A stretch of 64,000 bases of DNA, taken from contig NIVC01001498.1 in assembly GCA_002269645.1 (NCBI GenBank), positions 124,001-188,000 on the forward strand. Direction: 5' to 3'. The notes beneath the pieces are model-generated. The model was not told where the DNA came from and searched no databases. It saw only the letters and a program-made list of their open reading frames with translations. The position numbers were made by a program, and so were the translations under genes. Positions within the stretch are counted from its first letter, which is position 1. Each line of letters opens with the position of its first letter. This document shows, in pieces, positions 1 through 64,000 of the stretch. This DNA is from Macrostomum lignano (lineage: Eukaryota).

Positions 1-1189
1 TTGAGAGTAGGATAGGGTGAGATCGAGAGAAGGATAGGGTGAGATTGAGAGTAAGGATAGGGTGAGATTGAGAGAAGGATAGGGTGAGTTTGAGAATAGG
101 ATAGGGTGAGATTGAGAGTAAGGATAGGGTGAGTTTGAGAGAAGGATAGGGTGAGATTGAGAGTAAGGATAGGGTGAGATTGAGAATAGGATAGGGTGAG
201 ATTGAGAGTAAGGATAGGGTGAGATTGAGAGTAAGGATAGGGTGAGATTGAGAGTAAGGATAGGGTGAGATTGAGAGAATGATAGGGTGAGATTGAGAGT
301 AAGGATAGGGTGAGATTGAGAATAGGATAGGGTGAGATTGAGAGTAAGGATAGGGTGAGATTGAGAGTAAGGATAGGGTGAGATTGAGAGAAGGATAGGG
401 TGAGATTGAGAGTAAGGATAGGGTGAGATTGAGAGAAGGATAGGGTGAGATTGAGAGTAAGGATAGGGTGAGATTGAGAGTAAGGATAGGGTGAGATTGA
501 GAGTAAGGATAGGGTGAGTTTGAGAATAGGACAAAGTGAGATTGAGAGTAAGGATAGGGTGAGATTGAGAGAAGGATAGGGTGAGATTGAGAGTAAGGAT
601 AGGGTGAGTTTGAGAATAGGATGGGGTGAGATTAAGAATAAGGATAGGGTGAGTTTGAGAATAGGATAGGGTGAGATTGAGAGTAAGGATAGGGTGAGAT
701 TGAGAGAAGGATAGGGTGAGATTGAGAGTAAGGATAGGGTGAGATTGAGAGAAGGATAGGGTGAGATTGAGAGTAAGGATAGGGTGAGTTTGAGAGAAGG
801 ATAGGGTGAGATTGAGAGAAGGATAGGGTGAGATTGAGAGTAGGATAGGGTGAGATTGAGAGTAGGATAGGGTAAGATTGAGAGTAGGATAGGGTGAGAT
901 TGAGAGTAGGAAACGGTGAGATTGAGAGATTAGGATAGGGTGAGATTGAGAGTAGGATAGAGTGAGATTGAGAGTACCATAGGGTGAGATTCAGAGCAGG
1001 ATAGGGTGAGATTGAGAGTAGGATAGGGTGAGATTGAGAGAAGGATAGGGTGAGATTGAGAGTAAGGATAGGGTGAGATTGAGAGTAAGGATAGGGTGAG
1101 TTTGAGAATAGGATAGGGTGAGATCGAGAATAGGAAAGGGTGAGATTGAGAGTAGGATAGGGTGAGATTGAGAGCAGGATAGGGGTGAG
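1..1189. repeat. 22-23-bp minisatellite (GAGATTGAGAGTAAGGATAGGGT)n, probably intronic, truncated by the window start
   Basis: Visible tandem periodicity, ~50 copies; ends ~60 nt upstream of an acceptor AG at 1252-1253. Confidence 0.95.
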
Positions 1190-1253
1190 ATGAGATATGA
1201 GATAGACAGCAGGCACTCGGTAACTAATTCATCCAATTGCCACCCGCAAACAG

Positions 1254-1593
1254 CGAGTTCAACAGTTTCACTCTGTGCGTCAAGAACGGCCCAGTGGAGC
1301 AGCAGAAGTCGCAGTCGCAGCAGCAGCGAGGAGCCGGAGTCCAACAGATCAATGTACAGCCGCAGCGACCTCCGCCGAGTCGGCAGCCGAGCAAAATTCG
1401 CGACCCATTGTCCGGCATACCATTCGAACTCAGCCGACGCTGGGGCGGGAACACCAGCTCCGAAGCGGCCACGATTGGCGGTTTTAATTTAAATGAAATT
1501 GTTATCAAGTCGCCAGAACAAATTGAAGCAGAGTACGCTTATCGATTCTCGCTCGAGCGTCAGGTGTGCGAGCAGTCGCTAATGGAGGGCTGA
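1254..1593 (+). CDS. UMAD1: Terminal coding exon of a UMA-domain protein (UMAD1/UBAP1-MVB12-associated, ESCRT-I related); upstream exon(s) outside the window
   Basis: Branch-like TAACTAAT (1221-1228) then CAG acceptor. Translation ends DPLSGIPFELSRRW...YRFSLERQVCEQ, resembling from memory the UMA motif LSDVPFTL...YDFTLENSVL at the UMAD1 C-terminus. Stop TGA at 1591-1593. Confidence 0.6.
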
Positions 1594-1761
1594 TTATAAA
1601 TGAATTCAGCTGTCTTAAAATGTCTTAAAAATTGATATTTTGAAAGGCACTTCTTTAAACAAGAAACACAAACTCACTCAACAATTGTTAACATTTTTTG
1701 TGTATCACCAACTTCGATAAGAGTGACTGGGTTTAGCCAACCAACATCGAGTAGTTGCTTT

Positions 1762-2085
1762 TAGCTGCGTACATTCTCGGATTCCCTGGAACTGGGGTGG
1801 GGTGGGGGCTCCAGCCAATGAGCGATAAGGGGCTTCTCTTATCTTAGTCTAGCTGTACATTCTGGGATTTTCTAGAACTAGGGTGGGGTAGGGTGGGGTC
1901 TCTAGCCAATGAGCGAAAAGGAGTTTCTCTTATCTTAGTCTAGCTGTACATTTTCGTATTCTCTGGGGTGGGGTGGGGTCTCTAGCCAATGAGCGATGAG
2001 TTTCTCTTATCTTAGTCTAGCTGTATATTCTAGGATTCTCTAGGGGTGGCTTTAGCCAATGGGTGATAAGGAGCGCTTCTTATAT
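1762..2085 (+). promoter_or_regulatory. Four degenerate 70-91-bp tandem units carrying AGCCAATG (NF-Y-type CCAAT box), GGGGTGG(GG) and GATA-type motifs
   Basis: AGCCAAT at 1813, 1904, 1984 and 2054; shared flanks TAGCTGTACATT and CTCTTATCTTAGTC. Confidence 0.4.
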
Positions 2086-3276
2086 GTAAAAAAATTTGGA
2101 GAACTATTTTATTATTTGCACGTGACTGTGTGGATAATATTACTGTTGTAAAACTTTGATGCTTAATTTGACTCTGGACTACTCTGCACTCGGTGTAAAT
2201 ACGATATGCAATTTTGAGTACTATAATAATCAGTTATATTTATTATGCTATGCGTTCGATTCGTACCTCGATGTCGTTCTCAAAGTTTACAGTTAATTAT
2301 ACCGCACATCTAAAACTTTTATAAATCAATGATCATAATTATTGAATAAATTTGGTAGATTTATAAAATGGTAAATACTATGTAATTCCAACTTTCTTGT
2401 CGTCGATTTTACACCATTAGAGCTTTATTAATGCATTGCTCTTTATTGCTTATCAATCGTGCCAAACGATAGAATTCTAATTTTATGAGAAGCTGTCATT
2501 GTGAATTGACGAATTCTCTTCAATTTCTCAATTCACGCTTTGTCACGCAGCCGTTCAGCTGTTGTGGGCAGCTGATTAAATACTCTCTTACTTGGTTTGC
2601 TGAGCGAAAAATCTGTGACAGCTTCTTCAAGGAAAGAAATAAAAATTCGATTGCAAAATATTGTAGAAAATTGGCTATGGGAGAAAAATTAGCATTTTCA
2701 GTTAATTTAAGAAGTCGTGCATTCGATTCAAGATACGGCCAAGCGGTATTTAACCCGCGCTTCCACGATTGTCTATGACCGAAACCGTGTATTGAGAAGA
2801 GCATTGACTTTGAGACATCGAACAGTTGAAGCCGCCAGACATTAAACTCAGAGCCATTGGACAAGATTGTGTAGTTTGTGACGCATGCAGAAAGTCTGCA
2901 ACTTTGACTAAACCTTCAGAACTCGTATGTGCTCAATCATGTTTTCACGGGCCAAACAGCGAGGCAAGGACAGAGTGATCCACTCCAGAGTCTCTGCAGT
3001 ACCATGGAACGCCAACCCTGTAGATTGATTTCGTCCCGTGGACTATACAACTTTATTAGCATCTGCTGCATGTCTGTCTCTTAATTCATGCTGAGTCCGT
3101 GTCTGTGCCATAGACGGTGTTTAACCATAGACGAAAGTAGAAACTTTAAATGCGATTGGCAATGCCTTACATGAGTGCTCGAATTCTTAAATAAAATCTT
3201 CAATAAAAATGCTATATTAGTATACCTGTGCTGATATATTGGGGTCATAGATCTTTTTAACGATTACAGTTATAAA

Positions 3277-3518
3277 TCTATAATTTTTAGCGCCGAGCCG
3301 CAGGCAGACATTCATTTTGGCACCATAGGCACTCCTTTTTTCGCCGCAGGTACTCATTTTTGCGTTACAGGTAGACATCCATTTTAGCGCTGCAGGCACT
3401 CATTTGCCAAATATTACAAGGGAAATTGCTAAATAGGATAAGGCAAATGGGTTCCAGATAAATAACCTTCGTTCCTTGCCTACACGTATTTTTTGGCCGC
3501 CCCGAAGGGGGGGGCTAG
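3277..3518 (+). mobile_element. Putative non-autonomous Helitron-like element
   Basis: Starts A|TCTATA; internal short repeats GCAGG(C/T)A(C/G)(T/A)CATT; ends with a GC-rich hairpin CCCC-GAA-GGGG followed by CTAG|T (3515-3519); no TSD, as expected for Helitrons. Confidence 0.35.
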
Positions 3519-3935
3519 TATACATGTAAATCTATAATAACGTTTTTACCTGATAGAGTAACGTTTATTAAGCACCATCAATCTATGTACAATGTACATC
3601 GTATAAGTAAAAGAGTGATGACGTCACACTTGGAAATGAACCCGTGGGTTGTCGTGCATAAATTATTCAGAGGTCCGTTTATCCAGTGACTATACATGTA
3701 TTATGATACTATTAGTAGTATAGCTGCCGATATAGATTCCGTCTGCATAGATTGGACTGCAGGGCCATTCAGAATGCCCAACGAATCACAGTTAAGGATT
3801 TTTATATTCGATAAAATTCAGCTTTGTGCATGATATATACGGCTGAAATACACAGCTGTATTTGAAGCAAATCGAGAGTGTTGGATCGTCCATTTTGGTA
3901 ATATTTTCTTAGAAAGCCAATCAATCATCATAACC

Positions 3936-4585
3936 ATGATGTCGCTAGCTGGAACAAATCGATCCTGGAAGCTGCTGATTGTAGCTCTCTGTGCTGCTTG
4001 TCTGATCGAGTTCGGAGACTCTCATGCTGGTAGGTCTTTGTTCAAGAAAATGGACCATGCGTTTTTTCTAAAAAAGCTTTGTATCAAGTTTGACTGAGCA
4101 GAAAATTTTCTCACTAGACGATTTGTAATTTACGTTTCAGTTTGTTCCGACCACATCAATTTGCACTACTGCTACTCGTGTGAGTACTTCCATACTTGTA
4201 CATGGTAATGTGATGCTCTAGTTGTTTTTTAGTCATTTAACTCGCGGTCGAAATACTTCGCAGGGAATGTTAAACGAGCTCTGAAGAGCGCTGTCCATGA
4301 CTCCCAGGGCTCGCTAGATGAGCCGATGACAATTGGAAACCAGGTAGACCTGCAACACCTGCTATTAGCCAGACTCAAGGCTTACAAACGCCTGGTAAGT
4401 GATGTCTCTATTAATAGTCTTTACCTATTAAGACGAAGACAACGATAACCACCACATGGCCAATCCCACAGGATCCAATATGGCCGCTGTCTTATGAGTT
4501 GCAAGTTGCACCGTATGAGTTTGATGAGACGGCAATGCAAGATGAAATCGAACCTGGGACGACTAACGGAATTGGCTCGCGTTAA
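3936..4585 (+). CDS. Secreted neuropeptide precursor, 125 aa, 4 exons (3936-4029, 4141-4179, 4264-4394, 4472-4585); cyclic C-x8-C peptide with elevenin/L11-like architecture
   Basis: Three GT-AG introns (donors GTAGGT, GTGAGT, GTAAGT; CAG acceptors) with matching phases 1,1,0. Product: MMSLAGTNRSWKLLIVALCAACLIEFGDSHA-VCSDHINLHYCYSWNV-KR-ALKSAVH...AY-KR-LDPIWPLSYE...GSR*. AATAAA at 4611 and 4681. Confidence 0.8.
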
Positions 4586-5100
4586 GAAGACTGAGAGTTA
4601 CAGAGAATGGAATAAACCAATATTTTTGAGAAGTAAATCTGGTGTAATTCGATCAACTAATTATCGTTTGTTAGAGAACGAATAAAATCGGATATGAACT
4701 ATGAGTAGCGCTGTTGCAAAAAATACTGTTTGGTTTCTTTACCTACTAGTAGCAAGTGTATCACTACTCGTAAAGTTGGCAGTCTATTTTACTTTATCAA
4801 TCAGCACAATCTATCTATCAGCATAGATAAAGGTCATACAAAGGACGGGCTGAAATCGCTATTGTAAGAATGGGTGACTGCCACAGACAAGAGGCTTATT
4901 TCTTATTTTGATCGATTTTTAACAAGTTGTAACAAGTTCTAAATGCTGTTGCTCATTAACGGAAGCGCCAATCGAAAAAAAATGCAGGAAACAAAACTTA
5001 TGAATGTTGACTATCAGCATGTGCAGTTGCTAGGAAACAGGAGACAGTTTTGTACGGCAGTTTTGGATTAAAATTCGACCTGTTACATTTGCACTATGAG

Positions 5101-5660
5101 ACAGATGAGACTCGGGCGGAGGGGTAGAGATTCAAATATCAACGTACATTTCGATAGGCCTTCATGCCCACAGACGAGGATCAGACGAGAGAGGGGTAGA
5201 GATTCAAATATCAATGTACATTTCGATAGGCCTTCATGCCCACAGACGAGGATCAGACGAGAGAGGGGTAGAGATTCAAATATCAATGTACATTTCGATA
5301 GGCCTTCGCTTCATGCCCACAAACGAGGATCAGACGAGAGAGGGGTAGAGATTCAAATATCAATGTGCATTTCGATAGGCCTTCATACCCACAGACGAGG
5401 ATCAGGCGAGGGAGGGGTAGAGATTCAAATATCAATGTACATTTCGATAGGCCTTCATGCCCACAGACGAGGATCAGACGAGAGAGGGGTAGAGATTCAA
5501 ATATCAATGTACATTTCGATAGGCCTTCATGCCCACAGACGAGGATCAGGCGAGGGAGGGGTAGAGATTCAAATATCAATGTACATTTCCATAGGTCTTC
5601 ATGCCCACAGACGAGGATCAGGCGAGGGAAGGGTAGAGTTTTAAGTATCAATGTACATTT
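5101..5660. repeat. 72-bp tandem repeat, ~7.5 copies
   Basis: GGGGTAGAGATTCAAATATCAATGTACATTTCGATAGGCCTTCATGCCCACAGACGAGGATCAG recurs every 72 nt (t5125, t5197...). Confidence 0.95.
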
Positions 5661-6482
5661 GGCTAGACCCCGACTATAAATGAATGTTTCTGTAAATTGC
5701 ACTGGCTAAATCTATTGGAATAAAGAAATAACACAGAAAAAGACATTCGGTTATTTTATAAAATGAAATCACTAATGCAAACGGAGCTATTCTAAATGAA
5801 ACTTATATTTATCATTTTTTCAGAGAAGGTCAATTCACAAGGCCATCATATTCTTATCTGATCAGATCCCATTCTGACGTCATTAACTGAGACCAAGAGG
5901 GACCTACCGTATATTCAGACGTTTTAATCTATACACGATAAAACGAATGCAATGCACAGAATGGATTATTTTAACGAAACAAAAATACTTCCCCAGATAT
6001 GTACACAAGAGAAAATTATTAGTAAGCAAAAATTCATAGAAATCTCTTCATTCAATTAACATAGAAATGATAAACATTTTAATCCTTTATTTTTTTTTAT
6101 GAAAATGAAAGCAAAGAAAATTCGTGGATTGCTACTTCTACTAAGTAGCAAGATGTTGCACTCTTTACCTTCTGGACTCCTGGATATATAGTCAATAAAG
6201 TTAGTGTAAGTGTCAGGTATTAAATGTACTCGTAATACCATTCAGAAACAAATTTTAATTATTGGGGCCAAATAAATAAATTGTTCTGTTTTATTACGCC
6301 CACTACGACTGTATCTCTTGGGCGTATAGAATGCGGTTTTGTCGGTCATAGACAAAACACTTCTCAACCAATAGGAACCCCAGATTTCATTTGACTATTA
6401 ATGTTTTTAGTATCCGTGATTTGACAGACGAGCAAGCAGTGCAAGCAACCAAGGATGAGTAACTAACTACGGGTAGACAAAA

Positions 6483-6974
6483 TCAGACATTGAAACTTTC
6501 GCCGCAACCGCAGGTACCTTTAGCGTTGGGATTATAGAAGACAAACTCGCTAACTAGCGGACCCTTCACGTAGTCCATCTCTGTGCCTAGCAGTGTGAGC
6601 TGAGCCTTCCGATCGATGTAGACCGTCACCCCGTCCTGTTCAACCGTCTCGTCCATGGCCGCTTTCTCGCTGGCATAGTCCAGCGTATACGACAGTCCAT
6701 TGCATCCTCTTGTTCTGACGCCAATTCTCAACGCTTTAGCTGAACCGTTGGATTCGGCCAGTGCAGCTTTGACTCGATCAACAGCCGCTTGGGTGAGGGT
6801 TAGCGGCGATCGGGTTGGTCGGAAATTCGGCCCACGACCGGGTATTACTGTGGCCGATAGGCCAGAAGCCAAGCATCGGATAGTTTGCTGCTGATGAAAT
6901 AGCGAATTGGCTGATAGGGCTCTGCACAGGCCGACAAGCCTCAGTGATGATGATGCAACCCGATGTGGCAGCAT
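6483..6974 (-). CDS. ISCA1: Iron-sulfur cluster assembly 1 homolog, mitochondrial (A-type Fe-S carrier), single exon, 163 aa
   Basis: Conserved RTRGCNGLSYTLDY, GTEMDY and C-terminal CGCGESF motifs; Arg/Ser/Leu-rich N-terminal presequence. Confidence 0.97.
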   Translation of the reverse strand: MLPHRVASSSLRLVGLCRALSANSLFHQQQTIRCLASGLSATVIPGRGPNFRPTRSPLTLTQAAVDRVKAALAESNGSAKALRIGVRTRGCNGLSYTLDYASEKAAMDETVEQDGVTVYIDRKAQLTLLGTEMDYVKGPLVSEFVFYNPNAKGTCGCGESFNV

Positions 6975-7213
6975 TGACGTATTGTGTTTTTAGCTAGAAT
7001 TGGCCAGCAGTAAAGTTTTATTGCAAGAATTCATTAGTAAAACGAAAGTTTCAGTTGAAAAATAAGTGGAAAAGTGGAATACTAGTAAGAACTGATTTAT
7101 TTTCAATCACTATAGACGAGTAAAGTACGTGTATTTATTGATCTGTTTTATCTCTTCTGTATAGTAAAGAGTACTACTGAGTACATGCGAAATCAATTAT
7201 ACGAAGTCAGATT

Positions 7214-7408
7214 TCAAGCTTCCTGAGTATCATTATTCCCATCGGCTTCGGGTTCTTTTAGCACAAATCTATCATCGAGAGCTCCAGCTATGCTCATTTC
7301 AATACCGGATAGAACGCCGTGCCAAACAGTTTCAAAGCTTAGTGCGCTGACTAATAATAGAGCCACGACAACCGCCGACAGAAGCAAAATTAGCAGACAG
7401 TGGTACAT
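7214..7408 (-). CDS. Possible small secreted or single-pass protein (64 aa from the second Met)
   Basis: MYHCLLILLLSAVVVALLLVSA hydrophobic leader followed by an acidic tail; no recognised homology. Confidence 0.3.
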   Translation of the reverse strand: MYHCLLILLLSAVVVALLLVSALSFETVWHGVLSGIEMSIAGALDDRFVLKEPEADGNNDTQEA

Positions 7409-7639
7409 TATTACGCTTCTAAAATCGGCTAGCGGAAGACGCCGGTGCATCAGATGCCTTGAGAAAGATTTTGTTACAGTGGTTGATCACGTTTTGAATT
7501 ATGGTTGCTTGTTTGGTAACCTTGCCACATGTACATTGTAAAGTGTTCTCCTTCTCTTGTAAATTTTCAAGCATAAAAATTCCGATCAATTAGCATATCT
7601 AGCTGGTAAAAGTTGAAAGCTGGTAAGCATAGTAAAAAT

Positions 7640-7881
7640 CAGGGATCGGCAAACTTTTTTATCTTAGGGGCCAGATAGACAATCAAGCGCATGACTGCGG
7701 ACCAGAGAAGGGGAGAGAGAAAGAAAAGAGAGGCGAGGAAATAGAGGAGAAGAGGAGAGACGAAATAGAAGAGATGAGAAGAGACACAAGCCTTGAGCGA
7801 ACTGGATTGCTATTGTGAAGTTTCAAAGGACCCGAGATCCGGGATAGAGAGGCTTCGTGGGCCGGAGTTTGCCGATCCCTG
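7640..7881. mobile_element. 242-bp MITE with perfect 16-bp terminal inverted repeats, hAT-like
   Basis: CAGGGATCGGCAAACT (7640-7655) and AGTTTGCCGATCCCTG (7866-7881); GA-rich interior; no matching 8-bp TSD seen. Confidence 0.7.
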
Positions 7882-7926
7882 CGGCCTGGTCTAGATTGTT
7901 GGAGTAATGGTGCTAAAATATTTGGT

Positions 7927-9191
7927 TTAGTGACTTGGCTTAGAAATGAAAATTAGGCTTCTATACGAGCGTATAATGGAGAACACTTTACATATTTCTA
8001 AATTCAACCAAAAAATCCCAGATGAAATGATGACTAACACAGTCGCCTTCCCTGCTGTTGTCGATCGTTTTAACCGTTGTTTAGCGCATTCAGGACTAGC
8101 AAACCGACTGTTAAATTGACCAGCTCGACACGGCTGACAAGGCGACACGCCGCCGGGCGAAAATTCATTGGGCAAACAGGGTTGACAAACTGACAGACCA
8201 GCGTAACTAGCCGCAGCGTGACCTGGTGGACACTGCGTCACCGCTGCAGACTCACGATTGATTGGCAACGGTGGTAACAAAGTCATCAAGTGAAATATCG
8301 ATGAGATATCACCGCTGCGACTATAGACGCAAGCCAGAATTCCATTTAAGAGATTATTGTAACTGCAAGTGGAGTTCGCGTTAGACGACAATTCAGATAT
8401 CGCTAGCACAGGCTTGAGTAGAAAGAGTCTGAAAGACGCTACATTCGCAAATTATACTAACTCGGAAACTCGGTTTTTACTGCAAACTGTTCACTCAGAA
8501 ACACCCCAAACCAATGGTCAAAAAGTAACCTTTAATCCAACTCTAGCCATAATTGCACTGACCTGGGAATTACTTGGGGCTCTGAACTCAGAGAAAAGTC
8601 GACCACTGGTTTCAGAGTGGAGCCTTTATCCACAATCCTTTATTCAAAAGTTCCACTTAAAGTTCGAAAAAAGTATTCTCAAGATCGGCAAGTTTTGCAA
8701 TTGTAGCGTCCTGACTTCCTAAACTTTAAGCGAAAGACACAGACGGGTTTTAAAATGTCCCACCTGAGGCCATTTTTATCGCTAAAGCTGCTGATGTTGC
8801 TCGACTTAACAACAATAGAACCTCTGTTGCGGTAGACACCATCGTCTAATAATATGCGAAACGCGCTACTACTACTGTTATTCGTAGTAGTACGATGCGA
8901 CAGAGACCAGCCGTTGCTATCGAATATAATTTTAGTCAGAGAATCTGTATCGCCAAAGTACCAATCAATTTGTAGGTTTTTTCTCTTATTTGCAGATACA
9001 CTAATCGGCGATTCGCAGACTAAGGTTCGCTCTTGTCCAACTGATAGTAGCGTGATGCGCGCTTTACTGTAATCTTTGATGGTAATCGAGTCCTCGACAG
9101 TAAACTGGATAGCGGGATACGGCTCCAACGGTACAGTAGCCCAGCCAGCAGGAATAACAAGATTAAGAATGCTCAGCAGCAGTAGAAACAT
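7927..9191 (-). CDS. Uncharacterised type-I membrane protein: signal peptide, Ig-like domain, Cys-rich ephrin-receptor/GCC2-GCC3-like repeats, RLKR site, TM; model exons 9191-8764 and 8428-7927 (~309 aa; alternative ATG at 9257)
   Basis: MFLLLLSILNLVIPAGWA leader; LVC...DWYF Ig core; CPPGH...CQPCLPNEFSPGGVSPCQPCRAGQF repeats; phase-2 donor CAG|GTGGGA matches acceptor CTTTCAG|A. Confidence 0.55.
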
Positions 9192-11175
9192 ATCTTCTTT
9201 TATAAACATAACTCTGATACACAAAAGTGCAAAGTCATTTACAAACAGAGCAACCATTCTTTTTGTTTTGCTTGATTAATACTATTGTTTGTTTAGTCGA
9301 CGTTTCGAAAAGACATAGACAGCTAAGACTGCGGCATCTTCCGCGTCATTACTATTAATAAAAATGTCTAAGTACAAAGTAAGTTAAAAGCTGCTTAATG
9401 CGAAATCTGAAGTGCACATCATGCTCTTGACTGCGTAAAACAAGATATTCAAAAACAATAGAAGAATCTCAGAAAATGAGGGTCTTATTAATTAATTCAT
9501 GCAACTAGTCGATCTTAGAGTAGAATCGAAGAATTATTAAAGCAAAATTCCCGAGGCTATAGAAGAGATTAATAAAGACTGACTATTTTTCACCCCGTTA
9601 CTTCTAGAGACAACTTTCACAAAAAAAGTTCGCAACTACCTGCCTAGTATCGACCTTAGAAAACAGGGATTGTAAGGTAACATTCTGGATTTTAATTCGT
9701 GCCAAGCAATAAGGAGTGGTATATATTACACAGAATTTAATTTCCTGTGTTATTGGAAAGTTGGCTTTGCTTTTGCTCAAGAAAAGTAAAACGGAAGACA
9801 AAGGGAGACAATATTCTATGCTCGCAAGGAAGAAGAGCTCAACAGGAACAGAAATTGGTTTCACAAGATTCTAAGAATTGCTACGCACGTAGGAATTTGA
9901 CAATTTCAGGTTTAAGGAATTATGGTTTAGGATAGCAAAATACCTTAATGACAGACTCCTAAATCTACGCTTTGATTGGAAAGGGACGAGGTTCTTGATC
10001 TAAAAAACTATTTTCTTAAGTTGACAAATAAATAAATCAAACGAACAATTCGCGCAAAAAATAACATGTAGCACATTTGCGCGTCTCCATTTATATTTGA
10101 CATGATAGCCGCATGAGAGCCACACGTAGGAATTACGTGTTACGAGGAATTAAACAGTTCCTCACGGTTGCGCTGCTAGAAATCAAATTAATTTTGTCGG
10201 ACAATTGCTTTTCTACTGAGATTGACATCAACAAAATAGGGATTTGTTCTGTAAATAAATTGAAGTACGTTCAAATAAACACGAACTATGTATAACAAAA
10301 TCCAGCCCCAATTAAGTACGTTCGATAAGAAAAATAAATATAATCGAATGAGATGACAGATTACTCAGCAGCGTAATCATTTTGATATTGTTTTTTTTAA
10401 AACATGAGACAAACGGCCCAAAACAGATTAAATAATTTTGATAATCGCTCTCATCGCATATAGTCGGAGAAAAAACGATCAAGACAACGAATTGAACACA
10501 TTTTAGCAGCTCAAGCTCACACTTTATAGTTAATATATATATCAATACTGTACTGGCACTAATAAAAACAAAAAGATTAAGAGAAGGGATAAAAGTACAA
10601 AATCAAAAAACGCAAACCCAAGAAAAGAAAAAGAACCGCTATCTGATTCGAATGTATCGAATTTTCAGAAATGGATTTAGGAAGCATATGTTACTTCATC
10701 TTGGTTATACATCATATTATAATAGACTTAGTTACAAAGTATTATACGCAGAACAAACGATGAGTTCATTCAAAGCTATAATCGTTGTCAATTTTGCATT
10801 AGATTTCATTATGCAAAACAATTACAGCAAAATTAAGAATCTATACAAAAATCTTGACGCTGTCGAAAGAAAATAACGATAATCAATAGAAAGATAATGC
10901 ACATATATGCTCGTTTTCAATAGTTATCCGAATCCAGGTGTCAGTACAGGATAAAAGATCCACAATCAAAGTTTTAGTGCGAGGAAAAACAATTCAACTC
11001 ATGGTTTTAATGCGCCATCGCATTCGATCACAACTGTTTGATACTTTCAGTTTTGCTCCAAGACTCTGTACTTTTAATTTAAGTCTTCTAACTGCTTATC
11101 TACGTGGTAATAATAACTAAGTTCGATTATAACAACTGACAAGAATCGATGAGCCAAAAAAATGAAAACATTCAT

Positions 11176-12717
11176 TCAAACAGATCTGCAATGCTCGCAA
11201 CTGTCCATCTCTAAGACATGCGGCTCAACTTGAAGAGTCACGTCCGACATTTGAAAAATCTTCTTAGACAGCTCCGTCGCCTTGACAACAAGATTGTCGC
11301 GTTGCACTACGCCGCAATTGGAGTTAACAACTAGATGAGCGCTGGCCACATTGCGGCCAAGAGTCAGACTCCAAACTCGAAGGCTGTGCACTTGAATCAC
11401 GCAGGGTAGCGCAGCCAGAGCGGCTCGGAACTTGGCCACATCGATGCCCTGGGGAGTGGCCTCCAGCAGCACTCGGACAGTGTCCTTCAGTATGCTCACT
11501 GTAGTTCCCAACACTAGCAGCGAGAATACGAACGTGCATATCGGATCGGCCAGTTTATAATCCGGTTGATAGTAAATGATAAGAGCCGCTACTAATACAC
11601 CAATGCTTTGCAATAAGTCGCCAATAACGTGTATGAAGGCGGCGCGAACGTTCATATTGTTGTGAGCGTGATTGTGACCGAAACTGCTGCCAATGTGCTC
11701 GTGATGATGATCGTGCTCGCCGTGCTCCTGATGCTCATGATCGCCAGCATGATGCTCAGGACGCCTGCGTCTCCGTTGACAATCCCGTTCAACAATGCCA
11801 GCAGTGTCGGCTGCATCCACATCGACTGGTTCCGGCGGCTCTTCTTCATCGTCTTTATCAACCGTGGACTGGGAAGACGAATCCGCGGCGACAGCTGCGG
11901 GACCGTCAGCCTGACAATTCTGACGCTGCAATCCGTGCGAATGTCCGTGACCCTGGTGTAACAGCAACGCCATCAACATGTTGAATGCTACGCCAACACC
12001 TGCCGTGATTAGCATGGCTTCACCTTCGACTTCGAAATCTTTTTGGACAACCCGATGCACAGCCATATAGACTAGCACAGCTGTGACTATCCAAATCATC
12101 AGAACGGACACCAGAGCTCCAATCACTTCGGCTCGATACCAACCAAAACTCATTCTTCTACTAGGCCTCTTAGTGGCCAGGAACAGAGCTAATAAGCTGA
12201 TGAGAAAACTAGTCAGATCCGTTAACAGATGAGCAGCGTCAGTCATTATAGCCAAACTATTGGCTATAGCGCCGCCAATCACCTCTCCGATCATGAAGAC
12301 TAGACAGGCTACGGCTGCAATTACCAGGCGTCGGCGAGCAAGTTTCTGCGCGGCAATGTAACGAAATCGACGTTCAGTTTCGCCGCTATGACAATGCCGG
12401 GTACTGCTGGTGCTACAATCTAGACTGTTGGCCAGTTCGTCGCCAGGTTGACACTGGATTTGCAAACTGAACTGCATGTCAGATGACGACATGAGTGCTG
12501 GGGTAAGCGGTGGTTGCGGCTGCTGCTGCTCAGCCGCGTTCGATGCCTGTTGATGATGCTGGAAATGATGATGACGGAGATGTTGATATTGATGACGATG
12601 ATAGGTAGCCGATTGCGTAATCAGCAGCGGTGTTCGCTCATCGCCATCTGGCGCAGTATCAGCTGCTGGTGGATCCAAGTCTCTACTATCACCACCTAGC
12701 AGGTCATTGCTGTCCAT
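11176..12717 (-). CDS. SLC30A2: Cation diffusion facilitator zinc transporter (ZnT2/3/4/8 vesicular clade), single exon, 513 aa
   Basis: SLAIMTDAAHLLTD (TM2), NVRAAFIHVIGDLLQSIGV (TM5), ADPICT, His-rich loop, and C-terminal VHSLRVWSLT...TLQVE domain; the exact paralog is uncertain. Confidence 0.93.
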   Translation of the reverse strand: MDSNDLLGGDSRDLDPPAADTAPDGDERTPLLITQSATYHRHQYQHLRHHHFQHHQQASNAAEQQQPQPPLTPALMSSSDMQFSLQIQCQPGDELANSLDCSTSSTRHCHSGETERRFRYIAAQKLARRRLVIAAVACLVFMIGEVIGGAIANSLAIMTDAAHLLTDLTSFLISLLALFLATKRPSRRMSFGWYRAEVIGALVSVLMIWIVTAVLVYMAVHRVVQKDFEVEGEAMLITAGVGVAFNMLMALLLHQGHGHSHGLQRQNCQADGPAAVAADSSSQSTVDKDDEEEPPEPVDVDAADTAGIVERDCQRRRRRPEHHAGDHEHQEHGEHDHHHEHIGSSFGHNHAHNNMNVRAAFIHVIGDLLQSIGVLVAALIIYYQPDYKLADPICTFVFSLLVLGTTVSILKDTVRVLLEATPQGIDVAKFRAALAALPCVIQVHSLRVWSLTLGRNVASAHLVVNSNCGVVQRDNLVVKATELSKKIFQMSDVTLQVEPHVLEMDSCEHCRSV

Positions 12718-14427
12718 TGATCACACGTGGGGCCTTTTTAACTGCTTTTAAATAACCGTTGCAGGTTAGAGAAACAAAACATAAGAGACAGATCTACGTG
12801 AGGTCTAAAATAAAATTACACAGCAGAAGTTGAAAGCACGCGGACGGGATTGGCTAATACGCGAATTCCCCAATAGCGAGCCAATAAGCGCTGGCTGCTA
12901 AACTCAATCGAGATAAAACATTAGCTGCGATAATAAAGCAAGCGCCGCACAACACTAGTGACAGTTCCCAGAGGCATATGGTTAGGGACACACAGAGAGC
13001 TGACAATTCTTTGTAGATAAGAAATTATACAGAAGACAATAGAATCTAATATAATTTATTGTTAAATTGCAGGCACTGTTAGCACATCTATAATAAATAT
13101 TGCATTCAACTAACCATTAATGGTGAGCTAGTAAAATTTGGATTATATTTGTTATAGACTACTATTAACTTTGAAAAGTAGTAACAAAGAATTTTAAGCA
13201 CTGCAGACAAACAAGCAGTTCAAAAAGTGGCCCAGATGAAAAGCTGAAATGCAAAAATTGGACGCGACAATATCTATAACTTATTTATTCAATCTTTGAG
13301 AATTAAAGCTGCATTCAAAGTTGCAAACTAATCCAATTATATGGTATTAAAATTAGCACTAATCAAATCATGCAATCATATATGAGATAGCAAATCATTC
13401 CAGTATTTAGGCATATTGCAAAGCACAGAACTGACATGCAGATGCAATCATGGCATCTGAACTTTCAATCTGAGAATGCTACTTACAAATGATTGACTCA
13501 TTATTTAGTGAATTTTGATTTACTAGGTATGCAATACTAGGAATAATCAATATTAACTAGATTATAGTGTTGAAAAATTATTGATGTTACTGAATAACAC
13601 AATTAAAATTTTAACAAAAATGACACTTGTGAGTAAATAAGTTCGTAAGCATTGTTACAAGTTTAAATAAGATTTCTGCATATCATTAAAATGGCTGCTG
13701 TAGAAATATATATTTCATTTTATAGCTTAAATAAACATTCAAATAATTCTTATACAATAATGTCCAATTGCTTAGAAAAGGCTAATTACATAAATAAAAT
13801 ATAGTATACAAAACAGAAGTCATAAATTTTGCTATGAAGAATTCAATAGACCACATTTTATAATAAGCCTAGGCATTAACATATGATAGGCTAAAGAAAA
13901 AATGGAAAGGAAATTACTAATATTATAGTATTAAAATCTCTTTATTGAATATTTAATGTTGGTGTTATACTTTATTATATTGGTTTTAATGTTTCTATTT
14001 CATACATTGCACTTTCGGGGCATTTTTATGGCCTGTTTTATATAGCTGCAAGTTTTTTAAAAAACTTACAAAAAGTCATTGAAAAGAAAGATCCCATATA
14101 CTAAAAATGAGTTGTCTGTAAATATGAAATAGATTTCAGAAAAAAAGCTCAACTGATTTTCTTCAATTTAATGCTAAAAGTATTACTCAAGAATCCATAA
14201 TTTTTAGAAATACAAACAAAATAAAAATATGAGGGTAATTATAAAATAAAAATAAAATAAAAACAAAAAATAAAACAATAATGAAAGGTTGAGGTTTAAA
14301 ATTAACTAAATACCAAACTTTGATTCTATTTGACTACCCAACAAAACTCAACTCAAATACTTGATTAAACCCCCCAAAGTTTGGTCAAGTATTTGACTTG
14401 ACCAAAACCTAAGTTGTCTATGGTCTA

Positions 14428-14468
<41 letters not shown>

Positions 14469-15114
14469 TTATTGTAATAATAGACATTTTTAGACAGTAA
14501 AGTTAAAAACTTCAACTATAGAAATTTAGAACATTTACTAGCTACTTAGATTACTAAAATACTAGTATAATTACTTACATAATTACTAATAGTAGTATAT
14601 ACTTATTGTAATAATTACTTACAATGATAAAATTTGTAAAAGCTACTAATGTTTATATTGTTTATATAACAAAAAATGACTTATTATATTTATAGTTCAA
14701 AAATAGTTCAAAATATAGTTCATGTTATTTTTCTGATTTATTATTATTATAAATATTTAAAGAGAAAATAAAAATATAGTGTGTTAGGCACCAGTGCACT
14801 TTGTTTGCGAAAATATTTTTCTATTTAATTTAGCTAAACTAATAATTTTAGTTTTGTTTCCTTATTCCTAGGAATGCAAGGAACTGAACATGTAAAATGT
14901 TTGTTTGTTGGTTTGTTTGTTTGTTTATTCTAACAATAGGCTTTTAAAGACAATATCTAATATATTAAACATAGAAATGGGTTAAACACAGAAATTATCA
15001 ATTGATAAAAACTTAGAGAAAGTTAAGTTAAATTAAGTTGTAAAGTTAAAAACTTTAACTATAGAAATTTAGAACATTTACTAGCTCTACTTGTTCTCTA
15101 GTGGATGATTGCTA

Positions 15115-15305
15115 TTTAAGGATGGATACTTGCTATTAGGGGGATGCTTGCTTTCTGAGAGATGCTTGCTATCTGAGGGATACTTGCTATTGGGGGGATG
15201 TTTGCTATCTAGGGGATGCTTGCTATTGGGAGGATTCTTGCTATCTATGGGATGCTTGCTATTTGGGGATCAATGCTTGAATGCTGTCTGGGGATGCTTG
15301 CTGTC
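15115..15305. repeat. Degenerate ~17-18-bp minisatellite (GGGGATGCTTGCTAT core)
   Basis: About 10 imperfect copies of GGATGCTTGCTAT. Confidence 0.7.
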
Positions 15306-18300
15306 TTTGTTTTGTTTTTAGAGGGAATATCTGTTGTTTTTTATGAAGGCTTTATTTTGCTGTCTATTTATTATTTGTAAAGAATAAGGATTCTATCTAG
15401 ATGTCTCCCATTGGAGGGCGAAGATTGCTAGTCATTTTTCTAGGTTTTTTATTGTTCATTATCTACTAGGATGGAATTCTTGCACAAAAGTTATTATATG
15501 TTTGTGCATGCTTGCATGTATATATGTATATATGCTTGCACGCTAAAAAGGGCCCACTTGCATACTCTTAAAGAAGGTATGTGTATGCTTGTACACGCTT
15601 GCAAAAAATTTGCTTGTTGTAGAATCATATATAGGCTTTGACTTTTACATGCATATAACAGCTATATATACTCAAGTTCTTCTATTTTTCATAGTCCTGA
15701 AGGTTGTTTGCTAGAAAATTTGGATGAGAAAAACAGAATTAAAACAAAGAATAATAGTTTTTAGCAAAAACTCTTGCTTTAAAGTTTAGTAAAACTCTTA
15801 ATTTCTGAAAAGAAATTTTCTTGCTTTCAAGGTACTTTATTTTTGGCATATAATTATAATGTTTTTCATTTACATTGATACAGAATTGAAAAAAAACTAG
15901 AATTTTCATTTTGGCATATAAGGGTATGGGCCTACCAAACTATTATTATCTACATTATAGCTTACTTTTAACTGGTATGCATGTTAGCATTGTGCATTGT
16001 TCTAAGAATGCACATAGTACATTTTCCTTTTCCTAAGTAAGAATTCTATTCTGGACAATTTGTCATTTTTGCCTAATATCATAGTTTTAATTTTTTGTCT
16101 TATAATTTCTTTTATCTTTATTGCGCATCTATGGGATTTTGAAACTTATTTTTATAATCAATTATTCTAATAATAAGCAATTATTCTAAGCCTCAAATAT
16201 TTTATACTAGGCCTATGACTAATATCTAATATAATCAAGGGAAGAAGTAGGCCTATCTATCCATAGAGGTAGTAGAAACTTAGAAAAAACAAAAGGCAAT
16301 AGCCTACTAAGCACAATTTAATCAAACTATAAGTTGGCCCTTTCTTTGGCTTTGACCATTTGAATGCTCACCTCTATTTCAAAATCTATTAGGCCTACCT
16401 TAAGAAACTTTTTTAATTCCTAATTAATCTTTAATATTAGGCCTAGTCCTAAAACCTAGATCAAAAATTGAAAGTTTAACAAAATTCTTACTCTTATTAT
16501 TGTTAGGCCTACTATTGCTTTGTTGTTGTTGCCCCTACTAGTTAGTACTAGGTAACTAGGGGGCCTACTAGTTAAAGAAACAACTTTTATTATAACAAAA
16601 TAACAAAATACTAAATCTTTAAGATCTAACCAATATTTTAGTCTAGCCTACAGCCTGAATTAACATGCTAAGTACCTAATTAGTAATTAGATCTATTACA
16701 AGAGGAAAACAAATTTAGGACATTGCCATCCATTAGGCCTAGTAATTATCCAACACTCCAGATCATAATACACCCAAAAAATTCTGGTGACTGGTGTGAT
16801 GCATGCAATGGCCTTGTAGGCAAAAAGTTTGGGGCAAAATGATCTATATCTAATAGTAAAATATATTACAAAAATTTTGAAAATCGACTTGCACTTTTTT
16901 GTTAAAGACGAGCCTAATGTAATGACGTGTTTTAAATAGCTTAAAATTAAATAAGAATAAAGAAAGAAATCCTTACAAACTGTCTAATAAGAACTCAATT
17001 AGAATGAAATTTCACCCAGTTTTTTTTGTAATATGTTGTGGACCTATGCAACAAAAATGAATACATTCTAGCACTGCTGCTGTGGATTGAGATTCTGCTA
17101 GCATTCTCGGAAACCACCGGGTTTATGATGCGTTCGATTCGCCTAATATGGCTAAAAATTATTTTAAGTGCTTTTTTAATGAACAAAATACTTCTTAAAC
17201 TTATAGTCCTAAAAACACATATGTAACCACCTATCAAATTTTAGAATCAAATATTGTTATTTATTTTGTTTTACCGAGTACGTTAAAATAGACTTGCTAA
17301 AAATATCACTTCTGTCATTTGTAAGTTATTTTCAAGCCATTTGAAGCTACTCGAATGCGCCCTTTTATTTTTAATAGTTCTAAATTCAAAAAAATATTTT
17401 TTTACGAACCAAAATTTATATTCTAAACGTTTTCAGGCATAAATTCTGTCGTTAAACCAACAATCCATGCCTTATTAATTTGATTTGTTCTTCCTTTACA
17501 CAAACTTTATGGGAACCAATGGATTTTAGCTAAATAAAGCATTAAATAAAAAAATGCTATGGACAACTAACTCATGATCCACGCTGTGGTAAAAGCCACG
17601 CTTCATCAATTAAAATAAAACGGTATAAAGTCACAAAATGCAGTAATTGGGAAACTGGGGGAATCTTCTCGAACGAATTTCGCTTCTAATCCATATATAT
17701 TTACGAGTACGTGTACATATATTCAGGTCCCAGAGTTACGACATTCGACGACAGAAGGATCGATATTACGACGAAATTCACATGTATCAAAGCACAAAGT
17801 ACACTAAAACGGTGAGCCTCACTTACATTGCAGTGTACTCTTTGGGTCTGTCTAAGGTGCTGAATCAGATTTACATGTACTACTAATCGATTCTGTATTT
17901 TTTTATTTCTTTTCTACACGTACGTCCATTTACATGTACATGTGCAGTTGTAAAATGCTTAGTGTGCAAATTGTTCTCTGATATGCTTATTTCTATGTAT
18001 ACTGTAGCTCTCACTATCATCACTAATTCACTAATTACCAAAAGGCGACCTGTTTGCTCGATGGCAGGCATAAATAACATAAATAATTCTCTAAGATGAA
18101 TTCGAAATAGTCAATTTAAATTTTTTAATTTTTTTCAAAAGCGATTCTAAGCCTGTAAAGCAGTGTCGCACATCATAGTACACGCACGGCCGCAAGTTGT
18201 AAGCTCCACTATTTATTACATGCATACATGTATTTATAGTCGATAAAGAAAATTTGACTCTACTACATTAGAATATAATCAAACGACAGATGCTCATGAA

Positions 18301-19028
18301 TGCATATAAACACACAGAAGCTGAAACTATAGGAGTAATACAATATTAAAGCAAACACGGGACCATTTTCATAATTTTGTACACGGCACAAAATTGAGAG
18401 GCGAACAAAAACTGCCAGTTATTAATACGAGAATCAGACTGATAAAAAATAAAAGCAAAAGTAAGCAGAAAAGAACCCAGAAAAACACAGATTCGAGCAA
18501 CTCTTTCAATTCGACATAAAATGATAAGAACTTTAATTTCATAAAAATTTCGAGAGAAAGCCTACTGTTACTACTGATAAGCGCTACTTTGTTCAGTAGG
18601 ATGCCACCTATTTAACGCCTATTGCAACCATTTGCCAATTGTGCGATCAAAAGACTAAGTTTTTAATAATTTACAAACAGATTATTTGAAGTATAGACAA
18701 TACTGGCTTACACAGCGTCAAAGCCAGTGAAGGACATTAGGCGGCAATATACATGTATGAGTGACAGGTCGAAAAGCTGGCTAAAAAACATTCACACATA
18801 GCAACACATAGCACAAGTCATTAACGTTTATATAAGGCTTGGCGTATGTTTCAAACATGATTTTTAAAAAAAATCTTTTCCGCCAAGACTTAATCCTCTA
18901 CATATAGATTGTATTGGATACCGGTTAGACTAACGCTGTCTGACAATATGACAGTTTGAAGAACTCATAGGCTTGAACATACGAGATCAGTTAGGAAATA
19001 TACTCATAGCTTGTTATCTAGCTGCTTA

Positions 19029-19079
<51 letters not shown>

Positions 19080-19390
19080 GGCACAGACAGACACAAAGGC
19101 AGACACACTAAGGCAGACAGACAGGCACAGACAGGCAGACAGAGACAGACACAGACAGACAGACAGACAGACAGACACAGACAGACAGACAGGCAGACAG
19201 ACAGACACAGACAGACAGGCACAGACAGACAGACACAGACAGACAGACAGACAGACAGACACAGACAGACAGACAGACACAGACAGACAGACAGACAGAC
19301 AGGCACACAGACACAGACAGACAGGCAGACAGACAGGCAGACAGACAGACACAGACAGACAGACAGACAGACAGACACAGACAGACAGAC

Positions 19391-19437
<47 letters not shown>

Positions 19438-19548
19438 GGCAGACAGACAGACAGACAGACAGACAGGCAGACAGACAGGCACAGACAGACAGACACAGAC
19501 AGACAGGCACAGACAGACAGACAGACACAGACAGACAGACACAGACAG
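19029..19548. repeat. (GACA)n microsatellite with variant units, ~150 nt downstream of the PTK7-like stop codon (probable 3' UTR)
   Basis: Direct reading; accounts for the SVCL/TDRQ ORFs. Confidence 0.97.
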
Positions 19549-19700
19549 TCCCAAGACAGGAAAGACATTGTGCATACAATATCGCCAGTTGCCCGCAGCG
19601 CAGGCAGCAGCTGACCGATCATCATAAAAACTGATAAGCACAGTAACTGGCAGCCAGGCAAGCGGCAGCTGTCTGTCTCCTAGAAGCGGCAGCGCTTCTC

Positions 19701-20312
19701 TCACACGTCGGCCATATCCCTGGTGAGCTGCGACACCTCGGTCACAATCTGTCCGGCTGTTGGCCGTCTGTCCGCGGCCAGACTCCAGCACTTGTCTAGC
19801 ACAGGGGCCAGCTCAGTCGGACACGTGTCCGGTTGGTCCGGCCGAAATCCGGCCGCAGCCGAAACTGCCGCGGCCGACGAAGCGGCAGCCGCTGCGGCCG
19901 CGTTGGCAGCTGCGGCGAGCAGCTCGGAGTCGCTGAGTCGGGCGAACGGCCGCCGGCCCATGCCGAAGACTTCGCAGACGAGGACGCCGAAGGACCAGAC
20001 GTCCGTTTTGATGCCGAACTGGCCGTAGGCGGTGGCCTCCGGCGGCAGCCAGCGAATCGGCAGCAGGGTGCCCTGGCTGCTGCGGGCGTACTGACCGGTG
20101 AACCGGTCCAGACAGGGGCCCAGGTTGGTCAGCTTCAGGTTGTACTCCTGAGCGACTAGGACATTGCGACAGCCGATGTCGCCGTGAACGAAGCCGAGAC
20201 AGTGCATGTGCTCCAATGCCTGGGCTACTTGGAGGCACATTCGCACCAGGTGATCTTTGGATAAGTGCTCGCCATGCTTTTTAAGGCCGGTTAGTACTTC
20301 GAACAGGTTGTT
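19701..20312 (-). CDS. PTK7: PTK7-like last exon (kinase C-lobe, stop TGA)
   Basis: Acceptor GCGCAG|AAC; NNLFEVL...[11 protein letters not shown]...KLTNLG...[10 protein letters not shown]. Confidence 0.92.
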
Positions 20313-23300
20313 CTGCGCGTTTCGGGTGATGGGAGGAATGATAATGAAAGTAATGAAAGTAGGGATTCCATTTTTTGGATATCCTAATGGTTACTAACAA
20401 ATCCCAAGCCACACCTGTTGGAGCCCAGTTCCAATACCTCTTGAGATCCCAATCCTCATCCATAAGTTCCCAATCGTCATCCCGAAGATCCCAATCCTCA
20501 TCCCGAAGATCCCAATCCTCATCCCGAAGATCCCAATCCTCATCCCGAAGATCCCAATCCTCATCCCGAAGATCCCAATCCTCATCCCTAAACCCCAATC
20601 CTCATCCATAAGATCCAATCGTCATCCCGAAGATCTCAATCCTCATCCCGAAGATCTCAATCCTCATCCCTAAATCCCAGTCCTCATCCATAAATCCCAG
20701 TCCTCATCCCTAAATCCCATTCCTCATCCCTAAATCCCATTCCTCATCCCTAAACCCCAATCCTCATCCATAATATCCCAATGGTCATCCCGAAGATCTC
20801 AATCCTCATCCATAATATCCCAATCCTCATCCATAATATCCCAATCCTCATCCCGAAGATCACAATCCTCATCCCGAAGATCACAATCCTCATCCATAAT
20901 ATCCCAATCCTCATCCCGAAGATCACAATCCTCATCCCGAAGATCACAATCCTCATCCCGAAGATCCCAATCCTCATCCCGAAGATCCCAATCCTCATCC
21001 CGAAGATCCCAATCCTCATCCCAAAGATCACAATCCTCATCCCGAAGATCACAATCCTCATCCCGAAGATCACAATCCTCATCCCGAAGATCCCAATCCT
21101 CATCCCGAAGATCCCAATCCTCATCCCAAAGATCACAATCCTCATCCCGAAGATCACAATCCTCATCCCGAAGATCCCAACACTTATTTTTATATCCTAG
21201 TCCTCCTCCCTAAATTCCAATATTGTTTCACAGCTCCCAGTTCTCATAAATAAAGGTGAAAAGCTACGCCAAATCCCAATTCGACCCAGTTACTCACATA
21301 TTCGCAGTACTCCAGCAGCATGAGCGGAGCCTCCATCGGGTTGCTATCAATGCAGATTCCGACAAAGCGAGTGACATAATCGTGATCGCATTTGTTGAAT
21401 AATTTCATCTGTTCAACGAATTGGGCTGTCAATTGAGGATCGTCGGTGGTCAGCTCCTTGATCAGCACCGTGGCACCGTTTAGAGTGCCGATACGGACTG
21501 TGCCAAATAGGCCGCGACCTGGTGAACAGTGTTTTGTGATAGGAATTTTCCATGTATACTACTTGTCAAGCGTGGTCAGTAGCGAAAGTAGGGTTTTACG
21601 CTATCTTATTGACTTTAAGCTACATAATTTATTAATATTATCTACTCGCTCGCTCTTACAGCATATAGCAACTGTATAGTATAGTTGTAAGTACTGTATA
21701 GTACTGTAATGTATAGCATATTCATTTCTTTACTTTTCATCTTCTATATGTCTGTCTTTGAACATCTCTACATCTATTTCTGATATCTATATATACATTC
21801 CCTATATATATCTACTAACGATTTATCTCCAATATCTATAAACTATCTGCAATATCTAGAACAACGATCTGCAATATCAATCAACGATATGCAATATTTA
21901 TCAACGATCTGCAATATCTATCAAAGACCTGCAATATCTACCAACGATCTGCAATATCTAAGAACGATCTACAATATCTATCAAGGATCTGCAATATCTA
22001 CCAACGATCTACAATATCTAAGAACGATCTTCAATATCTATCAACGATCTGAAATATCTACCAACGATCTGCAATATCTAAGAACGATCTTCAATATCTA
22101 TCAACGATCTGCAATATCTAAGAACGATCTACAATATCTATCAAGGATCTGCAATATCTACCAACGATCTACGATATCTAAGAACGATCTTCAATATCTA
22201 TCAACGATCTGAAATATCTACCAACGATCTGCAATATCTAAGAACGATCTTCAATATCTATCAACGATCTGCAATATCTAAGAACGATCTACAATATCTA
22301 TCAAGGATCTGCAATATCTACCAACGATCTGCAATATCTAAGAACGATCTTCAATATCTATCAAGGATCTGCAATATCTACCAACGATCTGCAATATCTA
22401 AGAACGATCTGCAATATCTATCAACGATCTGCAATATCTACCAACGATCTGCAATATCTATCAACGATCTGCAATATCTAAGAACGATCTTCAATATCTA
22501 TCAAGGATCTGCAATATCTACCAACGATCTGCAATATCTAAGAACGATCTTCAATATCTATCAACGATCTGCAATATCTAAGAACGATCTGCAATATCTA
22601 TCAACGATCTGCAATATCTAAGAACGATCTGCAATATCTATCAACGATCTGCAATATCTAAGAACGATCTACAATATCTATCAACGATCTGCAATATCTA
22701 TCAAGGATCTGAAATAACTGAAAATACAGTTGCACTCACCCAGAATCCCAGGCCTGTACTGAATGAGCTTCCTATCTGTCTGATGGGTTCGGCAGAGCCG
22801 GTCCAGAGTAGTCTCAATAATGGAATTAGCGGGAGTATTAGTTCTCAACCGGCCATATGTAGACTGCAACGAGCTGCTGATGCCGCTAACACTGTTGCCG
22901 TCGTAGATGAGGTCGGCTCTCGGCGGGCTGTACCTGCCGCTCTGGCTCAGCAGAGTCTTGTACTCCGGCTGCAGCTGTTGCAGAGACCTGCCCGATTCGG
23001 CTGACTCATAATAGCCTCCGCCAACTCCGCCAGGTGAGTCGCGAAGCCGATTCATAAACAGGTGCTGCTGCTGCTGCTGCTGTGGCGGCTGCTGATGCTG
23101 TTTCTGCTTTTTAGCGGCTCCGCTATTGCTGAAGCCATTACTGGTCAGCATGGTGGAAGTTGCTGCGCAGGTCAACATTGGCTGCTGCTGAGGATGGACG
23201 AACTGCTGCTGTTGCTGTTGCTGCTGTTGCTGCTCCTGCAGCTGCATGTTGTCCGATCGTTTCTGCCGCTTCTGCTGCATCCTCAGTGTACAGCAGATCG

Positions 23301-26300
23301 ATAAGAACACGATGAGGCCCAGGTAGCCGACAGCGCAGCTCACCACTATGATGACAGTTTTCATCATGGAATTCTTGTCAGACGAACCCGACGCTTCGCC
23401 AGCGTTGGGGTCCAGGACGCGAAGGTGCACAGTGTGCTTATTAGGCATGAGGATGTACACAGTGGCCGCTAGGCACTGATACTCCCCGGCGTGGCCCATT
23501 GTAGCCCGATGAATGATCAGCGTGCCATTGGGGAATAGGAACAGATTTCTGGTCTTTTCCAAGTCCTCCCGGCGCAGGCTGTCAGCTGTGAGCAGGCGGC
23601 TGCTGTTGTCGCGCTTGAACATGTCCTGCGTGATCGCCGTGGGTCGGTAGTCGCCGACGCCGCCGCCGCTGCCGAACGGACGAAACGTCCAGGTGATGGT
23701 CGGCCTCGGATCGCCGGTCACCTCGCAGTCGAGGCGAACAGTGTCGCCCAGTTCCACCGTTGTGTTCGGCGAGATGCGCCGGAAGACAGGCTTGGCGCCG
23801 ACCTCAACGTTGAAGATCTTCTCTAGCCGGCCCTGCGGTCCCTCGGCAACTATTCTGTACTGGCCGCGCATCTCCTTCGAGACGTAGTGAAAGGTGAGCC
23901 GCGTGCCGTCTGGGCTCAGCTCGATGCCGCCGCTGCCGCCGCCGCCCGACAGGGTGTCGACTGGAATCGACTGGAATGCGTCGCCCGGGCCTGAGCGCCT
24001 GGACCAGCTGATCCTGGGAGCGTACTCGCCCGACCAGGGGCAGTCTAGAGTCTCTTGCACCTGGATGCCAGTGTGGGATTCTTCTATTGTTAGTGGATTT
24101 GGCTTCTATAGATTATTGGAATCAATCAAATGTGCTCAAGACTGGGATCAATGAATGGACTGAAGATTGGGATCAATCAATGTGCTCAAGACTGGGATCA
24201 GTGAATGTGCTCAAGACTGGGATCAGTGAATGTGCTCAAGACTGGGATCAGTGAATGTGCTCAAGACTGGGATCAGTGAATGTGCTCAAGACTGGGATCA
24301 GTGAATGTGCTCAAGACTGGGATCAGTGAATGTGCTCAAGACTGGGATCAATGAATGTGCTCAAGACTGGGATCAGTGAATGTGCTCAAGACTGGGATCA
24401 ATGAATGTGCTCAAGACTGGGATCAGTGAATGTGCTCAAGACTGGGATCAGTGAATGTGCTCAACACTGGGATCAGTGAATGTGCTCAAGACTGGGATCA
24501 ATGAATGTGCTCAAGACTGGGATCAGTGATTTGCAACAAAGACAGCAAAGAGACTCGCCTTCAGCTCCAGCTGCACAGCAGAATTCTTAGCCGGGCACAA
24601 CTGAAATTTCCTTTTCACGCTCAGGGTAATATTGCCGGAAGAGTCGCTCTTCTCCGACACGGGGGTGCCCAGATCGTCTAGTCGGGTCACGGCCAGACAG
24701 GCGTACACTCCGGCGTGGTGCAGCGACACGGACTGGAAGGTCAGGGCTCCGTCAGGACTGACTCTGTAGCTTTTCGCCGCCGTCGGCATGCCGATAGCCG
24801 ACGAGGCGACAACGGCAGAGTCAGCGCCGGAATCTGGTGCAGAACTCGAGCTGGCCACTAGCACAGGCAGACTGGAGCCCTGTGTGTACTTGTACCAGTC
24901 GAATTTGGTTAGCTGTGTCACTACATTTCCAGGACTGTAGGGACAGGCAATTGTCAAGCCTTTATCGTCCTCGGTGGCTACTTTACTGACGGGCACTTTG
25001 CTCAGCGTGGGCGGGTAGGTCACCAGCAGGCTTAGCGGCATCTCGCTGCTGCCGGCCGGGTTCTCCAGCCGAATGGTGTAGGTGCCGCTGTCCGACTTGC
25101 GGGCCGAGTCCAGCTAGCCGAGTGGGACAGACAGACGCTTTTTTAGTGAAGCTGATACCGGTACTTGAATTTTGGAGGCGCGATTGGGGGGCAGAGGAGG
25201 GAGAGGGAAAGGGAAAGACATGAAGGCGGGAAGGGAGGGGAAGACAGGAGGGGAAGAGGGGAAGGCAGGAGGGGAAAAGGGAAGGCAGGAGGGGAAGAGG
25301 GGAAGACAGGTGTAAAGAGGGGAAGGCAGGAGGCAAAGAGAGGAAGACAGGAGGGGAACAGGGGAAGGCAGGAGGGGAAGAGGGGAAGGCAGGAGGAGAA
25401 CAGGGGAAGACAGGAGGGGAACAGGGGAAGGCAGGAGGAGAACAGGGGAAGACAGGAGGAGAACAGGGGAAGGCAGGAGGGGAAGAGGGGAAGGCAGGAG
25501 GAGAACAGGGGAAGACAGGATGGGAACAGGGGAAGGCAGGAGGGGAACAGGGGAAGACGGAAGGCAAAGAGGGGAAGACAGGAGGGGAAGAGGGGAAGAC
25601 AGGAGGGGAAGAGGGGAAGACAGGAGGGGAAGAGGGGAAGGCAGGAGGGAACAGGGGAAGACAGGAGGGGAAGAGGGGAAGACAGGAGGGGAACAGGGGA
25701 AGGCAGGAGGGGAAGAGGGGAAGACAGGAGGGAACAGGGGAAGGCAGGAGGCAAAGAGGGGAAGGCAGGAGGGGAAGAGGGGAAGACAGGAGGGGAAGAG
25801 GGGAAGACAGGAGGGGAAGAGGGGAAGGCAGGAGGGAACAGGGGAAGACAGGAGGGGAACAGGGGAAGGCAGGAGGGGAAGAGGGGAAGACAGGAGGGGA
25901 AGAGGGGAAGGCAGGAGGCAAAGAGGGGAAGACAGGAGGGGAACAGGGGAAGACAGGAGGGGAACAGGGAAGGCAGGAGGGGAACAGGGGAAGGCAAGAG
26001 GGGAAGAGGGGAAGACAGCAGGGGAGAGCCGAACAGGCCACTATTTACCTGCAAATGATAGTCTCGAACAATTCGAACTCTGGCGCTAGGCGATTCGGAC
26101 TCTCTCGGCACTCGAGCGCCACCGGGAGCGGTCCAGGTGACGCTGGGCATGGGAATCCACTCTTGGCCGCTACTCTGGTCTCGGTAGGGCAGGTAGACCC
26201 GTTGAACAAATACGGAGTTGATTGGCACCAGCAGCGGCCGAAATGTCACTGGCGGCTCGAAGTTCTTGTTCCCGTCTAGGCCGGAGTTCTCTGAAATAAT

Positions 26301-29300
26301 AGGGGAGATTTGGAGAAAATTTAAGTAGTGAAGCATCACAGCATCCTCTTAGTGCCCCATCACAGCATCCCCTCAGTGTCCCATCACAGCATCTTTAATG
26401 CCCCATCACAGCATCCCCTCAGTGTCCCATCACAGCATCCTCCCAGTGCCCCATCACAGCATCACCTCAGTGCCCCATCACAGCATCCTTAATGCCCAAT
26501 TACAGCATCTCACAGCATCCCCTCAATGGCCCATCACAGCATCCCCTCAGTGGCCCATCACAGCATCCCCTCAGTGGCCCATCACAGCATCCCTCAATGC
26601 CTCATCACAGCATCCTTAGTGCCCCATCACAGCATCCTTAGAGTGCCCCATCACAGCATCCTTACAGTGTCCCATCACAGCATCCTCTCAGTGCCCCATC
26701 ACAGCAGCCCCTTAGTGCCCCATCACAGCATCCCCTTAGTGCCCCCATACGTCCTTAACAATAAAAACCTGAAAAAATGCTGCATATACTACTACTCACT
26801 TGTCTGCACAACCTCGTAGAGAAACTCGGCGGTGAACTGTGACTTCAGCAGCACCAGGCGGACAAGATAGAAATGGCTGGTCCCGGCAAACGCTTCGCTG
26901 ATGCGCAGCTTGGTGGTGTCGGAGCGCCAGCGGTTGTTGCGCAACTCAAGGCCCGACGTGGAGATCGATCGGTCGCTGACCGAGAGATTCGGTGTGCATG
27001 TTTTTAATTTAATAATCGCATTTTTAATCTATGGTATTTATCCCACAACATATTTCCCATTCTATTCCCCACTAATCTATTTATCCCCATTCTATCCTAC
27101 AATATTCCAATTATCCCCATTCTATCCCCCACTCCTCCATTTATCCTCATTCTATCCCCCACTCCTCCATTTATCCTCATTCTATCCCCACTCCTCCATT
27201 TATCCTCATTCTATCCCCCACTCCTCCATTTATCCTCATTCTATCCCCCACTCCTCCATTTATCCTCATTCTATCCCCCACTCCTCCATTTATCCTCATT
27301 CTATCCCCCACTCCTCCATTTATCCTCATTCTATCCCCCACTCCTCCATTTATCCTCATTCTATCCCCCACTCCTCCATTTATCCTCATTCTATCCCCAC
27401 TCCTCCATTTATCCTCATTCTATCCCCCACTCCTCCATTTATCCTCATTCTATCCCCCACTCCTCCATTTTTCCCATTTTATCCCCAAGGTCATTTTCAT
27501 CCGCAGCCTACCTGGAATCCATAACCATATCGATTTTCTTCCTATCAATATGCTGGTAGCCGAAGGCCTTCAGCGTGAACCAGAGCTTGTGATCGGACTC
27601 GTCAAGGTCAAATGTGGGCAGCCGAACTTTCTCGTCGTTGCGAACGTAGTGGACAGGATTGCCGAACTTACTCCCGATGCCTGCAGATGGGGCGTAGGGT
27701 GGGGGATTAGAGTAGCGTCTTGGGATTCATTTTTTTGGATTAGTATTTTGGATCTAGTATTTGGATAACTGGTAAACGGGTAAGGATTGGGATTATACTT
27801 GAATGGGATAAATTGGTGAGGATTGGGATGATACTAGAATGGGATAAACTGGTGAAAATTGGGATGATACTAGAATGGGATAAATTGGTGAGGATTGGGA
27901 TGATACTAGAATGGGATAAATTGGTGAGGATTGGGATGATACTAGAATGGGATAAACTGGTGAGGATTGGGATGATACTTGAATGGGATAAATTGGTGAG
28001 GATTGGGATGATACTAGAATGGGATAAACTGGTGAAAATTGGGATGATACTTGAATGGGATAAATTGGTGAGGATTGGGATGATACTAGAATGGGATAAA
28101 TTGGTGAGGATTGGGATGATACTAGAATGGGATAAATTGGTGAGGATTGGGATGATACTAGAATGGGATAAATTGGTGAGGATTGGGATGATACTAGAAT
28201 GGGATAAACTGGTGAGGATTTGGTACTTGGATAATACTGAATGGAATAAATTGGTGAGGATTGGGATGATACTTGAATGGGATAAATTGGTGAGGATTGG
28301 GATTATACTTGAATGGGATAAATTGGTGAGGATTGGGATTATACTTGAATGGGATAAATTGGTGAGGATTGGGATTATACTTGAATGGGATAAATTGGTG
28401 AGGATTGGGATGATACTGGAATGGGATAAATTGGTGAGGATTGGGATTATACTTGAATGGGATAAATTGGTGAGGATTGGGGTGATACTAGAATGGGATA
28501 AACTGGTGAAAATTGGGATGATACTAGAATGGGATGAATTGGTGAGGATTGGGTTAATACTGGAATGGGATAAATTGGTGAGGATTGGGATGATACTAGA
28601 ATGGGATAAATTGGTGAGGATTGGGATGATACTAGAATGGGATAAATTGGTGAGGATTGGGATGATACTAGAATGGGATAAATTGGTTAGGATTGGGTTA
28701 ATACTGGAATGGGATAAATTAGTGAGGATTTGGATGATACTGGAATGGGATAAATTAGTGAGGATTTGGATGATACTGGAATGGGATAAATTGGTGAGGA
28801 TTGGGATGATACTTGAATGGGATAAATTGGTGAGGATTGGGATGATACTGGAATGGGATAAATTGGTGAGGATTGGGATTATACTTGAATGGGATAAATT
28901 GGTGAGGATTGGGGTGATACTAGAATGGGATAAATTGGTGAGGATTGGGATGATACTAGAATGGGATAAATTGGTTAGGATTGGGTTAATACTGGAATGG
29001 GATAAATTGGTGAGGATTGGGATGATACTAGAATGGGATAAATTGGTTAGGATTGGGTTAATACTGGAATGGGATAAATTAGTGAGGATTTGGATGATAC
29101 TGGAATGGGATAAATTAGTGAGGATTTGGATGATACTGGAATGGGATAAATTGGTGAGGATTGGGATGATACTTGGATGGGATAAATTGGTGAGGATTGG
29201 GATGATACTGGAATGGGATAAATTGGTGAGGATTGGGATTATACTAGAATGGGATAAATTGGTGAGGATTGGGATGATACTAGAATGGGATAAATTGGTT

Positions 29301-32300
29301 AGGATTGGGTTAATACTGGAATGGGATAAATTGGTGAGGATTGGGATGATACTAGAATGGGATAAATTGGTGAGGATTGGGATGATACTAGAATGGGATA
29401 AATTGGTGAGGATTGGGATGATACTAGAATGGGATAAATTAGTGAGAATAGCCAGTTTTCACGTGAGCCGTTCTCACCGTCAAAGAACACGGGCAGGGGA
29501 CTCCTGGTGAGCACTTTTCCTCCGGTGGCCTCAACGTAGCAGTGATAAACACCGGAAAGAAGTTTTGTTAATTTTGTTATAACAAGCTGGCTGAGGCTCG
29601 GCTGCTGAAAGTCGCTTCCCATGGGAATGCACTCCGAATTGTTTCGCTGCTCATTTTGGCGGCACAGGCTGCGGGCGATATGGGAATACAGTATTAAAGC
29701 CTTTTGGTATACACGAGTCCACCGATAGGGCCTACCTCTTACTGAATTCAATTATCGAACTAATGTCCTGAATCTAACTGGTCCCCATCCCCATCAAAGA
29801 GCTAAACATCCCATCCCCATGCCGAATGATCCCATCCCCATCCCAAATGATCCCATCCCCATCCCAATGATCCCATCCCCATCCCATATGATCCCATCCC
29901 CATGCCGAATGATTCCATCCCCATCCCAAATGACCCTATCCCCATCCCAATTGATCCCATCCCCATCCCAATTGATCCATCCCCATCCCAATTGATCCAT
30001 CCCCATCCCAATTGATCCTATCCCCATCCCAATTGATCCATCCCCATCCCAATTGATCCTATCCCCATCCCAAATGATCCATCCCCATCCCAATTGATCC
30101 ATCCCCATCCCAATTGATCCTATCCCCATCCCAATTGATCCATCCCCATCCCAATTGATCCTATCCCCATCCCAATTGATCCATCCCCATCCCAATTGAT
30201 CCTATCCCCATCCCAAATGACCCTATCCCCATCCCAATTGATCCATCCCCATCCCAAATGACCCTATCCCCATCCCAATTGATCCATCCCCATCCCAATT
30301 GATCCTATCCCCATCCCAATTGATCCATCCCCATCCCAATTGATCCTACCCCCATCCCAATTGATCCATCCCCATCCCAATTGATCCATCCCCATCCCAA
30401 TTGATCCTATCCCCATCCCAAATGATCCATCCCCATCCCAATTGATCCATCCCCATCCCAATTGATCCATCCCCATCCCAATTGATCCATCCCCATCCCA
30501 ATTGATCCATCCCCATCCCAATTGATCCATCCCCATCCCAATTGATCCATCCCCATCCCAATTGATCCATCCCCATCCCAATTGATCCATCCCCATCCCA
30601 ATTGATCCATCCCCATCCCAATTGATCCATCCCCATCCCAATTGATCCTATCCCCATCCCAAATGATCCATCCCCATCCCAATTGATCCATCCCCATCCC
30701 AATTGATCCATCCCCATCCCAATTGATCCATCCCCATCCCAATTGATCCATCCCCATCCCAATTGATCCATCCCCATCCCAATTGATCCATCCCCATCCC
30801 AATTGATCCATCCCCATCCCAAATGATCCCATCCCCATCCCAAATGATCCCATCCCCATCCCAAATGATCCCATCCCCATCCCAAATCAATCCATCCCCA
30901 TCCCAAACGAACCCATTGCAATCCCAAATGATCTCATCAGTTATCAAATGAACCCATTGCAATCCCAAATGATCCCATCAGTTATCAAATGAACCATTGC
31001 AATCCCAAATGATCCCATCAGTTATCAAACGAACCCATTGCAATCCCAAATGATCCCAACCCCTTCCAATTCCCAAACGCGGAGGCAGTGGCACCCCTAC
31101 GCTCACATTTTGCCATTCAGGAACCAACGAACGCTGGTAGGGGGCTCCGACGCTTGCAGTTGGCATTCGAGCACCACTCGATCGTTCGACTTCAGCTGCA
31201 GATTCGTCGGCGGCTCGATCCGCGCCACAGTCACATTGGGATTCAGCCCTGAGGTGTAATAGCGTGTTTTGTTAGTGTTTGACCCCTTCCGACAAAGAGC
31301 TTCTTAGGAACAGTTGTTGTCTTTGTAATTCTTTCTCTTCAACTCCGTCTATCTTTTACCCGCCTGCCTACTTGCCCTCTGTTCCGTTCTCAGCGTATAA
31401 AAAGGAACAAGCAAGCATTGGGAAAGCCCTATGCTAAAGGGAAGGGAGCGGTGGAAGCAATAAAAGCCCTACGGTGCTAAATTTCCTACTGGAAGGAAAG
31501 AAACACTATAAAGGGTTATTTCTATACATATCTCTCTCAAGGCGACCTGTAAGTTTGATAGGGTCATAACGCAATAAAAGCTATAAGTAAAGGTAGGAAA
31601 AGAAGCCAGAACCCACCAGCCTACCTGTGTGACAAACCCGAGGAGAAAAACAGGCAAAATAAGCAAAAGAAAGAAGATGGCCATGTTTTACAATCCAGAA
31701 CAAAGACCTGCACAAAGCTTAGGAATAGATACATAACAAACGGTAAATAGGACAAATATATCATTGCTACGGTCAACCTTGAACAAACTGAATGCATGCC
31801 TTTAAGTTAGCGAGGCGCTAAATTTGAACTCTAAGCTAAGAGTGCATGAGCACATATTGAGTGCCATTATACAGAATCATTTGTTGAGGACTCGATGTCT
31901 CGAGGATTGGGATTCCGGTATTATTAGGATTCCAATAATTGGGATTTGTGTATTGAAGATTCGAATAGTGGGGATTCGAATAGTGGGGATTCGAATAGTG
32001 AGGATTCGAATAGTCAGGATTCGAATAGTGGGGATTCGAATAGTCAGGATTCGAATAGTGAGGATTCGAATAGTGAGGTTTCAAATAGTGGGGATTCAAA
32101 AAGTGAGGATTCAAAAAGTGAGGATTGGAATGCGGCTTTGTGGTCAAATATTTTAGCGGTTCGATAAATAGGGATTGAAATACAAATTTTTCTAATAATA
32201 ACTGGTCTTAGGAATGCAGCGAACCCCTCCAACAGGCAGAGAAGAGAAACTCATAGAGTCCTAGGCTAGTCTTAGAACTACTTAAAGCTTGAAGACTCCA

Positions 32301-35300
32301 TAAAAGCCAAACAAAGCCCGCTCGTCCAGCCGGTAAGAAACTTCAAAGAGGACGAAAAGAATAAGGCAGAAGAAGCAAGAAAGCTACGAAGCTGAAAAAA
32401 AAGAAGTTGGGCTAGCCTGGGCGGCATCTTCAAAGGTAGGCGCTCAGCAGCCCCAGCTCCCCCAAGCGGGACCCTGAGTTACCGCCTCAACTCACTCACT
32501 AACTCAGACTGCGCCGTATCTCGTCACGGCACTTGATTTTTTTCATAAATACACAAGAAGCCCAATGCCAGCTAGACTGTTAGTTGAGCTACGCGCTGGT
32601 AGGCTGAGGTTGCCTGTTTGATGCAGTCAAGTCAACACACACACGGCTGCTGTGGAAGCTGGATAGAAAATATTGCCAAGTCTCGTTAGACAGAGGTTTA
32701 TATTGAGGCTGAGGTTGAGACTGAGAAGGCTAACTTGGCTTGGCTTGCATTAATAAATACCATAAGAGTGCAGTGCTCACATTCTGTGTACGTTTAGTAA
32801 GTAGTTCCAAGTGAGTTTCTTTAAAATGACCTGATTTGGGTTGTAGTGGGATGAGGCAATCGAAACTGGATTATGGAATTTGCAATCGGGATAATGGGAT
32901 TTGGAATCTGGATTATGGGATTTGGAATCTGGATTATGGGATTTGGAACCTGGATAATGGGATTTGAATCGGGATTATGGGATTTGCATCGGGATAATGG
33001 GATTTGGAATCTGGATTATGGGATTTGGAATCGGGATTATGGGATTTGGAATCTGGATTATGGGATTTGCATCGGGATAATGGGATTTGGAATCGGGATT
33101 ATGGGATTTGGAATTGGGATCATGGGATTTGGAATCGGGATTATGGGATTTAGAATTGGGACTATGTGATTTGGCATCGGGCTTATTGGATTTAGACTCG
33201 GGCTGTGGGATTTCAGGAAACAGTGAATTGCTTCAAAGAAATTACGGTAGGAAATTTAAGCCCCGCCCCCACATCAACAGGCCAGCCAATCCTGGGAAAT
33301 GCTTAAAAAATTGCTTGAAACAGTTGCAACTATACAGATATTAGTCAGCAAGGAGCGGAGAAACTCGTTAGTAATAAGCAAATAGCAAGTCGGCTCGGCA
33401 TGGATATCAAAGGCAGGCTTGAAGGCAAGCTCCATCACCAGCCTCCTATGCACACCTGGCCGGCTGTATTCCTGTCATCAGCCACCCGGCCTCCTCCAAC
33501 CCGCAGGCTAAATTAACTAACGGACTTCAATGCTCCGAACGGGATGGAGGGCAACGCCGCCACTCATTCTCCTCGACAATAAACTATACCATGGCAAAAA
33601 GATGGGACTAATGCAAATTAATCCGCTCTAGATAAAAAAGTTGGCTCTATCAATTTCCACCGCCTCCCGAATTTTTTTCACTCTCTCCCTTCTTCCCCCC
33701 AGCCGTTTGTTGGGCACTTGTAAATTATTATAATCTTATCGCTTCCCTGACTGAGATTGGATTCGAGCGCTCTTCGCTATCTGGAAATTGGCAGGAAGCG
33801 AGAGAAAAAAGAAAGCAACTAAATTGCCGCTGTGGGATACGGGAAAAGTTGCTTATCTGGAATGGAATTCCAATGCAGATTAATTTATTATTCGGCCTAG
33901 CGGTTGCCTGGTAGGGCAATGCTAATTTCTTTTCACTTTTTTTCGCTACGATCTACCCATCATAGCGGGGAGCGTCAGTGCTTGGCGAGATTTAGTTTTA
34001 ATATTTCCAATGCGATTTTTTCAATTGGCTGATTGAGAAGATGATATTTTTTCTGCTAGAATTTTTTTTTAGAATGAGAATAGGCCGCCAATTCGGTTTG
34101 AAGAAGAGCTTTAAAGGAGGATAGTGGCAAAGAGCGATGCTCTAAAAAGGAGGGATAGGGGGAAAAGAGGTGAGAACTGAGAAGGGAAAGGAGAGTGGAA
34201 GAGGGGAAAGAGGGGAAAGAGGGGAAAAGGGAAAAGAGGGGAAAGAGGGGAAAGGGGAAAAGGAGAAGAGGGAAAGAGGGGAAGAGGGGAGGAGGGGAAG
34301 AGGGGCAAAAGGGGAAGAGGGGAAGAGGGGAAAGGGGAAGAGGGAAAGAGGGAAAAGAGCGGAGAGCCGGAAAGAAGAGAAAGAATGGAAAAAATACAGG
34401 GAAGGAAGCGAAAAGGGGGAACAAGAAAACAGAGGGGAAGAAGGGGAAGAGGGAAAAGAGCAGCTCTTGCATCTCTGCCCACTCTAACACCGAGCCTCAA
34501 GAAGGTGCGCAATAAATCCCTGATCCCAAACTCTTTCCCAATTTCCCAAAGCAAAGAATTACAAAACGAGAACTCACAGAAGACTCTCAGCGTGGTCTCT
34601 TTAGGACAGCGAGTCAGTTTATTGGCGTCCTTCGGGCCTCGCAGGCACATAAACTGTTTGCCGTCGTCGTCTCGATCGACAGATCGAATGTGCAAATCGC
34701 CCCTGGATCCGTAGGGACTGTAGTGCAGCTTGGGGTGCGGGCTGAGGCGCTTGAAGCTGTACTGACCAGCCCTGGATCTGTACTCCCACTTGTAGATGTT
34801 GTTGGCGTCTTTGGCCTCGGATTCGAGATTCGCTTCGCATCGGATTGTTGCTAGGGAGCCTTCGCGAATGTCCGTGCGAGCCGGCGGGCACACCTGCCAG
34901 GTGATCGGGTCCGCATTCGCGCCGCGGTCCACTGCGAGGGCGAAGGGCGAAGGTTCGGTTATTTGGAGATGTACAGTTTTCACTCAGGCATTGCTGGGAA
35001 ATCTTATATGCGAGATTTTGGCGATTCTTATGGGGCGATACTGGGGCGATTCTCATGGTTCAGATTCGAGCGATTCTCAGAATGAGATTGGAGCGATTCT
35101 CATGGTTCAGATTCGAGCGATTCTCAGAATGAGATTGGAGCGATTATCATGGTTCAGATTCGAGCGACTCTCAGAATGAGATTGGAGCGATTCTCATGGT
35201 TCAGATTCGAGCGATTCTCAGAATGAGATTGGAGCAATTCTCAGAGTGAGATTACTGCGATTCTCAGAGTGAGATTGGAGCGATTCTCAGAGTGAGATTA

Positions 35301-35818
35301 CTGCGATTCTCAGAGTGAGATTGGAGCGATTCTCAGAGTGAGATTACTGCGATTCTCAGAGTGAGATTGGAGCGATTCTCATCTCATGGTTCAGATTCGA
35401 GCGATTCTCAGAGTGAGATTGGAGCGATTCTCAGAGGGAGATTAGAGCGATTCTCTGGGTGAGATTAAGAGCGATTCTCAGGGTAAGATTACAGCGATTC
35501 TCAGAGTGAGATTAGAGCGATTCTCAGGGTGAGATTCGGTCGATTTTCAAGGTGAGGCAGGCTAAAGGCGCTTTGCGCTAATGGCGTGATTTGTATTTCA
35601 CATTTCAGTGATTTATTTAGGGGCAATGTTCGACAAAAAGACGGTGAATGAACACTAGCGTTTATAACGTGTAGCAATATTTTATGATTATGATTATGAT
35701 TATAATTATTATTATGATTATTGAGAAACCAAAACAGCCTGTCACACGTGGCTGACAGGAAGACGAACACTAGCGGAAGTGTCTGCAACAACCGATTCTC
35801 GTGAAGGTTGGGGCCCAT
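19701..35818 (-). CDS. PTK7: PTK7/off-track-like receptor tyrosine pseudokinase, 11-exon model, ~1351 aa (exons 35818-35746 putative, 34931-34578, 31248-31107, 29668-29478, 27680-27512, 26975-26800, 26290-26049, 25113-24559, 24060-22740, 21518-21298, 20312-19701)
   Basis: Tandem Ig domains, one TM, and a tyrosine-kinase-fold domain with [23 protein letters not shown] in place of DFG, and [15 protein letters not shown]. All intron phases are consistent; exon lengths sum to 4056 nt. Exon 1 is the least certain. Confidence 0.88.
20445..21180. repeat. 21-bp intronic minisatellite (AATCCTCATCCCGAAGATCCC)n
   Basis: Tandem periodicity within PTK7 intron 10. Confidence 0.95.
21298..21518 (-). CDS. 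PTK7: PTK7-like exon 10 (kinase N-lobe)
   Basis: CCAG|GT CGC GGC ([11 protein letters not shown]...VLIKEL...LLEYCEY), donor GTGAGT. Confidence 0.92.
21835..22712. repeat. 20-bp intronic minisatellite (ATCAACGATCTGCAATATCT)n
   Basis: Tandem periodicity within PTK7 intron 9. Confidence 0.95.
22740..24060 (-). CDS. PTK7: PTK7-like exon 9 (most of Ig6, Ig7, TM, long polyQ juxtamembrane region)
   Basis: ORF 22681..24060; [13 protein letters not shown]...GTLII...GEYQC; [25 protein letters not shown]; donor G|GTGAGT. Confidence 0.92.
24128..24527. repeat. 25-bp intronic minisatellite (GACTGGGATCAGTGAATGTGCTCAA)n
   Basis: Tandem periodicity in PTK7 intron 8 (GC-AG). Confidence 0.95.
24559..25113 (-). 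CDS. PTK7: PTK7-like exon 8 (end of Ig4, Ig5, start of Ig6)
   Basis: TAG|[21 protein letters not shown]...IACP...DWYK...GVYAC...[17 protein letters not shown], donor AAG|GCGAGT. Confidence 0.88.
25190..26030. repeat. Purine-rich ~21-bp intronic repeat (GGGGAAGACAGGAGGGGAAGA)n
   Basis: Tandem periodicity in PTK7 intron 7. Confidence 0.93.
26049..26290 (-). CDS. PTK7: PTK7-like exon 7
   Basis: TTTCAG|AG AAC; [12 protein letters not shown]...VRDYHLQ, donor CAG|GTAAAT. Confidence 0.85.
26332..26745. repeat. ~24-bp intronic minisatellite (CATCACAGCATCCCCTCAGTGCCC)n
   Basis: Tandem periodicity in PTK7 intron 6. Confidence 0.93.
26800..26975 (-). CDS. PTK7: PTK7-like exon 6
   Basis: GTCAG|C GAC CGA; [40 protein letters not shown]...YEVVQT, donor A|GTGAGT; phases fit both neighbours. 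Confidence 0.8.
27055..27480. repeat. 30-bp intronic minisatellite (CTCCATTTATCCTCATTCTATCCCCCACTC)n
   Basis: Tandem periodicity in PTK7 intron 5. Confidence 0.95.
27512..27680 (-). CDS. PTK7: PTK7-like exon 5
   Basis: CTGCAG|GC ATC; [21 protein letters not shown]...[11 protein letters not shown]...MDS, donor AG|GTAGGC. Confidence 0.8.
27781..29445. repeat. 36-bp intronic minisatellite (GGATTGGGATGATACTAGAATGGGATAAATTGGTGA)n, ~46 copies
   Basis: Tandem periodicity in PTK7 intron 4; produces the spurious 565-aa ORF. Confidence 0.97.
29478..29668 (-). CDS. PTK7: PTK7-like exon 4 (second half of Ig2)
   Basis: CCCGCAG|C CTG TGC; [21 protein letters not shown]...VFFD, donor G|GTGAGA. Confidence 0.82.
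29782..31070. repeat. 20-21-bp intronic minisatellite (ATCCCCATCCCAATTGATCC)n, followed by a ~40-bp variant
   Basis: Tandem periodicity in PTK7 intron 3. Confidence 0.95.
31107..31248 (-). CDS. PTK7: PTK7-like exon 3 (first half of Ig2)
   Basis: CCTCAG|GG CTG; [24 protein letters not shown], donor AT|GTGAGC. Confidence 0.88.
31960..32120. repeat. 15-bp minisatellite (GATTCGAATAGTGAG)n
   Basis: Tandem periodicity in PTK7 intron 2. Confidence 0.9.
32870..33170. repeat. 21-bp minisatellite (GGGATTTGGAATCGGGATTAT)n
   Basis: Tandem periodicity in PTK7 intron 2. Confidence 0.9.
34145..34460. repeat. Purine-rich (GGAA/GGGA) low-complexity tract
   Basis: Direct reading. Confidence 0.85.
34578..34931 (-). 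CDS. PTK7: PTK7-like exon 2 (Ig1)
   Basis: CTCGCAG|TG GAC; ATIRCEAN...YKWEY...[19 protein letters not shown]...TTLRVF, donor T|GTGAGT. Confidence 0.9.
35005..35545. repeat. 23-24-bp minisatellite (GAGATTGGAGCGATTCTCAGAGT)n, partly as 46-47-bp dimers
   Basis: Tandem periodicity in putative PTK7 intron 1. Confidence 0.92.
35746..35818 (-). CDS. PTK7: Putative PTK7-like exon 1 (signal peptide [24 protein letters not shown])
   Basis: ATG preceded by a long T-rich tract and AAG (acceptor/outron-like); hydrophobic stretch; the phase-1 donor T|GTGACA is weak. Confidence 0.45.
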
Positions 35819-36179
35819 TTCTTTGCAGCAACAAAGTGGCAGCAACAGCAACAAAAAAACAACAATAATCATATTGGCAGTAATAATCCTAAAGCAATAA
35901 TTTCTGCATAGGTGGTCGTATATTCCACCTGCACCCATTCGCACAGACAAGAAAATTCTTACGATTGATTAGCAAATCCGTGCCCTTTGATGACATTTTT
36001 GTTACATCAATACATTTATGCGTAATGATATGTTTAATGATACAACAAATAATGCAGAGACCGAGACGAGGATTTTAAGTTAAATGTCAACTTTTCAGAC
36101 GACGTGATAACGACACGCCATTCGAGACGTTGGTCGCTTTTAGCGATTTTCTTATCTTACTCCCCAACTCTTTTGGGAG

Positions 36180-36622
36180 CAATCTTACTCTCCCGCTCTC
36201 GTATCTTACTCTCCCGCTCTCGTATCTTACTCTCCCACTCTCTTATCTTACTCTCCCACTCTCTTATCTTACTCTCCCACTCTCTTATCTTACTCTCCCA
36301 CTCTCTTATCTTACTCTCCCACTCTCTTATCTTACTCTCCCACTCTCTTATCTTACTCTCCCACTCTCTTATCTTACTCTCCCACTCTCTTATCTTACTC
36401 TCCCACTGTCGTATCTTACTCTCCCACTCTCTTATCTTACTCTCCCACTCTCTTATCTTACTCTCCCGCTCTCTTATCTTACACTCCCACTGTCGTATCT
36501 TACTCTCCCACTCTCTTATCTTACACTCCCACTCTTATCTTACTCTCCCGCTCTCTTATCTTACTCTCCCGCTCTCTTCTCTTACACTCCCACTCTCTTA
36601 TCTTACTCTCCCACTCTCTTAT
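36180..36622. repeat. 21-bp minisatellite (CTTACTCTCCCACTCTCTTAT)n
   Basis: Tandem periodicity. Confidence 0.95.
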
Positions 36623-37399
36623 CCAGAAACCTACAAAGCCTGCAAAGAACGGGCCTGACAAATTCTAGAATGACTGAATGTGCAACCGCCTGCCCAACCG
36701 CTGACACGGCCACAACCCAGCAGCTCCTCTATCGTGCTAATGCGCAATAACTTCTAATCCTCGGCTAGGCGCGGTGACTGTCCTAATGCAAGACCGCACC
36801 AGACACAGGCACTAGGGATCGTACAGAACTAGGAATAGGAAACTGAAATGCGTGCATGACAAGTATTGGGCGCACGGGTGCACAGAAACTCACAGAGAGC
36901 GAGAGAGTTAGAGACGCAAGCGACAGTGCACAGCACTATAGGGAACGAAACGAAAAAGGAAGCATTAATATGCATACACATCAATCATAACTCTTACTGT
37001 TTCTCTAAGTTCTTGTAGTTGTAGTTTTGACCACTTTCTTCGGATATGAGAGGGAGAATGTAAAAAAATCAAGACGGAGACAAGGCATTTAGGGTGAGAC
37101 TTTGACTGCTCTTAGCACTATAATTTTTTTGCTGGGATTTCATTTCACAGATCCCTCTTTTCCAGAGTGTCCCGGAACTGTGCCTTGGGCAGAAATTCAC
37201 ACAACGCAAAGAAGCCTTTACCCCAATTTCAGGTCGGATTTCTGTTCCGCAGTCTTGCGTGAGCCTCCGCTGTTATGAATCTATGGATAGTATGGCCTTG
37301 GTGTGTCTTACTGAAGGTAGATTAGCATTCAGATGCTAACTAGCTTTGCCAATTCCTCTGTAGAGATTCTCCTGTTGTCTAAATTTCATCGCGATTCAT

Positions 37400-38610
37400 A
37401 GTAGGTAGATCCGCAATTTCAGGTAGGTAGATCCCGATTCCAGGTAGGTAGATCCCAATGTCAGGTAGATGGATCCCGATTCCAGGTCGGTAGATCCCAA
37501 TTTCAGGTAGGTAGATCCCAATTTCAGGTATGTAGATCCCAATGTCAGGTAGATGGATCCCGATTCCAGGTCGGTAGATCCCAATTTCAGGTATGTAGAT
37601 CCCAATTTCAGGCAGATGGATCCCAATTTCAGGTAGGTAGATCCCGATTCCAGGTAGGTAGATCCCGATTTCAGGTAGGTAGATCCCAATTTCAGGTATG
37701 TAGATCCCAATTTCAGGTAGATAGATCCCGATTCCAGGTAGGTAGATCCCAATTTCAGGTAGGTAGATCCCAATTTCAGGTAGGTAGATCCCAGTTTCAG
37801 ATACGTAGATCCGCAATTTCAGGTAGGTAGATCCCGATTCCAGGTAGGTAGATCCCAATTTCAGGCAGATGGATCCCAATTTCAGGTAGGTAGATCCCGA
37901 TTCCAGGTAGGTAGATCCCGATTTCAGGTAGGTAGATCCCAATTTCAGATACGTAGATCCGCAATTTCAGGTAGGTAGATCCCGATTCCAGGTATGTAAA
38001 TCCCAATTTCAGGTAGATAGATCCCGATTCCAGGTAGATAGATCCCAATTTCAGGTAGGTAGATCCCAATTTCAGGTAGGTAGATCCCAATTTCAGATAC
38101 GTAGATCCGCAATTTCAGGTAGGTAGATCCCGATTCCAGGTATGTAAATCCCAATTTCAGGTAGATAGATCCCGATTCCAGGTAGATAGATCCCAATTTC
38201 AGGTAGGTAGATCCCGATTTCAGGTAGGTAGATCCCAATTTCAGATACGTAGATCCGCAATTTCAGGTAGGTAGATCCCGATTCCAGGTATGTAAATCCC
38301 AATTTCAGGTAGATAGATCCCGATTCCAGGTAGATAGATCCCAATTTCAGGTAGGTAGATCCCAATTTCAGGTAGGTAGATCCCAATTCCAGGTAGGTAG
38401 ATCCCGATTCCAGGTATGTAAATCCCAATTTCAGGTAGATAGATCCCGATTCCAGGTAGATAGATCCCAATTTCAGGTAGATAGATCCCAATTTCAGGTA
38501 GGTAGATCCCAATTTCAGGTAGGTAGATCCCAATTCCAGGTAGGTAGATCCCAATTTCAGGTAGGTAGATCCCAATTTCAGGTAGGTAGATCCCAAGCTC
38601 ACGTAGATAA
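37400..38610. repeat. 21-bp minisatellite (GTAGATCCCAATTTCAGGTAG)n with a 148-bp higher-order period
   Basis: Near-identical ORFs start at 37797, 37945 and 38093. Confidence 0.95.
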
Positions 38611-39429
38611 ATCCCACATATTTAAATTGATCCAGATTCCTAGGTAGATAAACACCAATAATCTTAAAATGGTTCCTATCAGCAGGTACGAGCGTATGAG
38701 CAACTATTCTGCTCAGTAACGCAGCTTAATTATAAAATGTGCAAGAAATTCTCTTCAATTATAATAAACCAGTCCCAGTCAGTTCAACATACCATTTCTG
38801 CAGCAGCAATCTTATCCCATTCCCATCCCCTGCCAAGGATCAAAATTTTATTACTCCCATAATCTTCCTTCAAGGCCAAGTCAAGCCGCAAAAGAAGCCT
38901 CTAGAAAGCATCCAAACCCGATTATAAAAGGCATCAAAGTGCCAAATTCTTAAATAATATTGGCACTAAAATTAATTTCCCTGCCGCGGACCGATGCTAT
39001 GAGCTAGCGCTGAGAAAAAGATGGTTTTATGCCAGATATTTTCTAATCTAAGATTTATGCATTCAAGGCATTTCAATTCGCATAAAACTTTCTTGTAAGA
39101 TGAGTCTCCAAGTATAAAGTAGATCGCATTTTGTAGGCGAAAAAATTGTCGATCTAAAAATTTTATGCAAAGCAAAATTGGATGGAAGAGATCCCCGAGT
39201 CCAGTTCGCTCCTCCCCTAGAGGGAAAGCAAAATCGCAGTTTGACTTTGAACGTGATGAAGCTGCGGCGATCGGAGAGTCTGTGTTTGGCATTTTCTGCT
39301 CAAAGACGAAGTTTTTTATTGTCATAGGACTCTTGACCAATTTCAGACCGGGATAGAATTGGCGGACATTACTGATCCTAAGCTGGGCATCCTAATCTCG
39401 GATAATGCAGCTCAGATACTGCCCTAACG

Positions 39430-39950
39430 GAATTCCCTATCGTATGGAATCCCCTTCTGGGAACCTCCAAATCTGGGAATTCCTTATCGGATGAAATCCC
39501 CTTCTGGGAACCTCCAAATCTGGGAATTCCTTATCGGATGGATTCCCCTTCTGGGAATCTCCTAATTTGGGAATTCCCTATCGTATGGAATCCCCTTTCT
39601 GAGAACCTCCAAATCTGGGAATTCCCTATCGGATGGATTTCTCTTCTAGGAATCTCCAAATTTGGGAATTCCCTATCGTATGGAATTCCCTTCTGGGAAC
39701 CTCTAAATCTGGGAATTCCCTATTGTATGGAATCCCCTTTTGAGAATCTCCGAATTAGGGAATTCTAATCTTATGAGTTCCCTTTCTAGGAATTTCCAAC
39801 TCCAAACTCGGTAATTCCCTATCTTAAGGATTCCCGCTTCTGGGAATTTCCAAATTCGAGGATTCCCTATCGTATGCATTCCCAGTTTCGGAAAACTTGT
39901 AAACGAGAAATTCCATACCGATGGTATTTCCTTCTGGAAATCTCTTAAAT
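39430..39950. repeat. ~47-bp degenerate minisatellite (GGGAATTCCCTATCGTATGGAATCCCCTTCTGGGAACCTCCAAATCT)n
   Basis: CCCCTTCTGG at 39451 and 39498; decays towards 39950. Confidence 0.85.
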
Positions 39951-40393
39951 TGTAATTCTTGATTTTTAATACCTCAAAGCTGAAATCCCAGTGATGGAAA
40001 TCAAAGCTAACAGCGATAGCTAGCTGATATGAAGCAGAGAAACGGTTAAAGTATTGGCTAACCTTCTCAGCAGAAGCAGTGGGTTTTTGATGAACAAAAC
40101 AAAACGGGCATGAAAATTATATGAAGGGAAAAGTCAAGCCCGCAAAAATGAGCAACTCTCTATTCAGAGTGTCTGTGCTAGAACGTAAGCCGCGCGCCAC
40201 TACCCCCCCCCACACTGTCTGTCTCGGCTTGCTTAGCGGCGGCAATAGAAAGCAAAAACCAGCCCACCTAAACCCCCATAAGCAGAAAGAAACCCAAACA
40301 CACCAGAGCGCCGCCAAAGCAGTACTCGATCTATCACAATATACGCCTTTCTCTCTAACTCAGTTACTAACTTTTACAAGAGGTAGAAACTAC

Positions 40394-40430
<37 letters not shown>

Positions 40431-41099
40431 CAGGGAGGTGGCAAAGCAATGCCGTATTGCTTTAGTTAGCTTTTTTCTCTGTCTGCGTGTTGGTGTGTGT
40501 GTGTCTCTCTCTCGATTTCAGCAGCGGCAGTAGAGGCGGCATTCCTTTTTTCTGAAAAAGAGCCCCCATACTGCATATGCAATATACAGTATATGCATAT
40601 AAATAAGGCGTATTATACCGCCAAAGTTAAGGTCGGTCTTCAGTTAGCTGTGCGGCTAGTTTGTGTGTGTGTGTGTGTGTGCGCGCGTGTCTCCCTGTAT
40701 TGCGAAAAACCTGCAATGCCCCCCTCACAGCGGGTTCCGTAAGTTTTAGAGGGATAGAGAGAGAGAAATCACCCCCCCACCAAGAAGATTTACAACCCAA
40801 CCAAATCGGTATTAACGCTGGACCATGAAGCTCTAGTAGTAGCTTAGCAGCTTTAAGCGTATAGCTTCTCTCTTGGGGAGCATAAAATTCTGATGTAGAT
40901 AGATCTCTCTCTCTCTCTTCTCTCTCTTTGTAAGCCCGCTCTATTTCCAGGTCAATGCAGGTTTAGGTTTAAACGTTGAGCTATTCTCTTGTTTTATAAC
41001 TTAACTGTTTGTTTTCAGTTTTTTTAGAAGCATTTAGATAGAGTTATGTAGGAATGAAACTTGGGATTCAGTGATCAAGCGACAAATGATGGATAAGAA

Positions 41100-42270
41100 G
41101 TGAAAGAGTGACGGTTGCGAGATGGGGTTTGACAGTAGAATGAGAGAGTGACAGTAGAGTGACAGTGACAGTGATAGAAGTGCCAATAGTCACTGTTACA
41201 GTGATAAGTGACACTGACAGTAGGTGAGAGAATGACAATGATAAGAGTGACAGTAGGTGAAAGAGTGACAATGGTTAGAGTGACAGTAAAGTGAGAGTGA
41301 CAATGGTTAGAGTGACAGTAGAGTGAGAGAGTGACAATGGTTAGAGTGACAGTAAAGTGAGAGTGACAATGGTTAGAGTGACAGTAAAGTGAGAGTGACA
41401 ATGGTTAGAGTGACAGTAAAGTGAGAGTGACAATGATTACACTGACAGTAGGTGAGAGAGTGACAATGGTTAGAGTGACAGTAGAGTGAGAGAGTGACAA
41501 TGATAAGAGTGACAGTAGAGTGAGACAGTGATAAAGTGACGGTAGAGACAGTGACAGTGGTTAGACTCGTTAGAGTGATAGTAGAGTGAGAGAGTGACAA
41601 TGGTTAGAGTGACAGTAAAGTGAGAGTGACAATGGTTAGAGTGACAGTAAAGTGATAGTGACAATGGTTAGAGTGACAGTAAAGTGAGAGTGACAATGAT
41701 TACACTGACAGTAGGTGAGAGAGTGACAATGGTTAGAGTGACAGTAGAGTTAGAGAGTGACAATGATAAGAGTGACAGTAGAGTGAGACAGTGATAAAGT
41801 GACGGTAGAGACAGTGACAGTGGTTAGACTCGTTAGAGTGATAGTAGAGTGAGAGAGTGACAATGGTTAGAGTGACGGTAAAGTGAGAGTGACAATGGTT
41901 AGAGTGACAGTAAAGTGATAGTGACAATGGTTAGAGTGACAGTAAAGTGAGAGTGACAATGATTACACTGACAGTAGGTGAGAGAGTGACAATGGTTAGA
42001 GTGACAGTAGAGTGAGAGAGTGACAATGATAAGAGTGACAGTAGAGTGAGACAGTGATAAAGTGACAGTAGAGACAGTGACAGTGGTTAGACTCGTTAGA
42101 GTGATAGTAGAGTGAGAGAGTGACAATGGTTAGAGTGACAGTAGAGTGAGAGTGACAATGATTAGAGTGACAGTAAAGTGAGAGTGACAATGGTTAGAGT
42201 GACAGTAGGTGAGAGAGTGACGATGGTTAGAGTGACAGTAGAGTGAGAGAGTGACAATGATTAGTGACAG
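41100..42270. repeat. GAGTGACA-based ~32-bp minisatellite with a 263-bp higher-order repeat
   Basis: Near-identical ORFs at 41470, 41733 and 41996 (offset 263). Confidence 0.93.
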
Positions 42271-43064
42271 TAGAATGCACAGAGCATGAGTAGGTGCGTA
42301 TAGAGAGAAGTTGAGAATAAAGAGACACTCGTCCTAAATATATATAGTTTCTTAATTCGCCTGTAATTAAACTATTAAAAATATTTATCACCTCTAGAGA
42401 GGCAGGCGGCAATTATTTCCGGATAAAAGCCTCAACGTCGCAAAACTGTCTGCCTATAAAAAAAACACTGAAAACGGCCGGGATCAATTTTCACGGCTCA
42501 ACTAACTGGCTGGCTTTGGAGACAGCCCCCCCCCCCGGTGTCCAGTGTCTGGTGCTCGGGCCAGATGCCACACATTATAAATTACAGTATAAGGTTATGC
42601 ACGGATTCGGGCGTGTCCTCAATAGTGGAGCGAATAAAATTTATATATATATATATATATATATAATACCATACTGTGTAATATATTGCCACGCGCGCGC
42701 ACAAACAGTTGATGATGACGTTGCCGACAAAGGAAGGTTGAGTTATATGACCAGCTGCAGATAGACTTATAGAAGGTAGAAGAGAGGTGGTGGTAGAGAG
42801 CAGCCCCCCAGAAAGCATTTGTCCCGAATCAAGGACCTCTACCCTACTCCCCAGTCTCAGCCACGGATTCGATTCGAGGGCCAACGTAATAAAAAAAATT
42901 CGAGCCCGAAATCGAGTCAGAAGAGGTTCTTTTGGCTTTTTTTGCGCAAAATACGTTCTTAGGAAATGCTCGCTTTCTGGCTCTCTTAGCCTTGTAGCTC
43001 CGTAACGTAACTGCCAGCCATTTCCCCCTGTTTTGCTAACACAGTGAACCTGCACCTACTCTAC

Positions 43065-44400
43065 CGCTGTATACCCTAACTACCTATTCTAACAATTCTA
43101 CCAATTAGCTACCTACTCTGACAACATATTATACCATAATTAACATTGTCTACTCTACCCATTAGCTACCTACTCTGCCATACTCTAGCTAATCTACAAA
43201 TTAGCTACCTACTCTGACATACTTTAGCTAACTACCAATTAGCTACCTACTCTGCCATACTCTAGCTAACCTACCAATTAGCTACCTACTCTGCCATACT
43301 CTAGCTAACCTACCAATTAGCTACCTACTCTGCCATACTCTAGCTAACCTACCCATTAACTACCTACTCTGCCATACTCTAGCTAACCTACCAATTAGCT
43401 ACCTACTCTGCCATACTCTAGCTAACCTACCAATTAGCTACCTACTCTGCCATACTCTAGCTAACCTACCCATTAACTACCTACTCTGCCATACTCTAGC
43501 TAACCTACCAATTAGCTACCTACTCTGCCATACTCTAGCTAACCTACCAATTAGCTACCTACTCTGCCATACTCTAGCTAACCTACCAATTAGCTACCTA
43601 CTCTGCCATACTCTAGCTAACCTACCAATTAGCTACCTACTCTGCCATACTCTAGCTAACCTACCAATTAGCTACCTACTCTGCCATACTCTAGCTAACC
43701 TACCAATTAGCTACCTACTCTGCCATACTCTAGCTAACCTACCAATTAGCTACCTACTCTGCCATACTCTAGCTAACCTACCAATTAGCTACCTACTCTG
43801 CCATACTCTAGCTAATCTACCAATTAGCTACCTACTCTGCCATACTCTAGCTAACCTACCAATTAGCTACCTACTCTGCCATACTCTAGCTAACCTACCA
43901 ATTAGCTACCTACTCTGCCATACTCTAGCTAACCTACCAATTAGCTACCTACTCTGCCATACTCTAGCTAACCTACCAATTAGCTACCTACCCTGCCATA
44001 CTTTAGCTAACCTACCAATTAGCTACCTACTCTGCCATACTCTAGCTAATCTACCAATTAGCTACCTACTCTGCCATACTCTAGCTAACCTACCAATTAG
44101 CTACCTACTCTGCCATACTCTAGCTAACCTACCAATTAGCTACCTACCTGCCATACTCTAGCTAACCTACCAATTAGCTACCTACTCTGCCATACTCTAG
44201 CTAACCTACCAATTAGCTACCTACTCTGCCATACTCTAGCTAACCTACCAATTAGCTACCTACTCTGCCATACTCTATCTAATCTACCAATTACCTACTC
44301 TACTATACCCTGCCTAATCTTCTAATTAATTACCTACTCTGTCTACTCTACTAATTACCTATTCCCCCTAATCTTCTAATTACCTACTCTGCCTAATCTA
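43065..44400. repeat. 39-bp minisatellite (CTACCTACTCTGCCATACTCTAGCTAACCTACCAATTAG)n
   Basis: Homogeneous core ~43200-44290 with decayed edges. Confidence 0.97.
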
Positions 44401-45239
44401 TTATTTACCTACTCTGTCGCTCTAATTACCAACCAGCTACTCTAACTCAACGAACTCTAAACGATATATAAATTCGACATTACTTACAATATTAATCTAC
44501 TATACTACACGTTGCCATTCTACTATTTCAACACTACAGTACCTACGGTACCACTGTGTTCTCTACTCAACCATGGCAAAAAATCAACCAAGAAAAGAAA
44601 TTTTTACTTACGATCAACACATTGAGAAATTCTCCATCCAATAATTGACAGAAGACTTAAAATTAATAATGCTCTATTTTCCATATCGATAAAATCGCTA
44701 TTGATTCTTGCTTCAGACTAGTAAAGGCCAGAAATAAAAAAAATTAAATAAAATTTAACAGACTAACAATTTATGTACTATTGTGCATGTCCTTTGTTAT
44801 TATCTTAAGCCTCACTATTAAGGAGCTTAATTTTAAATTACAACTTAATCGTGGTTTATTTTAATAGGAACAACCACTCTATAGAAACTAGCCATTTATA
44901 ATTTTATTCAGAAGACAGGTCGCTTCAAAATGCATGGCCGTGTCTGGTAACTATATATATGAGCGAATCCAGGAAGGATGGATGTACGGGAGGGGAGAGA
45001 TGCATATGTAAGGAAAACCCTGCATTTCCTATCCCTTCACTCGCAGTGGCACGCTCTCTACATTTGCACAGTACACTGTCCACCAACCCGGCCGCTTCAT
45101 AGCCCACGAGATCGAATTTGGTTGGCTGGCAAACAGTGTTTCATTTTTTCTATGGTCTCTTTTTCTCTATTAAGCACTGTGGGTTTGTCCTGGCCTGACG
45201 CCTCGGCGTCTCGATGTCTTAGTTTCTACCAGTCTAGGG

Positions 45240-45605
45240 TCTTAGGGTCTTAGGGTTAGTGTCTCAGTGTCTTAGGGTCCCAGTGTCTCAGTGTCTTAGG
45301 GTCCCAGTGTCTCAGTGTCTTAGGGTCCCAGTGTCTCAGTGTCTTAGGGTCCCAGTGTCTCAGTGTCTTAGGGTCCCAGTGTCTCAGTGTCTTAGGGTCC
45401 CAGTGTCTCAGTGTCTTAGGGTCCCAGTGTCTCAGTGTCTTAGTGTCTCAGTGTCTTAGGGTACCAGTGTCTCAGTGTCTTAGGGTCCCAGTGTCTCAGT
45501 GTCTTAGGGTCCCAGTGTCTTAGGGTCCCAGTGTCTTAGGGTTCCAGTGTCTCAGTGTCTTAGGGTCCCAGTGTCTCAGTGTCTTAGGTCCAGTGTCTTA
45601 GGGTC
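45240..45605. repeat. 24-bp minisatellite made of three diverged 8-mers (GTGTCTCA GTGTCTTA GGGTCCCA)n
   Basis: Tandem periodicity. Confidence 0.93.
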
Positions 45606-46704
45606 TTAGGGCCCCCCAAAGCCTTTCTATCTGGTCCTCGGGTCCTTAGAAAGTTCACAACGGCAATCCGGTCCGCTAAACGTTTGTATCTCTTCTCAAC
45701 GTTGTTCTCTATAATCTCCTATCTCCTCCCCTCTCCTCTCTGCTCTCCTTTCCTTTCCTCTCCTCTCCTCTCCTCTTCTCTTTTTTCCTTCATTCCCTCG
45801 CCTCTCCTCCCCCTATCTCTTATCTCTTCTCCATTCCATTTCCTCTCTCCCCTGTTTCGGCCCGCAGTCATATTCTAGGTTCCCAATCTCTATCTGGCCC
45901 TTGAGATAAAAGAGTCCCTACCCCTGCTCTACTTTATATTATAGCATTGGTGCATTAGTTTCATTTAAATCTGGGATTTTCATAGAGAGAAATTTAATAT
46001 ATATTGTATTACGAGCTACTTAAACTTACATCGCATTTAGCCCTGATATATTTAACGCGCTTATCAAAGCATTGGCTAGGACTGATACTTTTTTGACTTA
46101 AAAATCTATATTCACTGAATGCTACCTTGCACGGAGGCTTCAGCTAGCCTAGCCTGCCGCAGCCGCAGACCCCATCAACCATCATGAATCCCATCCGTGA
46201 CAGTTTTACTATCTGACCATCCGCTAAGCTAAGCCTGCTGGTTGCAGCCTCCCTCCCTGCCTCGGTATGATTAAGAATGTTGTTTTGCGTATCGTATAGG
46301 AGCTGCAAGCCTGCATGCAGTAATGGAGTCAATCCTTCACATGGTCGCAGGTCATACAATTTTTACCTTTGACTACTATATGGCTCCGTATCTGCTCTGT
46401 ATCGCGCGATTCATTCATTTTTTGATGGATGCTCTTTTCTCTCCCTCTCTTGGGCTTTAAACTCTCCAAATTTCTATTCCCATCTTAGGGTAATATGAGA
46501 ACAAAGCTTCTACAATCATATTCTCGTTATTGTAAGTTTTTGCGTCAAGTCATTTAAATCGCTCAATTCACTTTAAGCCGGAATTCATAGATGACAGAAA
46601 CGAGAATTTATTTATGAGCAGGGCTACCCTACCGATTTCCAGTAGATTTTCAGTGCGCCTCGAGTTTTGGCTCAGAGTCTAAAGCTTAGATTCTCATCTG
46701 AGTC

Positions 46705-47305
46705 ATCCAAGTCCCAGAATCCTCAGAACCCAAGTCCTAGAATCCTCAGATCCCAAGTCCCAGAATCCTCAGATCCCAAGTCCCAGAATCCTCAGATCCC
46801 AAGTCCCAGAATCCTCAGATCCCAAGTCCCAGAATCCTCAGATCCCAAGTCCCAGAATCCTCAGATCCCAAGTCCCAGAATCCTCAGATCCCAAGTCCCA
46901 GAATCCTCAGATCCCAAGTCCCAGAATCCTCAGATCTCAAGTCCCAGAATCCTCAGATCCCAAGTCCCAGAATCCTCAGATCCCAAGTCCCAGAATCCTC
47001 AGATCTCAAGTCCCAGAATCCTCAGATCCCAAGTCCCAGAATCCTCAGATCCCAAGTCCCAGAATCCTCAGATCCCAAGTCCCAGAATCCTCAGATCTCA
47101 AGTCCCAGAATCCTCAGATCCCAAGTCCCAGAATCCTCAGATCCCAAGTCTCAGAATCCTCAGATCCCAAGTCCCAGAATCCTCAGATCCCAAGTCCCAG
47201 AATCCTCAGATCCCAAGTCCCAGAATCCTCAGATCCCAAGTCCCAGAATCCTCAGATCCCAAGTCCCAGAATCCTCAGATCCTAAGTCCCAGAATCCTCA
47301 GATCT
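46705..47305. repeat. 23-bp minisatellite (CAGATCCCAAGTCCCAGAATCCT)n
   Basis: Tandem periodicity. Confidence 0.97.
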
Positions 47306-47854
47306 TGATACTTAATCATTACTTTGAGCCTAATAATTTTTATTCAGCTATGCAGAAGCTTGATACCCACTCAGGCAAAAAACAGAAAGACAGATGGGTG
47401 GAAAACTTCCAAATAGCTAAGGATAAACAGAAGGTAACCCTTGGTCCCGAATTCGGCAGTCTTCTCCGTCTTGCCCCGCTGTCTGGCATCTGTGCCTGAA
47501 TTTTCCATCTCTTTGCCCAGAATGATTTCAGCATTCGAGTTATAGATTCAACATTTACACTTGGGACTGGCAGTCCCAACTTCTATCCAATCCCCAATAC
47601 CGCTCCCCAGCCAAAAATGCCAAATTGCCAAAAACTCCGGAGAGCTGGCTATAAATTTCTATGCTAAAGGATCCGCGCTCGCGCCAATGCCCGGCGGGAT
47701 GGGATAATACGCTCGTACAAGGGGAGATATTAAAAGAATAACCCCGTTTTTTAATGCTAAACAGATTGCTACGCCTGCCACAGATCATGGACTTTTTGAA
47801 CTCTCACTTGGACTAGACAGACGGACAGACAATAAGACAGACAGAAAGACAGAT

Positions 47855-48165
<311 letters not shown>

Positions 48166-48587
48166 GTAGATAGCGAGAAAGAGCGAGCGAAGCGAGCTCT
48201 TTCGAGCTTGCTTGCCGCAGCCAATCAAGCTGAATGCACGCACACAAGATCACCGGAAACGAATAAGGCAGCTGGAAAGCCAATGGGCGCGGTAAGCGCT
48301 TTTATCCAGAGGAACTACCTGCTGGAACCAGCCTGCCGTTCGAAAATCAGACTACTCAAGTAGTGCAAAAGAGTGCGAGCAACTACCGAGAAATCTAATT
48401 TTCGTAACCGCTCCGGTGCAGGTCCTGGCAATAGATGGTAGATAGCGAGAAAGAGCGAGCGAAGCGAGCGAGTCCATGGAGCGAAGCGAGTCCATGGTGC
48501 CAGTTGGATGCACAGCTGTTTAAACCTTCTGTTAAAACTGAATCTAGTGTCACTGAAAAACTGAAGAGATAGAGAAATAGGTAGGTA

Positions 48588-48920
<333 letters not shown>

Positions 48921-49454
48921 AGGAAAGCGCACAGAAATATTGCACAGAAATGTTGCGCAGTAAGTGCAACGCTAAGCATTGTACCATGAGTTCCGTGTGT
49001 GGTCCCATCCAGTCTTGGATTACATCTGTTTACAGTATAAACTGGAAACGCGGCCCCACTGTCGGTTAAACAGTGCCAAATGATAACAAGGATTATCAGG
49101 CAATTGTTTCGCTGGATTTGCGAGCTTAGACCGGGTGGAATATAAAAATTATGCCGGTACGCTGCAGAAAAAAAACACTGCATAGGCCGAGAGACACACT
49201 TCAAACCTACAAGCAAGTTTGGGAATCGTTTACAAAACTGATCTAGGCAGAATCGGAGGGTACAGTAGATGCATAAAAAACGCATTCCGAAGCGGGGATA
49301 AGACTAAATAATGATTATTTCATTTGAGAGGGGACGAGTGCCGGAGCGAAAAAGTTGTGGGTTCAAGGCTGCTGAGACCCATCCTGTTCGCCGTTACGCC
49401 CTGTAGTGAAGCTTAAAACTGCGGAAATCGAATTAAAAACAGGGTAGAGAAGGG

Positions 49455-49607
49455 CTAGAAGAGGATAGAGAAAGAGAGAGAAAGAGAGAGACAGAGAGAA
49501 TAGAGTAGATGGAAGATAAGGAGAAAAGAGAAGAGACAAGAGAAGAGAGGTGGAAAGAAGAGATGAGATATTTTTATTAGAAAGAGATTAAGGGACAGGG
49601 GAGACAT

Positions 49608-49641
<34 letters not shown>

Positions 49642-49642
49642 G

Positions 49643-49693
<51 letters not shown>

Positions 49694-50160
49694 GAGAGAG
49701 AGAGAGACGAGAGAAGAGGAAAGAGAGGGAAACGAGAGAAGAGAAGAGATGAGACACGAAAGAAGAGGAGACAGGAAAGAGGAGAGATGAGACACGAGAG
49801 ATGAGGAGAGATGATACACGAGAGAAAAGGAGACAGGAGAGAGGAGAGATGAGACACGAGAGATGAGGAGAGATGAGACACGAGAGAAAAGGAGACAGGA
49901 GAGATGAGAGATGAGACACGAGAGAAAAGGAGACAGGAGAGATGAGAGATGAGACACGAGAGAAAAGGAGACAGGAGAGAGGAGAGATGAGACACGAGAG
50001 ATGAGGAGAGATGAGACACGAGAGAAAAGGAGACAGGAGAGATGAGAGATGAGACACGAGAGAAGAGGAGACAGGAGAGAGGGGGAGAGATGAAGGAGTT
50101 GTGGGGATATAGGAGACAAGAGATAGGGAAATAAGAGGAGAGGAGAGGGGAAGAAGAAAG
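49455..50160. repeat. GA-rich low-complexity tract with (GA)n and degenerate GAGATGAGACACGAGA units
   Basis: Direct reading. Confidence 0.9.
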
Positions 50161-50989
50161 ATGAGGGTAGACTTCGAACTCGAAGCGAGGGAGTGTAGAA
50201 AAGCAGTGAGAGAAGACATCAAAGAACCGCAGTGACACACCGCATTGAGTCATTAATACGCAGTCAAAATTTATCACACAAACGGCGCAACAAGCAAAAC
50301 AAATTTCTATTTTATAGAATAGCATGAGATTTAATTTTACAAAAATAATAATCAGACTACGATATAATCGAGGCTTCGTCTTTTTAGCAATTGCGCAGCG
50401 CAGCTGTTTAAACTCAAACATATTTCTTCTTCTTGCTTCCAACCGCCTTGGCAACAAGGAATGAAATAAATAAATAAAGAACTGGCTCAGAACATGTATT
50501 TCCTCTTCTTTTATCCACCGCTCTCTTCTAGCGGAGTCCCGCAATTGGGGCATCAGTCCGGGGTGCTTTGGAACAGCGGAAATACACCGAGCTCAAACTC
50601 AACTCGGGATTTCAATATCTAGGAGCGAGCCGGAGCGAGCTAAATAGAAGCGAGTCACCAGATAAGATAAGAAAACCAGATGTTGGATTTGAGATAGGCG
50701 CTTAGCATGTAGAAAAAAGCATGTATCGGTAGTATTCGAATGATGATTTGTCTATATCTGAAGAGACGAGAACCAATAACAGATGAGATGAGATGACGCT
50801 ACTGACAAGTTAGACATTTCAACTGTCATTTTGGGTGCAAAATTATCGTATAATATATTCAGTTCAGATATATACATGTATGATAGGGAACCACTGATTG
50901 ATTGATTGGACTCCAGTTTCACAATGCGAGTAGAATGCTGCTATTTGGGATATTTTGTGTAGAGAATCTGCAATACTATCCATTTCAGC

Positions 50990-53830
50990 TCCCACGTCAT
51001 ATCCCTGTTAGCTCCCCCGTCATATCCCTGTTAACTCCCCTGTCATATCCCTGTTAGCTCCCCTGTCATATCCCTGTTAGCTCCTCTGTCATATCCCTGT
51101 TAGCTCCCCCGTCATATCCCTGTTAGCTCCCCTGTCATATCCCTGTTAGCTCCTCTGTCATATCCCTGTTAGCTCCCCTGTCATATCCCTGTTAGTTCCC
51201 CTATAATATCACTGTTAGCTTCCCCGTCATATCCCTGTTAACTCCTCTGTCATATCCCTGTTAGCTCCCCCGTCATATCCCTGTTAGCTCCCCTGTCATA
51301 TCCCTGTTAGTTCCCCTATAATATCCCTGTTAGCTTCCCCGTCATATCCCTGTTAACTCCCCTGTCATATCCCTGTTAACTCCCCTGTCATATCCCTGTT
51401 AGCTCCCCCGTCGTATCCCTGTTAGCTCCCCTGTCATATCCCTGTTAACTCCCCCGTCATATCCCTGTTAGCTCCCCTGTCATATCCCTGTTAGCTCCCC
51501 TGTCATATCCCTGTTAGTTCCCCTATAATATCCCTGTTAGCTTCCCCGTCATATCCCTGTTAACTCCCCTGTCATATCCCTGTTAACTCCCCTGTCATAT
51601 CCCTGTTAGCTCCCCCGTCGTATCCCTGTTAGCTCCCCTGTCATATCCCTGTTAACTCCCCTGTCATATCCCTGTTAGCTCCCCTGTCATACCCCTGTTA
51701 GCTCTCCTCTCATATCCCTGTTAGTTCCCCTGTAATATCCCTGTTAGTTCCCCTGTAATATCCCTGTTAACTGCCCTGTCATATCCCTGTTAGCTTTCCC
51801 GTCATTTCCCTGTTAGCTCCCCCGTCATATCCCTGTTAACTCCACTGTCATATCCCTGTTAGCTCCCCCGTCATATCCCTGTTAGCTCCCCCGTCATATC
51901 CCTGTTAGCTCCCCTGTCATATCCCTGTTAGTTCCCCTATAATATCACTGTTAGCTTCCCCGTCATATCCCTGTTAACTCCCCTGTCATATCCCTGTTAG
52001 CTCCCCTGTCATATCCCTGTTAGCTCTCCTCTCATATCCCTGTTAGTTCCCCTGTAATATCACTGTTAGTTCCACTGTCATATCCCTGTTAGCTCTCCTC
52101 TCATATCCCAGTTAATTCCCCTGTAATATCCCTGTTAGCTCCCCCGTCATATCCCTGTTAACTCCACTGTCATATCCCTGTTAGCTCTCCTCTCATATCC
52201 CTGTTAGTTCCCCTGCAATATCCCTGTTAGCTCCCCCGTCATATCCCTGTTAGCTCCCCCGTCATATCCCTGTTAGCTCCCCTGTCATATCCCTGTTAGC
52301 TCCCCTGTCATATCCCTGTTAGTTCCCCTATAATATCACTGTTAGCTTCCCCGTCATATCCCTGTTAACTCCCCTGTCATATCCCTGTTAGCTCCCCTGT
52401 CATATCCCTGTTAGCTCTCCTCTCATATCCCTGTTAGTTCCCCTGTAATATCCCTGTTAACTCCCCTGTCATATCCCTGTTAGCTCTCCTCTCATATCCC
52501 AGTTAATTCCCCTGTAATATCCCTGTTAGCTCCCCCGTCATATCCCTGTTAGCTCCCCCGTCATATCCCTGTTAGCTCCTCTGTCATATCCCTGTTAGCT
52601 CCCCCGTCATATCCCTGTTAGCTCCCCTGTCATATCCCTGTTAGCTCCCCTGTCATATCCCTGTTAGTTCCCCTATAATATCACTGTTAGCTTCCCCGTC
52701 ATATCCCTGTTAACTCCCCTGTCATATCCCTGTTAGCTCCCCTGTCATATCCCTGTTAGCTCTCCTCTCATATCCCTGTTAGTTCCCCTGTAATATCACT
52801 GTTAGCTCCCCCGTCATATCCCTGTTAACTCCACTGTCATATCCCTGTTAGCTCTCCTCTCATATCCCTGTTAGTTCCCCTGTAATATCACTGTTAGTTC
52901 CACTGTCATATCCCTGTTAGCTCTCCTCTCATATCCCAGTTAATTCCCCTGTAATATCCCTGTTAGCTCCCCCGTCATATCCCTGTTAACTCCACTGTCA
53001 TATCCCTGTTAGCTCTCCTCTCATATCCCTGTTAACTCCACTGTCATATCCCTGTTAGCTCTCCTCTCATATCCCTGTTAGCTCCCCCGTCATATCCCTG
53101 TTAGCTCCTCTGTCATATCCCTGTTAGCTCCCCCGTCATATCCCTGTTAGCTCCTCTGTCATATCCCTGTTAGCTCCCCCGTCATATCCCTGTTAGCTCC
53201 CCCGTCATATCCCTGTTAGCTCCCCTGTCATATCCCTGTTAGTTCCCCTATAATATCACTGTTAGCTTCCCCGTCATTTCCCTGTTAGCTCCCCCGTCAT
53301 ATCCCTGTTAACTCCACTGTCATATCCCTGTTAGCTCTCCTCTCATATCCCAGTTAATTCCCCTGCAATATCCCTGTTAGCTCCCCCGTCATATCCCTGT
53401 TAGCTCCCCCGTCATATCCCTGTTAGCTCCTCTGTCATATCCCTGTTAGCTCCCCCGTCATATCCCTGTTAGCTCCCCCGTCATATCCCTGTTAGCTCCC
53501 CTGTCATATCACTGTTAGCTCCCCCGTCATATCCCTGTTAACTCCACTGTCATATCCCTGTTAGCTCTCCTCTCATATCCCAGGTAATTCCCCTGTAATA
53601 TCCCTGTTAGCTCCCCCGTCATATCCCTGTTAGCTCCCCCGTCATATCCCTGTTAGCTCCTCTGTCATATCCCTGTTAGCTCCCCCGTCATATCCCTGTT
53701 AGCTCCCCCGTCATATCCCTGTTAGCTCCCCTGTCATATCCCTGTTAGCTCCCCCGTCATATCCCTGTTAGCTCCCCCGTCATATCCCTGTTAGCTCCCC
53801 TGTCATATCACTGTTAGCACTCCTGTCACC
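50990..53830. repeat. 23-bp minisatellite (GTCATATCCCTGTTAGCTCCCCC)n, ~120 copies
   Basis: ATCCCTGTTA at 51001, 51024 and onward; interspersed sequence variants. Confidence 0.98.
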
Positions 53831-54802
53831 CCCTCTAATTTGTTCTATCTTAAATAATTGTATATTGATGTACTATAAAAAATGATATATACAGTCCGCA
53901 TCGATTTACGGACAGCAACTAATTTGCATAGCGGCAGTATAGTAACCACTGAGCCGGCGCTTAGCTGTAGATAAAAAAAGTCAGACAGCCAGACAGACTC
54001 CCCAATATGGTAAATAATAGTGCACAACCAGAAAGCGTAATGGGAGTAATTTACGATTTTAATATATAATATAGAAAACTGAGCTCTGAAACTATGCTCA
54101 CAAAACTGGTAGTTGCCATGCGAGTATGAGTGCAGCAACAGCACATAGAAATAGTTTCGGAATCAGGCTGGCTACACGTGTAATAGGCTAGGATCTCACC
54201 TTGATTTACAACTACAGTCCTATTTGAGTAGACTGGTCAGTGAGACGACTGCAATAAGTCAGGCGCTGAATTGCCTGAGCAAGTGGATTGCTAATTTCAG
54301 CTTTAAAAAATTGCCGCCTCCCCCCCCTCCCTAATTGCACACGCAGTAATAACAAATTTGTAGGAGCTACACAAATTTCGAATGTTGGTTCTTATTTGCC
54401 TACTTACATGCTGGTGCTAGTAGGATATAAGGAACATAACAATCTAACACAGTGGCGCGCGACATGTTCTCCGTGTGTTCATAGGGAGGGGACACTGGAT
54501 GTACACTGGATGTACATGGATGTACATACTTCAAACTTTATCGCTATCATTCCGTCCCTGGACTTTGCCTCTCGACTTTTGGACCAACAGACATGTACTT
54601 CAAATATTGATTGAATTTACTTACACCCCAAAATTTTGTTTTTATTTACTGCCGATCTCACTCGTTTCTTTCGCTCAAAAATAAACCTGAAGATGCACAG
54701 TATCGTGCGAAACGCGTCGTTCAATTAAATTAATTTAATGTTGATTTTTGCCTTCCTATTCATCGTACTTGTCAAGCGAGCAACTTTACCTGAATTATGC
54801 TA

Positions 54803-55103
54803 TTAATAATAATTGATTACACCTGCCCCATTGGCCAGATGTGCAACCGATAGCTCAGCCGCAGCGATTGCGCGGCGCATCTGAAGGCTGCGTACGGCTG
54901 TTCAGTCCAAGGACTGGGGGGGTCGCCACACGCAGCCTCAATTACCCCAGCTAATGCTGGCACTAATTTTACAGCCGGTTGAACTGAAGCAATGCAGTTA
55001 AGTTTAATGCTCAAGGACACTAATTGTTCCAGTGGGACCGGGAATCGAACCCCCAACCTTCCAAGTCGTGAGTCCAACGCTCTATCCACTAGGTTACAAC
55101 CCC
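54803..55103 (-). mobile_element. Full-length 301-bp tRNA-derived SINE
   Basis: Minus strand: GGGGTTGTAACCTAGTGGATAGAGCG (A box), GGTTCGATTCC (B box; + strand 55041-55051), central GTGTCCTTGAGC...CTTAAC...GCTGTAAAA segment, and an (ATT)n-like tail. Flanked by an 8-bp TSD TTATGCTA at 54795-54802 and 55104-55111. Confidence 0.88.
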
Positions 55104-55909
55104 TTATGCTAGAATAGATATTTTCTAGGAAATCAATAGGAAATCAATCAGACTGATTTTACTGCTTTAAGTAGTATTTTCTGCAAACCTTTCAAGCAAA
55201 GCGCCAGAGGCATACAGAAATTGCCCTGACAGATAGATATGACAAAATCTTAGCTGAAATTTCTCTTAATTCGAAATCAAGCAAGCGCGAGCGACCCGAG
55301 AGAGACAAAAAATAAAAGAGGTTTGTTTGCTCAACAACCTGCTGCTGATGCTGGGATCCACCGTGTCAAACAAAACACACCGGTTCCGATCCAGAAATGG
55401 GAGTGGCTGGGAATGGAGACGGACTATTCGGGCCCTGGCATACATAAACCGAAGATATGTCAGGCTTCGGTTTCGTATAAACAAATCTCTAACTGAATCC
55501 CCTTATCCCCAGATTTAATACCGAAAGAAGAAAGTGAATTCCGACAGAGAGGGGAAAGACTGGGGGAAGGGAGAAGTTTTTCGGGTTAAAAGGATTTATA
55601 GACTAGTCAAACTTGAATCCGTAATAGATTTTGGGAATTGGGGATGACCCTAACTCAATTGTAGGCCGAAGCTGAAGAGGAACTTCTGCATACAGTTTAC
55701 TTCAGAGTGCAATCGCACTCGTTCAAGAATGGCCCATGTCCGTTCGGGTTGCTTGGTAGCAGCTGAACCTCAGAACCACTTTTTCTGCACTGCCAAGTGA
55801 ACTGAATAAATATTCATATATAAATGGGACACGGAAATACGGAACGCGAAATTCCGGTTTCGAAAGCTAGTTCAGGTTAAATATTTTACTTAACTGACTA
55901 ACGAATTGG

Positions 55910-58900
55910 ATCTGAAATCTGGGAACAAGGATCTGGGATCTGGGAACAAGGATCTGGGATCTGGGAACTAGGATCTGAGATCTGAGATATGGAAACTAGG
56001 AGCTGGGATCTGAGATCTGGAATCTAGGATCTGAGATCTGGAATCTAGGATCTGAGGTCTGGAATCTAGGATCTGAGATCTGGAATCTAGGATCTGAGAT
56101 CTGGAATCTAGGATCTGAGATCTGGAATCTAGGATCTGAGATCTGGAATCTAGGATCTGAGATCTGGAATCTAGGATCTGAGGTCTGGAATCTAGGATCT
56201 GAGATCTGGAATCTAGGATCTGAGATCTGGAATCTAGGATCTGAGATCTGGAATCTAGGATCTGAGATCTGGAATCTAGGATCTGGGATCTGGGAACTAG
56301 GATCTGAGATCTGAGATATGGAAACTAGGATCTGGGATCTGAGATCTGGAATCTAGGATCTGAGATCTGGAATCTAGGATCTGAGATCTGGAATCTAGGA
56401 TCTGAGATCTGGAATCTAGGATCTGAGATCTGGAATCTAAGGATCTGAGATCTGGAATCTAGGATCTGAGGTCTGGAATCTAGGATCTGAGATCTGGAAT
56501 CTAGGATCTGAGATCTGGAATCTAAGGATCTGAGATCTGGAATCTAGGATCTGAGATCTGGAATCTAGGATCTGGGATCTGGGAACTAGGATCTGAGATC
56601 TGAGAAATGGAAACTAGGATCTGGGATCTGAGATCTGGAATCTAGGATCTGAGATCTGGAATCTAGGATCTGAGATCTGGAATCTAGGATCTGAGATCTG
56701 GAATCTAGGATCTGAGATCTGGAATCTAGGATCTGAGATCTGGAATCTAAGGATCTGAGATCTGGAATCTAGGATCTGAGGTCTGGAATCTAGGATCTGA
56801 GATCTGGAATCTAGGATCTGAGATCTGGAATCTAAGGATCTGAGATCTGGAATCTAGGATCTGAGATCTGGAATCTAGGATCTGGGATCTGGGAACTAGG
56901 ATCTGAGATCTGAGATATGGAAACTAGGATCTGGGATCTGAGATCTGGAATCTAGGATCTGAGGTCTGGAATCTAGGATCTGAGATCTGGAATCTAGGAT
57001 CTGAGATCTGGAATCTAGGATCTGAGATCTGGAATCTAGGATCTGAGATCTGGAATCTAAGGATCTGAGATCTGGAATCTAGGATCTGAGGTCTGGAATC
57101 TAGGATCTGAGATCTGGAATCTAGGATCTGAGATCTGGAATCTAAGGATCTGAGATCTGGAATCTAGGATCTGAGATCTGGAATCTAGGATCTGGGATCT
57201 GGGAACTAGGATCTGAGATCTGAGATATGGAAACTAGGATCTGGGATCTGAGATCTGGAATCTAGGATCTGAGATCTGGAATCTAGGATCTGAGATCTGG
57301 AATCTAGGATCTGGGATCTGGGAACTAGGATCTGAGATCTGAGATATGGAAACTAGGATCTGGGATCTGAGATCTGGAATCTAGGATCTGAGATCTGGAA
57401 TCTAGGATCTGAGATCTGGAATCTAGGATCTGAGATCTGGAATCTAGGATCTGGGATCTGGGATCTAGGATCTGGGATCTGGAATCTAGGATCTGAGATC
57501 TGGAATCTAGGATCTGAGATCTGGAATCTAGGATCTGAGATCTGGAATCTAGGATCTGAGATCTGGGAATTAGGATCAGGGATCTGGGAACTAGGATCTG
57601 AGATCTGAGATATGGAAACTAGGATCTGGGATCTGAGATCTGGAATCTAGGATCTGAGATCTGGAATCTAGGATCTGAGATCTGGAATCTAGGATCTGAG
57701 ATCTGGAATCTAAGGATCTGAGATCTGGAATCTAGGATCTGAGATCAGGAATCTAGGATCTGGGATCTGGAATCTAGGATCTGAGGTCTGGAATCTAGGA
57801 TCTGAGATCTGGGAACTAGGATCTGAGATCTGAGATATGGAAACTAGGATCTGGGATCTGAGATCTGGAATCTAGGATCTGAGGTCTGGAATCTAGGATC
57901 TGAGATCTGGAATCTAGGATCTGAGATCTGGAATCTAGGATCTGGGATCTGGGAACTAGGATCTGAGATCTGAGATATGGAAACTAGGATCTGGGATCTG
58001 AGATCTGGAATCTAGGATCTGAGGTCTGGAATCTAGGATCTGAGATCTGGAATCTAGGATCTGAGATCTGGAATCTAGGATCTGAGATCTGGAATCTAGG
58101 ATCTGAGATCTGGAATCTAAGGATCTGAGATCTGGAATCTAGGATCTGAGGTCTGGAATCTAGGATCTGAGATCTGGAATCTACGATCTGAGATCTGGAA
58201 TCTAAGGATCTGAGATCTGGAATCTAGGATCTGAGATCTGGAATCTAGGATCTGGGATCTGGGAACTAGGATCTGAGATCTGAGATATGGAAACTAGGAT
58301 CTGGGATCTGAGATCTGGAATCTAGGATCTGAGATCTGGAATCTAGGATCTGAGATCTGGAATCTAGGATCTGAGATCTGGAATCTAGGATCTGGGATCT
58401 GGGAACTAGGATCTGAGATCTGAGATATGGAAACTAGGATCTGGGATCTGAGATCTGGAATCTAGGATCTGAGATCTGGAATCTAGGATCTGAGATCTGG
58501 AATCTAGGATCTGAGATCTGGAATCTAGGATCTGAGATCTGGAATCTAGGATCTGGGATCTGGGATCTAGGATCTGGGATCTGGAATCTAGGATCTGAGA
58601 TCTGGAATCTAGGATCTGAGATCTGGAATCTAGGATCTGAGATCTGGAATCTAGGATCTGAGATCTGGGAATTAGGATCAGGGATCTGGGAACTAGGATC
58701 TGAGATCTGAGATATGGAAACTAGGATCTGGGATCTGAGATCTGGAATCTAGGATCTGAGATCTGGAATCTAGGATCTGAGATCTGGAATCTAGGATCTG
58801 AGATCTGGAATCTAGGATCTGAGATCTGGAATCTAGGATCTGAGATCTGGAATCTAAGGATCTGAGATCTGGAATCTAGGATCTGAGGTCTGGAATCTAG

Positions 58901-59775
58901 GATCTGAGATCTGGAATCTAGGATCTGAGATCTGGAATCTAAGGATCTGAGATCTGGAATCTAGGATCTGAGATCTGGAATCTAGGATCTGGGATCTGGG
59001 AACTAGGATCTGAGATCTGAGATATGGAAACTAGGATCTGGGATCTGAGATCTGGAATCTAGGATCTGAGATCTGGAATCTAGGATCTGAGATCTGGAAT
59101 CTAGGATCTGAGATCTGGAATCTAGGATCTGGGATCTGGGAACTAGGATCTGAGATCTGAGATATGGAAACTAGGATCTGGGATCTGAGATCTGGAATCT
59201 AGGATCTGAGATCTGGAATCTAGGATCTGAGATCTGGAATCTAGGATCTGAGATCTGGAATCTAGGATCTGAGATTTGGAATCTAGGATCTGAGATCTGG
59301 AATCTAGGATCTGGGATCTGGGATCTAGGATCTGGGATCTGGAATCTAGGATCTGAGATCTGGAATCTAGGATCTGAGATCTGGAATCTAGGATCTGAGA
59401 TCTGGAATCTAGGATCTGAGATCTGGGAATTAGGATCAGGGATCTGGGAACTAGGATCTGAGATCTGAGATATGGAAACTAGGATCTGGGATCTGAGATC
59501 TGGAATCTAGGATCTGAGATCTGGAATCTAGGATCTGAGATCTAGAATCTAGGATCTGAGATCTGGAATCTAGGATCTGAGATCTGGAATCTAGGATCTG
59601 AGATCTGGAATCTAGGATCTGAGATCTGGAATCTAGGATCTGGGATCTGGGATCTAGGATCTGGGATCTGGAATCTAGGATCTGAGATCTGGAATCTAGG
59701 ATCTGAGATCTGGAATCTAGGATCTCAGATCTGGAATCTAGGATCTGAGATCTGGGAATTAGGATCAGGAATTAG
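55910..59775. repeat. 21-bp satellite (GGATCTG AGATCTG GAATCTA)n built from 7-mers, with recurring variant cassettes
   Basis: Period 21 (56111, 56132...); variant cassette GGGAACTAGG...GATATGGAAACTA recurs. Confidence 0.98.
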
Positions 59776-60749
59776 TAACAAAGATATGGGATTTGGGAAC
59801 TAGGATCTGGGATCTTTTAATTTAGGACCTACTATCTTGGGATTTGCCATCTAGGATGTGTTATCCAGCACGTGGGATCCAGCATGTGGGATCTAGCATG
59901 TGGGATCTAGGATATGGGATCAATCGGATCGGATATCAATTCGTGAATCAACAGGCGGTTATGCGGCCGGTGTCCGAGAGGACCTAAGTAAACAGTTACT
60001 AACACCTTCGATACACACTTGGTATTCAGTCCGTCCAGTCATGATGCATATGTTGAAATGCCTAACGAAACGTCAAGTCCCATTGCGCCAGCGCCTCAAA
60101 GCAGGCCGACGGGACCCTTCTAGCCCTTTACTACATGCAGTAGTAAAGCATGACTAAGAGCAATCCATCAATTTGGTGTTCCAACGGATTTCCTTCTCTA
60201 TATATTGGGCGGACATTCTTGCCTTCTATGCGGTCTGTCTGTGTCTCCTCTCTATCCGGGTTCTACATTTTTCTACTCGTAATTCCGTTTTGTCAGCTGT
60301 GGGCGCAGCGAATTCATAAGCTGACGCAGTCATTTCTAACGCATTATATACAGTTTATGTTAAATAAAATGCCCCGCTCTACTTTTCACCTCTTTCACTT
60401 TGTCAAACTGTCTTTGAAGAGGCCAGGAAGGTTTGGGACTTTTGTCACCCACCCTGTCCCCCGGACAAAAATAAAAGTCGGACAGTGAAAGCAAAAAGCG
60501 CAAAGTCCCGGGACCCGGGCCACTCTGTCATTCTTCAGTAGCTTTTTTGAGGTCGTCTAGACCGACACTTTCAAGGACTGTTGACGGCGCCAGACAAGTA
60601 CGGCTTTGTTTGTTAGCCCGTGCTAATTTCGGGTTGTCAACAGTGCCCGAAAAAAGAAATATAGTGGTCTTGGGCCAAAGCCGATGTTGCTCATTTTGAA
60701 GATAACTCTTTTGTATACATGTTAAGTCTGTGCTTACTTCTTAGCTCGT

Positions 60750-62270
60750 ATCTCCCTCTCCACTCCCCCAATCTCCCTCTCCACTCCCCCAATCTCCCTC
60801 TCCACTCCCCCGATCTCCCTCTCCACTCCTGTCTCCCTATTCACTCCTGTCTCCCTATTCACTCCCCCGATCTCCCTATCCACTCCCCTGTCTCCCTATC
60901 TCGACTCCCCTACCCCCCTCTCCACTCCTATCTCCCTCTCCACTCCTGTCTCCCTATCCACTCCTGTCTCCCTCTCTACTTCTGTCTCCCTATTCACTCC
61001 TGTCTCCCTATCCACTCCTGTCTCCCTATTCACTCCTGTCTCCCTATCCACTCCTGTCTCCCTATCCACTTCTGTCTCCCTATCCACTCCTGTCTCCCTA
61101 TTCACTCCTGTCTCCCTATCCACTCCTGTCTCCCTATCCACTTCTGTCTCCCTATTCACTCCTGTCTCCCTATTCACTCCCCCGATCTCCCTATTCACTC
61201 CCCCTATCTCCCTCTCCACTCCCCTATCTCCCTCTCCACTCCCCTATCTCCCTCTTTACTCTTCTTATCTCCCTCTCCACTCCCCCGATCTCCCTCTTCA
61301 CTCCCCATATTTCCCTCTCCACTCCTCCGATTTCCCTCTCCACTCCCCCGATCTCCCTCTCCACTCCCCCGACCTCCCTCTTCACTCCCCCGATTTCCCT
61401 CTCCACTCGCCCGATCTCCCTCTCCACTCCCCCGATCTCCGTCTCCACTCGCCCGATCTCCCTCTCCACTCCCCCGATCTCCGTCTCCACACCCCAGATC
61501 TCCCTCTTCACTCCCCCGATCTCCCTCTCCACTCGCCCGATCTCCCTCTCTACTCCCCCATTACCCTCTCCACTCCTCATCCTCCTCTTTACTCTTCTTA
61601 TCTCCCTCTCCACTCCCCCATCCCCCTCTCCACTCCCCATCCCCCTCTCCACCCCATCCCCCTCTCCACTCCCCATCCCCCTCTCCACTCCCTATCCCCT
61701 CCACTCTCCATCCCCCTCTCCACTCCCCATCCCCCTCTACTCTTCTTATATCCCTCTCCACTCCCCATCCCCCTCTACTCTTCTTATATCCCTCTCCACT
61801 CCCCATCCCCCTACTCTTCTTATATCCCTCTCCACTCCCCATCCCCCTCTACTCTTCTTATATCCCTCTCCACTCCCCATCCCCTCTACTCTTCTTATAT
61901 CCCTCTCCACTCCCCATCCCCCTCTACTCTTCTTATATCCCTCTCCACTCCCCATCCCCCTCTACTCTTCTTATATCCCTCTCCACTCCCCATCCCCCCT
62001 ACTCTTCTTATATCCCTCTCCACTCCCCATCCCCCTCTACTCTTCTTATATCCCTCTCCACTCCCCATCCCCCTCTACTCTTCTTATATCCCTCTCCACT
62101 CCCCATCCCCCTCTACTCTTCTTATATCCCTCTCCACTCCCCATCCCCTCTACTCTTCTTATATCCCTCTCCACTCCCCATCCCCCTCTACTCTTCTTAT
62201 ATCCCTCTCCACTTCCCATCCCCCTCTACTCTTCTTATATCCCTCTCCACTCCCCCTATCTCCCTCCAAG
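60750..62270. repeat. Pyrimidine-rich compound minisatellite (18-21-bp CTCCCTATTCACTCCTGT units, then ~38-39-bp CTACTCTTCTTATATCCCTCTCCACTCCCCATCCCC units)
   Basis: Direct reading; accounts for the 522-aa S/P/L ORF. Confidence 0.93.
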
Positions 62271-62887
62271 TTCCATGGTTAAACTAAGCAAAATCCAAGG
62301 CAATTCGAGAGCCTAGCGACAAATATCCCCACTCCCCACCTTCCAGGTAGCGTGATGCCCAACCCCCCCCCCGTCTCAGCTGACACGCCCCGGTGGTGGT
62401 GACAAGGAATCGGTCCCGCAACCAAGGCCTGCTACCCATCATTCTTCTCCTGTTGCCATGCAAGCGGTTTCGCTATGGGATGTGAACCATAGGATCCAGC
62501 ATCTAAGCGGTCAGGCGATCATGCGGATCTCGTATAAGGGATTTCTGCTGTTGCGAAAGCAGAAATTGTGACAAATCGTTTTTCAAGCTTGACGACACGA
62601 GCGCTGGGGTGGTGGGGGGCGGTGGAGGCGGGGCAGCGACGGTCTTTGTGCGGCTGTGACGAATGGATATTGGAACTTTTGTTTGGGTGTGTCTTTTTGC
62701 GAAATGTTTAAAGATGGAAGTCGCGATACAGAATGCTGAGGCTGCGGTGAGGATGGCAACCTAAATTAATATTGGGATTTGCATTTTAGATGCCAAAATA
62801 TGGCTCAACTCTGTTGTTTTCGCAATGCTGATAACAGATCAAGACTACTAATTGGCGAGCTTTACTTCAGCATGTATGTGTAATGCC

Positions 62888-63190
62888 CAAATCCAGATCC
62901 CAAATCCAGATCCCAAATCCAGATCCCAAATCTAGATCCCAAATCGCAGAATTCATTTTTCCACTTTTAAACTTATCGCAGAGACCAAAATAAAAACTCT
63001 TACCCCAAATTCTAATACTGATTCCAGATCCAAAAATCGGATTTAGCAAATAACAATCCCAGATCCCAAATCCCAAAATCAGATTTAGCAAATAACAATC
63101 CCAAATCCCAAAAATCGGATTTTTCAAATAACGATCCAAATCCCAATATCGGATTTTCAGATAACGATCCCAGATCCCAGATCCCAAAAT
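62888..63190. repeat. Degenerate AAATCCAGATCCC / AAATCGGATTT repeats
   Basis: Direct reading; opposite orientation to the GGGATCT arrays. Confidence 0.75.
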
Positions 63191-63847
63191 CGGGCAAATT
63201 TTCACAATTAAAACCTTTGGCTCTGTTTCTGGTTTTCTCAGTCCTCAAATTCAAAACCCATCTTCTCTACTTCCTTTCAATTGAAATTATGTTATTCCAT
63301 CCCCAACAAGTTGCCAGATCGAATCTTAACTAACTCTTCAAATGCTATGGATATTATAGATCCAGGGGCTTCATCACAACATAACAAAGGTTGATATTAT
63401 TAATTAGGTTCCCAGCTGTCTTCCCAAAGCAATGGGGAACTCTGCAGCCTTGTTCAGTGTATTCTTAAGGAGGTTAAAGCTTGTAGCAACGCGTTAAGCT
63501 TAAACGAAAGATTTATAGACAGCAATGGATTTCGAAGAGCCGATGTTACTAAATGATACTAACAATGCAATTGCAGCAGAAAGAATGGCAGTTGCCCATC
63601 GTAAATTAAATTTGATGCCCCTTTAAGCGCCGTAGAATCCAAAGTTCAAAAGTGAGGGTTACCGAGGCTACCAGGCACCAGGCAAGCGATGTGAAAGAAT
63701 ACCTAGTAATTTTAGCAGTAGGTCAGTGACAGTGGGACAATTAAAATTCCGGGACTGACTCGATAAGTATGTGCAATTTTTGCCGTGGAACCTTCCACTC
63801 TATGGTGTCAGAGTTGAAAAAGAAATCTGGAAGATGCCTTGTCTTCT

Positions 63848-64000
63848 GGATCCAGGATCTGGGATCTAGGATCTGGGATCTAGGATCTAGGATCTAGGAT
63901 CTAGGATCTGGGATCTAGGATCTGAGATCTAGGATCTGAATCTAGGATCTAGGATCTGGGATCTAGGATCTGGGATCTAGGATCTAGGATCTGGGATCTA
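63848..64000. repeat. 7/14-bp (GGATCTGGGATCTA)n repeat running off the window end
   Basis: Same 7-mer building blocks as the 55.9-59.8 kb array. Confidence 0.92.

What the first reader, a model, noticed from the sequence alone, without database searches (positions are those of the whole stretch)
3936..4585. Hidden four-exon neuropeptide precursor: new cyclic peptide with elevenin-type spacing
Seen: the gene is absent from the ORF track, but three canonical introns join in frame to give a 125-aa prepropeptide. A 31-aa signal ends in S-H-A and is followed directly by VCSDHINLHYCYSWNV, then KR, a spacer, a second KR, and an acidic tail. Established: elevenin/L11 (Aplysia) and C. elegans SNET-1 place a C-x8-C peptide right after the signal peptide, with about five residues before a dibasic site. 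Here the spacing is C-x8-C-x5-KR, but the ring sequence (SDHINLHY) is unlike the FxFAP elevenin core. Inference: a highly divergent elevenin ortholog or a new disulfide-cyclised neuropeptide family.
Basis: partly seen in the sequence, partly recalled or inferred. Interest (0 to 1): 0.8.

Follow-up and report, generated by a model that had tools for sequence, protein, structure and literature searches.

The report
Flatworm cyclic-peptide precursor gene, family unassigned
The four-exon gene is real and already annotated without a function in the flatworm Macrostomum lignano.

Summary
Exons 3936-4029, 4141-4179, 4264-4394 and 4472-4585 join through GT-AG introns into a 125-aa product. That product is 100% identical to GenBank PAA71192.1 (Macrostomum lignano, "hypothetical protein"; UniProt "Secreted protein"), from a transcript-derived annotation.

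The exons are constrained. They show 0/378 differences from a sister copy, against 60/872 in introns and flanks. Two older paralogue types in the same genome keep the same four-exon layout, including the 39-nt microexon. Between paralogues only HAVCxDxxNLHYCYxWNV-KR-AL is conserved (pN 0.08-0.11, pS 0.90-0.93), while the signal peptides have diverged freely (pN 0.67).

So this is most likely a prepropeptide whose product is an N-terminal C-x8-C cyclic peptide released at KR and not amidated.

Elevenin membership fails. None of the family's conserved non-Cys residues is present, and the profile score is no better than shuffles. The same C-x8-C-x5-KR layout also defines spiralian excitatory peptide/CCHamide. 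The peptide shares that family's invariant His and Asn (p 0.02-0.05, post hoc) but lacks its Gly, Trp, Gly-Gly and amidation Gly, so membership is not shown.

No relatives were found outside M. lignano. Neuronal expression, processing and receptor are untested. Interest is moderate.

The parts
3882..3935 (+). 5' UTR, minimum extent, contiguous with the genome
   Evidence: The 'partial' GenBank model P0002 of a sister copy starts with WIVHFGNIFLESQSIIIT-MMSLAG. This is the in-frame translation of the window sequence just upstream of the ATG.
3936..4029 (+). Exon 1 (94 nt): start codon and signal peptide MMSLAGTNRSWKLLIVALCAACLIEFGDSHA, plus the first base of Val32. It ends in phase 1.
   Evidence: The hydrophobic core is at residues 13-24 (9-residue Kyte-Doolittle mean up to 3.1). 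UniProt names the protein 'Secreted protein'. Exon 1 of the paralogues is also 94 nt.
4030..4140 (+). Intron 1 (111 nt, GT..AG, phase 1)
   Evidence: Introns differ from the sister copy at 12/272 positions, exons at 0/378.
4141..4179 (+). Exon 2: a 39-nt microexon (phase 1/1) encoding (V)CSDHINLHYCYS(W), which is the whole C-x8-C ring
   Evidence: A 39-nt exon at the same position and phase is present in paralogues B1 (L002 14394-14432) and B2 (L003 9075-9113). There is one copy per locus.
4180..4263 (+). Intron 2 (84 nt, GT..AG, phase 1)
4264..4394 (+). Exon 3 (131 nt): the end of the peptide (W)NV, the KR site, the spacer ALKSAVHDSQGSLDEPMTIGNQVDLQHLLLARLKAY, and the second KR followed by L
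   Evidence: Intron 3 lies at the same place (phase 0, after Y-x-R-x) in the paralogues.
4272..4277 (+). Lys48-Arg49: the conserved dibasic processing site right after the cyclic peptide
   Evidence: Invariant in all paralogues, although every codon here differs synonymously between A and B1.
4386..4391 (+). Lys86-Arg87: second dibasic site, specific to this paralogue, inside the conserved L-[KR]-[AS]-Y-[KL]-R motif
   Evidence: B1 and B2 have Y-L-R-Q here, so cleavage at this site is not a conserved feature.
4395..4471 (+). Intron 3 (77 nt, GT..AG, phase 0)
4472..4585 (+). Exon 4: acidic C-terminal tail DPIWPLSYELQVAPYEFDETAMQDEIEPGTTNGIGSR and the TAA stop
   Evidence: In the 38 residues after the second KR there are 8 Asp/Glu and 1 Lys/Arg. 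This region is not conserved in the paralogues.
4611..4616 (+). AATAAA polyadenylation-signal candidate. A second one lies at 4681-4686.
   Evidence: This is sequence only; usage was not tested.

Best explanation
This is a real, transcribed Macrostomum lignano gene. It is one of at least three paralogue types of a small gene family so far seen only in this species. It encodes a secretory prepropeptide.

Proposed mechanism:
1. The N-terminal signal peptide directs the product into the secretory pathway.
2. The two cysteines, eight residues apart, form one disulfide bond.
3. A prohormone convertase cuts after the conserved Lys-Arg, and a carboxypeptidase trims those two residues.
4. This releases a non-amidated cyclic peptide of about 16-20 residues, (..HA)VCSDHINLHYCYSWNV.
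5. The peptide is the functional product and acts as an intercellular signal (neuropeptide or peptide hormone), probably through a GPCR.

The rest of the precursor is a fast-evolving spacer.

Shown here: the gene model, transcript-based annotation, a hydrophobic N-terminus, conservation and purifying selection focused on the peptide plus KR, and the conserved exon structure.

Inferred: the signal-peptide cleavage point, disulfide formation, convertase processing, the signalling role and the cell type.

Ancestry is unresolved. The layout is the one shared by spiralian elevenin and excitatory peptide/CCHamide, but membership of neither family is demonstrated.
For: - The gene model translates cleanly with canonical splice sites.
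- The product is identical to GenBank PAA71192.1 and UniProt A0A1I8I1R3 'Secreted protein'. The GenBank annotation derives from genome-guided transcript assembly and TransDecoder (PMC5730564).
- Exons are 0/378 different from the sister copy L001, against 60/872 for introns and flanks (p=3e-10). Against L005 the figures are 4/378 and 52/872 (p=4e-5).
- Paralogues B1 (P0005) and B2 (P0006) were found by an exhaustive phmmer search and share only residues 26-53.
- All three types have a 94-nt exon 1, a 39-nt microexon and phase-1 introns.
- In the peptide region H30-L51, A vs B1 gives pS 0.90 and pN 0.08, and A vs B2 gives pS 0.93 and pN 0.11. The signal peptide gives pN 0.67 (the 31-residue window gave 0.62). 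B1 vs B2 peptide gives pS 0.59 and pN 0.04.
- KR is invariant.
- There is no Pfam domain, no PDB relative and no confident fold (mean pLDDT 46). This fits a processed precursor rather than a folded protein.
Against: - There are no data on which cells express it. The gene IDs are absent from the neoblast/germline and reproduction-related supplementary tables that could be searched, and that is only weak evidence.
- No mass-spectrometric evidence for the peptide exists.
- No homologue was found outside M. lignano.
- There is no amidation signal, which many but not all neuropeptides carry.
- The signal-peptide cleavage site is uncertain: the paralogues have A-P-H-A|V, with Pro at -3.
- Conservation of a short Cys-loop peptide next to KR would look the same for a secreted toxin, antimicrobial peptide or seminal-fluid peptide.
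Confidence: 0.55

Rival explanations
1. It is the divergent flatworm orthologue of excitatory peptide (EP)/CCHamide (GGNG peptide). It would be the ligand of the CCHamide/endothelin-type GPCR and would have lost the Gly-Gly motif and C-terminal amidation.
For: - Spiralian EPs have exactly the same layout: a single copy directly after the signal peptide, then C-x8-C-x3-N-x-KR (PMC12969411; PMC6617912 Additional file 1).
- In a gapless alignment with 13 spiralian EPs, the invariant columns are Cys1, His at Cys2-2, Cys2, Asn at Cys2+4, and K-R.
- PMC6617912 states that all spiralian EPs share this Asn and that an aromatic residue, and often a His, lies in the ring.
- The profile score beats shuffles: z 1.8-2.5, p 0.02-0.05.
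- The derived orthonectid EP (C-L-S-A-N) shows the Gly-Gly can erode.
Against: - It lacks the invariant Lys before Cys1, Gly at ring position 2, Trp at ring position 4, the Gly-Gly/Gly-Ala after Cys2 and the amidation Gly.
- Even the most divergent accepted EPs score z about 6 in leave-one-out tests.
- The hhalign score (22, P 0.004, probability 8%) equals that of the EP-versus-elevenin control, which is noise level.
- The comparison was chosen after seeing the similarity, and two families were tested, so p about 0.02-0.05 is not significant.
Confidence: 0.15
2. It is a highly divergent elevenin (L11) orthologue.
For: It has C-x8-C directly after the signal peptide and five residues before KR, as in elevenins.
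Against: - None of the conserved non-Cys residues is present. These are D/N at -1 (41 of 42 sequences), F/Y at ring position 5 (42 of 42), P at ring position 7 (36 of 42), R after Cys2 (41 of 42) and G next (42 of 42).
- These residues matter for receptor activation in Aplysia (PMC10175484).
- The profile score is below the shuffle mean (z -0.2 to -0.8).
- hhalign gives no alignment (probability 0.05%).
Confidence: 0.04
3. It is a secreted effector peptide made by a non-neuronal gland, for example an antimicrobial or defensive peptide or a seminal-fluid or other gland product, and not a neuropeptide or hormone.
For: - It is lineage-restricted and has multiple copies with rapidly evolving pro-regions.
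- The same signal peptide / Cys-loop peptide / KR architecture is used by toxins and antimicrobial peptides (general knowledge).
- Elevenin-like peptides are themselves recruited into cone-snail venom (PMC10175484).
- There is no amidation signal.
Against: - The mature peptide is strongly conserved between old paralogues (pN 0.04-0.11 with saturated or high pS). Effector peptides under arms-race selection usually show the opposite pattern: conserved signal and pro-region, variable mature peptide.
- The peptide is near-neutral (pI about 6) and not cationic-amphipathic.
- The gene IDs are absent from the searchable reproduction-related gene tables (weak evidence).
Confidence: 0.18
4. It is a small secreted protein that is not cleaved. 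The disulfide would be structural and the KR incidental.
For: Processing has not been observed.
Against: - Outside residues 30-51 and a six-residue motif, the paralogues are essentially unalignable and differ in length (105-125 aa).
- AlphaFold2 finds no confident fold (mean pLDDT 46, pTM 0.28).
- KR is invariant despite synonymous changes at every codon.
Confidence: 0.06

Closest known systems
Excitatory peptide / CCHamide (GGNG peptides) of spiralians, e.g. Aplysia KCHGRWAIHACFGGN-NH2 and Platynereis KCSGQWAIHACAGGN-NH2
   Same: - One peptide copy directly after the signal peptide.
- Two Cys eight residues apart.
- His two residues before Cys2, and an aromatic residue in the ring.
- Asn four residues after Cys2, then one residue, then Lys-Arg.
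- A long, poorly conserved, acidic pro-region with a basic helical motif near the end.
   Different: - No Lys before Cys1.
- No Gly at ring position 2 and no Trp at ring position 4.
- Ser-Trp instead of Gly-Gly.
- Val instead of the amidation Gly, so the C-terminus is a free acid.
- Similarity is statistically marginal.
Elevenin / L11 (Aplysia RPRIDCTRFVFAPACRGVSA; C. elegans SNET-1/ELVP-1 LDCRKFSFAPACRGIML)
   Same: - One copy directly after the signal peptide.
- C-x8-C with five residues before the dibasic site.
- Not amidated.
   Different: - All conserved ring and tail residues differ: D/N-C, F/Y at position 5, P at position 7, C-R-G.
- There is no profile similarity above shuffles.
Generic invertebrate prohormones with a single N-terminal disulfide-loop peptide, such as allatostatin-C and CCAP
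   Same: The processing logic is the same: signal peptide, Cys-loop peptide, dibasic cleavage, and a dispensable pro-region.
   Different: - Ring sizes differ (x6 and x5).
- There is no sequence similarity.
- These were recalled from knowledge and from the discussion in PMC10175484, not tested here.

Membership tests
Elevenin / L11 | Two cysteines separated by exactly eight residues | tested here: met
   C33-x8-C42. The definition is from PMC10175484.
Elevenin / L11 | A single peptide copy at the N-terminus of the pro-protein, followed about five residues after Cys2 by a dibasic site | tested here: met
   ..SHA|VC..C-YSWNV-KR, compared with the precursors.
Elevenin / L11 | Arg-Gly immediately after Cys2. 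R is present in 41 of 42 and G in 42 of 42 reference peptides, and both are critical for receptor activation. | tested here: not met
   The sequence here is C-Y-S in A and B1 and C-Y-A in B2.
Elevenin / L11 | Aromatic F/Y at ring position 5 and Pro at ring position 7 (the FxP core), with Asp/Asn before Cys1 | tested here: not met
   Asn, His and Val occupy these positions (column table).
Elevenin / L11 | Overall similarity to the family profile above chance | tested here: not met
   z -0.2 to -0.8 against 20,000 shuffles on two reference sets. hhalign probability is 0.05%.
Elevenin / L11 | Activates an elevenin-type GPCR | not testable with these tools
   Needs a receptor assay.
Excitatory peptide / CCHamide | Two conserved cysteines (eight apart in trochozoan members), with a single copy directly after the signal peptide | tested here: met
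Excitatory peptide / CCHamide | Asn at the C-terminal position (Cys2+4) in all spiralian members, with an aromatic residue and often a His in the ring | tested here: met
   N46, H40 at Cys2-2, and Y41. These are invariant columns in the joint alignment. The criterion is from PMC6617912.
Excitatory peptide / CCHamide | C-terminal amidation signal (Gly before the dibasic site) | tested here: not met
   Val47 precedes KR in all paralogues.
Excitatory peptide / CCHamide | Gly-Gly or Gly-Ala between Cys2 and the C-terminus. In the C-x8-C members, also Lys before Cys1, Gly at ring position 2 and Trp at ring position 4. | tested here: not met
   The sequence here has S-W (A-W in B2), Val, Asp and Ile/Val at these positions (column table).
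Excitatory peptide / CCHamide | Overall similarity to the family profile above chance | tested here: inconclusive
   z 1.8-2.5, p 0.02-0.05, post hoc, while true divergent members score z about 6. The hhalign score of 22 equals the EP-vs-elevenin control.
Excitatory peptide / CCHamide | Activates an EP/CCHamide-type GPCR | not testable with these tools
   Needs a receptor assay.
Neuropeptide / peptide-hormone precursor (generic) | N-terminal signal peptide | tested here: met
   There is a hydrophobic core at residues 13-24 preceded by Arg and Lys. UniProt names the protein 'Secreted protein'. The exact cleavage site was not determined because SignalP was not available.
Neuropeptide / peptide-hormone precursor (generic) | Conservation concentrated in a short peptide bounded by a basic cleavage site | tested here: met
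Neuropeptide / peptide-hormone precursor (generic) | Expression in neurons or endocrine cells, and detection of the mature peptide | not testable with these tools
   No expression or peptidomic data could be reached. The gene IDs do not appear in the searchable literature.

The most novel reading that the evidence does not exclude
The peptide is the flatworm representative of the ancient disulfide-loop ligand group to which both excitatory peptide/CCHamide and elevenin belong. The receptors of those two families are related to each other (PMC5818035), and in spiralians their ligands share the identical signal-peptide / C-x8-C-x5-KR layout. On this reading the peptide is the cognate ligand of that GPCR clade in Platyhelminthes, so diverged that only the scaffold plus His and Asn survive. 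It would be the first handle on this signalling system in flatworms, and a case of near-complete ligand sequence turnover on a fixed scaffold.
Probability: 0.2. Interest if true: 0.6.

Novelty: new member of a known kind. Interest (0 to 1): 0.35.

Why it matters
Flatworm neuropeptides are notoriously diverged, and few disulfide-cyclised ones are described. M. lignano is a transgenic, early-branching flatworm model. A conserved, paralogue-supported cyclic peptide with the EP/elevenin scaffold gives a concrete candidate ligand that can be synthesised. It could then be tested on the orphan rhodopsin-type GPCRs of flatworms, including parasite orthologues if the family extends beyond Macrostomum.

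The case also illustrates two practical points:
- The whole bioactive peptide sits on a 39-nt microexon that at least one automatic gene model skipped.
- Cys spacing and position alone cannot assign a peptide to elevenin, because EP/CCHamide has the same geometry.

If it proves to be a gland effector instead, it is an ordinary lineage-specific secreted peptide.

Tried and rejected
- Pfam scan of the precursor at E<=10 found nothing.
- A PDB sequence search with the family profile gave only noise.
- AlphaFold2 on the 4-sequence alignment gave mean pLDDT 46, which is uninformative beyond 'no compact fold'. No fold search was attempted on such a model.
- The word-indexed protein search and the exhaustive phmmer search over 1.84 billion representatives found only M. 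lignano proteins. One further hit, P0007, is spurious: a 741-aa repeat protein matched through the signal-peptide region.
- The last protein search used a joint EP+Macrostomum core alignment. It retrieved 6 candidates and none scored. It did not even recover known EPs, so the test was uninformative, not negative.
- The metagenome scan by back-translated motifs gave 277 pattern matches and no relative. One motif spanned an exon junction. A second scan with an intra-exon pattern (CxDxxNLHYCY) gave 8 matches, all chance.
- Literature searches for the gene IDs, the UniProt accession and a peptide word found no paper.
- Text searches of the supplements of the planarian prohormone paper and of the roughly 1,300 spiralian proneuropeptides of Thiel 2021 for 4-6-residue words of the peptide found no relative.
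- The gene IDs are not in the supplementary tables of two M. lignano expression papers.
- McVeigh 2009 (flatworm npp families) is not held.
- One literature search was too broad and gave nothing useful.
- Rejected: that the window is the GenBank contig itself. It is 94-99% identical, so it is another copy or assembly.
- Not resolved: the C-terminal L-[KR]-[AS]-Y-[KL]-R motif resembles by eye the C-terminal basic helices of both EP and elevenin precursors, but hhalign does not support any link.

Full report
**Observation.**
- An ATG at 3936 opens a 94-nt exon.
- Three introns (4030-4140, 4180-4263, 4395-4471) begin with GT(A/G)AG-type donors and end in AG preceded by pyrimidine-rich tracts.
- The exons, of 94, 39, 131 and 114 nt, join into a 378-nt CDS.
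- Its 125-aa product is MMSLAGTNRSWKLLIVALCAACLIEFGDSHA-VCSDHINLHYCYSWNV-KR-ALKSAVHDSQGSLDEPMTIGNQVDLQHLLLARLKAY-KR-LDPIWPLSYELQVAPYEFDETAMQDEIEPGTTNGIGSR.
- AATAAA motifs follow the stop codon at 4611 and 4681.

**Organism and annotation status.**
- The product is 100% identical over its full length to GenBank PAA71192.1, 'hypothetical protein BOX15_Mlig018733g1' of the free-living flatworm Macrostomum lignano. It is also identical to UniProt A0A1I8I1R3, 'Secreted protein'.
- The gene therefore lies in M. lignano. The matching GenBank locus is on contig NIVC01001181.1 of assembly GCA_002269645.1.
- That annotation was produced from RNA-seq mapped with STAR, StringTie/TACO assemblies and a de novo transcriptome, with CDSs called by TransDecoder (PMC5730564). 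So an identical CDS there means spliced transcripts with these junctions were assembled.
- The gene is therefore not 'hidden'. It is annotated but has no function assigned, and no paper in the searchable library mentions it.
- The window is not the GenBank contig itself. It is 94-99% identical to that contig and to a second syntenic copy, NIVC01002736.1, which carries Mlig023371g2.
- Both copies have the same neighbours as the window, an IscA-type Fe-S protein and a ZnT/CDF zinc transporter.

**The exons are under constraint.**
- Against the first GenBank copy, the four exons show 0 differences in 378 nt, while the introns plus 300-nt flanks show 60 in 872 (Fisher p=3e-10).
- Against the second copy the figures are 4/378 and 52/872 (p=4e-5).
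- The boundaries of conservation coincide with the proposed exon boundaries.

**A small gene family.**
- An exhaustive phmmer search of 1.84 billion representative proteins found, besides the query, two further M. lignano proteins: P0005 (Mlig002632g1, 'B1') and P0006 (Mlig031250g1, 'B2'). They match only over residues 26-53.
- A fourth hit, P0007, is a repeat-driven artefact.
- The alignment shows that conservation is confined to three elements: H-A-V-C-[STA]-D-[HG]-[IV]-N-L-H-Y-C-Y-[SA]-W-N-V-K-R-A-L; a generic hydrophobic signal peptide; and a short L-[KR]-[AS]-Y-[KL]-R motif.
- The remainder is unalignable, and total lengths range from 105 to 125 aa.
- All three types share the gene architecture: a 94-nt exon 1 ending in phase 1, a 39-nt microexon carrying the ring, a second phase-1 intron, and a phase-0 intron after Y-x-R-x.
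- Nei-Gojobori counts for H30-L51 give pS 0.90 and pN 0.08 for A vs B1, pS 0.93 and pN 0.11 for A vs B2, and pS 0.59 and pN 0.04 for B1 vs B2.
- For the signal peptide, A vs B gives pN 0.67 (the 31-residue window gave 0.62).
- Synonymous sites are saturated while the peptide is held almost constant. This is the signature of a precursor whose functional product is that peptide.

**Inferred mechanism.**
- The N-terminus has a basic n-region and a 12-residue hydrophobic core.
- Cleavage after S-H-A would give VCSDHINLHYCYSWNV once Lys48-Arg49 has been cut by a convertase and trimmed.
- There is no Gly before KR, so the peptide would end as a free acid.
- The two Cys would close a 10-residue ring.
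- The calculated monoisotopic mass is 1951.83 reduced.
- The exact N-terminus is uncertain. The B paralogues read A-P-H-A|V, and Pro at -3 is unfavourable for signal peptidase by the classical (-3,-1) rule. The conserved His-Ala may therefore belong to the mature peptide.
- The second KR exists only in this paralogue.
- AlphaFold2 gives no confident fold (mean pLDDT 46). There is no Pfam or PDB match. Both fit a processed precursor.
- Signal-peptide cleavage, disulfide formation, convertase processing and a signalling role are inferences.

**Elevenin test.**
- PMC10175484 defines elevenins by two Cys eight residues apart. It identifies D5, F11, P13, R16, G17 and V18 as conserved and functionally important.
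- I used its table of predicted or identified elevenins (30 used here) and 12 nemertean, brachiopod and phoronid precursors from PMC8557429.
- The conserved columns are D/N before Cys1, F/Y at ring position 5, Pro at ring position 7, and Arg-Gly after Cys2 (R in 41/42, G in 42/42).
- The Macrostomum peptide has V, N, H and Y-S at those positions.
- With the cysteines held fixed, its BLOSUM62 profile score is below the mean of 20,000 shuffles of its own residues (z -0.2 to -0.8, p 0.55-0.79).
- hhalign against the elevenin precursors aligns only 'KR' (probability 0.05%).
- Spacing and position are met, but every other defining feature tested is not. Membership is not supported.

- It also has a single copy directly after the signal peptide (PMC6617912).
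- Its tail x-G-G-N-G-KR places the dibasic site five residues after Cys2, so the geometry is identical.
- In a gapless alignment of the three Macrostomum peptides with 13 spiralian EPs, the invariant columns are Cys1, His (Cys2-2), Cys2, Asn (Cys2+4), Lys and Arg.
- The profile score exceeds shuffles (z 1.8-2.5, p 0.02-0.05).
- However, the invariant Lys, Gly, Trp, Gly-Gly and amidation Gly are all missing.
- Accepted divergent EPs, such as the orthonectid one, score z about 6.
- The hhalign score (22, probability 8%) is the same as for the EP-versus-elevenin control.
- I made this comparison after noticing the resemblance.
- The resemblance is therefore a lead and not a demonstration. What it does show firmly is that the C-x8-C-x5-KR layout cannot by itself point to elevenin.

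**Relatives elsewhere.**
- None was found in the two protein collections.
- None was found in JGI metagenome contigs (the eight pattern matches are chance).
- None was found in the planarian prohormone supplements or among roughly 1,300 spiralian proneuropeptides.
- These resources contain little flatworm transcriptome data. At this database size a 20-residue match needs near identity to reach significance. So absence is weak evidence.
- A final profile search was technically uninformative.

**Alternatives.** A gland-derived effector peptide (antimicrobial, defensive or seminal-fluid) would share the precursor logic and the lineage restriction.
- Against it: the mature peptide is the conserved part and the pro-region the variable part.
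- Against it: the peptide is not cationic (pI about 6).
- Expression data are lacking.
- An uncleaved small secreted protein is unlikely, given the conservation pattern and the lack of a predicted fold.

**Verdict.**
The elevenin reading is not supported. The 'new cyclic peptide precursor family' reading is supported as a candidate.
- I file it as a new member of a known kind: prohormone-type precursors of N-terminal disulfide-loop peptides. Its ancestry is unresolved, with a weak lean towards EP/CCHamide.
- Interest is moderate. It is a well-supported, testable candidate ligand in a tractable flatworm. It is also an already-annotated gene, known from one species, with no functional data.

Noticed in passing
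window 3636-4885 compared with L001 and L005: The window is not identical to either GenBank Mlig_3_7 copy of this locus (94-99% identity). The exons are identical to L001, while introns and flanks differ by about 7%. So the window is another copy, haplotype or assembly of a locus that exists in at least three near-identical versions.
   Followed up: partly
L002 6001-6094, 14394-14432 and 14541-14680 (paralogue B1); protein P0008: A UniProt model of paralogue B (A0A1I8HT83) skips the 39-nt microexon and reads APHA-G-NVKR, so it lacks the whole cyclic peptide. The microexon is phase 1/1, so skipping keeps the reading frame. This could be a gene-prediction miss or real alternative splicing that switches the peptide off.
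   Followed up: partly
L002 / L003 (contig NIVC01001937.1, about 175-195 kb): Paralogues B1 and B2 lie in divergent orientation on either side of two protein-kinase genes. Their exon 1 and 5' UTR are 100% identical in nucleotides, although their peptide exons have pS 0.59. B1 has an 8.3-kb first intron against 0.9 kb in B2. This suggests an inverted duplication or gene conversion of the promoter and first exon, or an assembly or annotation artefact.
   Followed up: partly
window 4371-4391 (ARLKAYKR) and the equivalent in P0005 and P0006: An L-[KR]-[AS]-Y-[KL]-R motif is the only conserved element of the pro-region. By eye it resembles the basic C-terminal motifs of elevenin precursors (Phoronis 'LIKRLRSYNARR') and of EP precursors. 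Profile comparison did not support a link.
   Followed up: partly
window 1-1195, 5119-5660, 19029-19548, 20444-22716, 24129-31058, 35042-38616, 41215-44304, 46707-53828, 55908-62266: More than 30 minisatellite arrays fill a large share of the window. Unit lengths are mostly 20-25 nt, with others of 36, 39 and 69 nt, and there are up to 188 copies. They generate most of the long 'ORFs' in a mechanical ORF list, and they explain the strong local GC-skew swings.
   Followed up: partly
window 6486-6974(-), 11179-12717(-), 19704-20246(-), 22684-24060(-), 24526-25041(-): The neighbouring genes are an IscA-type Fe-S assembly protein, a ZnT/cation-diffusion-facilitator zinc transporter (a single 513-aa exon with a His-rich loop), the C-lobe exon of a tyrosine kinase, and Ig-domain (I-set/V-set) exons of a probable cell-surface protein.
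   Followed up: partly
protein P0007 (not in the window): This 741-aa multi-pass membrane protein of unknown origin has at least eight exact tandem copies of a 35-residue unit (VVSTIVTYEVVLIQFGDFEPPVATNSSLPSYCRTW). It matched the query's signal-peptide region eight times, which inflated its score. It is a false positive.
   Followed up: no
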